Source: Synergistales bacterium (GTDB lineage: Bacteria > Synergistota > Synergistia > Synergistales > JAFGMB01). Taken from it: a stretch of 64,000 nucleotides of DNA. The translations under genes and the position numbers were made by a program. Under the pieces are notes generated by a model. The model ran no database searches. It saw only the letters and a program-made list of their open reading frames with translations, and had not been told where the DNA came from. Location of the stretch: the NCBI GenBank assembly GCA_963666205.1, contig OY762654.1, forward strand, positions 1,664,001 to 1,728,000, given 5' to 3'. Positions 1 through 64,000 of this stretch are shown here, piece by piece (position 1 is the first letter of the stretch; every line of letters starts with the position of its first letter).

Positions 1-274
1 GATCTTCGGGAAGTGTTTTTCCTGTCAATACATTTGGAAGGGAGAGGGGCTCCTGAAGTATCCCTTCCCGAAAAGATTCATCCTGTCCTACTGGATTAGA
101 AATAGAAAAATTTTTCTCCTGCATTTCAAGAGTAAGGACCTTCTTGTACAGGGCTTCTCCAAAAGAGTTTTCTTCGTTCAAACCCTCCAGAGAGGCTTCT
201 CCTTCATGACAGGTGTTCCTGTTCACCAATTTAGGGTTGTTTTCCGTCAGCATTACTGAATTCAAAAGATCCAA
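1..274 (-). CDS. Partial CDS running off the window start; hypothetical, possibly FliK N-terminus
   Basis: GGAGG RBS, then TTG at 274; frame stays open to the window edge (MDLLNSVMLTENNPK...SFGEAL...). The FliK idea rests on context only. Confidence 0.4.
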   Translation of the reverse strand, partial: MDLLNSVMLTENNPKLVNRNTCHEGEASLEGLNEENSFGEALYKKVLTLEMQEKNFSISNPVGQDESFREGILQEPLSLPNVLTGKTLPED

Positions 275-356
275 GTCAAAACCTCCCGGCTTTAAAGGCG
301 TCTCTGTCCCTGTTTATTTTTCGGCCATTTTCGCTTCCGGGAATAGAGAGAGTTTC

Positions 357-390
357 AAAAAAGGACCCCTTCAAAGGTCGAGGGAGTCCC
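357..390 (-). terminator. Intrinsic terminator after fliD
   Basis: Minus strand GGACTCCCTC-loop-GAAGGGGTCC followed by a T run. Confidence 0.6.
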
Positions 391-412
391 AGATATTACG
401 CTGCCAGGGGTA

Positions 413-1858
413 TCAGGAGTTGCTGGAGTAATCGAAGCTGGTGAGGCTCGAGAGGTATTCTGCTTTCTGGGTCATTTCAGCCAGGCTTGTCTCCATGTTG
501 GCATAGAGGATTTCCAGGGAAGCTTTTTCCATTGCTAGCCTTGCTTCCAGGTTTTCTATCCTCTCGTCGATGTTGTTTGAGCTCCTTTCCAGAGAATCCA
601 TACGATTGCTCAGGGACCCTTCCTTTGCAATGGTAGTTCCTACGGTAATGGCGGACTTGGAGATCATGCCTTCTGCAAAAGTCTTCATATCTGCAGCAAA
701 CGAATTCATCAGTTCTTTCACAGCTGAGGGATCTTTGAGCATCCCCTCCATGAAAGCCGATTCGTTGAATTCAAGTTTTCCGCTTTTTCCGTAATCAAGA
801 GATTCGGTGGCTATACCTATTGATGAAAGGATTTTGTATTGCCCGTCAACGGAATCGCTTCTGGATCTGCTCGCAATATATCTCATGTTCTGTTTGGTAC
901 CCCATACCAGGGAATCTCCCCTGAGAAGGCCCCACCTTCTTTCCACATCTGACTTGGGATCCTCGGCAGTTTCTTCGTTCAGGCGAATGTTTATCCAGTC
1001 TATTGCTGCATTATAGGCTTCCATCATTTTCTGCACCGATGTGACTGATTTCTCTGCATCAAGCACCACGTCTACAGACGCAGACCCTTTTCCTGTTATA
1101 TCCAGAGTGAGTCCTTTGATTAGGTCATCTATGGTGTTGGAGGAACGGCTTATTTCAAGACCGTCCACTTTGATAATGGCATCATGGGCTGTCTGAAGCT
1201 CCCTTGCCAGGTTTCCGGTTTCATCCAGTACCCCAAGATCCAGGAGGATGCCGTCATCGTCTGTGGTACTTATTTTGTAATCCTCACCTGTCTCATTGCT
1301 GGTGAGGATCAGGGTATTATCCATTATCTTCGCGGAAAGGGGATTCCGGATGTCTTCTTCCGAAGCTTTCTCCTGCACCGCAATGTTGATGGCTGAAGCT
1401 ACATCGTTGAGACTATCTCCGGATGATATGTTTACGGTGATCTCGAAGTCTCCCACGGAAAGAGAAAAATCCCCTGAAAGTTCAAGGTCGGCTGAAGCGC
1501 TGTCCACCATGTTTCCTGCGATACTATGGTACCCAGCCACCGATAGGACTTCCATTTCATATTTACCGATCTCGGCCTCTGTGGATGCCGTTATGGAGAG
1601 AAAGCCCTCAGAACCGTCAAGTACATTTATATCCGCCGTTTTATCAAGGAAGGTGGATTCCATTCCAAGGGGATCCATACTGTCTCTGAGGTCATTCAGA
1701 TAAGTGTCCAGTTCTCCATAAAGAACCATTTTCCCCTGAATGTCCTCCTGTTCCTCAAGCCATTGGATCTCAACGCTCCTCTTGCTTGACATCATACTGT
1801 CGATAATGTCTCCCCAGTCGATGCCTGAGGATATACCCGTGATCTGAAGATCGGACAT
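413..1858 (-). CDS. fliD: Flagellar filament cap protein FliD
   Basis: N-term GISSGIDWGDII; DAIIKVDGLEISRSSNTIDDLIKGLTL; C-terminal coiled coil. Confidence 0.93.
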   Translation of the reverse strand: MSDLQITGISSGIDWGDIIDSMMSSKRSVEIQWLEEQEDIQGKMVLYGELDTYLNDLRDSMDPLGMESTFLDKTADINVLDGSEGFLSITASTEAEIGKYEMEVLSVAGYHSIAGNMVDSASADLELSGDFSLSVGDFEITVNISSGDSLNDVASAINIAVQEKASEEDIRNPLSAKIMDNTLILTSNETGEDYKISTTDDDGILLDLGVLDETGNLARELQTAHDAIIKVDGLEISRSSNTIDDLIKGLTLDITGKGSASVDVVLDAEKSVTSVQKMMEAYNAAIDWINIRLNEETAEDPKSDVERRWGLLRGDSLVWGTKQNMRYIASRSRSDSVDGQYKILSSIGIATESLDYGKSGKLEFNESAFMEGMLKDPSAVKELMNSFAADMKTFAEGMISKSAITVGTTIAKEGSLSNRMDSLERSSNNIDERIENLEARLAMEKASLEILYANMETSLAEMTQKAEYLSSLTSFDYSSNS

Positions 1859-2010
1859 ATCTTATGTCCCCTTTCTTCTTTGATTGCTTCAGAAAATCTA
1901 TTTATAATCTGAATCACTCTTAACATTTAAAATCTCTTTGCAGATTCTTTCAAGTTTCCGGAAGAGATGGTCCTGACGCTGAATATTTCCTGAACCAGTG
2001 TTTTGTCCTT

Positions 2011-3009
2011 TCATCCCTTTTTCTGTGAAGAAGACTCCGATGGAAGAATATCCACTATGTTTGCACAAAGATTGCCTCTTCGATTTGAACCGAACGTGAC
2101 ATAAAATTTGGGTATTGGGCCCACATGCATAGTTCCCCCTTCGGTTATGGGGGTACCCAGGTTTATGACATCACCCGGAGAGAGGGTGCTGAGTTCCTCC
2201 AGAGTCAGGGTTGTATTTGTAAGTTCTGCCGTCAGATCGATGGAGACCTTCTCGATTTTTCTCGATAGTCTTGCCCTGTCCTCTTCTGAAAGGAATTGAT
2301 CTTTTGTTACGAACCATTCCTGGGGATTGAACCGTTCCATTACCGATTCCAGAGTATGGAAAGGGAGACAGAGATTCATCCTTTCTTCCACCATGCCCAC
2401 CTGTGCCTTTATATTAACAAGAAGGACCATTTCTGCCTTTGGTACTATCTGGACGAAAAAGGGATTACTCTCCTTGCCGAATAGACTGAAATGGATATTT
2501 TCTTCTATGGTTTTCCAGCTCGCGTCAAGCTCCTTCAGGATTCTTGAGAGAGTCCTGTCCACTATTACCCTTTCGAGGTCGGTGAACTCTCTTGCTGAAT
2601 TAATGGGAAGGCCCTTTCCTCCAAGCATCCTATCTATGAGTGCGAACATCAGGATTTGGTTTACTTCCAGTATGGCCTTGCCGTTAAGGGGAATTACGTC
2701 CAGGATTGCAAGAGTGGTAGGAGATATGACGGATCTTACGAATTCTTCATATGGGACCTGTTCCACGTTGGATATCTCAACTGATACCATGGATCTTGTC
2801 ATGGTGGACAGGGTGCTGGTCAGATATCTGGCAAAGCTTTCATGGAGCATCTGAACGGCCCTCATCTGGTCACGGTTGAATTTGTTGGGTCTTCGGAAAT
2901 TATATGGTTTTACTGCTTTTTCCGTATTTTCAGGCGGGCTGGAAACTTCTCCGGAAGCCAGAGCACCAAGGAGTTTATCTATTTCAGCCTGATTCAGTAC
3001 ATCAGCCAC
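2011..3009 (-). CDS. fliM: Flagellar motor switch protein FliM
   Basis: VLNQAEIDKLL CheY-binding peptide, YNFRRPNKF, C-terminal SpoA domain. Confidence 0.95.
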   Translation of the reverse strand: MADVLNQAEIDKLLGALASGEVSSPPENTEKAVKPYNFRRPNKFNRDQMRAVQMLHESFARYLTSTLSTMTRSMVSVEISNVEQVPYEEFVRSVISPTTLAILDVIPLNGKAILEVNQILMFALIDRMLGGKGLPINSAREFTDLERVIVDRTLSRILKELDASWKTIEENIHFSLFGKESNPFFVQIVPKAEMVLLVNIKAQVGMVEERMNLCLPFHTLESVMERFNPQEWFVTKDQFLSEEDRARLSRKIEKVSIDLTAELTNTTLTLEELSTLSPGDVINLGTPITEGGTMHVGPIPKFYVTFGSNRRGNLCANIVDILPSESSSQKKG

Positions 3010-3021
3010 GTAAGTTCCTCC

Positions 3022-3498
3022 TTACTGTACAACGAAGGATTTGAGAAGAACCCTTCTTATCGGACTGGATACCTTTGGCAGGGTGGGACCCACACTGTTA
3101 AGACGGGTGGTTATTGATTCGGAGAGTTTCAGAATTCCTTCAGAGTTCTGAAAAGCCTCCTGGCCATAACTGAGGGATTCGGAAATGACCTCGTTCCTGA
3201 AGAGGGCATTCCAGTATTCCTCGGAATTAAGGGTTTCAAGTACCTTCTGATTATGAAGTTCCAGGATCAGCTCAAAACTTACCAGACTTGGATCGGTGAA
3301 TTTGCCTCCCGGCAGGGAAAGATTGAACTCACCCAGATCAAATATGGGAAAAGCCCTGGTTTCCTCGGTTTTTAATGATTCCTCTCCCATCCCTGCCGCC
3401 ATGGTGCTGAAGAAGATACCTCCTGCAAATCCCACGGCAAAGACAAGTAAAAGAAAGATGCCTCCAAGAATCATTTTTTTGAAGTTTAGTTTTAACAA
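3022..3498 (-). CDS. fliL: Flagellar basal body-associated protein FliL
   Basis: N-terminal TM helix, LGEFNLSL, C-terminal FVVQ; immediately upstream of fliM. Confidence 0.8.
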   Translation of the reverse strand: MLKLNFKKMILGGIFLLLVFAVGFAGGIFFSTMAAGMGEESLKTEETRAFPIFDLGEFNLSLPGGKFTDPSLVSFELILELHNQKVLETLNSEEYWNALFRNEVISESLSYGQEAFQNSEGILKLSESITTRLNSVGPTLPKVSSPIRRVLLKSFVVQ

Positions 3499-3549
3499 AT
3501 TATCCCCTCCTGGAAAAGTGACACCCTTTCGCCTATACTCCTAGTATAA

Positions 3550-3577
3550 TAATCGGCTTTCACGCACCGATTCATTA
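3550..3577 (-). promoter_or_regulatory. Putative sigma-28 promoter for fliL-fliM
   Basis: TAAT-N16-GCCGATTA on the minus strand. Confidence 0.55.
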
Positions 3578-3602
3578 ATGGAAACTGAAACAATATTTTT
3601 AC

Positions 3603-4817
3603 ATGCCGGAAGGGAGAGCATTCACCTTGCATCAGCCGCGAACTTTGTTACGGCTTTTTTCATATTTTTTATTTTTCCTGTTCCTCCTTCTGCCGCATTA
3701 TGTTCTTGCAGCCGAAAAAAACAGTCCTACAGCCTGCCATAGCTTGAAGGTTGCCTTTCTGGTGAGTGAGAGTAAAAAGGGTATTGCCCTTTCGCAGGCA
3801 GCAAGCCTTTTTCTGAACGAACTATTTCAGGAGGGCGGCACGAAGATAGAACCTCTTTTTATCAGGATGGGATCATCAGGCAATACATGTTCCTTCGAGG
3901 ACCTGCCGGGATTTCTTGAAGAAAAGGAAGTGGCAGTGGCGATATCTCTCCTTAGAGGTCCTGGTGTTTCCTGCCTGAATAATGTTTGTGGAAGGATCAA
4001 AATTCCAATTTTAATGACGTGGGCAGAAAGAATAGACCTGTCAGGGTATAGAGACGAAAACCCTCCCCTATTGTTTAGCCTTGATTTTCCGGAATCATTC
4101 AGGGCTTCAGCCATGACTTTATGGGCAAAAAGCAGTGAACAGAAGGATTGGTTGGTCTTTACGGATAATCTTGACAGAAGGTCAAAGAAGATGGACAAGT
4201 TGTCCTCGGATCTTTTCTTCACTAATAACATACAGCACAGGTCAATAAAATTTCTTCGAAACAGCCCATATGGTTTCATAAATTCTTCCAGAGAGTGTGT
4301 CACTTCCGGTTCAGAAAACCTCCTTTCCTGGCTCGCGTCTTCAGATACCATGATATTACAGCAAACAATCTTTTCCCTGGGAGCCTGTGTGAGGAGGCTG
4401 GTCTACGGAGGTCAGAAAGAGGACATATTACTGGGTGCTGACGGGATAACTGTCTTCAGTCAGGATCCATTTCCGGAAAATAAATTTACTGAGCAGATCC
4501 TTGATACTCTTCCTCAAAACCTGATGGACAGGATATCGTCCTCGGAGCTTATCAAGGTGAGAGCCGTCCTGGTATGGTTTTCCACGGCTCTGTCCGATCT
4601 TCAGGATAATCCTATTACCTCAGCGGATCTGGTCTCTTGTCTCGAGGAAGTAATCTCTATTTCCATGCCGGGTTTCTCCGTCAAGTTTTCCAGGGGTCTT
4701 CACTGGCCTGTTAGAAAGACTATATTCATTCTACACTCCAGAAATGGTCTATGGGTAGAGGAAGGAAGTCTGTTGATGGAGATGTCTCCAGATGGATCCT
4801 TTTCTATAGCCCGATGA
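3603..4817 (+). CDS. Exported hypothetical protein, possibly type I periplasmic-binding-protein fold
   Basis: 404-aa ORF with hydrophobic signal region; alpha/beta pattern loosely like LivJ-type binding proteins. Confidence 0.55.
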   Translation: MPEGRAFTLHQPRTLLRLFSYFLFFLFLLLPHYVLAAEKNSPTACHSLKVAFLVSESKKGIALSQAASLFLNELFQEGGTKIEPLFIRMGSSGNTCSFEDLPGFLEEKEVAVAISLLRGPGVSCLNNVCGRIKIPILMTWAERIDLSGYRDENPPLLFSLDFPESFRASAMTLWAKSSEQKDWLVFTDNLDRRSKKMDKLSSDLFFTNNIQHRSIKFLRNSPYGFINSSRECVTSGSENLLSWLASSDTMILQQTIFSLGACVRRLVYGGQKEDILLGADGITVFSQDPFPENKFTEQILDTLPQNLMDRISSSELIKVRAVLVWFSTALSDLQDNPITSADLVSCLEEVISISMPGFSVKFSRGLHWPVRKTIFILHSRNGLWVEEGSLLMEMSPDGSFSIAR

Positions 4818-5586
4818 AGAGAGGGATCATTTCGAGGAACCTGTCCACCTCAAGGGGTAGAAGCTGCTTTACCATGACAACGGCCAGTATGGACAGCAGG
4901 AACAGTGCAAGAAGGATCTTCACAGGAAAGCCAAGCATGAATATGTTCATCTGCGGTACTGTTCTTGCCATGAAACCCAGTCCCATTTCCGCAAGGAAGA
5001 GAACCCCGAAATAGGGAAGTACTATCTTTACTGAAAGGATAAAAAGTTCTCCTATCCACGTGTAGATTCCCTCTAAGGACAGCATGGAGATCATGGAGGT
5101 ACCTACGGGAAGTAAATTGAGACTTTCCACAACGGCCCGGGTCATGATCAGATGTCCCCCCAGATAGAACCAGAACCATGTTCCCAGAATGTATTTGAGC
5201 TGCCCTATGATAGCAACTTTTTGCTGCGAAAAAGGGTCGAGGATCTCTGCCATGGCAAAACCCATCTGCTGGCCTATAAAGCGTCCAGCCATCTGCAGAG
5301 CGTAGAGAGGGCTGGATGCCAGCACTCCCAACATAACGCCCACCAGTATTTCCCTTCCTGAAAAGATAAGAAAGCCTGCGGTGGTTAGAAGATCCTTCAT
5401 CTCCACCTCGGTGTCCTTCAATATTGGCATACAGGCGAGGGCAAGGGTAAGGGACATCCAGAACTTCACAGGTGTGGGCAGAGAGGTTCCAGAGAAGAAT
5501 ACAAGAGACGTCATGAGCCCGAGAAATCTCAGTGAGGTCAGAAACACTATAAGGATAAAGGGAATAAGTTCGTTATGAAAATCCAT
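4804..5586 (-). CDS. fliR: Flagellar export protein FliR
   Basis: AGRFIGQQMGFAMA, RTVPQMNIFMLGFPVKI. Confidence 0.95.
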   Translation of the reverse strand: MDFHNELIPFILIVFLTSLRFLGLMTSLVFFSGTSLPTPVKFWMSLTLALACMPILKDTEVEMKDLLTTAGFLIFSGREILVGVMLGVLASSPLYALQMAGRFIGQQMGFAMAEILDPFSQQKVAIIGQLKYILGTWFWFYLGGHLIMTRAVVESLNLLPVGTSMISMLSLEGIYTWIGELFILSVKIVLPYFGVLFLAEMGLGFMARTVPQMNIFMLGFPVKILLALFLLSILAVVMVKQLLPLEVDRFLEMIPLFIGL

Positions 5587-5591
5587 GGCCC

Positions 5592-5858
5592 TTAATTGAT
5601 GAAAGAGTTGAGGTTTCCCAGTACATCCACCGCCATTTTCAAGATAGGTCTAAAAATAGTTGGGCCAAGAAACAGGGTGCTCAGGATAACCACCAGTATT
5701 TTAGGAACGAATGATAGGGTCTGTTCCTGGATGGAGGTTGCCGTTTGGAGTATCCCGATAATAAGTCCTACTACCATTGCTGCCGCCAGAATGGGCAGAG
5801 CTGCCCATATGGCAGTCCAGACTGCATTGTTGAATAAAGCGGCCAGAGAACCATCCAA
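5592..5858 (-). CDS. fliQ: Flagellar export protein FliQ
   Basis: GILQTATSIQEQTLSFVPKI. Confidence 0.96.
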   Translation of the reverse strand: MDGSLAALFNNAVWTAIWAALPILAAAMVVGLIIGILQTATSIQEQTLSFVPKILVVILSTLFLGPTIFRPILKMAVDVLGNLNSFIN

Positions 5859-5871
5859 GAGACCTTCCTCC

Positions 5872-6642
5872 TTAATTGAAACTCTTTACCAGGCTGACCA
5901 CCACAAGGTTCCACCCATTAGCAAGAACAAAGAGAAGAACCTTGAAGGGAAGGGATACCAGCATTGGCGGCAGCATTATCATCCCCATGGACATGAGAAT
6001 GCTGGAGACTATCATATCTATGACAAGAAAAGGGACGAAGATGACAACACCCATCTGGAAGGCTGTCTTGAGTTCACTGAGCATGAATGCCGGAAGCAGA
6101 ACCAGTGTGGACACATCCTCGGGAGTCTCGGGTCTTTCCATGTCTGATAATGAGATCATCAGGGATAATTCCTCGTCCCTGGTTTGGGAAAGCATGAACT
6201 GCCGAATAGGCTGGAGGCCTCGGTTAAGAGCCTGATCAGCCTGTATCTGACCTGACTGAAGAGGTTTATAGGCTTCCAGATAGACCTCTTCCCATACCGG
6301 TCTCATGACGAAAAGACTAAGGAAAAGAGCCAATGTAACTATAACCTGGTTGGGGGGAAGCTGCTGAATTCCCATGGCATTGCGAAGGAATCCAAGTACC
6401 ACCAGGATGCGGGTGAAACTGGTTACCATAAGGACCATGGCAGGTGCCAGGCTAAGGATCGTTATCATAAGGAGTATCTGTATTGTTACAGAAAGCTGTT
6501 GCGGGTCTCCTGGCTGACCTACGCTCAGATTCATCGAGGGAAGGGTCGGGAGGGAAACTTCCGCAGCAGAGGCTCCCCCTGCTAGAACACAAATGAAAAA
6601 CAACAGTACAACTTTCAGAGGCCAGCCCCTTATAGTGATCAA
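5872..6642 (-). CDS. fliP: Flagellar export protein FliP
   Basis: TSFTRI, PPNQV, PAFMLSELKTAFQMG, MGMIMLPP. Confidence 0.97.
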   Translation of the reverse strand: MITIRGWPLKVVLLFFICVLAGGASAAEVSLPTLPSMNLSVGQPGDPQQLSVTIQILLMITILSLAPAMVLMVTSFTRILVVLGFLRNAMGIQQLPPNQVIVTLALFLSLFVMRPVWEEVYLEAYKPLQSGQIQADQALNRGLQPIRQFMLSQTRDEELSLMISLSDMERPETPEDVSTLVLLPAFMLSELKTAFQMGVVIFVPFLVIDMIVSSILMSMGMIMLPPMLVSLPFKVLLFVLANGWNLVVVSLVKSFN

Positions 6643-6735
6643 CTCCTTTTGATAGAAGTCAAATATTAATTATAATATTTATACTGTTGTTTATAATAAA
6701 ATAAAAACTATTATTTGTACAGATAGGATTTGCTT

Positions 6736-7269
6736 CTACTGCTGAAAACCAATTACTACGTAAATGGTGTAACCCTTTTCTCCCTGGAGGGAGATAGTGT
6801 ATTATCAGATACCCTGAAGTGAGGATGGGAAGGATAGTAGATTATTCCCTGCAAAAAGCCGGGGAGCGGTTATATTGATCCTGACGGGTTGGGATTTCCC
6901 GAACTCCTTCAAGGCGGTTCCGCATATCATGTTTGCGAGTTCTCCCAGGTCGGTTATGGAAAGGGGGGTATCTGTTTTCGGATCCTGGATCATTCCTCCG
7001 GACATGGTGATAATGGTTTTCTTGAAAGCTCCAGGGTCTGTGAGAATTGTTATGAACCCCTCAATATCATCTCCTATTACGCCTATAAGAGCAGCGGCGC
7101 AGCTTCCGGAGGTTTTCATCCAGGTCCCTTTCATGTCAAGTTTGAGGCTCAGCCCGAGATTCTTTGCTACTGTAATGGTGGAGACTGCAAATGCCGGAAC
7201 CATGAGTGTCAAGATTTCCAAAAACGCTATCTTGCAAAATTCCTTTCCTTCTTTCTCGCTGTTATTCAC
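6736..7269 (-). pseudogene. cheX: CheX-family chemotaxis phosphatase interrupted by tandem stops
   Basis: GELANMICG and ITAPRLFAG motifs. TGA-TAA at 6807-6802 is followed in frame by YTISLQGEKGYTIYVVIGFQQ*, resembling the missing C-terminal strands. Confidence 0.7.
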
Positions 7270-7344
7270 CTTAGCAGCAGTTGAAAATTCTTTCTTTGAT
7301 CATTCAAAACTTCGCTTGTTTATGTTTCGGGGGGCAGAACTTGG

Positions 7345-7373
7345 TTGTTGTAAATGACTACCTATTCTATAAT
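7345..7373 (+). promoter_or_regulatory. Putative sigma-70 promoter for the HD-GYP gene
   Basis: TTGTTG-N17-TATAAT. Confidence 0.55.
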
Positions 7374-7414
7374 TAAGAAAATTGACCTAACACTTTTCTT
7401 GAGGAGAGATAACT

Positions 7415-8719
7415 TTGGCCACCATAGATGTTAAGGTGAAAACTTCGGAGCTTAGACCTGGACAGGTTCTTGCTGAGGACATTTACGATATTTACGGAAG
7501 GCCTCTCCTTTACGCAGGGGTTATACTCACCCCCACAATCATCAGGGGTTTGATCCTCAGGGATTATTTGGATTATGTAAAGATCCGGGTACCCTGCGAA
7601 GAAGCTCCCCAAGGCCTTATCAAGCCCGAGGAATCTGTAAAAGGAATTCCCAGGGGTATCCACAAGAAGATAGGTAATTTCTTCGACCGAGCCAGAGATG
7701 TTGACCGGATCAATGCAGAAATGATTGATGAGCTTTCCAAAGATGTGAAACCTGTAATAGATAATATTTTCGATTCGGAGCCGGTCGTAATGGATAGCCT
7801 CCAACTTCTCTCCAGTCACGATGACCATACGCACCAGCATTCCTGGATGGTTATGCTTCTGACTCTTTCGATCCTGCGAAATGCGGAAATTAAAGGAATT
7901 CTTCGACCGGATCCTTACGATAAGATGGATGCTGCACTTGGGGCTCTCCTCCATGACATAGGTAAGACAAAGATCTCCCTTGATGTCCTTCTCAAGCCAG
8001 GCAAGCTGACATCAGAAGAATTTGACCTTATTCGAAAACACCCAACCTATGGCTACGAGATGGTGAAGACTACACCAAATCTGATGCCCATTCCAAAGGC
8101 CATAATAGCCCATCATCATCGTTATCTCGATGGTACCGGATACAGTGCAGAAGGTTTGCCTCCCCTGGAGAGGTTGCCTGATCTGGTTAGGATAGTTACC
8201 ATTGCTGATGTATACGATGCAATAGTGTCAGAAAGGCCCTATCACGTGGCTGCCCTTCCCTTCCATGCCTTGAAAATACTTTTTCAGGGTGCAGTAAGCA
8301 GGTTCGATGAACGCTTTATTTCTCTTCTCAATGATATTGTTGCGGCCTTTCCTTTAAGCTGCTTCCTGCTTTTTTACGGTGGAATAATCGCTCAAGTTGA
8401 AGAGATCAATGAGGAAAATAAAGATAATCCTCTAATTAAGATCATTGGGTCTTTTTCTCGAAAAGGGGCTCACCTTGTGGGTAGCAAATTTTATCTGGAT
8501 TCCGCCCCTTTTGAAATGCCTAAAGAAAAAAGCCTCGTCCTCGGCGCCTATTCAATAGACAGTCTTGAAACAAAAGTCAAGGGAGCTGTGAGCCTGGGCA
8601 AAAGTTCAGAGGATATAATAGGTCCGGAAGAAAATAACTACTTTAGCTCTCTTCCAATATTCGAGGAGTCCCTGCAGAAGATTTTCTCGTTATTTCAAGA
8701 AAAATCCCTGCAACTTTAA
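7415..8719 (+). CDS. HD-GYP-family cyclic-dinucleotide phosphodiesterase with variant motif
   Basis: LLHDIGK, KPGKLT, HPTYGY, HHRYLDGTGYS, ADVYDAIVSERPYH. Confidence 0.88.
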   Translation: MATIDVKVKTSELRPGQVLAEDIYDIYGRPLLYAGVILTPTIIRGLILRDYLDYVKIRVPCEEAPQGLIKPEESVKGIPRGIHKKIGNFFDRARDVDRINAEMIDELSKDVKPVIDNIFDSEPVVMDSLQLLSSHDDHTHQHSWMVMLLTLSILRNAEIKGILRPDPYDKMDAALGALLHDIGKTKISLDVLLKPGKLTSEEFDLIRKHPTYGYEMVKTTPNLMPIPKAIIAHHHRYLDGTGYSAEGLPPLERLPDLVRIVTIADVYDAIVSERPYHVAALPFHALKILFQGAVSRFDERFISLLNDIVAAFPLSCFLLFYGGIIAQVEEINEENKDNPLIKIIGSFSRKGAHLVGSKFYLDSAPFEMPKEKSLVLGAYSIDSLETKVKGAVSLGKSSEDIIGPEENNYFSSLPIFEESLQKIFSLFQEKSLQL

Positions 8720-8761
8720 TCATAATCACTGGTTAACTGAAAATAATCATCAGTCTGGTTA

Positions 8762-9118
8762 TCATAACAACACCTTGTTCACTGCTTCCAGGATCCTATC
8801 GGGCTGAAATGGTTTTACAACAAAATCCCTGGTTCCTGCCTTTATGGCCTGAACAACAATGTCATGCTGTCCCATAGCGCTTACTATGACCACATTTGCT
8901 GGGGGATCCAGTTTTTTCAGGGCAAGAAAAGTGTTGAGTCCGTCCAGTTCAGGCATGGTTATATCCAGGGTTACCAATTCGGGTTTAAGCCTGACATATT
9001 CCAAAAGGCACTTTTTCCCGTCTTCGGCTCCGCCGACTACTTCATGATTTCCCTTGGTCTGGATATCCTTCATCATCCTCATGAAGGCAGCATCGTCTAC
9101 GACAAGAATTTTACCCAC
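8762..9118 (-). CDS. cheY: CheY response regulator, apparently degenerate
   Basis: VVDDAAFMRMM, LDITMPELDG, SAMGQ, FVVKPF. Relative to the usual MRMMLKDIL it has a one-residue deletion, plus several odd substitutions. Confidence 0.85.
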   Translation of the reverse strand: MGKILVVDDAAFMRMMKDIQTKGNHEVVGGAEDGKKCLLEYVRLKPELVTLDITMPELDGLNTFLALKKLDPPANVVIVSAMGQHDIVVQAIKAGTRDFVVKPFQPDRILEAVNKVLL

Positions 9119-9129
9119 ATCAATACCTC

Positions 9130-9449
9130 AAGTTCATTTTCAAGTTCAACGTTCTTCCAGTTCAGGAAAAGGATAAGAATTAAAGAGAATCATAAAACCA
9201 TTTTTCTTTTCTTAACTTCCTGAAAGTTCAACTCTCTTTCCGGTATATGTCCCAAATCACCTGAAAAACTGCTCTCGGCTATAAACCATCGTAATGATGC
9301 CTCAGGAACGGATCCTTACATCCTTGGATTTTCTCTGACTGATCATCTTTGTGGGGGCTTTCATAAAACAGTACAAGGATAAATACTGTGAGGACTCCAG
9401 GGACAAGGAAAGGTACAGGATCTTAAATCTTCTAATGATCTTTAAACAT
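9130..9449 (-). pseudogene. Probable frameshifted remnant of a Cache-domain chemoreceptor N-terminus
   Basis: Fragments in shifting frames: MFK..RRFKILYLSL, GVLTVFILVLFY (TM), GHIPERE, YPFPELE; several stops. Confidence 0.4.
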
Positions 9450-9795
9450 CTCCGACCTTTTTCCTGTTCTGCAAGCCATCTGTCAGTCTTGCAGAGGCCT
9501 CCCGAACTGACTCGGCATCTCCCCTGGCAAATGATTCGAGCATCTCCAGAAGGGTTTCTTCTTCCATCCTCAACCTTGCCATGACCCGGCTGTATTTTCT
9601 TATCAGAAGGGTATCCTTTTTTTGGGGCCTTGGAACATCTCTCCTCAGCCCAGAGTAGTGATCCTCTATCCGTTTTTTCAGTTCTTTTTTCCTGTAGGGA
9701 TCTCTAAAACAAGCAGCCATTTCTGCTGCACCTGGCAGCGAAAATCCCTTGTTTCTGATCATTATATATTTTCTCTCCTCCCGGATGGGGTTCAT
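9442..9795 (-). CDS. Hypothetical helical protein
   Basis: 117-aa ORF overlapping the flhG stop codon. Confidence 0.55.
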   Translation of the reverse strand: MNPIREERKYIMIRNKGFSLPGAAEMAACFRDPYRKKELKKRIEDHYSGLRRDVPRPQKKDTLLIRKYSRVMARLRMEEETLLEMLESFARGDAESVREASARLTDGLQNRKKVGDV

Positions 9796-10787
9796 TTCCT
9801 GGAGCCGAACTTGTCGAGCATGGTTTTCAGAAGTCTTGCCATAGGCCCCTTCTGGCCGTCCAGAGGAGCCTCTCTGTCCTTTTCTTCAGGAACGGAGAGG
9901 ATTCTCTCCGTTATATCCTCCATTTTCTTTGCCAGAACACTTCTTGGATAAAGTTTGACCAGAGGACATCTTGCTTTTACAGCCCTCGAAACTCTCAGAT
10001 CATATGGAAGGTAACCAAGAAAGTTCAAGTGAAGATCAAGGAAATGCTCGCTAGTGCGGATAAGCCTTTCTGCTCCGAGAATGGCCTCCTGCCTTGAGAA
10101 GGCCATGTTGATGACGATGTAAATTTCCTTTTCTCCAAGCTGCTCCTTTGTATAGCAGTGGAAAAGGCTTTTGATCATGCCGTAGGCATCTTTCAGGGCA
10201 GTGGGTTCGGGAGTTGTAATAAGAACAATGGCATCGGCGGCCATTGAAAAATCCCGTACCGTGGAATTGATTCCCGCCCCTGTGTCTATAACTATTACAT
10301 CCACCATATCGTCCAGGGCCATTATTTCGGGCAGAAGTTCGGCTCTGGCCTGGGGGTCCATTTCTGCGAGCTCAGGTATGCCGCTCCCGCCAGGAACGAG
10401 CCATACCCTTTCCGAAACGGGAAGGGTTATTTCTCTGAGGGAAAGCTCTCCCCGGATCACGTGATTGAGATTAAGCCTTGTATCCAGCCCCAGAAGAACA
10501 TCCGCATTGGCAAGCCCCAGATCGGCATCTATAAGGGCGGTGGGTTTATTGAACTTTTCGCCTATGAGGAGAGCGAGATTCAGTGCAAAACTGCTTTTCC
10601 CAACGCCCCCCTTGCCGCTTATGACGGCTATGGACTTCTTCCCTTCCTGGCGGATCTGCTTATTTTTCAATGCTCCTTCGTAGAGAGCTTTCTGTAATTC
10701 CCTGAGCTGAAGGGATTCGAAACTGTAATCCTCTATGTTTGAGGAGGTATTGTTCCCTTTTGTAGAAATGATCTTGCCGAGCCTCAT
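9792..10787 (-). CDS. flhG: MinD-like ATPase FlhG/FleN
   Basis: SGKGGVGKS, DADLGLAN, DTGAG, TTPEPTALKDAY; follows flhF. Confidence 0.93.
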   Translation of the reverse strand: MRLGKIISTKGNNTSSNIEDYSFESLQLRELQKALYEGALKNKQIRQEGKKSIAVISGKGGVGKSSFALNLALLIGEKFNKPTALIDADLGLANADVLLGLDTRLNLNHVIRGELSLREITLPVSERVWLVPGGSGIPELAEMDPQARAELLPEIMALDDMVDVIVIDTGAGINSTVRDFSMAADAIVLITTPEPTALKDAYGMIKSLFHCYTKEQLGEKEIYIVINMAFSRQEAILGAERLIRTSEHFLDLHLNFLGYLPYDLRVSRAVKARCPLVKLYPRSVLAKKMEDITERILSVPEEKDREAPLDGQKGPMARLLKTMLDKFGSRK

Positions 10788-11995
10788 CTTTCTTCTCCCC
10801 TGCCGAAAATAGAATCCATAATGAACTCGGGGTCGGCGTAGTTTATATCCCGAGGTACGTTCTGTCCAGTAGTGACGAAGGAAAGCGGGAGGTTAAAGGT
10901 CAGAGGCAGAGCCAACAGGCATCCAAGACCCAGGGTTTCGTCGGCTTTTGTCAGAAGCAGCCTGGAAATTGGGACAGCTCCCCCTGTTTTTTCAATGGCA
11001 ACCCTGACATCACCTGGTCTGGAAGTGGCCGATACCGCCATGTGAACAGCCTGGGGGGAGAAGTTTTTATATATGTTCTCTACCTGTCCGATACGGTCTT
11101 TTTCCCTGAAACCATGTCCAGCCGTGTCCATAAGGATAAGGGTGTCCTCCGAATATTTTTTCAGCAGTTCAGGTATCTCCGCACCATCGTTAACGGCTTC
11201 CAGGGGGATGTGAAGGACTCTTGCGAATGTCCTGATCTGATCCACTGCAGATACACGGTAGTTATCTGAAGTGAAGAGGGCCACATCCCTTCCTTCCTGA
11301 ACGGCTATAGCAGCTATTTTGGCTATTGTAGTGGTCTTGCCCACTCCCGTGGGACCAACTATCATTACCCTGTTTCCTCCCAGAGCACTGGTGAGCATGT
11401 CCTTTCCGGGAGCAAAACATAGCCCTTTACATCGCATTTTCAGCCACTTCCGGAAAGAAAGTCCACTTTCAGAGGAGTCACAGAATTCGTTCCATAGCAT
11501 CTCAGCATGATCTTCAGGAAGGTCGCTTTTCAGCAATACTTCCAAAGCCAGGGCCTTTTCAGAGAATTTTCCTTGTCCTTCTGTCCCGGTTTTTCCCATC
11601 TCAGGTATTGGTTCAACAGGATTGGAAGCAGGGTGGACTTTGATATCCACAGTGTCTTCCATTCCCTCAATGAGACGCTCCTGAAGGTTTTTTGTATCCT
11701 CTTTCTGAACCAGGTTCTTTTTGTATTCCAGCAGGGCCTTGAAGACCTCCATCTGCCTCTTTTCGAGTTCGGGATCCCGTTCTTCCACCGTGGGTTTCTT
11801 TTCATCCTCCAGGATGCCCGCTCTTACGACCAGTTCCTTCTTCCTGAAAAAGGGGAAGAACGAAGGAGCTCTAACGGTTTGTATGGAAAGGATAATTCCG
11901 TCGGATCCAAGCTTCTCCCTTACCCGCTGAAAGGCTTCATTCTCGGTTTTTGCACGGAATTCTATTTCTTTAATCAGCCTCAATGGTACCATCAC
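10784..11995 (-). CDS. flhF: SRP-type GTPase FlhF
   Basis: GPTGVGKTTTIAK, DTAG, TKADET, TTGQNVP. Confidence 0.93.
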   Translation of the reverse strand: MMVPLRLIKEIEFRAKTENEAFQRVREKLGSDGIILSIQTVRAPSFFPFFRKKELVVRAGILEDEKKPTVEERDPELEKRQMEVFKALLEYKKNLVQKEDTKNLQERLIEGMEDTVDIKVHPASNPVEPIPEMGKTGTEGQGKFSEKALALEVLLKSDLPEDHAEMLWNEFCDSSESGLSFRKWLKMRCKGLCFAPGKDMLTSALGGNRVMIVGPTGVGKTTTIAKIAAIAVQEGRDVALFTSDNYRVSAVDQIRTFARVLHIPLEAVNDGAEIPELLKKYSEDTLILMDTAGHGFREKDRIGQVENIYKNFSPQAVHMAVSATSRPGDVRVAIEKTGGAVPISRLLLTKADETLGLGCLLALPLTFNLPLSFVTTGQNVPRDINYADPEFIMDSIFGRGEER

Positions 11996-12097
11996 CTTCT
12001 CCTGTCTGATCCCGGGTATCAGAATTCTATTTGGTAAATATCTTATCTTATATGATGGAGAATCTTTATGAGTCTCAATCCTCTTTTCTTTGATAAT

Positions 12098-12434
12098 TCA
12101 AGTGTAAGTAACCTTTGAAGGTTTTTTGTTGAGTAAGGAACCAGACGTTTTGAATCTCACTTTGGTGGGACCGCATATCTCTTAAATAGGCCCGATCATC
12201 AGATAACTATCCGGGTCAAGCCAGTTAAAGAAGTCTTTATAAAGCCTGGACTTCGCCTCTGATGGAAAGTAGATAACCACGTTTTTGCAAGTCCTCTGGA
12301 GAAGTTAATGGTATTCCCTGTAATTGGAGATGTTCCAAGTATTCATAAGGGAATGAATGGGAAGATGGATCTGGTATTTGTAAATTTCCAGAGCCACTCC
12401 AGTAAGGAGGCAAAATCCTTTTTGGATTCTTCAT
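12098..12434 (-). pseudogene. cheR: CheR methyltransferase remnant
   Basis: Unannotated frame reads CKNVVIYFPSEAKSRLYKDFFNWLDPDSYLMIGPI*EICGP...KKP, matching the CheR C-terminal CRNVxIYF...LxPGGYLxxG pattern. In-frame TAA at 12182-12184; upstream part is frameshifted and mostly deleted. Confidence 0.8.
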
Positions 12435-12485
12435 ATCCGCCAGTCGGGTATATTTTCTGACTCACGAAAAATTTCCAGCATGTTT

Positions 12486-13178
12486 CTAGGAAGAGACCCC
12501 GTAGGTTATTACCTGTTCCCTGTTGCAATGACCGACGAGTTCTGTAATCCTGATCCCGAAATTTTCATCTATTACAACCACTTCGCCTTTGAGGATTAGT
12601 TTGCTGTTGGCAAGGACCTCGACCGGCTCTCCCACCAGCTTATCCAGCTCCACCACGGTTCCCTGTTCAAGGGAAAGGATCTCGCCGATGGTCATCTGGG
12701 TTCTTCCAAGAACCACTGATATCTTCACGGGTATATCCATGAGCAGGTTTATCCCCACTCCATCCATGGTCGAAGAGAATTGGGGTGTTTCCATATTGCC
12801 GATCTGGGGAAAGCTTGCTGGTTTTGCCTGAAGCTTTTCTACAGGAGAAGATGATAGGGGTTTCAAATTGGAGCCTGAAGAGGATTTCACACCTGTAGTT
12901 GTTTCATCGAGAGATGAATAACTCTCGCCTTGGCAGCATGATTCGATCCCCATCCTCTCAAGGTCTGGAATTTCAGGGATGCTTTCCGCGAGGACGTCCA
13001 ATCCTTCAAGTCCCCTGGTAATGGCATCGGCCTCCTCGGGGCTTATTCCCGAATAATCAGATTTTTCAGGAGTTTCGGACTTTCTAGGTTTCTCCTCCTG
13101 GGAAAGGACGGTTTCTTCAGAACCTGTCTGATTTTCAAACGTGGGTTGTCCATCCTTTATTGTTTTCTCTTCGGACAT
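12486..13178 (-). CDS. fliN: Flagellar motor switch protein FliN with long low-complexity N-terminus
   Basis: LLMDIPVKISVVLGRT...GEPVEV...GEVVVIDENFGIRITE. Confidence 0.92.
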   Translation of the reverse strand: MSEEKTIKDGQPTFENQTGSEETVLSQEEKPRKSETPEKSDYSGISPEEADAITRGLEGLDVLAESIPEIPDLERMGIESCCQGESYSSLDETTTGVKSSSGSNLKPLSSSPVEKLQAKPASFPQIGNMETPQFSSTMDGVGINLLMDIPVKISVVLGRTQMTIGEILSLEQGTVVELDKLVGEPVEVLANSKLILKGEVVVIDENFGIRITELVGHCNREQVITYGVSS

Positions 13179-13239
13179 GATAAAGGGTAACTGCCTGCCG
13201 GCAATTCACCCTCACCTCCTTCTGTCAGCCTTTTTTCTT

Positions 13240-14007
13240 CTAGGACCCGAAGGTCTCGATCATCTTTCTTGCGGATTCAGAACCGCATTCGAAAGCCTTT
13301 GAGGCAGCTTCATAAGCCCGGCTAGCTTCGATCATTCTCGTCATTTCTTCCACAATATTTACATTTGAGCCTTCCAGAGCTCCAGCAAACAGGTTCACAT
13401 CTTCCCCGTCAACTTCTTCAGGAGAGCCGGAGAGGCTTGTCTCGGAAAGGAGGGTACTTCCCCTTCTCATTAGGTAGGAGGGTGATGCAAAACGGTACAG
13501 GGATATTTTGCCTATTTCCGCTCCATCCGCCAGGACTGACCCGTCAGATCCTATCTCTATGGCCGAAGCTTCTCCGGGGGTTATGGGACCGCCCTCTCCC
13601 ATAATGGTCATGCCCGTGGATGTTACCAGGTTACCTTCTGAGTCCAGAGAGAAGTTTCCTGCCCGGGTATAGTAATTGTTATGGCCGTCGGAGACATGGA
13701 AATAACCATCACCACTTATGGCACAATCCAGGGGATTTCCTGTTTCCACTATTGTGCCGGGTTCAGTGTTAACTGCCGTTTCGGAGAGTACTACCCCCAA
13801 CCCGGCAACATCTACTGTTTTTTCAGAGATGCCTCCTGAACCGTTACTTTCCTTTCGAAAAAGTTGGACTTCCGGAAATGTTTTTGCCACAGCCAGACTT
13901 TTGGAAAAACCCGAGGTACTGGCATTGGCAAGGTTATTGGATGCCACATCCACTGCTTTTTCCTGAACCAGCATGGCTGCAATACTTCCATAAATTCCTC
14001 GAAACAA
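13240..14007 (-). CDS. flgF: Flagellar rod protein FlgF/FlgG family
   Basis: SNNLANASTSGF, TGNPLDCAISGDGYF, YTRAGNF, LEGSNVNIVEEM. Confidence 0.85.
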   Translation of the reverse strand: MFRGIYGSIAAMLVQEKAVDVASNNLANASTSGFSKSLAVAKTFPEVQLFRKESNGSGGISEKTVDVAGLGVVLSETAVNTEPGTIVETGNPLDCAISGDGYFHVSDGHNNYYTRAGNFSLDSEGNLVTSTGMTIMGEGGPITPGEASAIEIGSDGSVLADGAEIGKISLYRFASPSYLMRRGSTLLSETSLSGSPEEVDGEDVNLFAGALEGSNVNIVEEMTRMIEASRAYEAASKAFECGSESARKMIETFGS

Positions 14008-14019
14008 GTGATCAGCCCC

Positions 14020-14439
14020 CTATCCCTTAAGGAGGTCTGTGGCTGCTTCCCACATGGATCTGGCCGACTGGACAACCTCCAGGTTAGCCTCGTAGGCACG
14101 GCTGGCTGCCATCATGTCAGCCATTTCCCTGACCACTGAGACGTTGGGGTATGCCACGTATCCCTCTTCGTTTGCATCGGGGTGGCCCGGGTCGTATTCC
14201 ATACGGGAAGGGGAATCATCCAACTCGATTTCCTTGATCACAACTCCCGCGGATCTTCCTCCATCTCCCATGGCTTCCACCAGTTTCTCTTCAAAGACAG
14301 GGATTTTCCGCTGATAAGGGCCGCCATCTTCTGTTCGGGTGGAGTTTACGTTGGCCAGATTTTCCGCAATAGTGTCCATCATGACTCTGTGTGCTGTAAG
14401 GGAGCTGCCTGCTATGTCCATATTCTTGAAAACTCGCAT
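14020..14439 (-). CDS. flgC: Flagellar rod protein FlgC
   Basis: AENLANVNSTR, YDPGHPDA, ASRAYEAN. Confidence 0.96.
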   Translation of the reverse strand: MRVFKNMDIAGSSLTAHRVMMDTIAENLANVNSTRTEDGGPYQRKIPVFEEKLVEAMGDGGRSAGVVIKEIELDDSPSRMEYDPGHPDANEEGYVAYPNVSVVREMADMMAASRAYEANLEVVQSARSMWEAATDLLKG

Positions 14440-14440
14440 T

Positions 14441-14854
14441 TTACTTGCCTCCCATTGCTGTTTTTATCATATCGGCCCGCTTTGCCATCATTCTCAGGAT
14501 GCCGTTGTAGGCCATCTTTGTTTCTGCCATCTTTGCCATTTCGATCTCAGGGTCCACGTTGTTCCCGTCAAGGCGATAAATCCCTTCATCGTTGGTTATT
14601 TCCCTGACCTGGAAAACCTCAATTCCCTTTTCCTGGGTATTTGTGCCAAGGTGTTTCTCATCGGTGGTCTTAAGAGCCAGCTTTTGCGAAGAGCCATTTT
14701 TTTCAAGGGCTGACCGGAGATTATCTTCGAAGGGAACTTCCTTTTTTTTATAGGCAGGGGTGTTTACGTTGGCCAGATTTTCAGCCACTGCCCCGAACCT
14801 CCTGGCAAGGGCGGAAGCTCCCAGTTTGCCTGCCATCCATGTTTTGTCATTCAT
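14441..14854 (-). CDS. flgB: Flagellar rod protein FlgB
   Basis: ENLANVNTPAYK, RLDGNNVDPEIEM. Confidence 0.94.
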   Translation of the reverse strand: MNDKTWMAGKLGASALARRFGAVAENLANVNTPAYKKKEVPFEDNLRSALEKNGSSQKLALKTTDEKHLGTNTQEKGIEVFQVREITNDEGIYRLDGNNVDPEIEMAKMAETKMAYNGILRMMAKRADMIKTAMGGK

Positions 14855-14930
14855 CGGACCCGTTCACCCTCTCTTCAAGGTGCTTGTATTATTTCTGAAC
14901 AGATTTTTTCTTGAATTATCTTATGTTCTT

Positions 14931-15545
14931 CTAAGTCTTTTCGGTTTTTATCCTTGCAAACCTTACAAGTTTTGCTGCGGATTCGGGATTCATTTTTCCC
15001 AGAACCTGGGATCTCTGCTCCGGATCCATAACTTCCAGCAGAGAGGCGGCTTCCTCCAGTGGAAGAAGAGAGATTATCCTGGCTGCCTTTGAAGAAGGCA
15101 TCTCTGCAAAACTTTCGGAAATCAGACCGAAGAAGACTGGAGCCTCCTCGCTTTGTGTCTTTTTTCCCTTGATCTTATCAGGGGTTGCAGCCTTTTCATC
15201 AAGGAGGGTCTTGCTGGTCCTGATCTTGTTCTTCTCCTTTTCGAGGCTGGCTCTTTCTTCTTCCAGGGCCTTGCTCTTTTCCAGGAGATATTTCTCCTTC
15301 TCCTCAAGTTCCAGGAGACGGCGTTCGTAGGCAGTTACAGGGGGTGATATTTTTTCTAGGAGGGGATAGACTTTCCTGCCGATGAGGGGTACTCTCTCTA
15401 CCCATGGCACTATCCTGTCAGCGATCATATACATACCGCCACCCATATAAAGTCCCGCAATTATGCCTGTTAAAAGGACCAGAAGGAGCAAAAAGATCTT
15501 GAAGAATTTCAAGGTATTTCCTAATCTACCAATGCTGGTTTCCAT
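14931..15545 (-). CDS. MotE/FlbB-like flagellar protein (TM, coiled coil, MgtE-N-like repeats)
   Basis: MPSSKAARII...MDPEQRSQVLGKMNPESAAKL. Confidence 0.75.
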   Translation of the reverse strand: METSIGRLGNTLKFFKIFLLLLVLLTGIIAGLYMGGGMYMIADRIVPWVERVPLIGRKVYPLLEKISPPVTAYERRLLELEEKEKYLLEKSKALEEERASLEKEKNKIRTSKTLLDEKAATPDKIKGKKTQSEEAPVFFGLISESFAEMPSSKAARIISLLPLEEAASLLEVMDPEQRSQVLGKMNPESAAKLVRFARIKTEKT

Positions 15546-15563
15546 TTTCTTCTCCTTGTCCCG

Positions 15564-15932
15564 TCAGTAGATCTCGTTACGGGAAATTTTGCAGAGGTAA
15601 TTCTTGTCCGTGCTCAGATAAATTTCAAGTATGGTTCCGTCCTGATCGTTTTCGCTGAAGCAGTTTATCCAGTCGGCAGGAATGAAGCTGCCGTCCAGCA
15701 TGATGTCCCGGGCCCTTTCGAATGTCCTGCATACGAAGGTTCCAAGGTTAACCTGGGGTTCTCCGTCCAGAGAGAAGGCCATTTTTATCCTTTCCCTTTC
15801 CTCTTCTTCTTCTTCTCTCTCCTCCTCTGCAAGAAAGGAGGAACTTCGGTAGGGAGCGGGGATCTCAACCATCCTGCAGGAGCATGACTCTATTTCAAAG
15901 ATCTGAAGGACATAGCATCTCTCCATATACAC
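15564..15932 (-). CDS. Hypothetical protein with Glu-rich tract
   Basis: 122-aa ORF with GGAGG RBS, co-oriented with neighbours. Confidence 0.6.
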   Translation of the reverse strand: MYMERCYVLQIFEIESCSCRMVEIPAPYRSSSFLAEEEREEEEEERERIKMAFSLDGEPQVNLGTFVCRTFERARDIMLDGSFIPADWINCFSENDQDGTILEIYLSTDKNYLCKISRNEIY

Positions 15933-15942
15933 TGGGACCTCC

Positions 15943-16647
15943 CTAAAAGACTTTCCAGGTCCGTTCTCCTATGTCCTGGTTGTGTACAAGCTCTGCTGAA
16001 AAGGAACTGTATTTTTTCAGCAGGTTATGGTTGAGACCTTCAAGAGCATCCAGATCTGGTCTGTAAGGATCGATCTGAAGGAAGATCCTGGTCATCTCTT
16101 CTATTGTTCCCTGTGGTTTTCGATCTATTTGCCAGAAATACTTTGCCTCTGCAATTGTAAGGGCTACCTGAAGGGTATGAGAGAGACCCGCCCTGATCCG
16201 GCCTTCAGGAAATGAACGGCCGATGAGATCGAGTTTTTTCTCCATTTCCTTTCTACTTTCCTCGGGACATCTGTCCTTCATAAGGGCATCGGCGAACCAG
16301 AGCCTTGACACACAGAAAATCGGCCATATCTGGTTTTCGAATACACTTTCCGGCATTGCTTCCGGTCCCTCAACTACAATAGCAGAAAAGAGTGGGTGAA
16401 CCCTTTCCGCCAGGAATGCGAGGCAGAGGCATCTTATAAATTGGGAGTTATTTCGGTTTTCCCCTTCCGGTAAGAAGAATATGTGCTTTTTCCCTTCAGG
16501 ATCACAGGAGGCTTCAAAGAGATCACCGTCAGTTTTACATATCTCCAGTGGCCATTTCAGTTCTTTTTGCAGTTTTCTGATAGCTTTATCCAAAATTGTT
16601 GCACCTCTTTTCTTAGTAAAGGGGACTCCCTTTTCTAGAATCGGCAA
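15943..16647 (-). CDS. Hypothetical protein
   Basis: 234-aa ORF divergent from motA; start uncertain. Confidence 0.65.
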   Translation of the reverse strand: MPILEKGVPFTKKRGATILDKAIRKLQKELKWPLEICKTDGDLFEASCDPEGKKHIFFLPEGENRNNSQFIRCLCLAFLAERVHPLFSAIVVEGPEAMPESVFENQIWPIFCVSRLWFADALMKDRCPEESRKEMEKKLDLIGRSFPEGRIRAGLSHTLQVALTIAEAKYFWQIDRKPQGTIEEMTRIFLQIDPYRPDLDALEGLNHNLLKKYSSFSAELVHNQDIGERTWKVF

Positions 16648-16769
16648 TCTGCGGACGGAAAAATAGGGGGTTTTTCCAAATTTTTACTTTTTTCCAGGGG
16701 TCCCGGCTAACATACTTAAAAAGAGGTCTTTAATCACTTGTTTCACCTCAGGAGAGAGGAGGTCCATGG

Positions 16770-17606
16770 ATGGACATATTGGCAATGTCAAGTCTTCTTG
16801 CTACATTAGCCCTGGTAGTGGGGAGTATTATACTTGGAGGTTCCCCAGGAGCGTTTTTTAATTTGCCTTCCATATTCATCGTTGTGGGCGGAACCATGGG
16901 TGCTATTGGTCTGGCAACGCCCATGAAAGAACTTATGATGCTCCCTCACACTCTTAAGAAGGTCTTTGCTCGAGAGGAGAACCTGGATATCTCACATGTG
17001 ATCCGCATAATGATGTCCATGGCAAAGAAGGCAAGATCCGAAGGGCTTCTTGCTCTTGAAGAGGAACTGGAAAAGATTGATGACGGTTTCATACTTAAAT
17101 CAGCCCAGCTTGTTATAGATGGGACTCCTCCGGAACTTGTAAAATCCATCATGGATGTAGAAATAGATCTTATGGAAAGACGTTACGATGAGTCCAAAAA
17201 AGTATTTGACCTCATGGCTGATCTTGCACCAGCCTTTGGAATGATGGGGACCCTGATAGGATTGATCCAGATGCTGAGAAACCTGGATACTCCCGAAGCC
17301 CTGGGGCCAGGGATGGCTGTGGCCCTGATAACTACCTTCTATGGAACATTCATCTCCAATGTATTCGCCATACCTATTTCTAAAAAACTGGTAACCAGAA
17401 AGGTCAATGCTACCAAAGGAATGGAGATTGTAATGGAAGGTATCCTGTCTATACAGGCCGGTGATAATCCCAGACTGATAGAGGAGAAATTGAAGATTTT
17501 CCTTTCACCTCAGGAGAGATTAAGGTTGGATGAACCGGAAAACCGATCCTCAGAGAGAAACATAACGGGGGTGAATGTATCGGAGGAACCCGTCGTTCAG
17601 TCGTAA
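16770..17606 (+). CDS. motA: Flagellar stator MotA/PomA
   Basis: KARSEGLLALE, APAFGMMGTLIGLIQML, GMAVALITTFYG, GDNPR. Confidence 0.95.
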   Translation: MDILAMSSLLATLALVVGSIILGGSPGAFFNLPSIFIVVGGTMGAIGLATPMKELMMLPHTLKKVFAREENLDISHVIRIMMSMAKKARSEGLLALEEELEKIDDGFILKSAQLVIDGTPPELVKSIMDVEIDLMERRYDESKKVFDLMADLAPAFGMMGTLIGLIQMLRNLDTPEALGPGMAVALITTFYGTFISNVFAIPISKKLVTRKVNATKGMEIVMEGILSIQAGDNPRLIEEKLKIFLSPQERLRLDEPENRSSERNITGVNVSEEPVVQS

Positions 17607-17611
17607 AGTCA

Positions 17612-19435
17612 TTATCGGGGAAAGGGCAGAAAACCGTTCCAGAAGGGGATACGGCCCTCCATTACTGTGTTCGCGAACCTTCCTGTAATGAAAAGTCCTG
17701 AGGCCTTGGGATTCCCGGGCAGTTCCAGGGATGGCTTAAATGCTATCCTAAAATTAAGTGACAGACATGGTCTTAAGTCAGGTATCTGATCTCTTGAAAG
17801 AATCATCCTTCCGCCTGTGGCCTCTGAGAGCCTTAATTGATAAAGATCTGGAATTACCTTGTCAGCCAGAAGATGGATCACAATGCCGTTGGAGAGGGCA
17901 TATCCTCCGAAGAGGGTTAGGGAAGCCAGATCCTGGGGAATGTTACCAGGATCAAGTAAAAGCTGCACTGCAGGTCCTCTAATGAATTCCTCGTCTGCGG
18001 GATCGGGAAGGCTGGGTTTTTCAATGGGAGCACTATCATAAGTTATCTCAGTTTCTACAACATCGATGAGGTTCCCTCCAAGTATTCCCTGGAATATCCT
18101 TTCATCAGTTCCTGATGGTCTGCCCAGAGGATGAATCAGCCTTGCTTCCACTATCCAGTTCTGGCGATTCCCTCTCTTTGCAGAAACAGGCCGGGGATAT
18201 TTCAGGGCCAGAAAACCTTTTTCAGCTTTTGTAATTATATTGCTGCACCTGTAAAGACGGGTGTCAGTTACTAAAACCTCCCCCTGACCGTTGCTGAAGA
18301 GAAACCACGCCTCGGGAAATGCCCCTCCGATACGAGAGCTTCGTTCATCCTTCAGGGATAATTCGAATAATTCCCTTTCCTCGGTAAGTACAAGAAGTTT
18401 TTCCGAATTGAGCCATTCAACCGATCGGGGATGTCCTGTAATATTAAAATTAGTAATTTCTTTACCTTTTTGAATATCCAGGATGAAAACCCTGTTTCCC
18501 ATCCTGTCCGCGACTGCGAGCAGTGGACCAAGAGATGCCAGGGATACAGGTTCGAAGCCTGATGAGGAAGGGTGCCATGAGTAGAGGGTCTTTCCGTCGG
18601 AGATGTTCACTACGAAGATCCTGCCCATTATCCTTTCGGCCAGGACAATGCGCCCAGCTCCGGCAAAGGATGCATCTGATATTGAACGGGCTTGGGTATT
18701 TCCCCTGAGTATTTCTGAAAAAACCTTACGGTTGAAACTTCCCCGAAGGAAGGTACCATCGGAGAATACCAGAACCAGACTATCTCCCCCTGTCGGAAGT
18801 GCCCGCACTATCTGGCCTCCGGCTTTACCGGAATAATATCTGCTCCACCCTTTTTCGTTTTTCTTGTAAACCCAGACCTTTTGGTTCATGGTATCGCAGA
18901 GTGTAAGGATATTTCCCATGAGAGACGGGCGGCCCGGCATGGAAAAGGAGGATCCCCAGAAAATGTCCAGGTCGAATTTATCCCTGAAATTGCCTGGACC
19001 TGACATTTTAGTACTGCTGCTTATTCCTGAAGAAAGGCTTTTCTCAAGATAAACACTTCTATCTTCAATTTCCTTGAGAAAACCGATGGCGAAAGGGTCA
19101 TCAGGCTTTACTTCAAGGTAGAGTTCCAGGTTCCGCCTGGTTTCGGCATAATCGCCAAGAAGTGAAAAACAGTAACCTCTCAGGAGGTAGTATGAAACCA
19201 GGTAGGGATCATACCTAAGGGTCTCCTCAAGTTCTTCAAGGGCATTGCCTACCTTCCCCTCCAGAGCCTTCTGATAGGCGGAGGCGAAGATGGCTTCGCC
19301 GTACATATGTTCCGCTGTTGGGAGAAAGATACGGGGTTCAGATGCATTTACAAAGGCAGGAATCACAATAATGGTTCCTACCAGGAGATACAATATGAAC
19401 TTATTCACCCTTTTCAAAACAATTCCCCCGTTCAT
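17612..19435 (-). CDS. Exported TPR plus NHL/beta-propeller-like protein
   Basis: Signal/TM region, TPR-like YLLRGYCFSLLGDY..YLEVKPDD, propeller-like LAVADRMGNRVFILD. Confidence 0.7.
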   Translation of the reverse strand: MNGGIVLKRVNKFILYLLVGTIIVIPAFVNASEPRIFLPTAEHMYGEAIFASAYQKALEGKVGNALEELEETLRYDPYLVSYYLLRGYCFSLLGDYAETRRNLELYLEVKPDDPFAIGFLKEIEDRSVYLEKSLSSGISSSTKMSGPGNFRDKFDLDIFWGSSFSMPGRPSLMGNILTLCDTMNQKVWVYKKNEKGWSRYYSGKAGGQIVRALPTGGDSLVLVFSDGTFLRGSFNRKVFSEILRGNTQARSISDASFAGAGRIVLAERIMGRIFVVNISDGKTLYSWHPSSSGFEPVSLASLGPLLAVADRMGNRVFILDIQKGKEITNFNITGHPRSVEWLNSEKLLVLTEERELFELSLKDERSSRIGGAFPEAWFLFSNGQGEVLVTDTRLYRCSNIITKAEKGFLALKYPRPVSAKRGNRQNWIVEARLIHPLGRPSGTDERIFQGILGGNLIDVVETEITYDSAPIEKPSLPDPADEEFIRGPAVQLLLDPGNIPQDLASLTLFGGYALSNGIVIHLLADKVIPDLYQLRLSEATGGRMILSRDQIPDLRPCLSLNFRIAFKPSLELPGNPKASGLFITGRFANTVMEGRIPFWNGFLPFPR

Positions 19436-19470
19436 TACCTTAAGCTTGTTTTCTTCGGCAAACCATACTA

Positions 19471-19768
19471 TTAATCTTTTTTGACGGAAGCAGGGTCGAT
19501 TATAAGAGCTACATTTCCATCCCCGAGGATAGTCCTTCCTGAGGTTGAACTTTTACTCTTCCTTGATCCGTCAGGTACTTCTTCCATTGTATTGGTGAGT
19601 GATGTCATGTTATTGAAACCCATGGTTTCCCCCATTCCCTTCAGGGTATGGACAACCCGGAAGATCTTGTTGATCACCCTCTTCGAAGGCCAGAAGATAT
19701 TTTTTCAGCCTCTACAGGTTGTCTTCAGTTGAATCGATAAAGGTTCCGATATAATCATTGAGATCCAT
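19471..19768 (-). pseudogene. cheA: cheA pseudogene: Hpt start fused to extreme C-terminus
   Basis: MDLNDYIGTFIDSTEDNL* (TAG 19712-19714), a frameshift, then IFRVVHTLKGM..MGF joined directly to SGRTILGDGNVALIID. Confidence 0.9.
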
Positions 19769-19849
19769 AATGGAATTCTCTACTTTTTACTGGTAGCTGG
19801 AAAAGCAATTCTTTCCCTGGAAATAAAGACAGATGAGTGCTTAATACCC

Positions 19850-20236
19850 TTAGATATTTTTCCTTTTCCGTCTTTCATCAATGAACATCTCGTTTGGCTT
19901 CGAGTTTTCACAGGAACCTCTCTGTTCCATCTTTCTAAGCTCCGAGGCGAACTGGTCTGCCAGGTCTCTTCTGTAAACAGTTTCTTCTGACAATTTTTCT
20001 ACCTCTTCAAAGAGGCCTTCCTCTGCTAGTATCCGGATATAGAGGAGATCCACATCAAGTCTTTCAGAGAGCTTCAGGCTGTCGAGCTTCTCACCGGGAG
20101 AGGCGTTACGGATCTCATTTCTGGCTCTGAAGTATATCTCGTTGAGTTCATCCTTGCATTCAGGGCAAACCCTGGGGCCTCTGACATGCATATAAATCTT
20201 TCCGCAAATCCTGCAATTTTTCAAAGAATCTTTCAT
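19850..20236 (-). CDS. Flagellar operon Zn-ribbon protein, YvyF-like
   Basis: LKNCRICGKIY...VCPEC; start placed at the ATG downstream of GGAGG. Confidence 0.75.
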   Translation of the reverse strand: MKDSLKNCRICGKIYMHVRGPRVCPECKDELNEIYFRARNEIRNASPGEKLDSLKLSERLDVDLLYIRILAEEGLFEEVEKLSEETVYRRDLADQFASELRKMEQRGSCENSKPNEMFIDERRKRKNI

Positions 20237-20348
20237 TTTGGCAAGTTTCCTCCCATCTGGAACGATCCACAATAACGAGTATAGAAGTAAAAGAGACAGC
20301 AAAAACAGCATAGGTTCTTAAAAAGGGGGTTACAGGCATGTTTCTTTA

Positions 20349-21062
20349 TCAGGAAAGAATGACCAGGTCCACTCTCCTGTTCATCTGCCGGTGATAATCT
20401 GTGTCGTTGGGCATGATAGGTCTGGATTCCCCATATCCTATAGATAGCAATCTCCTGGGAGAAAGGCCAACAGATCCTGAGAGAAAGGACACTATTCTTG
20501 AGGCTCTGAGAGCTGAGAGGTCCCAGTTGTCCCTTATGATCCCTTTTCCGTTGACGGGTATGCTGTCTGAGTGTCCTTCTGCTGAAATATCGTTGGGTAT
20601 CTCCCTGAAGATCTCTCCAAGGATAGATAGGACCCTTTTCCCTTCGGGCAGAAGCTCATATTGCCCTTTCTGAAAAAGGAGCCCCTCCGAAATTGAAATC
20701 ACCACTCCACGCTGATTTATTGAGACATTGATCTCTTCTTCCAGCCCATATTCCTTTATGATGGATTCTATCTTCCTGGCCACTTTCATGGTGTCCATGG
20801 TCTGTTTCCTTGAACTGCCCGCATCCTTCATGGTCTGGCCCGAAAATACGTTCTGGTCCTCTTCGAAAGTCTTACCTCCTTCGATAATTCCGATGGCTCC
20901 CCGGAATGAGGAAAGCATTTTCTGAAACTTCATGACATCTATGGTGGAGAATGAATAGAGGAGGATGAAAAAGGTGAGGATAAGGGTGACCATGTCGCCA
21001 TAGGTTGTCATCCAGTTTCCTCCAGACTTGGATTCTTCATTTTTCCTCTTTTTTCTTGCCAA
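20349..21062 (-). CDS. motB: Flagellar stator MotB/MotS with OmpA-like domain
   Basis: WMTTYGDMVTLILTFFILLYS, EGHSD, NWDLSALRA, NRRVD. Confidence 0.95.
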   Translation of the reverse strand: MARKKRKNEESKSGGNWMTTYGDMVTLILTFFILLYSFSTIDVMKFQKMLSSFRGAIGIIEGGKTFEEDQNVFSGQTMKDAGSSRKQTMDTMKVARKIESIIKEYGLEEEINVSINQRGVVISISEGLLFQKGQYELLPEGKRVLSILGEIFREIPNDISAEGHSDSIPVNGKGIIRDNWDLSALRASRIVSFLSGSVGLSPRRLLSIGYGESRPIMPNDTDYHRQMNRRVDLVILS

Positions 21063-21083
21063 TTTTCATCTTCCTTTCGCGGC

Positions 21084-23198
21084 CTATTCTACAATCCCTA
21101 CGGTCTTTATCCTGGTATCGCCGGGAAGTTCACTGTACCCCATGACCGCCACGTTGGGAAAGGACCTTTCTATGATCTTCCTCACAAAAAGCCTGACCTC
21201 AGGATGGACTATGAGTACCTGGGGTAGACCTTCCCGAAGAAGATTTTCAGTGGCAGAACCCACGGCATAGATGAAGCTCTGAATATCCTTCGGGTCCATC
21301 TTCATGCGCCACCCCTCCACCAGGTTGCCCTGGACGGATTCTTTGATCATCTTTTCTCTTTCAGGTGAGAGGGTCACTGCCGTAAGTTCTCCCGAAGTTT
21401 CATTGATATAAAGGGAGAGTATAATTTTTCCCAGGGTTTCCCTGGCCTTCTCAGAGAGAAAATCGGGATTCTGTACTGACTTGCCGTAATCTGCAAGGGT
21501 TTCGAAAATGCCAGCCAGGTCCCGGATGGGTACCTTTTCTCTCACAAGGTTCTGAAGCACTTTCTGAATATCGCCCAGGCTGAGGTATCTGAGCATTTCT
21601 TCCACCACTGCAGGAGCGCTGTCCTTGACCATATCAACCATGTTCTGAACGGTCTGCCGGGTCAGGAGATCCGCAGCATTGGTCCGGACCACCTCTGAGA
21701 GATGGGTTGCCAGAACGGAAGGAGCATCCACAACGGTGTAACCAAGCTCCTCAGCCTTGGACCTCAGTTCAGGAATTATCCACAGGGCATCCAGATTGAA
21801 AGTAGGTTCCTTCGTGGGTATACCCACAAGTTCACCCTTCGTGTCTCCCGTATCGATGGCAAGGAAGTGATCGGGCATGAGCTCAGCAGCCTTTTCGGGA
21901 ACCCCCCTGACCTTTATCGTATAGGATGTCGGTTTTAGCTGTAGATTATCCTTGATCCGTACCGGAGGAGTGACCACACCCATTTCAAGTGCCAGCTGGC
22001 GCCTGAGGGTCTGAATCCTGTCAAGCAGATCTCCTCCTCTTGAAGGTTCGATCATTGGAATAAGGGCGTATCCGACTTCCAGTTCCAGCGGGTCCACGGC
22101 GAGGAGCTTCATTACATTGTCAAAACTGCCGCTGTCAGTTTTAGACTGGGGCGCAGGATTTGCCTGTTCCTTCCGGCTCTTTGAGGCCTGCAGATCTTGT
22201 TCCTCCTCTTCCTCTTTCTTGATCTTGAAAACCCAGTAACCCAGTACGCACAGAAATGAAGCCATAAGAATGAAAGGGATCCTGGGAAAACCGGGTACCA
22301 CTGCAAGTGCAAAAAGAAGAACGGATCCCACCCATAGGGGCCTGTAATGGTTTATAAGCGATTTTGTTATGTCCCGGCCGAGGTTGTTTTCTCCTGCTGA
22401 GCGGGTGACCAGAATACCTGTAGCCGTTGAAATTATAAGGGCCGGTATCTGCGCAACCAGACCATCTCCAACGGTGAGAAGGCTGAATTTCTGAGTAGCT
22501 TGTGAAAGAGTGAGGCCCTGCTGGAATATCCCTATGCAGATTCCTCCGATGATATTTATGGTTGTTATTATGAGGCCTGCAACTGCATCACCCTTGACGA
22601 ACTTTGAGGCGCCATCCATGGCTCCGAAGAAATCGGCCTCCCTCTGGACTGTTTTCCGTCTCTCCCTGGCTGTATGTTCGTCTATAAGGCCGTTACCGAG
22701 ATCTGCATCGATAGCCATCTGTTTGCCCGGCATTCCGTCAAGCTGAAAGCGAGCCTGTACTTCCGCAACCCTTTCTGCACCCTTGGTAATTACCAGGAAC
22801 TGGATAAGGACCAGGATGAGAAAAACTATACCTCCTACCAGATAGTTTCCACCCACTACAAAGTTTCCGAAGGCGGTGATGAGTCTTCCCGCAAAGCCAT
22901 GAAGAAGGATAAGACGAGTGGTTGATACGTTCAGGGAAAGCCTGAAAAGGGTAGCTACCAGAAGTATGGAGGGAAAAGCGGCAATCTCAAGGGCATTATG
23001 GACATAGAAAGTGGTGAGAAGTATGATAACTGCAAATGTGATATTCAGAGCCAGAAATACGTCCAGAATGATAGTGGGAAGGGGAATAACCATCATAGCC
23101 ACAATAAGGATCACCATTAAGGTGATCCCCATGTCGGAGTATTTCAGCATTCTTTCGATGGGATTATGTTTTCCTGCCTTAGCTTTTGCCATTGCCAT
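21084..23198 (-). CDS. flhA: Flagellar export gate FlhA
   Basis: FRLSLNVSTTRLIL, MPGKQMAIDADL, FFGAMDGASKFVKGDA. Confidence 0.97.
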   Translation of the reverse strand: MAMAKAKAGKHNPIERMLKYSDMGITLMVILIVAMMVIPLPTIILDVFLALNITFAVIILLTTFYVHNALEIAAFPSILLVATLFRLSLNVSTTRLILLHGFAGRLITAFGNFVVGGNYLVGGIVFLILVLIQFLVITKGAERVAEVQARFQLDGMPGKQMAIDADLGNGLIDEHTARERRKTVQREADFFGAMDGASKFVKGDAVAGLIITTINIIGGICIGIFQQGLTLSQATQKFSLLTVGDGLVAQIPALIISTATGILVTRSAGENNLGRDITKSLINHYRPLWVGSVLLFALAVVPGFPRIPFILMASFLCVLGYWVFKIKKEEEEEQDLQASKSRKEQANPAPQSKTDSGSFDNVMKLLAVDPLELEVGYALIPMIEPSRGGDLLDRIQTLRRQLALEMGVVTPPVRIKDNLQLKPTSYTIKVRGVPEKAAELMPDHFLAIDTGDTKGELVGIPTKEPTFNLDALWIIPELRSKAEELGYTVVDAPSVLATHLSEVVRTNAADLLTRQTVQNMVDMVKDSAPAVVEEMLRYLSLGDIQKVLQNLVREKVPIRDLAGIFETLADYGKSVQNPDFLSEKARETLGKIILSLYINETSGELTAVTLSPEREKMIKESVQGNLVEGWRMKMDPKDIQSFIYAVGSATENLLREGLPQVLIVHPEVRLFVRKIIERSFPNVAVMGYSELPGDTRIKTVGIVE

Positions 23199-23218
23199 AT
23201 TTGTGGTTCAACTCCCCG

Positions 23219-24799
23219 CTACTCTTTAAGTGAAACGATCTTTACTCTACCATTCTGGTAGACAAATTGGACTTCTTCCAGGGTTTCCCTCAACAGAAGA
23301 GTGTCCTGCCGTATGGAAACGGCAACGCCTGGGTAACATATACCCCGGACTTTAACGGTACCCTGGAGCTTTGCACGGTCGATTGTCTGATCTATTTCCT
23401 GCTGAAGGGCCTCTATCCTGGCCAGTTGTTCCTGAAGTACTGGACGGAGCTCAAGGAATCTGGTGGCCAGTGTTTTCTGGTTGTCGTTGAGGCCCCTTTC
23501 TTTCAAAGTTTTTGACAGATAGAAAATGTTCTTTTCCAGAGTTTTGACTTTGGCCATAAGATCAAGTTTTTTGTTCAGGAGATCCTTCTTCTGAGCGATA
23601 AGTTTTGGTGAGATTCCTACGAGAAGTGAGGTTTTTGTTCCTATCCTGGAACCAAGGGAGGTACATTCTATTTCCAGGCCGGCTCTCAATATACCTCCTG
23701 CAATGAGACCCTTTCCTCCCTCAACTAAACGGATTGCTCCTTCCGCTTCCACTTCGCAATGCATCAGGGCTTTTTTAAAGAAAAGGTTTCGCCCTGTTTT
23801 TATTCTGCACTGGTCCATATATTCTGCATTAAGGTCGTTACCGCACTCGATGAAACCACTTCCCATTCCCCTGACGCTGGACCTAAGGGTCATGTCCTTG
23901 CCTGCGGAGAGATAAGCGCCCTCAACTACTCCCATGATCTCAATGTTTTCGTGAGCTTTCAGGGAAAAATGGTCCCTGACCGAGCCAGAAACGATTATGC
24001 TTCCGAAGCACTCAAGGTTACCTGTCCCGTAGTCAATGTCACCACGGACCTGGAAGACTGTTTCCACGGAGAATCTGTTGCCATCCCTTAAAAGATGGCC
24101 TCCAGCTGTGGCTGTAAGCTCCAGCCCGTCCTCAGAAAGGCTGGTGTTGGGGCCAGCCTTTATAGTGATATCCTTTGCCTTGCGCGACTTGACGGATTTT
24201 CCCGTAACATCCATTCCATCAAGGCCCTCTTGAAGGGGGGTCTTCACAGCTATGAGCTGTTTTTCCCGAATACTATTTATGATCCCCAGGTTCTTCAGAT
24301 CTACCTGGACAGCATCGTCGGAGTTAAGGGGGGTATTTCTACCCGTATCCACAAGGACATTTAAAGAGGCATCGATCCCGTCTCTGGAGGGCTTCCCCCT
24401 GGCTATCTCAATCCATTTCCAGGAGAGAGCGGCTCCTTTTTCCGGGATTTTGTTCAGGAGTTCTTCATCCAGACCTTCAATAACCCCATTTTCTTCAAGA
24501 GCCTTCCTGATCTCGTCCATTCCGGGCATGCCGTCCGATTCTGAAAAATCCAGAAAGATCTCAGCTTTCATATGGTCCGGGGAAATACGGACCTGTATTT
24601 TTTTATCCCCTTTTCCGGTTATCAAGGTCCATTGTCCAGATGCTCCTGCAATTGCTCCTTTCACCTTTTCAAATGAAACGGCTATTCCCTTGTCTGCCAG
24701 GGATTCAAGGATAATGTGCGGGTTTGTATCTGCATCTAATACCCTTAAAAAAATCTCTCCAGATTCTTTTTTCAATTCGTAGGGTTTTTCGTGATCCAT
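23219..24799 (-). CDS. FapA (DUF342) family protein
   Basis: GDIDYGTGNL..GSIIVSGSV, VEGAYLSAG, C-terminal coiled coil, ICYPGVAVSI. Confidence 0.88.
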   Translation of the reverse strand: MDHEKPYELKKESGEIFLRVLDADTNPHIILESLADKGIAVSFEKVKGAIAGASGQWTLITGKGDKKIQVRISPDHMKAEIFLDFSESDGMPGMDEIRKALEENGVIEGLDEELLNKIPEKGAALSWKWIEIARGKPSRDGIDASLNVLVDTGRNTPLNSDDAVQVDLKNLGIINSIREKQLIAVKTPLQEGLDGMDVTGKSVKSRKAKDITIKAGPNTSLSEDGLELTATAGGHLLRDGNRFSVETVFQVRGDIDYGTGNLECFGSIIVSGSVRDHFSLKAHENIEIMGVVEGAYLSAGKDMTLRSSVRGMGSGFIECGNDLNAEYMDQCRIKTGRNLFFKKALMHCEVEAEGAIRLVEGGKGLIAGGILRAGLEIECTSLGSRIGTKTSLLVGISPKLIAQKKDLLNKKLDLMAKVKTLEKNIFYLSKTLKERGLNDNQKTLATRFLELRPVLQEQLARIEALQQEIDQTIDRAKLQGTVKVRGICYPGVAVSIRQDTLLLRETLEEVQFVYQNGRVKIVSLKE

Positions 24800-24830
24800 T
24801 ATTATGGGCCTCTCTCTCAGGGGTAATTCT

Positions 24831-25418
24831 CTATTTTTCTCTTGCTCTGCCGATCATGGCAAGAACACATTTCACATAATGGTTCACCATGGGATGGGGT
24901 GGAACGCCACCGTAATGATCGACCCGGGAAGGCCCTGAATGATAGGCCGCAAGGGAAAGATCTTCCCTGCCTTTATAACGTTCAAGAAGTGTTTTCAGGT
25001 ACCGGATGCCGCCGTCCAGATTCTGCTCCGGATCATAAGGGTCCTGAACGCCCAACATTTCAGCTGTGGAGGGCATTAACTGCATCAGCCCCATGGCTCC
25101 AGCCCTTGAAGTAGCCCGGGGATTGCCTCCTGATTCCATCTCCACCACAGATCTGACCAGGTTCTCATCCACTCCGTATCTGAGGGCCTTTTCCCTGATC
25201 AGAGAGTCCACGTCAGGTGACTCGCCCCTCGTTTCAAGATTCTTATGGGAAAGTCCAGGGGAAACATTTCCCCCCTTCCTGTCTTTTTCAGGGAGGGGGA
25301 TATCTTTCTTTTCATTAATTTTTTCCAGGACATGGATGAATTTGCGTTCGGGTTCCGATTCCCCAAGTCTGCAGAATCGGTTCCGTATCTCCTCCATTCT
25401 GGACTGGACATTTCTCAT
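24831..25418 (-). CDS. Lytic transglycosylase (SLT domain)
   Basis: MESGGNPRATSRAGAMGLMQLMP, LAAYHSGP. Confidence 0.92.
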   Translation of the reverse strand: MRNVQSRMEEIRNRFCRLGESEPERKFIHVLEKINEKKDIPLPEKDRKGGNVSPGLSHKNLETRGESPDVDSLIREKALRYGVDENLVRSVVEMESGGNPRATSRAGAMGLMQLMPSTAEMLGVQDPYDPEQNLDGGIRYLKTLLERYKGREDLSLAAYHSGPSRVDHYGGVPPHPMVNHYVKCVLAMIGRAREK

Positions 25419-25467
25419 ATTGGAATAACAGGGTCCTGCAAAATTTTTCAGGGTTCGTCACTCCTGT

Positions 25468-25914
25468 CTATTTTCCGAAGGACATGAGAATCAGTTCGTC
25501 GAGTTCCTTCTGTTCATCCTTCAGAAGCTGTTTCCGGATTTCCCTGTTACTGTTCTCAAGAAATACTTCTGTCAATTTCACATCGCTATGTTTTTTCCTA
25601 AGGTCTTCCCTTATGGATTCAGCATCCTCGCTGACCTCCACTATGAGGCCATCAACCTCCCTGATGTTATCTTCCAGGGAATCTATGTCATCTCTTATCC
25701 ACCAGAGCTCTTCCGTTGTGATATTCCCATTTCCGCATCTGTTACGGAACAATCCCATGGCACCTTCCCACCTGCATTCCAAGTCAAGGGATTTTTCCTG
25801 GAGTGATCTCTTTTTCTCTTCCACTTCTTCCAGACGGATCCTTACTTCATCCCGGATCTTTTCTCTCAAATCTTTAAGGCGTTGTAGTTTTTTTAGCTTT
25901 TTATGAGCTATCAT
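25468..25914 (-). CDS. fliJ: Flagellar export chaperone FliJ
   Basis: Coiled-coil 148 aa after fliI, ending EQKELDE. Confidence 0.8.
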   Translation of the reverse strand: MIAHKKLKKLQRLKDLREKIRDEVRIRLEEVEEKKRSLQEKSLDLECRWEGAMGLFRNRCGNGNITTEELWWIRDDIDSLEDNIREVDGLIVEVSEDAESIREDLRKKHSDVKLTEVFLENSNREIRKQLLKDEQKELDELILMSFGK

Positions 25915-27278
25915 TTTGAGCTATCCTCCCAAAGTGGTAAAGCCAGCATAGCTTTTTTCGTTTCATCGAAAGTCGAACATTCGTCTATAGGCTGCTTTAG
26001 GAATGACTCGATCTCATCCCTCGAATGTACCGCAAAATCAAGTTTCGGATTACTTCCAGGCTTGTAAGCTCCCAGGTTGATAAGCTCTTCCGCTTCCTTG
26101 TATATTGAAAGGAGTTCCTTGAGGCTTCCCGCTGTTCCTGACTGCTCAGAGGATACAATGTCTATCATGATCCTGCTGATGCTCTGCATTACGTCAATGG
26201 CAGGGTAGTGGTTCCGCATGGCAAGTTCTCTTGTGAGGACGACGTGTCCGTCAAGGATCCCCCTGACAGCATCGGAAATGGGTTCATTCAGATCATCACC
26301 CTCTACCAGAACCGTGTATATACCAGTAATGCTTCCCTTTTCTCCTCTACCTGCCCTTTCGAGCAGTTTTGGGAGGAAGGCGAAAACTGAGGGAGTATAA
26401 CCCCTGGTTGCCGGGGGTTCTCCTATGGCCAGACCAACATCCCGTTGGGCCATGGCGACTCTGGTGACCGAATCCATCATGAGCAGTACGTTCTTCCCGA
26501 TATCTCTGAAGTACTCCGCTATTGCAGTGGCTGTCATTGCTGCTTTGAGCCGTACAAGGGGAGGCTGGTCGGATGTGGCTACTATTACCACTGAGCGTTT
26601 CATTCCATCTTCTCTAAGGTCTTTTCGGAGGAATTCCTGAACCTCCCTGCCTCTTTCACCCACCAGTGCAATGACATTTATATCTGTTTCCGCGTTTCTG
26701 GCCATCATTCCCAAAAGGGTGCTTTTCCCTACTCCCGAGCCGGAAAAAATTCCTATCCTCTGGCCCTGGCCAAGGGTGAGGATACCGTCTATGGCCCTTA
26801 TGCCAACGGGAAGAATGGTATCCACGGGTTTCCTCTTCAGAGGATGAGGCGGATCAGCCTGAAGAGGATAATATTCCTGACCCTTTATGGGGCCCTTATC
26901 GTCAAGAGGATCTCCGAGCCCGTTTAATACCCTTCCAAGAAGGCCCTGTCCTACCTTGACACCCAGAGCCTTACCAGTGGAAAAAACATCACTTCCCGGA
27001 CCTATCTTCTGTAGGTCTCCCAAGGGCATGAGGAGGACTTTTTCTCCACGAAAACCCACTACCTCGCAAGGAAGGGGTGCTTTGTTCCTGTTACGGAAAC
27101 GAACTTGGCACAGGTCGCCTATTTGTACGTCAGGGCCCCTGGATTCGATGACGATCCCAATCACTTCGACTACTTTGCCGTTAACCGGAACAAGCTCCAG
27201 AAGGCTGAGTCCATCCTCAAGAGCATCAAAGATCCGCCCCAGTCTGGAACAGTTCATCACATCAGATCTCCCTGACAA
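25911..27278 (-). CDS. fliI: Flagellar export ATPase FliI
   Basis: GSGVGKSTLLGM, GERGREV, MDSVTR, GEPPATRGY. Confidence 0.97.
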   Translation of the reverse strand: MSGRSDVMNCSRLGRIFDALEDGLSLLELVPVNGKVVEVIGIVIESRGPDVQIGDLCQVRFRNRNKAPLPCEVVGFRGEKVLLMPLGDLQKIGPGSDVFSTGKALGVKVGQGLLGRVLNGLGDPLDDKGPIKGQEYYPLQADPPHPLKRKPVDTILPVGIRAIDGILTLGQGQRIGIFSGSGVGKSTLLGMMARNAETDINVIALVGERGREVQEFLRKDLREDGMKRSVVIVATSDQPPLVRLKAAMTATAIAEYFRDIGKNVLLMMDSVTRVAMAQRDVGLAIGEPPATRGYTPSVFAFLPKLLERAGRGEKGSITGIYTVLVEGDDLNEPISDAVRGILDGHVVLTRELAMRNHYPAIDVMQSISRIMIDIVSSEQSGTAGSLKELLSIYKEAEELINLGAYKPGSNPKLDFAVHSRDEIESFLKQPIDECSTFDETKKAMLALPLWEDSSK

Positions 27279-28107
27279 GAAGGTCTATCTGTCCATTGAT
27301 AGCCTCAAGCTGTGAACTCCACCTTGCATCGTGGACTCCCAGATTAGTCTCAAGGATGCAGCTTCCCCTTTCGATGTTATCGTCACCAATGATCTCGAAA
27401 AGTTCCGCCACTCTTTTAATTTCGGCCATTTCATCGCTTCGGCTTAGGAAAAGGTCTTTATCGGATGGATTTATGAAGAGTTTTACCTTACCCCTGTCAC
27501 TTACCCTGGTCATGAGTTCCCTGAAAACCCGTAGGGCCACATCTTCATCAAGTTCCACTCTGGTGCGAAGAAGCCTCTTCAGCATTATCTGCCATAGCCG
27601 TACCATTTTAGGGGCATTTATTTCAATATCCTTTTCTATGGATTGTTCCAGACTCTTCAGAGCCCGGATGAGGAGTTCTTCCGTCTGGGAAAAACGGTCT
27701 GAATATTCGTGTCTTAGTTTCTCTTCAATTTCTTTTTCAGCAGTGGCAAGGCCTTTTCCATACCCTTCTTTGAATCCTCTTTCAGATTCCTTCCGGTGTA
27801 ACAGCAAACCTTCCTCCCGGATCTTATCCCTCAGGGAGTCTTCTTTTTCTTTGAGTTGGAGCTCTGCTCTTTTCCATTTGTCCTGGAGTTCTGAGATCTC
27901 GTGCTTCATCTGTTGTTCTCCGTCCAGAAGGGTTTCGATCCTCCTCTGGAGTTCCTGAACCTCCACCGCGGCAAGCAGGTAAGGATCTATCTGTCTGCCC
28001 CCTTCGAAAAGGCAGTTCCGTACGCCCGAGGGAAGGACCACTTTCTCCTTGGAAAGGGGAAGATCCCTGAGGACTATCCCCCTGACTTTATTAGATGACA
28101 ATATCAT
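27262..28107 (-). CDS. fliH: Flagellar assembly protein FliH (start approximate)
   Basis: GFKEGYGKG repeats, GSCILETNLG; lies between fliG and fliI. Confidence 0.88.
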   Translation of the reverse strand: MILSSNKVRGIVLRDLPLSKEKVVLPSGVRNCLFEGGRQIDPYLLAAVEVQELQRRIETLLDGEQQMKHEISELQDKWKRAELQLKEKEDSLRDKIREEGLLLHRKESERGFKEGYGKGLATAEKEIEEKLRHEYSDRFSQTEELLIRALKSLEQSIEKDIEINAPKMVRLWQIMLKRLLRTRVELDEDVALRVFRELMTRVSDRGKVKLFINPSDKDLFLSRSDEMAEIKRVAELFEIIGDDNIERGSCILETNLGVHDARWSSQLEAINGQIDLLVREI

Positions 28108-29098
28108 CACCGCTTCCTGCGAGGACGATCTCTCCAGCCTCTTCCAGGGCACGGATCTTGCTGACCACCTTCTGCTGGGCTTCTTCCACATCCCTGAGCC
28201 TTATGGGACCCATGTATTCCATTTCTTCCTTCAGCATCTCTCCAGCGCGCGCTGACATGTTCTTGTAGAATTTCTCACGAAGGTCATTGCCCACACCCTT
28301 GAGGGCCATGGCGAGTTCCTTGTTGTCCACATCGCGGAGGAGTTTCTGGAGGGAACGGTCATCCACCAGCATGATGTCCTCGAAGGTGAACAGTTTTTTG
28401 CGGATATCTTCTGAGAGTTCCGGATCTTTTTCATCCAGGATCTCCAGAATGAGTTTCTCCGTTTTTCTCCCTGCCTTGTTTATTATTGCGACCACAGAAT
28501 CTATTCCACCTACAATTGAAAAATCGGATCCTACAACGGCGCTGAATTTCTTTTCAAGGACCTTTTCTGTATCTCTAAGCACGTCCGGTGCCACTCTATC
28601 CATATTGGCTATCCGGAGGGCCACCTCTGCCTGGAGTTCTCCCGGGAGGCCCCCCAGAACGGGAGCAGCCTTGTCGGCAGAGAGGAATGACAGGATCAGT
28701 GCGATCATTTGAGGGTGCTCCCCCTGCAGAAAGGACAGAAGCTGTACGGGGTCTGAAGCCCTGAGAAAATCGAAGGGCTTGGACTGCAGGTTTGAGGTGA
28801 GTCTTCTCAGAAGTTCTTCTGCCTTACTTGAACCCATGGACTGTTCAAGGATTTCTCTGGCGTAACCAACTCCTCCCCTGCCCATGTACTCCTTTGCCAT
28901 TACAAGTTCCCGGGATTCGCGGAGTACTGTATCCCTTGTTGCATTATCTATTCCCCTTAGAGATGCTATCTCAAGGGTCAGGAGTTCTATGGTGGCCTCA
29001 TCCAGGTACTTGTAGATGTGGGCAGCCTTCTCCTGTCCCAGAAGGACCAGAAATATTGCAGCTTTTCTTCTTCCCTTTATGTCTTTAACGGGAGCCAT
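28091..29098 (-). CDS. fliG: Flagellar motor switch protein FliG
   Basis: KAAIFLVLLG, EHPQ, LFTFED, GPIRLRDVEEAQ. Confidence 0.96.
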   Translation of the reverse strand: MAPVKDIKGRRKAAIFLVLLGQEKAAHIYKYLDEATIELLTLEIASLRGIDNATRDTVLRESRELVMAKEYMGRGGVGYAREILEQSMGSSKAEELLRRLTSNLQSKPFDFLRASDPVQLLSFLQGEHPQMIALILSFLSADKAAPVLGGLPGELQAEVALRIANMDRVAPDVLRDTEKVLEKKFSAVVGSDFSIVGGIDSVVAIINKAGRKTEKLILEILDEKDPELSEDIRKKLFTFEDIMLVDDRSLQKLLRDVDNKELAMALKGVGNDLREKFYKNMSARAGEMLKEEMEYMGPIRLRDVEEAQQKVVSKIRALEEAGEIVLAGSGDDIVI

Positions 29099-29100
29099 GA

Positions 29101-30657
29101 TCAGTCCTCCTCCAGCCAATTCTTGACTATGGAAGCAACTTCTTCAGGGTACGTCTGGGCGTAAAGACCCATCTGTTCTTCCAGGATCTGCATATCGTTC
29201 TTAGGTATGTTCAACAGGTCCAGTGTTAGATGGGGTGTCACTTTCTCCTCTTCATCTTTATCTTCATCGGTCTCCACTTTTTTTCTTCTCCGTCTGAAGA
29301 TCAAAAAGAATGCTCCTCCAACAGTCAGAGCTGCAACCAGGACCGTGATAGGAAGAAGAAATCTCTTAAGGGAGCCCCGCGGCTGGGGTATGGTTGCGAA
29401 TTTATCTTCTTTCTGATCTACCGATGCGAAGGGCATGAAGGCAAGGGAAAGGAGGTCTCCACGTTCCTCGTTTATCCCTATGGCTGTAGAGATCGAATAG
29501 AGGAGTTCATCTTTGGGGACCGAACTCTCCTCCGAGTTTATGACCACCGATGCGGTGATCCTTTTCATTGTCCCGGGAGCCTTCTGTTCCTCCTGCTGGA
29601 AAGATGAAATTTCATAATTGATTACCTGGTCTGTTTTATTGTAGTCACCGTTATTGGAACCCGAAGCTTTAACAGCGTATCCAGGTATGTTGGAGGCAGT
29701 GCCCACTCCCTTATTGGATTGGGCGGAACCGGAAAAGCTTTCTTCTACGGTCTGGATGCTCCTTACGATACCCTTTCCTCTCGCTTCTGGAAGATATCCC
29801 TGCTTGGTCCTGCTGAGGCTGCTGAAATCAAGCTCCACCCTTACCCTTACAACGGAATTTCCAGGGCCAAAGATGGCGGAAAGCATATTCTGGACCTTTT
29901 TTTCCAAGTCTATTTCCTGAAGCCTTTCCATCTCCCTCTGGACGGAGGAAACTCCACCGGAGGAACCCTGGTATATGAGAAATCCGTCCCCCACAAGTTC
30001 GGAAAGAAGATGGCCCGAGGTGTCCACTATAGACACATTGTCCGGATTCAGCCCTTCTACACTTGAAGCGACCAGCTTCATAACTGCTTTTATCTGGTCC
30101 GTCTTCATCTGCCTTCCGGGGCGGAGTCTTATCAGTACCGAAGCGGTAGCAGGCTGTTCTTCCTTGAGAAAGAGCTTCTGTTTTACAAGAACGACGTTGA
30201 CTCTGGCAAATTCCACTACATCCAGCCTGCTGATGGTTCTTGCAAGCTCTCCTTCCAGGGCTCTAACATAGGCAACCTGCTGCTGGAAATCTGTCATGCC
30301 CATCTTCGAATCGTCAAATATCTCATATCCTACTGTACCGCTCTTGGGAAGGCCTGAAGATGCCATGTCAAGCCTCAGGTTATAAACTGCATCTTCGGGT
30401 ACAAGAATTGCGGAAGCTGAAGGATCTAGCCGATATTCCACACCCTTTTCCTTGAGGATGTCCACTATGGATGCCTGATCCTCCAATCCAAGGCCTGAAA
30501 AGAGGGGGGCATAGCTTATCCTTCCGGAATAGAAGAAAAGGAGAGAAAAAAAGATCATCAGTACAACTGCTGCACCCGTAAGGGTCCACTTCTGCCCTTT
30601 GCCAAGGGAATTCCAGAATTCTTTTATCTGTCCGAATAGTTCCTTAAATTTCTGCAT
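29101..30657 (-). CDS. fliF: Flagellar MS-ring protein FliF
   Basis: GYEIFD, RALEGELARTI, ASSVEGL, two TM helices. Confidence 0.96.
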   Translation of the reverse strand: MQKFKELFGQIKEFWNSLGKGQKWTLTGAAVVLMIFFSLLFFYSGRISYAPLFSGLGLEDQASIVDILKEKGVEYRLDPSASAILVPEDAVYNLRLDMASSGLPKSGTVGYEIFDDSKMGMTDFQQQVAYVRALEGELARTISRLDVVEFARVNVVLVKQKLFLKEEQPATASVLIRLRPGRQMKTDQIKAVMKLVASSVEGLNPDNVSIVDTSGHLLSELVGDGFLIYQGSSGGVSSVQREMERLQEIDLEKKVQNMLSAIFGPGNSVVRVRVELDFSSLSRTKQGYLPEARGKGIVRSIQTVEESFSGSAQSNKGVGTASNIPGYAVKASGSNNGDYNKTDQVINYEISSFQQEEQKAPGTMKRITASVVINSEESSVPKDELLYSISTAIGINEERGDLLSLAFMPFASVDQKEDKFATIPQPRGSLKRFLLPITVLVAALTVGGAFFLIFRRRRKKVETDEDKDEEEKVTPHLTLDLLNIPKNDMQILEEQMGLYAQTYPEEVASIVKNWLEED

Positions 30658-30691
30658 TCGCAGTATTCCCTGTCATCAGAGGCTTCCAGTC

Positions 30692-31036
30692 TCACACGGA
30701 GATCCTGATAAGCTGGTTATAAGCATCAAGAAGCTTATCTCTCACCTGTATTGCAAAACGAAGGGCGAGGTCTGCTTCTGAGACTGCTGCAGCAACTTCG
30801 GAGATATCATCCACATCTCCCGTTACCATGTTCTGCATGGCGCTTTCTGCACTTATCTGAAGGCTGTTGACCTTCTGAAGACCCTCCTTGAGAGATTCTT
30901 CAAAGGAAGGGATAGCTTTTGTGTCCTTATTGTTTTCATCGCTTTTTGCCAGGTCGGCGGATTGAAAATTCTTGTTGATTCCGTAGGCTGAGCGCACGGA
31001 CCTAGGGTTTGCAAAAGTCACCGGGGAAGAGCTCAT
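30692..31036 (-). CDS. fliE: Hook-basal body protein FliE
   Basis: QVRDKLLDAYNQLIRISV. Confidence 0.93.
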   Translation of the reverse strand: MSSSPVTFANPRSVRSAYGINKNFQSADLAKSDENNKDTKAIPSFEESLKEGLQKVNSLQISAESAMQNMVTGDVDDISEVAAAVSEADLALRFAIQVRDKLLDAYNQLIRISV

Positions 31037-31084
31037 TCTGGCGGATACCCCCTTATTTTCCTGCTTCTGTATTGAAGAAAATTA

Positions 31085-31894
31085 TCACACGGCGATCTCA
31101 AGTATCTGGACCAGCCTTTCCTTGAGTTTGGAGAGGACTCTTTTGTGAAGCTGTGAGATCCTGGATTCTGAAAGACTGAACTCCACAGCGATATCATGAA
31201 AGTTCCAGTACTTGAAGTAATATAGGTAGATAAGCTTTTTTTCCCTCTCCGTAAGATCGTTCATTGCCTTATAAAGCTTCTCTATTTCATCCATGTTTTC
31301 TGTAACTTCTTCAGGCCCGGGTTCATCTCCTGTAAGAATAGAGCTCTTGCTCACTTCAGAATCTTCAAGGACCAGCTCCTCATCAAGAAAACCTATGTAA
31401 CTCCTGTTGGCTATCTCCAGGACTTCCCGGAACTGTTCCTCCGACATGCCCAGCTTTTCCCTGAGCCTCCTGTTTGAGACCTCTCCGGTTTCCTGCAGAA
31501 CCTGTTCCGATGCTTTTTCCAGCGCATGAATTTTTTCCCGTCCTGTGCGGGATATCCAGTCGAACCTTCTCAATTCGTCCAGGATCGCTCCCCTTATTCT
31601 GGAAGCTGCATAGGTCTGAAAGGCATAACCCAGGGCAGGGTTGTAACGGTCGATGGCATCAAGGAGTCCCATGTTTCCATAACTTAGGAGATCATCATAA
31701 TCAAGTTCTCGAGGAGGGGAGATGTTTGTCCTTCGAATGACGAATCTGACAAGATACTGATATTTTTCTACCAGTTCCTTCTGGATCATTCTTCTATCCA
31801 GACTGAGTTGAGGGCAAAGTTGATATCTTTCCCAGAGATCCCTCTCGGCGTTTCTGTCAAAATCCGATCTTGTCTTTCCAACTTTCTGCCGCAT
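31085..31894 (-). CDS. fliA: Flagellar sigma factor FliA (sigma-28)
   Basis: GLLDAIDRY, FQTYAASRIRGAILDELRRFDW, SESRISQLH; start set at the ATG after GGAGG. Confidence 0.93.
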   Translation of the reverse strand: MRQKVGKTRSDFDRNAERDLWERYQLCPQLSLDRRMIQKELVEKYQYLVRFVIRRTNISPPRELDYDDLLSYGNMGLLDAIDRYNPALGYAFQTYAASRIRGAILDELRRFDWISRTGREKIHALEKASEQVLQETGEVSNRRLREKLGMSEEQFREVLEIANRSYIGFLDEELVLEDSEVSKSSILTGDEPGPEEVTENMDEIEKLYKAMNDLTEREKKLIYLYYFKYWNFHDIAVEFSLSESRISQLHKRVLSKLKERLVQILEIAV

Positions 31895-32013
31895 GGAATA
31901 CCTCCAAAGGGCCAAATTAAGAAACAAAATAAACATCATTATAAATAACATAAATACAAACGAAAGTATAAACTAATATATACATTTATGCAATAAGGTG
32001 TACTGAAAGGGTA

Positions 32014-33204
32014 TTAGATTTTCGGGTTCTGTTCTTTTTTCAGAGAGTATACGTAGGCAAGGACTTCTGCTACAGCCACATAAAGATCCTGGGGTATCTC
32101 CTGTCCGATCTCTACCGTCCTGTAAAGGCCTCTGGCGAGGGGCTTGTCTTCAAAGAGGGGAACATCTGCTTCTCGGGCAATTTCCCTGATCCGAAATGCC
32201 AGATAGCCCGCGCCTTTGGCTACAACCAAAGGCGCCCCCATTTGATGACGGTCGTATTTCAGGGCAACTGCGAAATGGGTGGGGTTTGTCACAACAACAT
32301 CCGCTTCAGGAATCTGGCTCATCATCCGGTTCCTTCCCAGTTCGACCTGTTTGCGGCGGATCCTTTGCCGGACCAAGGGGTCTCCTTCAGTCTGTTTGAA
32401 TTCATCCTTGATCTCCTGTTTTGTCATTTTTATGGATTTGGAAAATTCCCATTTCTGGTAGCCAAAATCAAAGAGCCCCAGCGCAAGGAGAGCTATGCCC
32501 AGCTTTATGGAGAGATTAAAAAACACGGAGAGTACAATAGTGAAACCCCTGGCTGCATCAGTTCTGGAAATCTCCTGGAAAAGAGGAAGTTCTTTCCTTA
32601 TCCCGAAATAGAGGACAAAGAAGAGAAGGGTCGCCTTAAGAAGGGCCTTTATAGCTTCAACGAAGGATCTGAGAGAGAACATCTTTTTAATGCCCTTCAA
32701 AGGGTCGAAGCGCTCCATTTTAGGTATCAGGGGATTTGGGGAGATCTTGAGACCTACCTGGCAAGCCGTTACAAAAAAGCATATTCCCAAGGAGATAAGA
32801 GCCATGGGAAGCCAGGCCTGTATAAAGAAGAGGGTTCCCTTTCCAGCGAGCGTCATGGGCCAGTGTTCCCTGGCTTTGGCAACGGTGGGAAGCCAGGCAA
32901 GACACCATTGCAGGAAACTCGAATAAGCCTTCCACATGAAGCTGGAAAAGATAAAAAGGGTCGCGGTACCTGTAAGGATACTTACCGCGGCCGTGAGGTC
33001 CCTGCTTTGTGCTACTCTTCCTTCTTCCCTTTCCTTGCGGCGTTTCCTGGGTGTTGCTTCCTCTGTTTTTTCCTGAGCGAAGATCTGCAGGTTGAAAAAG
33101 GGCAACATCGATCTCAAAGAATGAGATTTACGGTTTTGCCCTTTTATTGTTTCGAGTATTGACCCAAAGGAGAGATCGAAAGATTGTTTAATATATTTCA
33201 CCAT
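32014..33204 (-). CDS. flhB: Flagellar export protein FlhB
   Basis: EKTEEATPRKR, EGDPLVR, NPTH autocleavage motif. Confidence 0.97.
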   Translation of the reverse strand: MVKYIKQSFDLSFGSILETIKGQNRKSHSLRSMLPFFNLQIFAQEKTEEATPRKRRKEREEGRVAQSRDLTAAVSILTGTATLFIFSSFMWKAYSSFLQWCLAWLPTVAKAREHWPMTLAGKGTLFFIQAWLPMALISLGICFFVTACQVGLKISPNPLIPKMERFDPLKGIKKMFSLRSFVEAIKALLKATLLFFVLYFGIRKELPLFQEISRTDAARGFTIVLSVFFNLSIKLGIALLALGLFDFGYQKWEFSKSIKMTKQEIKDEFKQTEGDPLVRQRIRRKQVELGRNRMMSQIPEADVVVTNPTHFAVALKYDRHQMGAPLVVAKGAGYLAFRIREIAREADVPLFEDKPLARGLYRTVEIGQEIPQDLYVAVAEVLAYVYSLKKEQNPKI

Positions 33205-33269
33205 CCATAATTTATATTAATATAAATAACAATAGTTATATTAATATAAATAAGTGTGGGAGGAAAGAT

Positions 33270-36191
33270 TTAAGTAAGGTAATCTACCAGGGTGGGTTGG
33301 ACAGCCTTTGCTATTGTAGCCAGGGTTGCCTGGTAGACGGTCTGGGCTGTTTGAAATTCCATTGCAGCTTCTGCAATATCAACGTCCATTATATTGCTGT
33401 AGAGTTCATTGAAGGCGATGCTGTTTTCTCCAAGCCTGTTACTGGCTGTTTCATACCTTTTTTGAAGAGCACCACAGTAGGACCTTGCCTGCAGTGCTTC
33501 ATCCATAGCTTTATCGAGCTTTGGAAGGAAGCTTTCCGACAGGGCCTTATCGGCACCCTGTTCTATCGCCACTGCCAAATCGTCCAGTAGAGCGAAGAGA
33601 TCGACCTCCTCTACGTTGGCACCGCTGCGGATAGCCAGGTTCTGGTTATAGGGACCGGGTGCATTGCTCGCTCCCCGGTCAGGGGTCGTGACTACTCCAA
33701 GAGGAAGGTTCATACCGACAGGGACCCCGAGGATGTGGACATCTTTCCCCGCAGGGGAATAGAGGATTAAATCGCCGCTATCGGCTATTCGGGTGTGAAC
33801 ATCCCCTTCGCTGAAGCGTGTGTTCACCAGATCAGCAACTTCCTGCAGAGAGGATAGATCTCTAAGGTCCATCTCATGGGTATATCCGTCAACTGAAAGG
33901 CTGAGAATATCTCCACCGGACCAGGTGCCTTTCTCGATCCTGACATCAGTGTTCAGGTTAAAGTCTCGGGCAGCAGAACCGTTTACATCGTAAATATTTA
34001 TAGGGCTCCCGTCCTTTGGGAAGAGAGCAAGTCTGTATTGGCCTGACGCATCGGATGCCAGAGAGACATCCAACCAGCTCCCCGCCAGGTCTTCAAGCCT
34101 TGAGGCTACAGATTGCAGATCCTCTCCGGAAGATACAGACAGAGCGACTTCCCTGCTTCCCGAAGATATAACGAAGCTGCCCTTACCTGACGCAGAACTG
34201 GACCAACTACTGGCTACCCCTGACTGAAGGCCCGAGGACATGGCCAGGCCGGATGAAAGTCTATTAAAGGAAGGATCGCTATAGGGCAGGTCCATGATAC
34301 GCAGGGGTTCTCCGGTCACGGAGTATAGGACGAAACCGGTGCTCCATCCGGTGAGATCGAAACCGACCTTGTCGGATCCCACCTGTTCCCTGATCTTAAG
34401 GGCCATGGCCTTGGGATCTATGAATCCGGTTGAGGTATCAACAACATCTTTCTGATATAGTTTTACCTCGTGAATATCACCATCGATTTCCACGCCTATT
34501 CTGATCGGAACTTCAGATCCTGCGGTATCCGGGAAAACCAGATTGCTAAGGTCCACAGTGGAGAGGGCAGTCTGGATGCCGAGTATTTTTGCCCAGTCAT
34601 TTTGCTTGTCGTAGATTGTGAGGGGGCTGCCATCCTTTGGCCATATCATGAGTCTCTTTGTTCCAACTTCGGAGTCGCCGACTGAAGAGTCTGTCAGGTC
34701 GGTCCTTCCAGGATCTTGCTGGACAACAACTTCAAGCCAATCTCCAGCTGCGGCCTTTATCTGTTCGGCAAGTTTTTCCAGGGTAAGGTGGACGTCGTCG
34801 TTTACATTAATTTCCAGTTTGTTATTACTGGACTGGAATACAATATCCAGTTCCTGTCCGGTAAGGAGAGATGTATCGCCGAGTTCAGATGTTATCTCTG
34901 TAGATGTTACGGCAGTGGCCAGGCCAAGATAGTTTGACAGGCCTATATGGCTTATCTCTTTTGGTTCAATCATGGCCTGGGATATTTTATCTGTTCCGAA
35001 AAGGTCTGTAGCGCTGCCCGAGGCGATGATGGAAAAAGGATTGGAGAAATTTTCCGCAACAAGGGCGATTGATCCGTTATCCCTGACTCCGACCCAAAGA
35101 CTCTCAACGGCAGCGAGGGAATCGGCCACATCCTTCAGGGTATCTCCTGCACTGATCTGGATATTGTAGGAAATGTTATCGTCCATAACGATGGAGATCT
35201 GTCCATTCGAATCGGCATTCCACCCTCCACCGGGAGCTTCTGAGCTGATGAACTGCCCCCTTTCCTGAAGGCCTTCCCATGGCAGGGATATCACTTGAAG
35301 AGGTTCGCCAGAAAGACTTTGGATGGAGAGCTTCTCAGTTTCTGAAAGGATATCCGTCTCGACTGATGCATGTACGAGCTTTCCCGCACCGTCATTGGCA
35401 TTTATCAGCTTGGCGATCTCCGAAAGGGAATAGCCCATAATTTCCTCTCCAGGGGATGCAAAGCTGTTGTAGTCGGAAAGATCTGCCAGGTTGCTGGTGT
35501 TGTGGTCGAACCATCTCTGAGGAAGCATCACCTGAGCTGAATCATTTCCCACAGAGATCTGAAGAACCTCCGAACTGCTCTCCCAAGTGAAACCCATGGG
35601 TACCTCAATACTAGTTACGTCCCTTTTGAGAAAGGAAGTGGGGAAAACGTCCCTTCCATTGAGGGATACGCAACCGGTCAGGCCCTCCTCTATCTCGAAG
35701 GATATTCTGTTGTCATCCCCCTGGTAGAGCACATCTCCTTCATCGTTCTTGAGAAAGGGAGCTTTGGAGGTTTGAAGGCCTCCCATAAGGAACTGTCCCC
35801 CTACGTTGAAGTTGGCGGCCTGCATGAGCTCGTCCCTCATTGCCCTGATGTCCTGGGCTATAGCCTCGCGATCTGTCTGGGAAAGGGACCCGTCACCTGC
35901 ATATATTGTCTGTTCTCTGATGGAGGATATGAGGTCTGTTATCTGCCCAAGAGAGGTTTCGGTGTTGGAAAGCCATGTGACGGCATCATCAAGGTTCCTC
36001 ATGTACTGCTCGTTCCGGGAGATGGTATTTTTCACGGTCATACCCCTGGAAACCTCCGCGGGGTTGTCTGAAGGTTTTGAATAGAGTTGCTGGCTGGACA
36101 TCTGTTTTTCTACATCCATCAGCCTATTGAGGCTGCTGTGCATATCCTTGAGGAACATGCTCGACATCATGGATTGGGATATTCGCTGCAC
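33270..36191 (-). CDS. flgL: Very large hook-filament junction protein FlgL (973 aa)
   Basis: MQRISQSMM..., KPSDNP; C-terminal VYQATLATIAKAVQPTLVDYL. Confidence 0.88.
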   Translation of the reverse strand: MQRISQSMMSSMFLKDMHSSLNRLMDVEKQMSSQQLYSKPSDNPAEVSRGMTVKNTISRNEQYMRNLDDAVTWLSNTETSLGQITDLISSIREQTIYAGDGSLSQTDREAIAQDIRAMRDELMQAANFNVGGQFLMGGLQTSKAPFLKNDEGDVLYQGDDNRISFEIEEGLTGCVSLNGRDVFPTSFLKRDVTSIEVPMGFTWESSSEVLQISVGNDSAQVMLPQRWFDHNTSNLADLSDYNSFASPGEEIMGYSLSEIAKLINANDGAGKLVHASVETDILSETEKLSIQSLSGEPLQVISLPWEGLQERGQFISSEAPGGGWNADSNGQISIVMDDNISYNIQISAGDTLKDVADSLAAVESLWVGVRDNGSIALVAENFSNPFSIIASGSATDLFGTDKISQAMIEPKEISHIGLSNYLGLATAVTSTEITSELGDTSLLTGQELDIVFQSSNNKLEINVNDDVHLTLEKLAEQIKAAAGDWLEVVVQQDPGRTDLTDSSVGDSEVGTKRLMIWPKDGSPLTIYDKQNDWAKILGIQTALSTVDLSNLVFPDTAGSEVPIRIGVEIDGDIHEVKLYQKDVVDTSTGFIDPKAMALKIREQVGSDKVGFDLTGWSTGFVLYSVTGEPLRIMDLPYSDPSFNRLSSGLAMSSGLQSGVASSWSSSASGKGSFVISSGSREVALSVSSGEDLQSVASRLEDLAGSWLDVSLASDASGQYRLALFPKDGSPINIYDVNGSAARDFNLNTDVRIEKGTWSGGDILSLSVDGYTHEMDLRDLSSLQEVADLVNTRFSEGDVHTRIADSGDLILYSPAGKDVHILGVPVGMNLPLGVVTTPDRGASNAPGPYNQNLAIRSGANVEEVDLFALLDDLAVAIEQGADKALSESFLPKLDKAMDEALQARSYCGALQKRYETASNRLGENSIAFNELYSNIMDVDIAEAAMEFQTAQTVYQATLATIAKAVQPTLVDYLT

Positions 36192-36240
36192 AATAGATCA
36201 CCTCACAGAAATAGAGACTCCTATGTTTCAGTTATATTTG

Positions 36241-38163
36241 TTACCTCTTGAGGTTCATCAATTCTTCCAGGATCTCATCGCTCGTTGTTATTACCCTGGC
36301 AGACGCCTGGAAACCTCTCTGGGCGATTATCAGATCGACAAATTCAGAGGTAAGATCTACATTTGAGGCTTCCAGGCTGTTTCCTGCGATGCTTCCTGCC
36401 CCGCCCTCCATGGGCCTGAGGATCTGAGGTATGCCTGAATTAGAGGTGTCCCTATATACCCCACTGCCCAGTTTCTCAAGACCGCTGGCATTTGAAAAAA
36501 CGGCCAGTGCTACAGTATAGAGATTTTCAGTCTGTCCGTTATCGTAAACACCCCTGATAACACCATCCCCGCCAACGGAATAATCCTGCAGGACTCCCAT
36601 TTCGTAACCATCCTGGTAGTATTCCTTTGTTGTAAAGGATGATCCGAACTGAGTAACGGCATCTATATCGTCTGTTCCCAGGGCGTTGCCAGTAAAGTCC
36701 AGCTGGATCTGTGAATCCTCAGCACCAACGGCTGCAAAATTGATATTGATGGTGCTTGCTTCAGCTCCGGTTGAATCGGTCACACCTTCTACCAGACCAG
36801 CGGGCGAAAATTCCACCAGGCCGGTGTTACTGTTTAGTTCCACACCTGGCATATCTGGAAGCCATGTTCGCCAGCGCCATGTGTTGTTATCGATCTTTTC
36901 CCAGCTTGTTTCCAATGTGTATGCATTGCCCTGTGAGTCGAAGATATCATATTTCGTTGAATGTATGCTTGAAGTCTGGAGATCGAAGCTTCTGATAACT
37001 GTTCCGCCTTGTCCAAGTGAAACACCCATTCCGGAGGGGGTTGCATCCACATCGATGGTCTCTCCTGCAATTGTTATCTGGGTACCCGAGGGTATATTGA
37101 AGGATCCGTCATCATGGGCCGCAAGATCCACAGAAAAAGTGTCCATGGTGTTTGTTCCCGAACCGTTGTCTCCCCACAGGGTCAGTGTTCGTCCTCCGGC
37201 GGCAAGATCATTGAATTCGGCTAGATAAGGAGTGGAGGTTCCACCCACATTTATGTCAACGATCCGGTAATTGAGGGCAGCACCGATCTCACCTGTCCAA
37301 ACTGAAATTCCCCCATTTGTAACCTGTATCTGACCGGTGGTGTCGTTGAAACCAATAGTTTCCAATATTCCGTCACCATCTAGATCTACATTGGAATTAC
37401 CAAGAGTTGGAAGGCCCGTGGTGGTGTTGATGCCGGTCATTGCAAGATTGGCAGTGATGGGTGCTCCACCGTTCTGAGTGAATGTGATGGTGAGGAAGTC
37501 AGTAGCAGAAGATCCCTCCGAGAAGGTAATGCCCGTAAAATCCGTCTCTCCGATGGTTCCCTGCAATACCAGGTCTTTTGAGCTGAGTCCCATGGGTAGG
37601 ACATTACCTAACCTGGAATCGAGATTACATCGGAAACCAACAGTAGTGGTGGCCTTGGCGGGCAGTTTCTGGCCTACGGGTATGTTTATGTCCGTGAGAT
37701 CCGTACCAACGACCTTTGTACCTGGATTCAAGGGGTCGTCAAACATTTCAAAGCCCTGGAGCCTATATCCAGTTCCGCTCTGAACCATATCGCCATTACC
37801 ATCCAGGATGAAATTTCCTGCCCTGGAGTAGACATTGGTTGTTCCGTCTTCCACCACAAAAAGGCCATCCCCTTCAATGGCCATATCGCTTTTTGCACCG
37901 GTATAGTTTATGTTACCCTGGCTCTGATCTATAACCACGCTTCCCACAGCTGTTCCCAGTCCAACCTGCTTAGGGTTTGTGCCTCCTTTTTCTGCGCTTG
38001 GAGCAGTTGCGGCCTCTTCGGTCTGACTCATGAGTTCCTGGAATTGAACATCTGATTTTTTGAATGCTGTTGTGTTGGCGTTGGATATATTATCGCCGAC
38101 CACATCGAGAAGGGTCTGATTGGCTTTAACCCCACTGACACCTGATGTTAAGGATCTGAGCAT
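36241..38163 (-). CDS. flgE: Flagellar hook protein FlgE (640 aa)
   Basis: MLRSLTSGVSG, NISNANTTAFK, LEASNVDLTSEFVDLIIAQRGFQA. Confidence 0.96.
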   Translation of the reverse strand: MLRSLTSGVSGVKANQTLLDVVGDNISNANTTAFKKSDVQFQELMSQTEEAATAPSAEKGGTNPKQVGLGTAVGSVVIDQSQGNINYTGAKSDMAIEGDGLFVVEDGTTNVYSRAGNFILDGNGDMVQSGTGYRLQGFEMFDDPLNPGTKVVGTDLTDINIPVGQKLPAKATTTVGFRCNLDSRLGNVLPMGLSSKDLVLQGTIGETDFTGITFSEGSSATDFLTITFTQNGGAPITANLAMTGINTTTGLPTLGNSNVDLDGDGILETIGFNDTTGQIQVTNGGISVWTGEIGAALNYRIVDINVGGTSTPYLAEFNDLAAGGRTLTLWGDNGSGTNTMDTFSVDLAAHDDGSFNIPSGTQITIAGETIDVDATPSGMGVSLGQGGTVIRSFDLQTSSIHSTKYDIFDSQGNAYTLETSWEKIDNNTWRWRTWLPDMPGVELNSNTGLVEFSPAGLVEGVTDSTGAEASTININFAAVGAEDSQIQLDFTGNALGTDDIDAVTQFGSSFTTKEYYQDGYEMGVLQDYSVGGDGVIRGVYDNGQTENLYTVALAVFSNASGLEKLGSGVYRDTSNSGIPQILRPMEGGAGSIAGNSLEASNVDLTSEFVDLIIAQRGFQASARVITTSDEILEELMNLKR

Positions 38164-38242
38164 TCCTTTAACCTCCCTTGATATCTACTTTACAAATCGT
38201 TCTTATTCTTTGAGACCGCCATTCTTTTCGTAAGGCCATTCT

Positions 38243-38665
38243 TTATTGATTGAATCCTGTGATCTGATCTAACGGAATTTCCACACCATCTTCAATTCTT
38301 ACCTTTATGTTGTCGGCCTCAAATACCACCGACTGTACTGTCCCCGTTTTTATCCCGCCGTCTTCCAGATCTGCATAGGATATCTTCGAACCTACCATGG
38401 CAGAGGATGAAAATTTCATGTACTGTCCCAGTGATTCAAGCCTGTCTTCTATATTGGCAACCTGTTCAACCTGGCTGAATTGTGCCATCTGCGAAATGAA
38501 TTCGGATTGGTCCAGCGGCTCAAGGGGATCCTGATTCGCTAGCTCTGTAACCAGGATCTTTAAAAAGGCATCCTTGCCCAGAAGGCTGTTGCTGGCTGCA
38601 GTTTCAGTAGCAACCTGCCCGTTTATGTAAGTAGTTCCCACCGATCCCACCGGTGCTTCACTCAT
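38243..38665 (-). CDS. flgD: Hook capping protein FlgD
   Basis: LGKDAFLKILVTELANQDPLEP, QMAQFSQVEQ. Confidence 0.95.
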   Translation of the reverse strand: MSEAPVGSVGTTYINGQVATETAASNSLLGKDAFLKILVTELANQDPLEPLDQSEFISQMAQFSQVEQVANIEDRLESLGQYMKFSSSAMVGSKISYADLEDGGIKTGTVQSVVFEADNIKVRIEDGVEIPLDQITGFNQ

Positions 38666-38699
38666 GGAGATCTCTCCTTTCAGTGATACCTCTGATTAC

Positions 38700-38727
38700 T
38701 TATCGGCAGGTTTACTTCATCATCTTA
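38700..38727 (-). promoter_or_regulatory. Sigma-28 promoter upstream of flgD
   Basis: TAAG-N16-GCCGATAA. Confidence 0.75.
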
Positions 38728-38773
38728 AGGTAAGTATGCCTGGATCATGAGAAAAGGGGAGAACAGGGGAAAG

Positions 38774-38801
38774 AAAAGGGGGTACCCATTCAGGGGTCCC
38801 C
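38774..38801 (-). terminator. Probable terminator downstream of the LpxH-like remnant
   Basis: GGGGACCCC-loop-GGGTACCCCC followed by TTTT on the minus strand. Confidence 0.5.
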
Positions 38802-38829
38802 TGAGTTTCAGATCAATGTTTTACAGAGA

Positions 38830-39005
38830 TCAGTGGACATATCGCTTTTCTAATCTCTTTTCCCATGAGATTCGCTCGAAGGTTCCGTCCATATTCGACA
38901 TAAGAGCTGAATAGCCTTGTTTTCAAAAGCCTCAGTAATCGTGGTGTCTTAAGAGGTGAGCCCTATACTATGGAGGAAATATGCAGCAGATAATACATTC
39001 ATCTG
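38830..39005 (-). pseudogene. Decayed C-terminal fragment of an LpxH-like phosphoesterase
   Basis: *KQGYSALMSNMDGTFERISW aligns with WLQSCSALVENMDGTFEIIRW of 41028-41777; upstream ECIICC matches EGIVCGH. Confidence 0.72.
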
Positions 39006-39148
39006 TTTCTGAAGATGATCTGTGACTGAGGTTTAAATTTAGGATTATGGTAGACAGTTGGGCAAAAAGACCTGGTTTTTGGTTACAATACCAGACTGGA
39101 AGAATCGGGCTTTCCCACTTTGCATCATCTTGTTGGAGAGAAGGGTTA

Positions 39149-40696
39149 TTAAATCAATCCCTGGAGAAATTCTAATGTTGCTGTCTTTTTTTCTCTTTTG
39201 GCTCTGTACATCATTTCATCTGCTTGCCTGAAGAGGGTCTCCAGATCATCGCAAGAGGGATATCCGTGAGAAAATCCAACCGAAAAACTGACTTGCATAT
39301 CGCTTTTCTTTTGATTGTATTCTGCCAGGTGATCAAGGAGCCTTTTCTTTAAGGATGCAACAGATTTTTTGGTACAATCAGGAATAAGAGCGGCAAATTC
39401 GTCACCGCCTATCCTGGCCAGGATATCCCCTTCTCTGAAACATCCTATAAGGATATCTGCCGTGCCCTTTATGACTCTATCTCCTGAATTGTGTCCCCTT
39501 GTGTCATTAATTTGCTTTAATCCATCAACATCACATACCATTATACAAATGCCATTCTTCATTTCGATCTGTTGAAACTGTCTTGTTTTTTCATCAAAGA
39601 ACCTGCGGTTGAAAAGCCCTGTCATAGTATCGTGAGTGTCTATGTACTCCATTTCTGCTTCTTTTTCCTTAATTATCAGGGATTTACTGCTGTTTGATAT
39701 CGCAAGTCCAATAACTCCTGCAATATCAAGGATGAAGTTCAGGTATTTAAACATATTTGCAGGAAACTGAAAATCAGCTAAATGAAGTATTCCTCTGATC
39801 TTTCCGCCCTGTTCTATTTTGACCAAAAAACCGGAATTATCGTCCAGAACCTTATATTTTTTCCTTTCTCTAAGGAAAGATGAATAGTAAACCTCCAAAG
39901 GCTCCGAAATATCTTTTCGACTGGCAGAAATATATTCAACCTTTTTACAGGAGAACAAGGTGGAAAGTTCTTCCTGTATTGTAGAAATTATTTCCGGTAC
40001 GCTTTCCTTATCAGTAAATTTCCTAATTATTTCAAAGATTTTCATGTGATCTGCAGGCTGTTTTCTGTAAAATTCATCTTCATTGGAATGATTATTATTG
40101 TTTTTCTTTAATTTCCAATCTTCATACAGATGTTGCAGAAGATCTCTAATGTAGGAATAGTCAGGTTTCATTATAGAAAAGGGAAGGTTAAGATATCGGG
40201 AAAATTCTTCCAGTTCAGGTATCACGATGTTCTCTGGTCCTTCTGATATGCAAATGATCCGGCGGGCGATTTCGCCATAAAACCGTTGAGCTCTTTCCCT
40301 TTCCCTCTCCAGACCCTTTCCCTCTATATGGTCTTTCCATCTCCGGACCCAGAGTTCTGTGATCAGATAACCTCCCTGGGCAATCAGATCCTTGACCACC
40401 GTCTTTCCCAGGAGATGGGAAAAGCAGTTATCCTGCTTTTCGACCTGAACATGTACTGCTCTTTCAATTATCGATTTAAAGGCTGGACATAAATAGCCTC
40501 CAGATATAAGAACGGAATTACCGTAATAATTTGCCATGCTTTCTGAAAAAGGATGTTCTAATCCATCATATTGATGACAGGAAATACATGGATAACTGAA
40601 GTTAATGATCTCCATATCCTGGAATTCGGGAAGAGCAATCTTCTGAAAATAGGAATGAAAACATTCACAAACAAGGATTTTCAATTTATATGCCAT
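39149..40696 (-). CDS. Diguanylate cyclase (Cys-rich DUF1638-like N-terminus, GAF-like region, GGDEF)
   Basis: DTMTGLFNRR, DVDGLKQINDTRGHNSGD, REGD I-site, GGDEF. Confidence 0.92.
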   Translation of the reverse strand: MAYKLKILVCECFHSYFQKIALPEFQDMEIINFSYPCISCHQYDGLEHPFSESMANYYGNSVLISGGYLCPAFKSIIERAVHVQVEKQDNCFSHLLGKTVVKDLIAQGGYLITELWVRRWKDHIEGKGLERERERAQRFYGEIARRIICISEGPENIVIPELEEFSRYLNLPFSIMKPDYSYIRDLLQHLYEDWKLKKNNNNHSNEDEFYRKQPADHMKIFEIIRKFTDKESVPEIISTIQEELSTLFSCKKVEYISASRKDISEPLEVYYSSFLRERKKYKVLDDNSGFLVKIEQGGKIRGILHLADFQFPANMFKYLNFILDIAGVIGLAISNSSKSLIIKEKEAEMEYIDTHDTMTGLFNRRFFDEKTRQFQQIEMKNGICIMVCDVDGLKQINDTRGHNSGDRVIKGTADILIGCFREGDILARIGGDEFAALIPDCTKKSVASLKKRLLDHLAEYNQKKSDMQVSFSVGFSHGYPSCDDLETLFRQADEMMYRAKREKKTATLEFLQGLI

Positions 40697-41008
40697 TTTG
40701 ACTCCTTTGAACTATTCCTCTCTGATTTCTATGCAGGAAGGTCTTTTCTGATTTCGCACTTCCTTAATGGTGGAAAATATGTTCTCATGAAAAAATAGGG
40801 TTATTTCTCCATGATTTTCAAAAAAAAGCCTCCAACCGGTAGATTTTAACCAGGGAGTATTTTCTCTATTTTCAGATTGATTCAATTTGTACTGTCTCAT
40901 CTCTTTGCTGTTGTATATTGCATGGAAGATAAACAATACCCCTCAAGCCATCTATCCTGAGCAATTATTGGCGATGCTCACGCTCATATTTCCCATAGCT
41001 GTTCTTAT

Positions 41009-41035
41009 TTATCGGCCTTCGAGGAGGTCATTTCA
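41009..41035 (-). promoter_or_regulatory. Possible sigma-28 promoter oriented towards the GGDEF gene
   Basis: TGAA-N15-GCCGATAA (perfect -10, imperfect -35). Confidence 0.35.
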
Positions 41036-41777
41036 AGAATAATGTTTCTGGTCCCTGATCCCAGCGGATGATCTCGAAGGTGCCGTCCATGTTCTCAACC
41101 AGAGCTGAGCAGCTCTGAAGCCAGTCGCCGCAGTTATAATAACTTGCATCGCCGATGACCCTCATCTCGGGGCGGTGGATATGTCCGCACACGATACCCT
41201 CTACTCCCCTGTTCCTTGCAGCTGTCTTGATGGAATTGTCAAAATCACTGAGCTTCTGAACAATATCCTTGACCTTGTGCTTCAGGAAGTTGGCAATTAA
41301 AAGGTTCTGTTCCCTGTTTCTCGAGATAATCCGCTCTATGTTCGAATTTATGGTCATGGCCGCCTGGTAGGCAGAATGTCCCAGTTTTGCCATCCATCCC
41401 CGGTATCTGCTTATGATGTCGTATTCATCCCCATGCACCAGGAGCAGTTTTCTGCCGTCCAGGGCTGAATAAATGGAATCTTTCAGTACGTCGACTCCAT
41501 CGAAACAGGAACCGGCAAACTCATCAAGAAAGGCATCATGGTTTCCCGTCACATATTGAATTTTCGAGACCCTCGCCATTTTCAGGACCTTCCTCATTAA
41601 GGGGTGCCTGCGAAGGTTCCATTTTGCAGATCTTTTACTGTTCCAACCTTCAAAGACATCTCCAAGCAGGAAAAGGTTTTCGCACGAAACATTTGAAAGG
41701 AAAGAATTAAGATTCCTTACCTTGCACCAGCGATTCCCCAAATGGATATCCGAGATAAAAACCGAACGAAACTGCAT
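41028..41777 (-). CDS. UDP-2,3-diacylglucosamine diphosphatase-like (LpxH-like) metallophosphoesterase
   Basis: SDIHLG, LGDVF, GNHD, HGD, GHIH, NCGDW. Confidence 0.88.
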   Translation of the reverse strand: MQFRSVFISDIHLGNRWCKVRNLNSFLSNVSCENLFLLGDVFEGWNSKRSAKWNLRRHPLMRKVLKMARVSKIQYVTGNHDAFLDEFAGSCFDGVDVLKDSIYSALDGRKLLLVHGDEYDIISRYRGWMAKLGHSAYQAAMTINSNIERIISRNREQNLLIANFLKHKVKDIVQKLSDFDNSIKTAARNRGVEGIVCGHIHRPEMRVIGDASYYNCGDWLQSCSALVENMDGTFEIIRWDQGPETLFLK

Positions 41778-41952
41778 ATAACTACTCCTTACTATTGGAA
41801 TAAAAACTCCAGAGTTCTAAGCTTATCATAAAAATCATCATCTATAAGATATAAATATGCAATTTTACCATAAATCGTTATTCACAATCTCTCAATTCAT
41901 AGATATACTAGGATAAATAGTTAAAACGCAAAGCACAGGGGAGACGATTTCA

Positions 41953-43428
41953 TTGCTGGAAACCCTCGATCTCGATAAACACCTGTCAAAAAAAGATTTC
42001 AGGAATCTTTCTGAAAAATGTCAGATCAGGCTGGGAGTTCTTCAAAGGGAATTTCGTGACCATGGTATTCCGGTTATTCTCATATTTGAGGGTCTTGGTG
42101 CTTCCGGAAAGGGCAGGCTGATAAACAATCTTCTTCTTTGCTGGGATCCCAGGGGTTTTACCTACCACTATGTCAAACTATCCCAGGAAGAAAAAGACCG
42201 TTATCCCATGCTTTATCACTACGGCAGCAGAGCTCCTGCCAGGGGAAGGATAAGCATATTCGGCAGATGCTGGTATAGGGAGATCCTGGACAGGGGCGTT
42301 GAAAAAGGATTTGAAGACCAGTTTTTCAGGGATGGCATTGTAATGGCAGATGCCTTTGAAAGGCAGCTTGCTGCAGATGGGACCCTTGTTCTCAAATTTT
42401 TTCTTCATATAGATAGAAAGGAACAGAAAAAAAGGTTAAAGGAGAGAGAAAAAGACCCGGCCAGCGCCTGGGCAGTGACTGATTATGACTGGAATCAGAA
42501 CCGTGATCACAAACAATATGTCAAGACACTCGAAACGATATTTCAGAAAACGGACAGTGAATATGCTCCATGGACAATAGTTGAGGCTACGGACTGGAGA
42601 TTTGCCACATGTAAAATTCTTTCAACGGTGGAGAATGCCATGAAAGAACGTCTTTCCGGAAAAGTACTTTCAACGCCACCCAGCACGGTCCTTCCTGAAG
42701 AAGTTTCTATGATCACGTCGGTCCTGGACAATCTTGATCTGACAAAGGATCTCATCGGCAATGAATATAAGAAAGAACTTGAAAAATCTCAGGAACTCCT
42801 CCACTCCCTTGAACTGGAGATTTTCCACAGAGGGTTACCAGTTATAACACTTTTCGAGGGAATAGATGCCGCAGGCAAGGGTGGCGCCATAAAGCGTCTT
42901 GCCCAGTGTCTCTACCCCCGGAATTATGAGGTGGTTCCCGTTGGAGCTCCAAATGAGTGGGAGCTGAACCACCATTACCTCTGGAGGTTCTGGAGAGAAC
43001 TCCCAGCCAGGGGACAGATCAAGATCTTCGACAGGAGCTGGTATGGAAGGGTCCTTGTAGAAAGGGTTGAAAACCTGGCAACACCAGAGGAATGGAAAAG
43101 AGCTTATCGCGAGATCAACGAGATGGAAGAGGATCTGGATCGTTTCGGAGCCATAATAATAAAATTCTGGCTTCAGGTTGACAGGGATGAACAGCTTGCC
43201 CGTTTTGAGGCCCGCAAGGAAGATCCTGAAAAGGAGTGGAAACTCACTGAAGAGGACTGGCGAAACCGTGAGAAGTGGGACCAGTACATGGAGGCGGCCA
43301 GGGAGATGCTCTTCCGTACAAGTACAACCTATGCTCCCTGGACAGTGGTGGAGGCAAACTCCAAGCAGTATGCAAGAATAAAGGTCCTGAAGACTTTATG
43401 CGAGGCAGTGAAGAAAGCCCTGGGATGA
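41953..43428 (+). CDS. pap: Polyphosphate:AMP phosphotransferase (two-domain PPK2)
   Basis: FEGLGASGKG and FEGIDAAGKGG, FDRSWYGRVLVERVE, WKLTEEDWRNR. Confidence 0.93.
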   Translation: MLETLDLDKHLSKKDFRNLSEKCQIRLGVLQREFRDHGIPVILIFEGLGASGKGRLINNLLLCWDPRGFTYHYVKLSQEEKDRYPMLYHYGSRAPARGRISIFGRCWYREILDRGVEKGFEDQFFRDGIVMADAFERQLAADGTLVLKFFLHIDRKEQKKRLKEREKDPASAWAVTDYDWNQNRDHKQYVKTLETIFQKTDSEYAPWTIVEATDWRFATCKILSTVENAMKERLSGKVLSTPPSTVLPEEVSMITSVLDNLDLTKDLIGNEYKKELEKSQELLHSLELEIFHRGLPVITLFEGIDAAGKGGAIKRLAQCLYPRNYEVVPVGAPNEWELNHHYLWRFWRELPARGQIKIFDRSWYGRVLVERVENLATPEEWKRAYREINEMEEDLDRFGAIIIKFWLQVDRDEQLARFEARKEDPEKEWKLTEEDWRNREKWDQYMEAAREMLFRTSTTYAPWTVVEANSKQYARIKVLKTLCEAVKKALG

Positions 43429-43437
43429 GGGCTTTCT
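43412..43437 (+). terminator. Hairpin over the ppk2 stop codon
   Basis: AGAAAGCCCT-GGGATG-AGGGCTTTCT perfect 10-bp stem. Confidence 0.45.
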
Positions 43438-43444
43438 AATTCTG

Positions 43445-43547
43445 GATTGCCGATTTTAGATTTTGGATTAAAATCATCAGGTCAAAAACCAGAAACAAAA
43501 ACCAGAAACAAAAACCCTTCAGGCCGGGCAGACCATCGCCCGGCTTG
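43445..43547 (+). repeat. Trailer repeat copy 1 (after ppk2, before the first cassette)
   Basis: GATTGCCGATTTTAGATTTTGGATTAAAATCAT...GCCGGGCAGACCATCGCCCGGC, with a 13-bp internal tandem duplication. Confidence 0.9.
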
Positions 43548-43594
43548 ATCTCTAATAAATAGTTTCTATGGGGTGTGCTTCGAAGAATCGATCT

Positions 43595-43658
43595 GTGACC
43601 TGAGTCCCTAAATGTTAGTCCAAATGTCCCGGCACATGAAAGAGAAATCGGGTATATT
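43595..43658 (+). promoter_or_regulatory. Paired operator plus -10 box, cassette 1
   Basis: GTGACCTGAGTCCC-N8-AGTCCAAATGTCCC-N22-TATATT. Confidence 0.65.
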
Positions 43659-43702
43659 GATATCTATTATTCCTGTACTTTCTAAAAGTCGCTCAACCTT
43701 AT

Positions 43703-43847
43703 ATGAAGTAAAAGCAAAACCGTCGAAAGGCGGTGACGCAAAGCCACGGGTCTAAAGCCTCAAAAGGAAATGATCGCCGGGTTGCCGATGCAGTTCATTT
43801 GCCCTTTATGTGTATTATCTCCGGGCAGAAAGGTTCGGGGATTTTTT
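43703..43847 (+). ncRNA. c-di-GMP-I (GEMM) riboswitch, A20 variant, with terminator
   Basis: AAGCAAAACCGTCGAAAGGCGGTGACGCAAAGCCACGGGTCTAA...GATCGCCGGGTTGCCGA; terminator 43817-43847. Confidence 0.92.
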
Positions 43848-44041
43848 ATTCTGTTTTAAAAGAACGTTATAATTCCGAGAAAAAGTATAATTTTTTGCAC
43901 ATTCTCTTCCATACTCCTGACAATTCATCACTGACAAAGTACCTGTTCAGGTTTATTTCAGGAAATTCAATTTTTCCGAAGTACGCCTGATTTTTAATTA
44001 TGATTACTTTCAAATTTTCATGAAGAGGAGATGAACTTTAA

Positions 44042-46723
44042 ATGAAAAATTTAAGAATCTTGAAGTTGTTGTTAGTTCTTTCAATTGTATTTCTTATGAG
44101 TGTTTCAACAGGATTTGCTTCTTCGCATGTAGTAACGAATCTGGATGGTGGAACGGAAGTGCCTGGTTCGCTGAGAAACATTTTGCTCTATGTCGTTCCA
44201 GGTGATTTAGTAACCTTTCCGGATGGTTTTAGCGGAACTATTAACCTTACCGGGCAGATATTTCTAACCCAGGATATTACTATTCAGGGACCCTGGGAGG
44301 GGTTGATCACTGTAAGTGGGTCTTTTATTGAACCTGCTAGTCTGATCCAGGTTGGCTATGGGGTAAATGCTCAGATATCGGGTCTTACATTTGCAAATGC
44401 AAATGCTGGAATCCAGGACGGTGCAGCGATCTCCAATGCTGGTAATCTTAGATTAACTGAATGTTCATTCCTGGGAAACCAGGCAGCTCGTGGAGGGGCA
44501 GTTTATAACGGTACAGGCTTAATTGACCCTGTGGCCTCAATGGATATTTTCGACTGCCAGTTTTGGGGCAATCAATCTGATTCCGGTGGAGCCATATATA
44601 ACGAAGGAGATCTCTCTGTAGAGAGCTGCGATTTTACCGGCAACCAGGCTCTTACCAGTGATGGTGGCGCCATATCCAACCATGGCAGCGCGTCATTAAC
44701 ATGGTGCAACCTGACCGGTAACACGATGACATCAACTTTCATGTCCGGTGGAGGTGCCATATCTAACTATGATGCCCTGGTGCTGGATTCCTGCGTGCTT
44801 GAAAACAATCAGGCCCTTAATAACCGCAATGGTGGAGCAATATACAGTTACAATGCGGAGGGCGGTACTTTCCTCAACAACTGTACTCTTAAAGGAAACA
44901 GTGCAGGTTCCGGCGGGGCCATACGAAACCAGGATGCAGAAAATTACCATAGCGAAGGGATTTCTCTAAGTCTTACAAATTGTATTTTGGAAAATAACGT
45001 GGCTCAATATGGCGGGGGGATTTACAGTAATCCCCAATATAACAAAACGATCCTCACAAACTGTATCATAGCCGGGAATACTGCAACAGTATCAGCAGGA
45101 GGCATCTCCAATGGCAACAACCAGCTTGAGATGAGAAAGTGTACAGTCAGCGGGAATATTGCCGGTTCCTCTGGTGGGGGAATATATAACTCCATTTATT
45201 CTGATAATTCTGCCTTGAGACTCTGGAACTCCACTATTACTGGAAATATTGTTTCAACTGACCAGGGAGATGGTGGTGGAGGTGCTTGTAATGTTCAAGG
45301 GACCTTCCAGACTACAAATTGTACTATTACCGGAAACTCTTCCCCTAAAGGCGGAGGATTATCATTTCTGAATGGATATGTTGTCCTGAAAAACACCATA
45401 GTAGCCTTTAACGAAGGTACCGTTTCCAGGGATATTTATGTTGATCCTTCCGGTTCTGCAGAATGTGCAATAAACAATGTTGTCAACAATCTGGTAGGAG
45501 TGGATCCTGATCCTGCTAGCTGGTTTGGCAGATCTCAAACAAATATCGTACTCTCAGGTGACATTGCCTCAACGGATGTATTTTCCGGGATCGAGGAAGG
45601 TCCCGAGGTTGGAGCTCCGGGTAATACAGAAAAAATGCAGGTTCTTGCTCTTAAGGCGGGTTCCATAGCTATTGATGCCGCACATTGGTTCGATCTTTTT
45701 GGAAAACTTGTATCAGAAGACCAGCGCGGAGTTTCCAGGCCTCAGGGAGATTATAATGACATCGGAGCTTTCGAACGTGAATTGGCAACCTACACCATAA
45801 CCGCCACTTCTTCAGCTGGAGGAACTATTTCCCCGGTATCAGCGGATGTTCCAGAGGGAATGGATCAGTCCTTCACGATAACCCCCTACGACGGTTTTGT
45901 CATAGAGGAACTTTATGCTGACAGGCAAAGAGTCGATTTTATTGCCCAGGGCGATACCTACATCTTTAATAATGTTTCGTCAAATCACGAACTTGAAGCC
46001 AGCTTTATGGTAGACCCTGCCATGATGGAAGATGCAGGGATTGAAGATTTTGGTATAACGGGAACGGACAAAGGACCCCTTGCAGACCCTGTAGCTATAA
46101 CTAAGCAGGACCTGCTTTCTATCAGTGTGGAAAAAGTGGACTTGGCTGAACTTGGTGCAGGCATACCAGAGGGGAATTTTGTGACCGGCCTTTCCTTAGA
46201 GATGGAATTTGATTCACCTGATATGGGAAATGCAGTCACCCAGGTGGATCTGGTGTTGGAAATATCCAGAGACCTTCTCGGTACAGATACATGTGCTGCC
46301 ATCGATGCAGGAGACGACCTGGAAGAGGCATTCTTTGAAAACGTGTCCCTGTATAAAATAGTTAGTCCGGATGTGTATGACCTTTTCGAAGTTGCATCAG
46401 AGGATCAGGATCCCTATGATTTCTTTGAAGTATCCAGTGATGACAGTGGTTATTATGTGTCCATGATTCTAGTCATAGCCGATGAAACTGCGCCAGAGGG
46501 AGAAGAATGCGTTCAGGCCCTTTTGGAAGGGCAGGATAGGTTCTTCTTTGTCTATGATGGAACTAAGGACGGCTGTTTCACAGATCCCATAGTGGCGGCA
46601 ATAAAAACTGCAGACGAGATTACAGAAAGCGGTACAGGCGGTGGAGGCAGCTGCAACGTGGGGACCTTACCCTCAGCATTCGGGCTTCTCATGGTGCCGT
46701 TACTCTTCCTGCTTCGCAGGTAA
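44042..46723 (+). CDS. Surface protein: signal peptide, Pmp-like GGAI/FxxN beta-helix, choice-of-anchor-Q-like segment, InlB-B-like repeat, Synergist-CTERM
   Basis: Repeated GGAI(Y/S)N and FxGN; DQRGVSRPQG..DIGAFE; tail GGGGSCNVGTLPSAFGLLMVPLLFLLRR. Confidence 0.9.
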   Translation: MKNLRILKLLLVLSIVFLMSVSTGFASSHVVTNLDGGTEVPGSLRNILLYVVPGDLVTFPDGFSGTINLTGQIFLTQDITIQGPWEGLITVSGSFIEPASLIQVGYGVNAQISGLTFANANAGIQDGAAISNAGNLRLTECSFLGNQAARGGAVYNGTGLIDPVASMDIFDCQFWGNQSDSGGAIYNEGDLSVESCDFTGNQALTSDGGAISNHGSASLTWCNLTGNTMTSTFMSGGGAISNYDALVLDSCVLENNQALNNRNGGAIYSYNAEGGTFLNNCTLKGNSAGSGGAIRNQDAENYHSEGISLSLTNCILENNVAQYGGGIYSNPQYNKTILTNCIIAGNTATVSAGGISNGNNQLEMRKCTVSGNIAGSSGGGIYNSIYSDNSALRLWNSTITGNIVSTDQGDGGGGACNVQGTFQTTNCTITGNSSPKGGGLSFLNGYVVLKNTIVAFNEGTVSRDIYVDPSGSAECAINNVVNNLVGVDPDPASWFGRSQTNIVLSGDIASTDVFSGIEEGPEVGAPGNTEKMQVLALKAGSIAIDAAHWFDLFGKLVSEDQRGVSRPQGDYNDIGAFERELATYTITATSSAGGTISPVSADVPEGMDQSFTITPYDGFVIEELYADRQRVDFIAQGDTYIFNNVSSNHELEASFMVDPAMMEDAGIEDFGITGTDKGPLADPVAITKQDLLSISVEKVDLAELGAGIPEGNFVTGLSLEMEFDSPDMGNAVTQVDLVLEISRDLLGTDTCAAIDAGDDLEEAFFENVSLYKIVSPDVYDLFEVASEDQDPYDFFEVSSDDSGYYVSMILVIADETAPEGEECVQALLEGQDRFFFVYDGTKDGCFTDPIVAAIKTADEITESGTGGGGSCNVGTLPSAFGLLMVPLLFLLRR

Positions 46724-46824
46724 GTCGATTTTAGATTGCCGATTTTAAATTTTGGATTAAAATCATAAGTTCAAAAACCAGAAACAAAAACCCTTCAAGC
46801 CGGGCAGATTAATTGCCCGGCTTG
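45839..46824 (+). repeat. ~985-bp near-identical direct repeat, copy A
   Basis: Matches 49859-50844 at offset 4020 with about a dozen substitutions. Confidence 0.95.
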
Positions 46825-46825
46825 C
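46724..46825 (+). repeat. Trailer repeat copy 2 with hairpin
   Basis: GTCGATTTTAGATTGCC...CAAGCCGGGCAG..TGCCCGGCTTG. Confidence 0.92.
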
Positions 46826-46949
46826 TGGTATTCTAATTGAGAAGATCTTTTATCTCTGATTCAATAGTTTCATCAGAAATGTTCTCTCCAGGATTCTCCA
46901 GGTTTATGAATACGTTGGAAATTAGGACAGAACTGTTTTCCATATTATA

Positions 46950-47013
46950 GGGACTACCGCTTTTCCCCGTTGACACATGAGTCCCGGTAGATCTTCAACA
47001 AAGGATTTATATT
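46950..47013 (+). promoter_or_regulatory. Paired operator plus -10 box, cassette 2 (no riboswitch follows)
   Basis: GGGACTACCGCTTT-N8-GACACATGAGTCCC-N22-TATATT. Confidence 0.55.
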
Positions 47014-47313
47014 TTTCTTTTGATTTTTGTGATATTCTTAATATGATATTTTTATATACGGCAGGCCTCTGTTCTTAAGAGACGCTCAATAACTACATGA
47101 ATATCCCTCCCAATTTATATTGAATAATTTCCTTAGCATTAAACCTGTCTATTCCTGTTTTTCACATAGCTTTACAGCCCCGGTTTCATTAGTGTGAGGG
47201 CTTTATTTTGAGTTGCATAAGCAGGTACATAGGTACAGCTCTGTAATACAGCCTGCTATTCCATAGGGCAAGTTCAATTTTTTTTATTAAATCCTTACTG
47301 GGAGGGATGAATA

Positions 47314-47787
47314 ATGAAAAGATACAGAATTGCCGTGGTACTGGTATTTTTATTCTGTCTTTGCGGCACTTCCTTCGGAGCGCTATCTTCTGCAATCAAC
47401 CCTAATCCTTCGAATGGGGCTATCGGAATTAACCGTGAGGGTCTTGTAATTGACTGGGACTGTAGTGAGTTCGGAACCTTCGATCTTTTCTTCGGGACCT
47501 CTCCGGGCGACCTTCTTCTTATTGCTGAAGACCTTGCATCTGCCGTCTACTTTGATCTTGATACTCTCGATCCTGAAACGACCTACTATTGGCGGGTGGA
47601 TGTGGTATCTTCTGACACTATTACTACGGTTACAGGGGATATCTGGAATTTCACCACATGGGCTTCGGCGCCTGACGACGATGATGACGATAGCGGTGGA
47701 GGAGGCGGAGGCGGCTGCAACACTGGTTTGATACCCGCAGCATTCGGATCTCTGCTGGTGCCCTTGATGTTCCTGCTGAGGAAATAG
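47314..47787 (+). CDS. Small surface protein: signal peptide, one Fn3/Ig-like domain, Synergist-CTERM
   Basis: PNPSNGA...FDLFFGT...TTYYWRVD...GDIWNFTT; tail GGGGGGCNTGLIPAAFGSLLVPLMFLLRK. Confidence 0.88.
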   Translation: MKRYRIAVVLVFLFCLCGTSFGALSSAINPNPSNGAIGINREGLVIDWDCSEFGTFDLFFGTSPGDLLLIAEDLASAVYFDLDTLDPETTYYWRVDVVSSDTITTVTGDIWNFTTWASAPDDDDDDSGGGGGGGCNTGLIPAAFGSLLVPLMFLLRK

Positions 47788-47791
47788 GTTT

Positions 47792-47813
47792 GATGGGCTG
47801 AAGCACACCCTGC
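47792..47813 (-). repeat. Degenerate REP-like palindrome
   Basis: Reverse complement GCAGGGTGTGCTTCAGCCCATC resembles 55455-55480. Confidence 0.5.
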
Positions 47814-47899
47814 GATTGTCAAAGTAAACTGATTTTAGATTAAACCATAAGTTCCAAAACAAGATAAGCAAGCCGGGCAGAACATCGCCCGGCTTGCTT
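47814..47899 (+). repeat. Trailer repeat copy 3 (diverged) with hairpin
   Basis: GATTTTAGATTAAACCATAAGTTCC...AAGCAAGCCGGGCAGAACATCGCCCGGCTTGCTT. Confidence 0.8.
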
Positions 47900-47946
47900 G
47901 ATGTTTTTAGCTATTTTCCAGATGTTAAATAGCTGAAGCTCAATCT

Positions 47947-48010
47947 GTGACCTGAGTCCCTAAATGTTAGTCCATATGTCCCGGCACATGAAAGAAAAAT
48001 CGGGTATATT
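47947..48010 (+). promoter_or_regulatory. Paired operator plus -10 box, cassette 3
   Basis: GTGACCTGAGTCCC-N8-AGTCCATATGTCCC-N22-TATATT. Confidence 0.65.
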
Positions 48011-48054
48011 AATATGAATTATTTCTGTACTTTCTATAAATCATTCAACTTTAT

Positions 48055-48197
48055 ATTCAGCAAGGGCAAAACCGTCGAAAGACGGTGACGCAAAGCCACG
48101 GGTCTAAAGCCTCAAAAGGAAATGATCGCCGGGTTGCCGATGCAGTTCATTTGCCCTTTATGAGTATTATCTCCGGGCAGAAAACCAGGGGATTTTT
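48055..48197 (+). ncRNA. c-di-GMP-I riboswitch (G20) with terminator
   Basis: GGGCAAAACCGTCGAAAGACGGTGACGCAAAGCC...GGGTTGCCGA. Confidence 0.95.
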
Positions 48198-48397
48198 ATT
48201 AACCTGTGTTGAAAGGAGGAGAAAATTACCCTGAAATTAAGCAAAGTTCCCCTGCAGGAGAAAGATGATCGAGAGAAGAAAATCTTTACGAAAATAATGT
48301 TGGAATCCATATGATGTTATCCCTGTCTTGATTTACCAGGTCAGTAATTATTTGTCATTAAAAAATCAGATTTAGTTGCAAAGGAGATGGACTTGAG

Positions 48398-50743
48398 ATG
48401 ATGAATTTTAGAACTGTGAAGTTGTTATTAGCTCTTGTAATTGTATTTTTTGTTGGTATTTCAGCAGGATGGGCTGATACACTTACTGTAACAAACTCCT
48501 CCGATTCTGGAGCAGGATCCCTGAGACAAGCAATTGCTGATGCAGCTGAGGGAGATACTATAGATTTTAGCAGTGATTTAGAGAGTATCACCCTGTCTGG
48601 AACGCTGGTTATAAGCAAAAACATCACCATTATGGGATCCGGTGCTGGCACCCTTTCCATCAATGGGGGTGGCAACTGCAGGATATTTGAGATCGAGAGT
48701 GGAGCCTCAGTTGATATTTCCAACCTTTCCGTAGTAAGCGGTGATGCGACAGTATATGCAAGAGGTAAGAATGGCGGAGGGATATTGTTAGGGAACAATG
48801 CTGCACTCAGCTTGAATGGCTGTACCTTTGAAGATTGCAGGGCCAGACTTGGCGGAGCTATTACCTGCGTAAATGGAAGCAGTACTAATATTGAAAACTG
48901 CACTTTCAAAAACAATGAAGCTGTTGGAGATGCAAACAGTATCCCAACAGAAGGTTACGGTGGCGGGATCTATACTGGCGCAAACAGCGCCTCTTTAACC
49001 TACCTTTCTGTAACTGATTCAAATTTTTACGGCAATAAAGCCAGGGATTACGGTGGCGGTATTTACAATATCAGGGACTCAAATGCTACTGTTACAAACT
49101 GCAATTTCAGCGAAAACACTGCCGGAGTTAACGGCGGCGGTATTTGGAATTACTCAGAAAGTCTAACCCTTTCCGGATGTACCTTCAGCAATAATAGTGT
49201 AACTGATGGGGGTGGCGGAATATATAATGTTTCTCCAGGTCTTGCCGTGCTCCTGAACTGTACTATTACACGCAATATAGCCTCATCAGAAGATGGAAAT
49301 GGGGGCGGGGGGATTTACAATAGATCCGGGTACCTTAAAATCTCAAACTGTACTATTTCCGATAATTATTCTCCTAAAGGTGCCGGGATATCGGGTAGGG
49401 ATGGTACCGTTGCCCTGAAAAATACCATAATCGCCTTTAACAATGGTGAAGTTTCCAGAGATGTTTATATTATTCCTGGTGGTTCCTGTGTATATGGTAA
49501 TGGCTCAGGTTACAACCTTGCAGGAAACGTTCCTGAAAGCTGGTTCATGAATTATGGGGATATCATCCTCTCTGCCGATATTACCTCATCCGATGTTTTT
49601 TCAGGTTTAGAAAACGGTCCTGAAGCCGGTGCTCCTGGGGATACAGAAAAAATGCAGGTACTTGCACTGAAGGCTGGGGCATTGGCGGTGGAGGCAGCCC
49701 ATTGGTTCGACCTCCGTGAACAATTAGTTTCCGAAGACCAGCGCGGTGTATCAAGGCCCCAGGGATATTACAATGACATAGGTGCTTTCGAGCTTGAGCT
49801 TGCATCCTATTCCATAACCACCTCCTCTACTTCCGGCGGCGGAAGCATTTCTCCCGAGTCAGCGGATGTTCCAGAGGGAATGGATCAGTCCTTCACGATA
49901 ACCCCCTACGACGGTTTTGTCATAGAGGAACTTAATGCTGACAGGCAAAGAGTCGATTTTATTGCCCAGGGCGATACCTACATCTTTAATAATGTTTCGT
50001 CAGACCATGAACTTGAAGCCAGCTTTATGGTAGACCCTGCCATGATGGAAGAAGCAGGGATTGAAGATTTTGGTATAACGGGAACGGACAAAGGACCCCT
50101 TGCAGACCCGGTAACTATCACTAAGCAGGACCTGCTTTCTATCAGTGTGGAAAAAGTGGACTTGGCTGAACTTGGTGCAGGCATACCAGAGGGGAATTTT
50201 GTGACCGGCCTTTCCTTCGAGATGGAATTTGATTCACCCGATATGGGAAATGCAGTCACCCAGGTGGATCTGGTGTTGGAAATATCCAGAGACCTTCTCG
50301 GTACAGATACATGTGCTGCCATCGATGCAGGAGACGACCTGGAAGAGGCATTCTTTGAAAACGTGTCCCTGTATAAAATAGTTAGTCCGGATGTGTATGA
50401 CCTTTTCGAAGTTGCATCAGAGGATCAGGATCCCTATGATTTCTTTGAAGTATCCAGTGATGACAGTGGTTATTATGTGTCCATGATTCTAGTCATAGCC
50501 GATGAAGCTGCGCCAGAGGGAGAAGCATGCGTTCAGGCCCTTTTGGAAGGGCAGGATAGGTTCTTCTTTGTCTATGATGGAACTAAGGACGGCTGTTTCA
50601 CAGATCCCATAGTGGCGGCAATAAAAACTGCAGACGAGATTACAGAAAGCGGTACAGGCGGTGGAGGCAGCTGCAACGTGGGGACCTTACCCTCAGCATT
50701 CGGGCTTCTCATGGTGCCGTTACTCTTCCTGCTTCGCAGGTAA
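48398..50743 (+). CDS. Surface protein paralogous to 44042-46723 (Pmp-like beta-helix, Synergist-CTERM)
   Basis: VTNSSDSGAGSLRQAI, GGGIYN repeats, DQRGVSRPQG, identical tail. Confidence 0.9.
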   Translation: MMNFRTVKLLLALVIVFFVGISAGWADTLTVTNSSDSGAGSLRQAIADAAEGDTIDFSSDLESITLSGTLVISKNITIMGSGAGTLSINGGGNCRIFEIESGASVDISNLSVVSGDATVYARGKNGGGILLGNNAALSLNGCTFEDCRARLGGAITCVNGSSTNIENCTFKNNEAVGDANSIPTEGYGGGIYTGANSASLTYLSVTDSNFYGNKARDYGGGIYNIRDSNATVTNCNFSENTAGVNGGGIWNYSESLTLSGCTFSNNSVTDGGGGIYNVSPGLAVLLNCTITRNIASSEDGNGGGGIYNRSGYLKISNCTISDNYSPKGAGISGRDGTVALKNTIIAFNNGEVSRDVYIIPGGSCVYGNGSGYNLAGNVPESWFMNYGDIILSADITSSDVFSGLENGPEAGAPGDTEKMQVLALKAGALAVEAAHWFDLREQLVSEDQRGVSRPQGYYNDIGAFELELASYSITTSSTSGGGSISPESADVPEGMDQSFTITPYDGFVIEELNADRQRVDFIAQGDTYIFNNVSSDHELEASFMVDPAMMEEAGIEDFGITGTDKGPLADPVTITKQDLLSISVEKVDLAELGAGIPEGNFVTGLSFEMEFDSPDMGNAVTQVDLVLEISRDLLGTDTCAAIDAGDDLEEAFFENVSLYKIVSPDVYDLFEVASEDQDPYDFFEVSSDDSGYYVSMILVIADEAAPEGEACVQALLEGQDRFFFVYDGTKDGCFTDPIVAAIKTADEITESGTGGGGSCNVGTLPSAFGLLMVPLLFLLRR

Positions 50744-50844
50744 GTCGATTTTAGATTGCCGATTTTAAATTTTGGATTAAAATCATAAGTTCAAAAACCA
50801 GAAACAAAAACCCTTCAAGCCGGGCAGATTCATCGCCCGGCTTG
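49859..50844 (+). repeat. ~985-bp near-identical direct repeat, copy B
   Basis: See 45839-46824. Confidence 0.95.
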
Positions 50845-50845
50845 C
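50744..50845 (+). repeat. Trailer repeat copy 4
   Basis: Same as copy 2 apart from the hairpin loop region. Confidence 0.92.
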
Positions 50846-50881
50846 TTGCACTAAATAACTTTTATTTCAATCCATGGATCT

Positions 50882-50945
50882 GGGACCTGAGTCCTGAAAT
50901 GTTGAGACATAAGTCCCGATAAAAGATTACAAAATACGATATAGT
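50882..50945 (+). promoter_or_regulatory. Paired operator plus -10 box, cassette 4
   Basis: GGGACCTGAGTCCT-N8-GAGACATAAGTCCC-N22-TATAGT. Confidence 0.65.
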
Positions 50946-50988
50946 GAGAACTGTTATAGCTTTTATCTGAAAAGTCACCCAACTTTAT

Positions 50989-51131
50989 ATTCAGCAAGGG
51001 CAAAACCGCCGAAAGGCGGTGACGCAAAGCCACGGGTCTAAAGCCTCAAAAGGAAATGATCGCCGGGTTGCCGATGCAGTTCATTTGCCCTTTATGAGTA
51101 TTATCTCCGGGCAGAAAGATCCGGGGATTTT
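50989..51131 (+). ncRNA. c-di-GMP-I riboswitch (G20) with terminator
   Basis: GGGCAAAACCGCCGAAAGGCGGTGACGCAAAGCC...GGGTTGCCGA. Confidence 0.95.
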
Positions 51132-51276
51132 GTTATTTACAGGTGTTTCTCTAATTGAATTCTCAACCATTTTCTAATTGAGGAGAGGTTCATCCTGTCC
51201 ATATCTTTTGAGAGTTGAAGATCTGATATTTGAATCATTACATAATTCCATACTTTTTCTAAAAAGGAGAGATACC

Positions 51277-53598
51277 ATGTTGATGAGAAGACTTAGTATT
51301 GCACTGGCCATGATATTGCTGTTTTCATTCTCCGCATTTGCAGTTGAGATGAGTGTTGAAACCGTTGATGAAGGAAGTACCCAGGGCTACAGCTCTTCCC
51401 TTGCAATTGATGAGGACGGTAACCCCCACATATCTTTTAAAGCAGATTCACAGATCCTCAAGTATGCTTATTTCGATGGAGATGAATGGGTTACACAGAA
51501 CGTGGTGGAGGGATCTAGTTATATTAACCAGACCTCAATCGCCCTGGATTCAGAAGGAAACCCATGTATTGCCTTTCAGAGAGGCGCCTATCCCGACAGC
51601 TCTGTAATGTTCACATCCTTCAACGGCAGCATCTGGGAGACAGTATCAGTTGATCAGGGTTACTCCGGTACGGGAAATACCCTCTCCCTCGCATTCGACA
51701 ATAACGGTGATCCGGGTATTGCTTATACTTATTACGATCAGGAGGATTCATCTGTTCTCAGGTTCGCAAAAAGGGAAAATGGCTCCTGGTCTCGGGATAC
51801 CGTTAATTCCGACGACCATTCTTATTCAAACAAATGCACCCTTGCATTCAGCAGTACAGGTGTGCCCTTCATAGGTTATGGATATTTTACTGATACCTAT
51901 GGAGATACCTGTAATATGTATTATTCATGGCTCGATGAGAATACCGCTCAGTGGCAGATGGAGTTAGTAGACGATCCTATGACCAAAACGGCTTATCAAA
52001 CTTCCACCATGGCTCTTGATACCAACGATAATCCTCACTTCGTTTATTCTGCCAATGATGACGACTCTCTTAGATATGCATTCAAAAATGGAGAAAGTTT
52101 TTCTTTTTTGACTGTTGAAAACGCAGACAGGATTGGACACTACTCATCCCTTGTAATTGATGATGAAAACGTTCCCCATCTTGCATACTGTGCTTTTTCG
52201 GGCGAAAGTGACCTGAAATATGGAGTTCTTCAGGGAAATTCATGGGTAACAAGTGTTGCCGATTCCCAGGGTGATGTGGGAACCTTCCCCTCTATAGCTC
52301 TTGATCCGTCGGGCAATCCCTGTGTCAGTTATCTCGAAGCAGATGATTATGACCTTCAGTATGCCTGTAAAAATGGACAGGAATGGGATGTGCAGACCGT
52401 TCCCATCGAGGGAAAGAGAAGAGGTTCCTGCCCCGAGATAGCCCTGAATTCAAAGGGTGAGCCCAGCCTGGTCTATATGCTTCAGGATACAAGAGCCATG
52501 CTGTTTGCCTCAAAGGATGGAAACGAATGGGAAAGATCCACAATAATTTCCTTCGAAGACCTGGACTCGGGCCATTATTTAAGGGATCCTTCCTACATTA
52601 TCGATGAAGATGATAATGATCATCTGCTTTTTGTATCAGACGATGTGCTTACATATGCGGTAAGGACAACTGATGCATGGGACTTTGAATCCATATCTTC
52701 CGATATTGAGTGCTGGGAATGTGATCTTGCTATGGATAGTTCAGTATGTCCCCATGCTGCTTTTAATATGAGTGAATATCTTGTTATTCCCAGCGGAATG
52801 TCCTCCTCTGCACAGTACACAAGCAATCTGTGGTACGGCACAAAGATCGATTCGGGCTGGGAATTTGAGAGAATTGACATCGGGCGGGTGGATAATATCG
52901 ATATGGTTCTTTCTGAAGATGAAAAAGCCTTCATATGCTATTTCGAAGATAACGAAGATGAGTTGAAGTATTGTGTTCAGAACGAGGTCAGTTGGGACAT
53001 TGGTGTAGTTTCTTCAGATCTGAGGGATGTCCATTCTCTTTCCCTCGAAATGGATTCCTCCGGCATTCCTCACCTGGCCTTTATTTCAACGAATCAGACT
53101 TCCGAAAGTGTTCCACTCAGAGAATCTGAAGTCGTAAGTTATTCGTATACATTGAACCATGCCATATTCTCTGGCAATGATTGGATCATTGAGAAAGTAG
53201 ATGATCTGAAATTTAGTGGAGGTGTAAGGCAGATCAAAATGGTCTTTGACTCCCTTGATAATCCTCAGATAGTATACGGGACAGGTTCTTTCGGGATGCA
53301 GGGGGGAACCGATTCTGACATTAAGGCTGAATTACGATACGCCTGGTTTGACGGTGAGTCCTGGAACAAGGTGATGCTGGATGAAAATTACCTTACCTCC
53401 TTTGCGTCATATTCCACTGTGGTCCTCAATTCAAATGATGTGCCTCACATAGCATATTTCACCGGCACAGGTTTGAATTATGGTACTTTAACATTCGAGG
53501 ATGTTGCAACCGGTGGCGGCAGCACCTGTAACGTGGGGGTCTTCCCGGCAGCATTCGGGCTTCTGATGGTACCGTTACTCTTCCTGCTGCGCAGGTAA
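51277..53598 (+). CDS. Surface beta-propeller-repeat protein with Synergist-CTERM
   Basis: AAGGAG RBS before ATG 51277; repeated SLAxDxxGxPHIxY..L(K/R)YA...W blades; tail GGGSTCNVGVFPAAFGLLMVPLLFLLRR. Confidence 0.88.
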   Translation: MLMRRLSIALAMILLFSFSAFAVEMSVETVDEGSTQGYSSSLAIDEDGNPHISFKADSQILKYAYFDGDEWVTQNVVEGSSYINQTSIALDSEGNPCIAFQRGAYPDSSVMFTSFNGSIWETVSVDQGYSGTGNTLSLAFDNNGDPGIAYTYYDQEDSSVLRFAKRENGSWSRDTVNSDDHSYSNKCTLAFSSTGVPFIGYGYFTDTYGDTCNMYYSWLDENTAQWQMELVDDPMTKTAYQTSTMALDTNDNPHFVYSANDDDSLRYAFKNGESFSFLTVENADRIGHYSSLVIDDENVPHLAYCAFSGESDLKYGVLQGNSWVTSVADSQGDVGTFPSIALDPSGNPCVSYLEADDYDLQYACKNGQEWDVQTVPIEGKRRGSCPEIALNSKGEPSLVYMLQDTRAMLFASKDGNEWERSTIISFEDLDSGHYLRDPSYIIDEDDNDHLLFVSDDVLTYAVRTTDAWDFESISSDIECWECDLAMDSSVCPHAAFNMSEYLVIPSGMSSSAQYTSNLWYGTKIDSGWEFERIDIGRVDNIDMVLSEDEKAFICYFEDNEDELKYCVQNEVSWDIGVVSSDLRDVHSLSLEMDSSGIPHLAFISTNQTSESVPLRESEVVSYSYTLNHAIFSGNDWIIEKVDDLKFSGGVRQIKMVFDSLDNPQIVYGTGSFGMQGGTDSDIKAELRYAWFDGESWNKVMLDENYLTSFASYSTVVLNSNDVPHIAYFTGTGLNYGTLTFEDVATGGGSTCNVGVFPAAFGLLMVPLLFLLRR

Positions 53599-53700
53599 GT
53601 CGATTTTAGATTGCCGATTTTAGATTTTGGATTAAAAATATAAGTTCAAAAACCAGAAACAAAAACCCTTCAAGCCGGGCAGATTCATCGCCCGGCTTGC
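53599..53700 (+). repeat. Trailer repeat copy 5
   Basis: Near-identical to copies 2, 4 and 6. Confidence 0.92.
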
Positions 53701-53736
53701 TTGCACTAAATAACTTCTATTTCAACCCATGGATCT

Positions 53737-53800
53737 GGGACCTGAGTCCTGAAATGTTGAGACATAAGTCCCGATAAAAGATTACAAAATACGATATAGT
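53737..53800 (+). promoter_or_regulatory. Paired operator plus -10 box, cassette 5
   Basis: GGGACCTGAGTCCT-N8-GAGACATAAGTCCC-N22-TATAGT. Confidence 0.65.
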
Positions 53801-53843
53801 GATATCTGTTATAGCTTTTATCTGAAAAGTCACCCAACTTTAT

Positions 53844-53987
53844 ATTCAGCAAGGGCAAAACCGTCGAAAGGCGGTGACGCAAAGCCACGGGTCTAAAGCC
53901 TCAAAAGGAAATGATCGCCGGGTTGCCGATGCAGTTCATTTGCCCTTTATGAGTATTATCTCCGGGCAGAAAACCCGGAGATTTTTT
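53844..53987 (+). ncRNA. c-di-GMP-I riboswitch (G20) with perfect terminator
   Basis: Aptamer as above; ATCTCCGGG-CAGAAAA-CCCGGAGAT-TTTTT. Confidence 0.95.
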
Positions 53988-54135
53988 GTTTGAGGAGAAC
54001 AATTTCTCTAATGGAATTCAGAATAGATTTTCACATTTTCCCGGGAGGTGGTCGGAACAACTTGTTTTTTAAGGGATGGAGCTTTATTTCAGTTAAATTA
54101 AACCTTTCATAAACTTTTATAAGGAGAGATGAATA

Positions 54136-55332
54136 ATGAAAAGATTAAGTATTTTCCTTGTCCTGTTATTCTGCATGTTCTGTATTTGCGGCACCTCCTT
54201 TGGATATGTGGTCTACTCCGAGGATTTTGAGGCTTTGGATGGAGGATATATCCATAGCGGGACTGGAGATTGCTGGCAATGGGGAACCCCGACAGCATGG
54301 CCCAATGCAGCGGCTTCAGGCACGAATTGCTGGGGAACCAATCTGGCTGGCAACTATGCGAACAACGCAAATTTCTCTCTTGTTTCGGGCTGGATAGATC
54401 TTACTGCCTACCCGGCAGGGACACCACTGACCCTCAAATGGAAACAGGCCCTGGACATAGAAAGCTCAACCTGGGACAACGCTTCCTGCTCGGGTGAAAC
54501 CGATGTCCCTGAGACTGAAATTTTTTGGCAGCACAGTGGGAGTAGCATTACTTACGGCTGGACAGAGGTTTCTGCTGACATCTCCTTCGCTGCAGGTAAA
54601 CAGTTCAGGTTAACCTGGAGATTTTCTACTGACGGCAGTATTACATACGACGGTCTTTTTATCGATGATGTGATGATCGAAGTCTCAATATCCCCAGCTA
54701 CGGATCCTGATCCGGAAGATGGTTCCAGCGGCAATTCATACGAAGATCCTGTCCTTTCCTGGGTATGTGAATCGGCTGACTCTTTCGACCTGTATTTCGG
54801 AACCGCCTTGGATGATCTTGACCTGATCTCTGAAGATATGACAGTGACCTCCTGCGACCTGCCCCTTCTTGAGCAGGGTACAACCTATTACTGGCGGGTG
54901 GATGTCGCATCTGGAGATATAGCTGTATCTGGAGACCTGTGGTCCTTCACTACCCTCCTGGAGAAACCGGCTTCCCCGGATCCCTCGAACGGAGCGGATG
55001 ATGCAGTAAATGCGGATGTAGTCCTCTCCTGGGAGCATCTTTCAGATAACGTTTCTTTCGATGTCTATTTCGGACTGACTTCGGATGATATGGAAGTCCT
55101 TGCGACCGGGATCTCTGAAGGATCGGTGGTTTTAGAGGATGATCTGGATTTCCTAACTGAATATTTCTGGAGAGTTGATGTCAGGACAGAAGATGCAGCG
55201 GAATCCGGAGACCTCTGGAGCTTTACCACAGCGGATGAGAGGGTGTCTGGTAGTGGAGGATGCAACGCCGGTTCAATACCGGCAGCATTCGGGCTTCTCA
55301 TGGTACCGTTACTCTTCCTGCTTCGCAGGTAA
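54136..55332 (+). CDS. Surface protein: signal peptide, jelly-roll/MAM-like domain, two Fn3-like domains, Synergist-CTERM
   Basis: EDFE...WQWGTP...NCWGTNL..Y; two YxWRVD...GDLWSFTT repeats; tail GSGGCNAGSIPAAFGLLMVPLLFLLRR. Confidence 0.88.
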   Translation: MKRLSIFLVLLFCMFCICGTSFGYVVYSEDFEALDGGYIHSGTGDCWQWGTPTAWPNAAASGTNCWGTNLAGNYANNANFSLVSGWIDLTAYPAGTPLTLKWKQALDIESSTWDNASCSGETDVPETEIFWQHSGSSITYGWTEVSADISFAAGKQFRLTWRFSTDGSITYDGLFIDDVMIEVSISPATDPDPEDGSSGNSYEDPVLSWVCESADSFDLYFGTALDDLDLISEDMTVTSCDLPLLEQGTTYYWRVDVASGDIAVSGDLWSFTTLLEKPASPDPSNGADDAVNADVVLSWEHLSDNVSFDVYFGLTSDDMEVLATGISEGSVVLEDDLDFLTEYFWRVDVRTEDAAESGDLWSFTTADERVSGSGGCNAGSIPAAFGLLMVPLLFLLRR

Positions 55333-55433
55333 GTCGATTTTAGATTGCCGATTTTAGATTTTGGATTAAAATCATAAGTTCAAAAACCAGAAACAAAAAC
55401 CCTTCAAGCCGGGCAGACCATCGCCCGGCTTGC
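55333..55433 (+). repeat. Trailer repeat copy 6 (array right end)
   Basis: Hairpin loop AGACCATC identical to copy 1. Confidence 0.92.
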
Positions 55434-55454
55434 TCTTATCTTTAGGAATCGACC

Positions 55455-55480
55455 GCAGGATGGGCTTCAGCCCATCCTGC
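55455..55480. repeat. REP-like palindrome / possible bidirectional terminator
   Basis: GCAGGATGGGCT-TC-AGCCCATCCTGC. Confidence 0.6.
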
Positions 55481-55491
55481 TTTCCGGTCTT

Positions 55492-57090
55492 TCACGATTG
55501 AGGAAGTACTTCCACTTTGACTTCGAAATTTTCTCCGAAGGTTTTTTTAAAGAACTTCTGCTGGTTCTCCAGGGCCCAGAGCTCTATTTCATAACCCTCA
55601 AGGGCCTTTATATTCAACACAAGTCTTCGGGCGTGACGAGAAAACCATGCCTCCTGTATCAACTGATGATGACTGCGGTCAAGGCTTTCTGCTATTGACA
55701 GGAGCATGCTCAGTACCTTTACCGTTTCCCTGGATCGTGGATCAAGGCCTGAAAACTCCGGATGTTTGTTCCTGGGGTATTTTCTGCTGTGATAAAAGGC
55801 GGTGCTGGCCATTATTGCTATCTCACGGGAATAAAAGCCAAGAAGCTCCGCATTTCTGATGATGTAATAGGTATGGGCGTGGTGGTTGACGAAGGAGAGG
55901 AACATTCCCACATCATGGAGCATGGCAGAATATCTGAGAAGTTCTCCCTCTTCATCCCCTAGACTGTGAAGCGCCGATTCCCGGCCACTTTCGAACAACT
56001 GGACTGCCAGTCTCGAAATATGCCGGCCATGGGTTTCGTTGAAACCGCAGCTCCTTCCAAGCTGGAGAACGCTCTGTTCGCGCACTGATATCCGAGGTTT
56101 GGCTTCAAGATAGCCGTATTTCCCCCGGATAAGGTAATCATGTAGCAGTCCGTGTCTCAGGTTTCGTCGGCTTATATGGATCTCCTCAAGTCCCATCTCC
56201 TCCATCAGGGTGTGAAGGATTGCGGCACCTGGAATGATAATGTCGGCCCTCCGGGGGTTCATTCCGCGGACCTTTGCAAGATCCTGCAAAGAAAGTGAAC
56301 ATAACAGTTTTACGGTATTGTCAAGTTCCTGGAGAGAGAGTACTTCCTGCCCCTCCTCGACATCGATTCGCTTTCCCTGGATATTGTTGCGCCTGGCTAT
56401 TTCATAAAGTGTCTCGATGGTCCCCGAGCTGCCTATTGCAAGGTGGGATTCCGTATCCCTGAACCGCTGTATGCTTCTGAGAGCGGAATTGCGGACATGC
56501 TGCTGAAGCAGGTCATAATTATCCATATGAACGGGGCCCTGATCTTCTTCAGGAAAGAACATGTTCTTCAGCCTTACCGCGCCGAGTTTCATGGAATCCA
56601 GGGAAAAGTATTCGAACTGATTTCCCAGAATTGTTTCTGTACTTCCTCCGCCGATGTCCAGAAACATGGCAGTTTTATCCCCGAGATGAAATCCGCTTGA
56701 TACACCCAGGTATATGAGCCGCGCTTCCTCGAGGCCCGAAATGACATTCAGATCAAGGTCTGCTTCGTTCTTTACCCTGTCAATAAACTCATCCCGATTC
56801 TGGGCATCCCTGGTTGCGGATGTTGCAACTGCCCACAGGTCTTTTGCGCCCAGGTTGGCGGACATCTCGACAAAACGCTTCAAGACCAGTATGGTACGGT
56901 CCATGGCTTCCTTGCGGAGCACACCCCGGGTGAACTCCCCTTCTCCAAGGCGTACCATGACCTTATGCTGGTTAATGATGGTATATGATCGATTGGGGTT
57001 GAGGCGGACCACCATAAGTCTGACGGAGTTTGTTCCCAGGTCGATGAGTCCTACCACGTTCCCCGATTCCACATTCAGATTTGGTCCCAC
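55492..57090 (-). CDS. ppx: Exopolyphosphatase Ppx/GppA with HD domain
   Basis: IDLGTNSVRL, ATSATRDA, ISGLEEARL, DIGGGSTE, LHDVG. Confidence 0.93.
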   Translation of the reverse strand: MGPNLNVESGNVVGLIDLGTNSVRLMVVRLNPNRSYTIINQHKVMVRLGEGEFTRGVLRKEAMDRTILVLKRFVEMSANLGAKDLWAVATSATRDAQNRDEFIDRVKNEADLDLNVISGLEEARLIYLGVSSGFHLGDKTAMFLDIGGGSTETILGNQFEYFSLDSMKLGAVRLKNMFFPEEDQGPVHMDNYDLLQQHVRNSALRSIQRFRDTESHLAIGSSGTIETLYEIARRNNIQGKRIDVEEGQEVLSLQELDNTVKLLCSLSLQDLAKVRGMNPRRADIIIPGAAILHTLMEEMGLEEIHISRRNLRHGLLHDYLIRGKYGYLEAKPRISVREQSVLQLGRSCGFNETHGRHISRLAVQLFESGRESALHSLGDEEGELLRYSAMLHDVGMFLSFVNHHAHTYYIIRNAELLGFYSREIAIMASTAFYHSRKYPRNKHPEFSGLDPRSRETVKVLSMLLSIAESLDRSHHQLIQEAWFSRHARRLVLNIKALEGYEIELWALENQQKFFKKTFGENFEVKVEVLPQS

Positions 57091-58472
57091 GATACAGATA
57101 ACCTTCTCTCAAACACTTTTTCGAAGAGCTGACCCTTTTGAAGGGCCCTTTCTCTCTCTTCTTCCGATGGATGATGGACCATGCAGTGCAGGTTAACCTT
57201 AGCTTCATCCACTTCGCAGAAAATATCCTTTACATTGTCCAGATGTTCCCAGTCCAGACCATCCGCTATTCTTATTATAGATGCCAAGGATTTAACCACA
57301 TTTCTATCCTTCTCTGCAAGTTCCCTGTAATGGGAATGTTTAATGTCCGGATCAGCCTTGCGATGGTATCTTGCGATGGAAGCTACCATAAGGCGCAGTC
57401 GGTTATCGGGAATGACTTCTTCGGCCTTCAATACCATTTCCAGGGCCGTTTTGTGATGCCCTTTCTGTCCCTTTACCCAGCCGATATCGTGTAGATTGGC
57501 TGCCAGTTCCAGCGCCAGACGTCCTTCTTTATTTATGCAGTGGAGCGGGAGAAGCTGATCGAAGAGGCTCAGCGAGAGTTTTGCCACCTGTCTGCAGTGG
57601 GGTGCATGGATGGGAGCATTCTCTTCGAGATATGCCCGGGCCCTCTGCACCGACGGGTCTTCCTCCGGTATACCCGGGTCTCCATTCTCGTGAGGGTCGG
57701 TTACGCAGGGATCACTTTCGGTCTTTTCTTCAGGGGGGTCCACGTCATCCAGGTTTCTGCCCTGGAGGAACATCTCCGAGAATGAGGAGGGCAGTCCTTT
57801 GTTCTCTAACTCAGCAACTGTTTTTTTAACGTCATATTCCACCCTGTAGTGGTCGATCCGGAAAAATCCCGACTTGATCTGAAGGATCGCATAAGAAGCT
57901 CTGGGATCGCCATCATCGGGACGTCCTACACTTCCGGGGTTCAGGAACCATGTTCCGCCGATCTTCTTTGAGAATGCTTCGTGGGAATGGCCAGTGATTA
58001 TTATCTGGGCATTTGCCAGATGGGCCAATTCGGTAAAACGCTCGTCGGAGGTGTCTTTACCCAGGTGTTCGCTTATGCTTGTAGGGCTTCCGTGGGTGAC
58101 GAGGATAGTCTTGTTCCCTGTGACGAATGCTTTCCTGGCCGGAAGTGAGGAGAGATAGTTTCTGGTTTCGGGACCAAGCTGTTCGAAAGCCCACTGGAAG
58201 GCTTTCCACTTCTCGGGGCGTTTCTTCTTTTTCCATTCCTCCAGTTTCTGCTCTACTTTCAGCACTTTTCTGTCGTAATTTCCTATAACGCTAACTGTCT
58301 CTTTTCCCATGAGGAGCTTTACGGTCTCCTCCGGACATGGACCGTAGCCAGTGTAGTCTCCAGTATTGATTATGATATCCGCTCCCCTGTCGGTCAGGTC
58401 TTCCAGAACGGCCTCAAGAGCGGCCAGGTTTGCGTGAACATCTCCGATAAGGGCTATCTTCATTTCTCTCAC
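57075..58472 (-). CDS. Metallophosphoesterase fused to a Ppx-type HD domain
   Basis: GDVHAN, TGD, GNYD, HGSP, GHSH, NPGSVG; C-terminal LHDIG...RYHRK...RIADGLD. Confidence 0.88.
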   Translation of the reverse strand: MREMKIALIGDVHANLAALEAVLEDLTDRGADIIINTGDYTGYGPCPEETVKLLMGKETVSVIGNYDRKVLKVEQKLEEWKKKKRPEKWKAFQWAFEQLGPETRNYLSSLPARKAFVTGNKTILVTHGSPTSISEHLGKDTSDERFTELAHLANAQIIITGHSHEAFSKKIGGTWFLNPGSVGRPDDGDPRASYAILQIKSGFFRIDHYRVEYDVKKTVAELENKGLPSSFSEMFLQGRNLDDVDPPEEKTESDPCVTDPHENGDPGIPEEDPSVQRARAYLEENAPIHAPHCRQVAKLSLSLFDQLLPLHCINKEGRLALELAANLHDIGWVKGQKGHHKTALEMVLKAEEVIPDNRLRLMVASIARYHRKADPDIKHSHYRELAEKDRNVVKSLASIIRIADGLDWEHLDNVKDIFCEVDEAKVNLHCMVHHPSEEERERALQKGQLFEKVFERRLSVSWDQI

Positions 58473-58481
58473 CTTCCAATA

Positions 58482-59477
58482 CTAAAGGTCGGCCGGGACC
58501 TTGTCTTCAAGAAGGTCGTAACCGGAACGAAGGGTGTTTTTGAGTTTTTCCCAGAAGTTTTCAGAGATCAGCCTGTCCCAGCATTTCAGGAACTCTTCAT
58601 ACAGTTTTTCCCTTGAGTTTCTTCGTTCTGACAGTAAATGCTCTATTCCCCTTTTTATTTTAGGAATGGGTCTGGAATGGCCGTAGTACTCCATGGTTCT
58701 GCGGGTCTCTTCCTCGATAAAACGGGGAAGAAAGTCGGACCACACATCGCAGTCATGTATATCTCCAATAAGGGTCTGCAGGTTCTTCACTTCTTCTATG
58801 TAGGGCTTTAGTTGCGTATTATAGGGCAGGTCGTAGAATTCGAGGGTGTAACGCAGACGCTTGGCAGATTTTCTAAGTGCATGGATCTGTTCTACGTTTA
58901 CTGGGTCACGTACAAAATCATCGTAGCTGAGAGCATCGGCCATTCTCTCCATTCCCCTATCCACGGCAGTGCTGAATATGGACTCCGAAAGAGGGGGTAC
59001 TTCCTCTACCCTTGCTTTTCCCAGCACTTCGCGGAAGCACTCCATCATGTTCTGTTCCACTCCGCTGTTTACAAAGCGGTCGATAGCCTTTCTGACCCGT
59101 TCCTGAAGGGCTTCCCTGTTCTGTCTTATTCGCAGACAGAGTCTCTGAACGCCTCGTTCCAGGTCGGAGTCGGCCGTGTCTTTGAGCGATTCTTCCAGTA
59201 CCAGCAGCTGCACATCCGCATCCCTGGCTTCACCGAGGGCCCTGGTTATCCGTTTTATCTCCTTTTCCCAGGCCTGGACCTGGTTTGCCGGGAAACATGA
59301 GGCAAACAGGGGCAGGGCGCTTCTCAACCTTCTGGTTGCCACCCTCATTCGGTGAACGTATTCCGTATCCTCAAAGGCGTGATCTCTCACCCCATCGATT
59401 TCTGCGGTCAGCCTGCCCAGGTGCTTGAGCAGGGTTCTGGCGCCGAAGGCACAATAGGACAGGTCGATCTTACTCAA
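58482..59477 (-). CDS. CHAD-domain polyphosphate-binding protein
   Basis: VHRMRVATRRLRS, LGEARDADV, HALRKSAKRLRY, GDIHDCDV. Confidence 0.92.
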   Translation of the reverse strand: MSKIDLSYCAFGARTLLKHLGRLTAEIDGVRDHAFEDTEYVHRMRVATRRLRSALPLFASCFPANQVQAWEKEIKRITRALGEARDADVQLLVLEESLKDTADSDLERGVQRLCLRIRQNREALQERVRKAIDRFVNSGVEQNMMECFREVLGKARVEEVPPLSESIFSTAVDRGMERMADALSYDDFVRDPVNVEQIHALRKSAKRLRYTLEFYDLPYNTQLKPYIEEVKNLQTLIGDIHDCDVWSDFLPRFIEEETRRTMEYYGHSRPIPKIKRGIEHLLSERRNSREKLYEEFLKCWDRLISENFWEKLKNTLRSGYDLLEDKVPADL

Positions 59478-59480
59478 GAG

Positions 59481-61646
59481 CTATTCCTCCTCTCCCAGGT
59501 AATTCCATCCTCCTTCATGGCTCATCATAAGAGCCTGGGAATCAATAGGGATGCTTCCATCCCTGAGAACCTTTTCATAGTTCCCATCGCTTTTAAGGCG
59601 TCTTCCCTTTACGTTGTCTTTCAGGTGGATCTCCAGTATCTCCGAATAGATCCTGTTTCTTAGGTTTGGATTTTCGATGGGTGTAAGGACCTCTATCCTT
59701 CTGTCCAGGTTGCGGGGCATAAGGTCTGCACTTCCAATGTACATCTCATCCCTGCCCCCATTGCGGAAATAGAATATACGGATATGTTCGAGAAAACGCC
59801 CCACGATGGAGGTTATCCTGACGTTGTCGCTTATTCCTTCAATACAGGGGACAAGACAGCAGATACCCCTGATCTGAAGATCTATCTTTACCCCGGCCAT
59901 GGAGGCTCTGTAAAGGGCCTTTATACATTGTTTATCCACCAGCTGATTCATCTTCATGGCTATAAAGCCATTACCTTCCTCAAGGTGTCTTTCTATTTCC
60001 CGATCTATCCGTTTTATGATCTCATTCCTGGTGGATGTGGGAGAAACCAGGAGTTTCCTGTAGTTTTCCTTGTAGGAGTAGCCTGTCATGGCGTTGAAAA
60101 GATCTGTTACATCCGCGCAGATATCGGGGTCACAGGTGAAGAAACCCATGTCAGTGTATATTTTTGCCGTATCTGGGTTGTAGTTACCAGTTCCTATGTG
60201 AACGTATCTTTTAACACCCGTTGATTCCTTTCTAAGGATGAGACACAGCTTGGCATGGATCTTGTAACCTGCAAATCCGTAGACAACATGAACGCCTGCT
60301 TCTTCAAGGGCACGGGCCCAGGTTATATTCTGTTCCTCGTCAAACCTGGCTTTTAATTCCACCATTACAGTAACCTGTTTACCATTTTTACGGGCTTCCA
60401 TAAGAGCTTTGACTATGGGGGAATTGCTTCCAACCCTGTAAAGAGTCTGTTTGATGGCCAGAACCTTCGGGTCTCTGGCAGCTTTGCGGACAAATTCAAG
60501 GACGGGGGAAAAACTGTCATAAGGGTGGTAAAGGATTATGTCATTTTCCCTGATCATTGGGTGAAGAGAAGAACCTTCTATCAGGGGGGCAGGTATACGG
60601 GGAATATAGGGACTGTATTTCAGATCGGGCCTGTCAACGCCATAGAGCCTTAGAAAGTCGGAAAAAGCCAGGGGGATCTTTGATTTATATATCTGAAAGG
60701 GAGCAAGTTGTAGCCTTTTCATCAGGAACCTGTACATATCCGAGGGCATGCCGGTTTTTATCTCCAGGCGGATAGCCTCTCCGAAGCTTCTCTTCTCCAC
60801 GTAGTCTTCAACTGCCTCAAGAAGGTCGTGAGCCTCATCTTCCTCAATTTCAATATCAGTATTCCTGGTGACCCTGAAGGTTGAGGCATTGAGCACCTCA
60901 AGGCCCGGGAAAAGCATACCCAGATGCTGCATAATTAGATCTTCCACCAGTATTATCTCGTTGCTCCGGACATTTACCGAAAAACCGAGGTTCGTATAGG
61001 TCTTGGCTTCCTTGTTACGGGGTATGAAGACAAAACGGGACAGGTTTTTGGGGATCTTGACCCTGGCAAATTTCACCCCGCTGTATGGATCGCGAAGCTG
61101 GACCAGGAAGTTGAGACTGAGGCCCGAGATCCTGGGAAAGGGGCGTCCGGGATCGATGGCCTGTGGGGTAAGGACGGGATATACCTCATCCTCGAAATAT
61201 CTTTTCAGAAAAACTTTATGTTTATCCGTAAGGTTCTTATAGCTGGTGATATGTATATTGGCATCATGGAGAGCCGGGCTCATCTCTTTGTTCCAGTAAT
61301 CCTGGGCCAGTGCCAGCTGTGGGATAAGTTTTTTCCTTATGAGGGTAAGCTGTTTCGCAGGGGAGAACATATCAGGGGAGGAACTGCCTACCCCCTCCTT
61401 GTACTGACGCACCAGGCCTGCGATTCTGACCATGAAGAACTCATCGATGTTGTTGAAGAAAATTCCCAGGAAGTTAAGTTTCTCCAGGAGCGGGTTCGAA
61501 ATTTCCATGGCTTCCTCAAGGACCTTGTAGTTGAAGTCAAGCCAGTTGATCTCCCTGTTAAGATATAGTCTCGGGTCGTCCAGATCTACTATGGGATTTT
61601 CTTTTTCAACGGTTTTCAGGGAATCCTTCTCCTTTTTATGGGTCAT
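59481..61646 (-). CDS. ppk1: Polyphosphate kinase 1
   Basis: NREINWLDFN, HPYDSF, ELKARFDEEQN, KIHAK, GTGNYN, SADLMPRNLDRR. Confidence 0.97.
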   Translation of the reverse strand: MTHKKEKDSLKTVEKENPIVDLDDPRLYLNREINWLDFNYKVLEEAMEISNPLLEKLNFLGIFFNNIDEFFMVRIAGLVRQYKEGVGSSSPDMFSPAKQLTLIRKKLIPQLALAQDYWNKEMSPALHDANIHITSYKNLTDKHKVFLKRYFEDEVYPVLTPQAIDPGRPFPRISGLSLNFLVQLRDPYSGVKFARVKIPKNLSRFVFIPRNKEAKTYTNLGFSVNVRSNEIILVEDLIMQHLGMLFPGLEVLNASTFRVTRNTDIEIEEDEAHDLLEAVEDYVEKRSFGEAIRLEIKTGMPSDMYRFLMKRLQLAPFQIYKSKIPLAFSDFLRLYGVDRPDLKYSPYIPRIPAPLIEGSSLHPMIRENDIILYHPYDSFSPVLEFVRKAARDPKVLAIKQTLYRVGSNSPIVKALMEARKNGKQVTVMVELKARFDEEQNITWARALEEAGVHVVYGFAGYKIHAKLCLILRKESTGVKRYVHIGTGNYNPDTAKIYTDMGFFTCDPDICADVTDLFNAMTGYSYKENYRKLLVSPTSTRNEIIKRIDREIERHLEEGNGFIAMKMNQLVDKQCIKALYRASMAGVKIDLQIRGICCLVPCIEGISDNVRITSIVGRFLEHIRIFYFRNGGRDEMYIGSADLMPRNLDRRIEVLTPIENPNLRNRIYSEILEIHLKDNVKGRRLKSDGNYEKVLRDGSIPIDSQALMMSHEGGWNYLGEEE

Positions 61647-61753
61647 GCTGGAACCTCCAATTGCTTTATTTATATAGATAGATATCCTTATAAAAACAAG
61701 TTAGCATTATATAGTTAATCTATTATAGCGCTATATTAATTCGATTAAAATAC

Positions 61754-61785
61754 ACCCAGCGGCAGGCTTAAGCCTGCCGCTGGGT
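61754..61785. terminator. Perfect 32-bp palindrome between the LpxH-like gene and ppk1
   Basis: ACCCAGCGGCAGGCTT-AAGCCTGCCGCTGGGT. Confidence 0.6.
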
Positions 61786-61820
61786 ACAAAGAGGGAAAAC
61801 AATTGCTTCAAGGAGGCGCT

Positions 61821-62693
61821 TTATTGGATCAAGTCCTTGGCTAAGGAGCTTTCTGTGATAATAACAGGCTCGGACATATGATGTCGGACCAGCGGTTCCA
61901 AGGTTCCCTTCTGTCTGTAGGCCATTTCCCCATCAGCAGTTATTATGGGAATACCCTGTTTTTCAGGTCCGAACCATCTGATAACCTCGAAAGTTCCATC
62001 CATATGTTCAACCAGGGCAGAGCAGGTCTCTACCCAGTCACCCGTATTGAAGTAGCTGATATTTCCCACTTTCCGGAGGGCAGGACGGTGAATATGACCG
62101 CAGATTATTCCGTCCACTCCATTTTTATCTGCTGTCTTAAGGAGGTAATCTTCGTATGTTCCTATGTATTTCACAGCATCCTTTACCTTGTGTTTCATGT
62201 ACTGCGAAAGGGACCAGTATTCCCTTCCGAGGATCGACCTGAGTCTGTTAAAACCGCAGTTGACCCATAGGGCAACATCATAGGCATAATCTCCGAGAGT
62301 TGAAAGCCAGCGGTTGTATTTCACTACAATGTCGTATTCATCTCCATGAACCACAAGAAATTTACGCCCATCCAGTGATGTGTAGAAAGCCTTTTTACAG
62401 ATCTTGATATGTCCAAAGCTGTACTGATCGAACTCGTCCATAAATTCGTCATGATTTCCGGAAATATAGGTAATTTCAGTGTTTTTTGACATCTTGAGAA
62501 GTTTCTGGATTACCTTGTTATGAGACTGGGGCCACTTTGATCTTCTTTTTAGCTTCCATCCGTCTATGATGTCTCCCACAAGGTATAATTCTTCGCATTG
62601 TATGGAGGATAGGAAAGAGGAAAGGTATTTCGCTTTGCACCATCTGCTACCGAGGTGAGTGTCAGAAATGAATACCGAACGGAATTTCATCAT
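61821..62693 (-). CDS. LpxH-like metallophosphoesterase (paralog of 41028-41777)
   Basis: SDTHLG, VGDIIDGW, GNHD, HGD, GHIH, NTGDW. Confidence 0.9.
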   Translation of the reverse strand: MMKFRSVFISDTHLGSRWCKAKYLSSFLSSIQCEELYLVGDIIDGWKLKRRSKWPQSHNKVIQKLLKMSKNTEITYISGNHDEFMDEFDQYSFGHIKICKKAFYTSLDGRKFLVVHGDEYDIVVKYNRWLSTLGDYAYDVALWVNCGFNRLRSILGREYWSLSQYMKHKVKDAVKYIGTYEDYLLKTADKNGVDGIICGHIHRPALRKVGNISYFNTGDWVETCSALVEHMDGTFEVIRWFGPEKQGIPIITADGEMAYRQKGTLEPLVRHHMSEPVIITESSLAKDLIQ

Positions 62694-63862
62694 ATCACTC
62701 CTGTCCCTGTGGGTGTCCTTTCCCTGTCAGGCAGGTGGAATATTCCTTCAACTTTAGAAAGATCACGGCGGATAACTCTTTTTACGATGTTGGAAGATGC
62801 CATTGGCCGAGCCAGTTCGCTGCATCTGTTTTTCATTTTTTCGATTTTTTCCGGATAGTGGAATAGTTGGCTTATCCTGTTAAGGACATCTTTGATATCT
62901 TCGCAGAGGCAGCCGGCCCCCTGGCTGTCCAGAAATATCGCGTTCTTGGTCTCCTGAAATGGTATGGGGGAGAAGAGGATCATGGGAAGCTGAGCGCAAA
63001 GGGCCTCGGAAATAGTAAGACCACCCGGCTTGGTTATCATCAGATCTGCCTTTGTCATCAGCTCATCCATATTATCCACGAAGCCGTGAATATTTATTCT
63101 GACGGGAGGACAGCTGATGAAATCCTTGAGCTTGTCGAAGAGAGCCTCATTTCTCCCGGTTATTATTTCAAGATCAAGGGGAAGTTCAAGATCGTTCAGC
63201 CCTTCGAGAATGGAAAATACTTTTTTGTCGGAGATGGAGCTACCTGAAAAGAGGATCCGCAGTCTTGAATCCCTGGGACCGCTTTTCCTTGGCAAGTTGC
63301 TGAATTTTGAATTCACAGGTATACCGGTAATATTGATCTTTTCTTCATCAACACCCAGATGTATAAGTTTATCCCTTATGTTTCTGTTGGCCACGAAGTA
63401 TTCATCAACTCCATGGCAAAACCACATGAGATGGAGGTCAAAATCAGTTATACAGCTATAAACCTGGCCAGAATAAAGACCTCGAGTTTTCATCTTTGCA
63501 AGAATAGCCTGGGGCAGAAAATGAGTGCAGATAACGGCAGGAGGGTCATTATCCGTTATAAAGCTTCTGAACTGGTTAAGACTTATCTCGCTCAACCGAT
63601 CTACCAGCTTGACAAGGTTGCTTTCCTCTCTGTCCTGATCAGTGAGTTTATATATGGCTCCGCAGCTTGAGTGAGAGTGTTCACCGATGACCTCGTAGAT
63701 ATTTGAATAGATCATTCTGAAAACCCTGTCGGAGAAATTAAGAACATCCACCGTTACGCAAGGTTTATCTTCTCTTTCGAAGGCTTCCTTCAGCGACATG
63801 GAAGCTGACCTGTGTCCATTTCCTGCTGTTACATAAGGCAAAAGAAAAGGTTTCATTTTCAT
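62690..63862 (-). CDS. MGDG-synthase/UgtP-like diacylglycerol glycosyltransferase (GT28)
   Basis: GNGH, CTHF, ITDF, TGIPV, TKPGGLTISEA, PIPFQE. Confidence 0.88.
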   Translation of the reverse strand: MKMKPFLLPYVTAGNGHRSASMSLKEAFEREDKPCVTVDVLNFSDRVFRMIYSNIYEVIGEHSHSSCGAIYKLTDQDREESNLVKLVDRLSEISLNQFRSFITDNDPPAVICTHFLPQAILAKMKTRGLYSGQVYSCITDFDLHLMWFCHGVDEYFVANRNIRDKLIHLGVDEEKINITGIPVNSKFSNLPRKSGPRDSRLRILFSGSSISDKKVFSILEGLNDLELPLDLEIITGRNEALFDKLKDFISCPPVRINIHGFVDNMDELMTKADLMITKPGGLTISEALCAQLPMILFSPIPFQETKNAIFLDSQGAGCLCEDIKDVLNRISQLFHYPEKIEKMKNRCSELARPMASSNIVKRVIRRDLSKVEGIFHLPDRERTPTGTGVI

Positions 63863-64000
63863 CTTCCTTTGTTTATTCTTGGGTTAAATTTAACTCATTG
63901 TGGTAACAGGAATATGAATTTCAGGTAACAAAAAGGTTACAGTCCAGCTTAAAGAAATTTATGGTTTACGAACCTTCTTTTTACAGGAAATGGCCTTAAG

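Follow-up and report, generated by a model that had tools for sequence, protein, structure and literature searches.

The DNA between ppk2 and ppx in this Synergistota genome raises the question of how surface proteins of unrelated fold come to stand side by side between regulatory and anchoring modules that are largely shared. The window analysed is a stretch of 64,000 nucleotides, and coordinates refer to it unless given in kilobases or megabases of the genome. Five co-oriented genes had been claimed from the sequence alone, and plus-strand open reading frames at 44042-55332 bear this out; these surface-protein genes, g1 to g5, occupy the interval beginning at ppk2 (TIGR03708, 596 bits in a profile search). 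A flagellar cluster adjoins the array, as does a gene for a GGDEF (diguanylate cyclase) domain protein.

39149..40696, minus strand: GGDEF gene, PF00990 at 132.5 bits, 1.3 kb from ppk2
44042..46723, plus strand: g1, 893 aa; signal peptide, PMP-repeat beta-helix, choice-of-anchor Q, shared C-terminal domain, sorting tail
47314..47787, plus strand: g2, 157 aa; signal peptide, one Fn3-like domain, Asp/Gly linker, Synerg-CTERM tail
48398..50743, plus strand: g3, 781 aa; signal peptide, beta-helix, choice-of-anchor Q, shared C-terminal domain, tail identical to that of g1
51277..53598, plus strand: g4; signal peptide, tandem beta-propellers, tail; the ATG at 51277, with an AGGAGAG site upstream, is the likely start
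54136..55332, plus strand: g5, 398 aa; signal peptide, MAM/choice-of-anchor J-like domain, two Fn3-like domains, Synerg-CTERM tail

The variable middles of these proteins, here called passengers, do represent unrelated folds, as had been proposed: beta-helices in two of the proteins, a double beta-propeller in one and a common Fn3-like domain in the other two. The g1 protein matches PF02415 (Chlam_PMP) with 34.4 bits against a cut-off of 20.6, and g3 gives 18.9 bits, under that cut-off, together with 50.9 bits for Beta_helix; both match choice-of-anchor Q (NF041518, cut-off 25) with 44.3 and 33.4 bits, respectively. A reading of g1 and g3 as chlamydial Pmp autotransporters was rejected because the C-terminal beta-barrel is absent: searches of Pfam and NCBIfam gave no autotransporter domain, and the C-terminus is a single-TM sorting tail. 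The domain composition suggests that g1 and g3 resemble PMP-repeat beta-helix surface proteins in their working rather than Pmp autotransporters. The g4 protein matches BNR_4 (Pfam, 44.3 bits), and its AlphaFold model (mean pLDDT 74.4) retrieved tandem and seven-bladed beta-propellers, double propellers and propeller lectins with Foldseek. The single g2 domain is 40-43% identical to the two tandem domains of g5; its Fn3-type matches are weak, and in a Protein Atlas search its best scores were 0.84, under 0.9, which leaves the fn3 clusters as leads. The N-terminus of g5 gave a borderline MAM/choice-of-anchor J match, and its single-sequence AlphaFold model (mean pLDDT 40.7) was unusable. All five proteins are putative adhesins, and the array may act as a surface-display platform.

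One alternative is an ordinary tandem paralogue family, which arose by duplication under purifying selection on the promoter, riboswitch, sorting signal and terminator, and in which recombination plays no special part. That g1 and g3, as well as g2 and g5, are genuine paralogue pairs agrees with it, but the passengers of unrelated folds do not, because whole-gene duplication cannot account for the flanks that they have in common.

At the 3' side, the translations of all five genes follow the tripartite definition of Synerg-CTERM (bioRxiv 10.1101/2023.06.07.544157): a run rich in Gly and Ser closes with a Cys, a TM segment that has Pro within its Leu-rich part follows without a spacer, and the C-terminus is basic (RR/RK). 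The assignment of the tail to this signal by the sequence-only reading therefore stands in its features for five of five proteins and in the profile score for two: against TIGR04564, with a curated cut-off of 22.5 bits, the isolated tails of g2 and g5 scored 25.5 and 23.4 bits (20.7 and 17.6 as whole proteins), but that of g4 scored 9.9 and those of g1 and g3 gave no match. The tail DNA of g1, g3 and g4 is 78-83% identical to that of g5, and the last 90 coding nucleotides are 78-100% identical among these four genes. Because three of the five tails lie under the cut-off, the array tails appear to be a lineage-specific Synerg-CTERM variant, CN[VAT]G..P.AFG.L.VPL.FLLR[RK], and annotators should be aware that the TIGR04564 cut-off overlooks such variants. 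The genome encodes MrtS, the predicted Synerg-CTERM sorter (NF040589, 229 bits, cut-off 130), and GspC of a Synerg-type T2SS (NF041616, 280 bits, cut-off 200). Each stop codon is followed by a trailer, and a further copy, which belongs to the repeat families D4/D6 and is 73-77% identical to the trailers of g1, g3, g4 and g5, follows ppk2.

43439..43551, plus strand: trailer copy 0, directly 3' of ppk2; heptad-like ATTTTRG repeats, A-rich stretch, GC-rich hairpin
46724..46828, plus strand: trailer 1, with hairpin AGCCGGGC..GCCCGGCT
47788..47905, plus strand: diverged g2 trailer; REP-like palindrome 47792-47814, terminator-like hairpin 47865-47900
50744..50848, plus strand: trailer 3, from the repeat comparison
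53599..53703, plus strand: trailer 4, from the repeat comparison
55333..55437, plus strand: trailer 5, followed by a REP-like palindrome at 55454-55481

At the 5' side, a GEMM riboswitch had been claimed for four of the five genes, and a covariance search with Rfam confirmed RF01051 upstream of exactly these four, with 82.3-85.7 bits over the full model 1-87 (gathering score 35 bits), at 43703-43789, 48055-48141, 50989-51075 and 53844-53930. Upstream of g2, the Rfam search gave no riboswitch-like match even at E<=10, and chance-level snoRNA/sRNA matches were all that it returned. The aptamers fit the two-hairpin class (GNRA tetraloop; core GGCAAA / GACGCAAAGC / UGCC), and in the alignment to the RF01051 consensus the GAAA tetraloop and every upper-case core position are present. 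They carry G at the consensus position before C13, which we take to correspond to G20, the position at which a change to A presumably marks cGAMP-specific variants.

43588..43702, plus strand: g1 promoter module, class I; GTCCC sites at 43604 and 43626, -10 box TATATT at 43653-43658; identity 90% with the g3 module, 91% with that of gene C of the sister species G001
43703..43848, plus strand: g1 aptamer and platform; RF01051 82.3 bits, terminator hairpin 43817-43842 with T-run
46981..47013, plus strand: g2 promoter remnant; single GTCCC half-site, 22-nt spacer, TATATT, no aptamer
47940..48054, plus strand: g3 promoter module, class I; GTCCC at 47956 and 47978, -10 box at 48005-48010
48055..48200, plus strand: g3 aptamer and platform; RF01051 85.7 bits, terminator at about 48169-48193 with one mismatch
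50874..51136, plus strand: g4 promoter module, class II, to terminator; aptamer 50989-51075, terminator 51103-51128
53729..53992, plus strand: g5 promoter module, class II, to terminator; aptamer 53844-53930, terminator 53958-53982

The paired operator and -10 box that had been assigned to every gene are found at g1, g3, g4 and g5, but g2 retains the proximal half-site and the -10 box alone. In the g4 promoter, a GGGAC-N4-GTCCT palindrome is combined with GTCCC at 50913 and the -10 box TATAGT at 50940-50945. The motif GTCC[CT]-N15-17-GTCCC-N20-24-TATAxT occurs six times in the genome, four times within the array and once at a g4 paralogue 150 kb distant, compared with zero to one copies in three shuffled genomes. 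Each cassette would form a separate transcription unit, with a promoter of the activator type that lacks a -35 box and has GTCCC repeats at about -40 and -61. The flanking modules had been described as near-identical DNA; this applies to the trailers of g1, g3, g4 and g5 (92-97% identical to each other) and to the aptamers (93-99%), but not to the promoter modules, which form two classes (g1/g3, 90%; g4/g5, 98%; about 70% across classes), nor to the modules of g2, which are all diverged (56-72%).

In four of the five cassettes, the promoter is followed by a c-di-GMP-I riboswitch that uses an intrinsic terminator as its platform. A terminator scan found a hairpin with a T-run 28-30 nt past the aptamer in three of the four riboswitch cassettes, and folding showed the same hairpin with one mismatch in g3, as well as competing pairings of UUUGCCC in the platforms. 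In the proposed switch, UUUGCCC would pair with GGGCAAA of the aptamer core when the ligand is absent, so that the terminator forms; when the aptamer is locked by its ligand, UUUGCCC would pair instead with GGGCAGA in the 5' arm of the terminator, and termination would be prevented. On this basis terminator-type platforms of ON polarity are predicted, a reading that we favour somewhat over its opposite; with the aptamer locked, the folds still favour the terminator over the antiterminator by 0.8 to 6.9 kcal/mol, so that the argument for ON is a kinetic one. A genome-wide search with RF01051, which had been suggested together with the original reading, gave 16 matches above the cut-off, nine of which precede proteins with such tails. 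A riboswitch cluster at 629-641 kb has the aptamers alone in common with the array (75-80%) and lacks the tail and trailer modules, so modular near-identity is not general for riboswitch-linked genes in this genome.

Comparison of the ppk2-ppx interval across relatives, likewise suggested at the outset, revealed differences in both the number and the content of the cassettes. G001, a sister species of the same genus (ppk2 82.6% and ppx 86.3% identical to the source genome), has four cassettes, in which promoters, leaders and passengers are reassorted; G003, from another genus, has a single cassette with a propeller gene and no riboswitch, its upstream region giving chance-level snoRNA/sRNA matches only (Rfam, E<=10); and in G002 no cassette adjoins ppx within the 8 kb examined. 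From its 5' module through the leader to where the signal peptide starts, g5 matches the propeller gene C of G001 (83.4%), whereas the 5' module of g4, itself the propeller gene, matches that of G001-D (81.9%). The collinear match with G001 that runs from ppk2 into the g1 cassette stops at 43848, in the T-run of the terminator, and the g1 protein is chimeric: it shares 87% identity with G001-B over residues 1-60, about 60% with G001-A over residues 172-386 and 96-100% with g3 over residues 729-893.

These data bear directly on the paralogue family. It agrees with the conservation of the aptamer and the tail, as expected of functional elements, and with promoter classes common to the source genome and G001. 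It does not explain why the non-coding trailers share 92-97% identity with each other in the source genome and 70-85% with those of G001, or that the pairings of module and passenger differ between the two genomes, and the two-species comparison suggests incongruent histories of the 5' module, the passenger and the 3' module. The array modules of the source genome appear to evolve in concert, as trailers and aptamers are closer within the genome than to G001 (82-91% for the aptamers). The G001 trailers are just 71-74% alike among themselves, so that strong homogenization is seen in one species only, and the persistence of two trans-specific promoter classes indicates that it is not complete.

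The clearest case of exchange is provided by the metagenome contig L127, which carries one cassette between ppk2 and ppx and whose sequence is 100% identical to that of L128 across 9369 nt (two assemblies). Its ppk2 and ppx are 73% and 70% identical to those of the source genome, but positions 48061-50598 of the window match it with 95.2% nucleotide identity, and the core of this match can be delimited as follows.

48216..50582, plus strand: laterally exchanged tract with the leader, signal peptide and passenger of g3; identity to L127 per 100 nt in the range 91-99%, mostly 96-99%

This tract of about 2.4 kb includes about 180 nt of non-coding leader. One of its breakpoints lies just past the terminator of the riboswitch, the other where the tail region starts, some 160 nt ahead of the stop codon. 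Outside it, identity drops to 77% in the aptamer, about 50-55% in the tail and about 50% in the trailer. This comparison shows that the middle of g3 has been exchanged on at least one occasion across lineages with flanking genes diverged by about 27-30%, in a recent transfer whose time scale is evolutionary and not that of switching within a cell. No near-identical copy of the tract was found among 268 Synergistota genomes, and megablast against plasmid and phage collections gave no match to the g3 passenger; in a search of 5.8 billion proteins, the L127 protein was the only relative of g3 with at least 90% identity among the best 120 of 396 matches. Together with the reassortment in G001, the contrast between the L127 tract and its diverged flanks supports the recombination-driven exchange of passengers that had been proposed, and a paralogue family in which duplication and purifying selection suffice seems unlikely when 2.4 kb that include a non-coding leader are 95% identical between flanks of 70-73%. 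Homologues of ComEC and DprA are encoded in the genome; as they were likewise detected in most control genomes, they give little indication of natural competence.

Exchange might also be programmed, with the trailer hairpins or REP-like palindromes serving as sites for a remotely encoded, integron-like or REP/RAYT-like enzyme in a high-frequency cassette system, and within-population switching, excision or re-ordering of cassettes would then follow. The same GC-rich hairpin does end every cassette, with five of its seven genome sites in the array, and contigs from other samples join repeat copies (46754>47838, 47882>53686 and 55476>43590; further joints are 45781>49829 and 51131>54196). The joints, however, lie inside paralogous repeats, their sides are short (30-50 nt), and the metagenomes that yielded them contain related strains; strain differences or mapping between repeats may therefore account for them. 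They were rejected as excised circles or rearrangements and are hints of strain differences at most. The breakpoints of the L127 tract lie away from the hairpin, every cassette has its own promoter, unlike integron cassettes, and inverted repeats amount to two short REP-like matches of 23-26 nt. No dedicated recombinase had been seen in the original reading, and Pfam found no recombinase family among the 21 open reading frames of at least 110 aa in the 24-64 kb part of the window outside the array. An integron cassette array was rejected for the lack of such a family nearby and for the cassettes' own promoter motifs, and phase variation by an invertase or shufflon for the lack of long inverted repeats and of an invertase family in the Pfam scan. 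Like integron arrays, the locus consists of tandem co-oriented single-gene units, each followed by a structured repeat; unlike them, it has no integrase nearby, its units have individual promoters (with a riboswitch in four of five) and the exchange borders are not at the hairpin. A programmed system is accordingly given a low probability, below that of the paralogue family.

That the repeats, or the order of the cassettes, were produced by mis-joining during assembly is the least probable explanation of all, and very improbable in itself. Logan contigs of four runs (X1, X3, X11 and X14) were compared with the locus, and those of X11, short-read contigs of the probable source runs, break at every repeated module, so that the cassette order is not confirmable from them. 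The genome itself, however, is assembled as a single 2.95-Mb contig, and the X11 contigs hold all passengers at 100%, with no other letters in seven of eight pieces and five in the eighth. An assembly artefact had been named as what would refute the modular reading; the same architecture was assembled independently in G001 (on a 250-kb contig) and in L127/L128, and the modules are therefore no artefact. Stretches without contig cover (the g3 N-terminus in X1, g4 in X3, g1 and g3 in X14) are not evidence of absence. The X14 contigs differ at five positions in g4 and two in g5, compared with 15-24 in ppx, but their depth of 2-3 is too low for this contrast to count as evidence.

Exchange by homologous recombination between c-di-GMP-switched, commonly anchored cassettes of a hypervariable surface-protein locus is, on balance, the probable explanation. 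The locus would be an array of this kind in the polyphosphate gene cluster of an Acetomicrobium-like Synergistota bacterium, whose proteins, to judge from their families, would be exported by a Sec signal peptide, presumably processed at the tail by MrtS and displayed via the Synerg-type T2SS. As the comparisons show, the exchange borders are marked by two constant modules, promoter and riboswitch on the 5' side and tail, trailer and hairpin on the 3' side, between which general homologous recombination has replaced, reassorted and gene-converted passengers with or without leader and signal peptide. Such exchange has taken place inside the genome and between sister species, and on at least one occasion across lineages diverged by about 27-30% at the flanks; its outcome would be differing binding or enzymatic surface modules under one c-di-GMP switch and one anchoring route.

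A bolder version, in which the modules form a recombinase-free docking site whose short conserved stretches capture incoming DNA, for example from related Synergistota, is tentative and rather doubtful. The low identity of the arms between g3 and L127 (aptamer 77%, tail 55%) means that the modules may merely mark borders tolerated by selection rather than homology that was used. If docking occurs, a newly landed passenger would immediately be under c-di-GMP control and surface-anchored, populations should be polymorphic in cassette number and content here and at a second tail/trailer array at 1.98 Mb, and the locus would be a natural plug-and-play surface display working across genera.

Several known systems share part of this organization. 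In the babA/babB/hop genes of Helicobacter pylori and the pneumococcal pspA/pspC genes, conserved 5' and 3' segments surround variable middles, and homologous recombination or gene conversion makes chimeras and moves alleles without a dedicated recombinase; in the array, by contrast, the conserved ends are mostly non-protein or non-passenger, and the middles are unrelated folds, not alleles. The riboswitch-linked surface-protein genes of Clostridioides difficile are dispersed single genes with class II riboswitches and sortase/LPXTG-type signals, unlike the array, in which class I riboswitches and a Synerg-CTERM/MrtS/T2SS route in a diderm are combined with tandem genes, common DNA modules and exchanged passengers. 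According to the accessible part of the report on CD2831 and CD3246, a c-di-GMP riboswitch governs surface proteins with a C-terminal sorting signal (PMC4591827), and the array resembles these genes in its leader riboswitch, its sorting signal and the motile-to-sessile logic, here with the flagellar cluster and the GGDEF gene as neighbours. It likewise resembles the Synerg-CTERM/MrtS system, as far as the accessible part of the preprint describes it (bioRxiv 10.1101/2023.06.07.544157), in its tripartite tail, Synergistota host and MrtS and GspC above their cut-offs, but departs from the TIGR04564 standard in the three tails under the cut-off; that part of the preprint makes no mention of riboswitch control or modular arrays. 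As with the choice-of-anchor domains (NF041518 and NF038128, choice_anch_J), one passenger type occurs with various anchors, distant g3 relatives bearing T9SS, dockerin or SLH anchors among the best 120 of 396 matches; unlike that concept, which concerns domain combinations across phyla, recombination borders and recent transfer are visible here at the nucleotide level in one locus. Literature searches found nothing on a c-di-GMP riboswitch in Synergistetes, gave unrelated papers only for riboswitch and Acetomicrobium, and for riboswitch adhesins and tandem paralogues gave nothing comparable among the matches listed.

The locus presents, at nucleotide resolution, a case in which regulation by c-di-GMP and anchoring by Synerg-CTERM/MrtS would both stay constant and the displayed part is exchanged. 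It provides the little-studied Synerg-CTERM system with a defined, regulated set of substrates for testing, and could serve as a natural template for modular surface display. The neighbouring GGDEF protein is a possible local source of the riboswitch ligand; ten GGDEF matches, its own included, were found genome-wide. The locus also suggests that family f1 of the Synergistota has a surface regulon under c-di-GMP; all five genomes searched in this family contain class I riboswitch matches, from five to 18 per genome.

The modular riboswitch/tail array between ppk2 and ppx is a real feature of the complete 2.95-Mb host genome (G000), with a defined cassette architecture and riboswitch class, the sorting machinery present in the same genome, and a mosaic and lateral history whose borders lie at module edges. 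Five plus-strand open reading frames (g1–g5) lie between ppk2 and ppx, as the sequence-only reading had proposed for five co-oriented genes, and its statement that no dedicated recombinase is in view also held: the 21 ORFs of 110 aa or more scanned outside the array at 24–64 kb included no recombinase, integrase or transposase family. The array splits the polyphosphate genes, with ppk2 on one side and ppx, metallophosphoesterase-HD, CHAD and ppk1 on the other. The window covers G000:C1:1664001–1728000, and its features, in window positions, are as follows.

24831–38665 (24.8–38.7 kb), minus strand: flagellar gene cluster, just upstream of the array
31085–31951: sigma-70-family factor, within the flagellar cluster
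33270–36191: 973-aa flagellin-like protein, within the flagellar cluster
39149–40696, minus strand: GGDEF+DUF1638 protein, 1.3 kb from ppk2
41953–43428: ppk2 (TIGR03708, 596 bits)
44042–46723, plus strand: g1, 893 aa
47314–47787, plus strand: g2, 157 aa
48398–50743, plus strand: g3, 781 aa
51277–53598, plus strand: g4, the ATG at 51277 being the likely start
54136–55332, plus strand: g5, 398 aa
55492–57090: ppx, convergent to the array
57075–61646, minus strand: polyphosphate genes beyond the array (metallophosphoesterase-HD, CHAD, ppk1)

Riboswitches had been claimed for four of the five genes, and Rfam recovers exactly these: c-di-GMP-I aptamers lie upstream of g1, g3, g4 and g5, with scores of 82.3–85.7 bits (RF01051 gathering score 35 bits), and the region upstream of g2 contains none, even at E ≤ 10. 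A GC-rich hairpin and a T-run are located about 28 nt 3′ of each aptamer; a terminator scan detects three of these platform hairpins, and that of g3 has one mismatch. Within the array, the aptamers are 93–99% and the expression platforms 86–92% identical pairwise. About 45–100 nt 5′ of each aptamer is a conserved promoter module with a pair of GTCC[CT] sites spaced about 22 nt apart, followed after a 22-nt spacer by TATATT or TATAGT; a −35-like hexamer is absent. The promoters of g1 and g3 (class I) are 90% identical and those of g4 and g5 (class II) are 98% identical, with about 70% identity between the classes; in class II the distal site belongs to a GGGAC-N4-GTCC palindrome. The promoter of g2 is reduced to the proximal site and the −10 box, and all of its modules are 56–72% identical to those of the other cassettes. 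The full promoter pattern occurs six times genome-wide, compared with 0–1 times in three shuffled genomes; the array accounts for four of the six, and another precedes a g4 paralogue at 1.557 Mb. The motif is also found in G001 (same genus), G003 (another genus) and the metagenome contig L127, and the promoter classes are trans-specific.

An activator would bind the GTCCC repeats of this promoter, which has no −35 box. In free folds of the leader, the downstream UUUGCCCUU segment pairs with AAGGGCAAA of the aptamer core and the terminator forms; when the aptamer is locked, the UUUGCCCUU segment instead pairs with GGGCAGA in the 5′ arm of the terminator. Until the 3′ arm exists, the resulting antiterminator hairpin is the most favourable fold (−8.6 to −10.6 kcal/mol), and the complete terminator is more stable than this hairpin by 0.8–6.9 kcal/mol. 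On these modelled folds, the riboswitch would act as a transcriptional switch, with ON as the modestly favoured polarity.

At the other end of the cassettes, all five proteins finish with [G/S-rich]-C-N-x-G-..P.AFG.L.VPL.FLLR[RK]. The Synerg-CTERM signal is defined by a Gly/Ser cluster with an invariant Cys at its end, no spacer, a transmembrane segment whose Leu-rich stretch contains an invariant Pro, and an Arg cluster; it is a signal of Synergistales, where it goes together with the CPBP protease MrtS and a divergent type II secretion system (T2SS; bioRxiv 10.1101/2023.06.07.544157). All of these defining features are present in the five tails, and the genome encodes both MrtS (229 bits, cut-off 130) and a Synerg-type GspC (280 bits, cut-off 200). 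When tails were scored in isolation against TIGR04564 (cut-off 22.5 bits), however, two of the five passed, g2 with 25.5 bits and g5 with 23.4 bits; g4 reached 9.9 bits and g1 and g3 gave no match. The array tails are treated here as a lineage variant of Synerg-CTERM.

The trailer 3′ of the stop codon (about 105 nt) is composed of ATTTTRG-type heptad repeats, an A-rich stretch and a hairpin, AGCCGGGC...GCCCGGCT, and a copy is also present 3′ of ppk2. The hairpin is nearly array-specific, with five of its seven genomic sites inside the array, and the heptad part is dispersed in the genome. In g1, g3, g4 and g5 the trailers are 92–97% identical and the last 90 coding nucleotides 78–100% identical. 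Another full-length trailer-like copy with the hairpin AGCCGGGC..GCCCGGCT (71% over 98 nt) is located 22 kb before the window, at G000:C1:1642030–1642126. A REP-like palindrome (GATGGGCTGAAGCCCATC) follows g2 (47792–47814) and g5 (55454–55481), and is also found in the G001 interval (L045, about 5490–5520, 14389–14412 and 14660–14685). A second group of Synerg-CTERM genes, without riboswitches, lies at G000:C1:1982391–1988173; there, the tail-plus-trailer segments at 1985852–1986005 and 1987939–1988092 are 99.4% identical over 154 nt, with other copies at 75–76%, which suggests that 3′ modules are shared elsewhere in the genome as well.

Between these ends, the variable passengers had been read as three unrelated folds. 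The helix and the propeller are well supported, and the Fn3/jelly-roll group moderately so. The g1 and g3 proteins are PMP-repeat or right-handed β-helix proteins with a choice-of-anchor Q domain, and their common C-terminal region (about 340 residues) is 82–100% identical. The AlphaFold model of g4 (three-sequence alignment, mean pLDDT 74.4) consists of all-β blades, with structural matches to tandem propellers (TMq up to 0.56) and to seven-bladed Photorhabdus lectins (TMt 0.72–0.74). The g2 passenger is a single domain, 40–43% identical to two tandem domains of g5, with weak profile and Atlas matches to an Fn3/Ig-like fold, and the N-terminus of g5 gives borderline MAM/choice-of-anchor J matches. 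In a single contig of a metagenome run, with flanks matching g5 at 90% and 97%, 357 other letters replace 366 nt of the MAM-like domain (54374–54741), a hint of domain-level replacement inside the passenger.

Comparison of the ppk2–ppx interval among relatives, as the sequence-only reading had proposed, revealed differences in both the number and the content of cassettes. In G001 (protein identity to the host 82% for ppk2 and 91% for ppx), the interval holds four cassettes, each with a riboswitch: helix A, helix B, propeller C and an unrelated 704-aa protein, D. G003 has a single cassette with a propeller, a tail and the promoter motif, and no riboswitch even at E ≤ 10 (Rfam); in G002, another genome of the order, no cassette adjoins ppx within the 8 kb examined. 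L127 carries one riboswitch cassette and is identical over 9369 nt to L128, a contig from a second assembly. Compared as sequences, the G000 and G001 arrays show reassortment. The collinear ppk2 match spans the first promoter and riboswitch and ends at 43848, in the terminator T-run; beyond it, the g1 leader and N-terminus match gene B (71%, nucleotide), and the C-terminal part matches gene A (78%). The g1 protein is a chimera of three parts, with residues 1–60 87% identical to B, 172–386 about 60% to A and 729–893 96–100% to g3. The 5′ module of g4 most resembles that of D (81.9%), though C is the counterpart of g4, and the stretch from trailer through promoter, riboswitch and leader to codon 12 of g5 matches that of propeller C (83.4%), the passengers being unrelated. 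Trailers (92–97%) and aptamers (93–99%) within the host genome are more alike than the orthologous flanks (ppk2 82.6%, ppx 86.3%, nucleotide), which points to gene conversion within G000 or to a very recent spread there; the G001 trailers are mutually only 71–74% alike.

Exchange between lineages is seen in g3. Host and L127 DNA are 73% identical in ppk2 and 70% in ppx, whereas window positions 48061–50598 are 95.2% identical, and 100-nt windows from about 48216 to 50515 range from 91 to 99%, mostly 96–99%. The 5′ border falls just 3′ of the riboswitch terminator T-run, the aptamer and platform upstream being only 70–77% identical, and the 3′ border lies past the invariant FFFVYDG segment, about 160 nt 5′ of the stop, beyond which identity in tail and trailer is about 50%. 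The tract takes in about 180 nt of non-coding leader, and selection at the protein level therefore cannot explain the identity. L127 is roughly equidistant from G000, G001 and G003 (72–74%). Its protein is the only relative of at least 90% among the best 120 of 396 matches in a database of 5.8 billion proteins; no further near-identical g3 copy was found in 268 Synergistota genomes (best match 60% in protein), and no plasmid or phage match was obtained for the g3 passenger. Since the common C-terminal domain is resident in the host genus (g1, g3, A and B), the donor was probably on the host-genus side and the L127 lineage the recipient. With only 55–77% identity between g3 and L127 in the presumed arms, the modules may delimit what is tolerated instead of providing the homology. 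The sequencing runs examined consist of contigs; these break over the array at each repeat, and their joints fall in repeats.

Mosaic surface-protein families with conserved ends are known, and the array combines this ingredient with two others, riboswitch-controlled sorted proteins and the Synerg-CTERM/MrtS system. Control of sorted surface proteins by a c-di-GMP riboswitch is common to the array and C. difficile (PMC4591827), and the sorting component is common to the array and the Synerg-CTERM/MrtS system (bioRxiv 10.1101/2023.06.07.544157). What is new is the tandem arrangement of the genes, their common ends (a promoter and riboswitch leader 5′, a sorting tail and trailer 3′), the unrelated folds of the passengers and, demonstrable at the level of sequence comparison, an inter-lineage replacement bounded by the common ends; no published description of such an array was found in the literature searched. 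The proteins would be exported by Sec, processed by MrtS and displayed in a T2SS-dependent manner. Foreign DNA would be taken up by the cell, and general homologous recombination or gene conversion would then act between the common modules. High c-di-GMP would switch on varied surface binders, putative adhesins, beside the flagellar cluster; sessile versus motile is the usual logic of c-di-GMP.

The host genome contains ten GGDEF matches and 16 RF01051 matches above the cut-off, nine of which precede proteins with array-type tails: four in the array, a serial pair upstream of a single 748-aa gene, and three others. The two serial aptamers are about 620 nt apart (G000:C1:633757–634466, minus strand), and the riboswitches of two neighbouring genes, at 636574 and 638759, seem to act on translation by sequestering the SD instead of through a terminator platform. 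Upstream of a 461-aa GGDEF-domain protein is a terminator-bearing c-di-GMP-I riboswitch (G000:C1:1164473–1165925, minus strand), a possible feedback loop on c-di-GMP synthesis. A sixth member of the family lies outside the array at G000:C1:1557453–1560168 (L017, L034); this 778-aa g4 paralogue has a weaker tail (19.8 bits), a class II promoter motif and a sub-threshold RF01051 match (32.7 versus 35 bits). Of 41 genomes searched in the order, the host genome included, 11 have RF01051 matches, and in family f1 all five genomes carry them (5–18 each).
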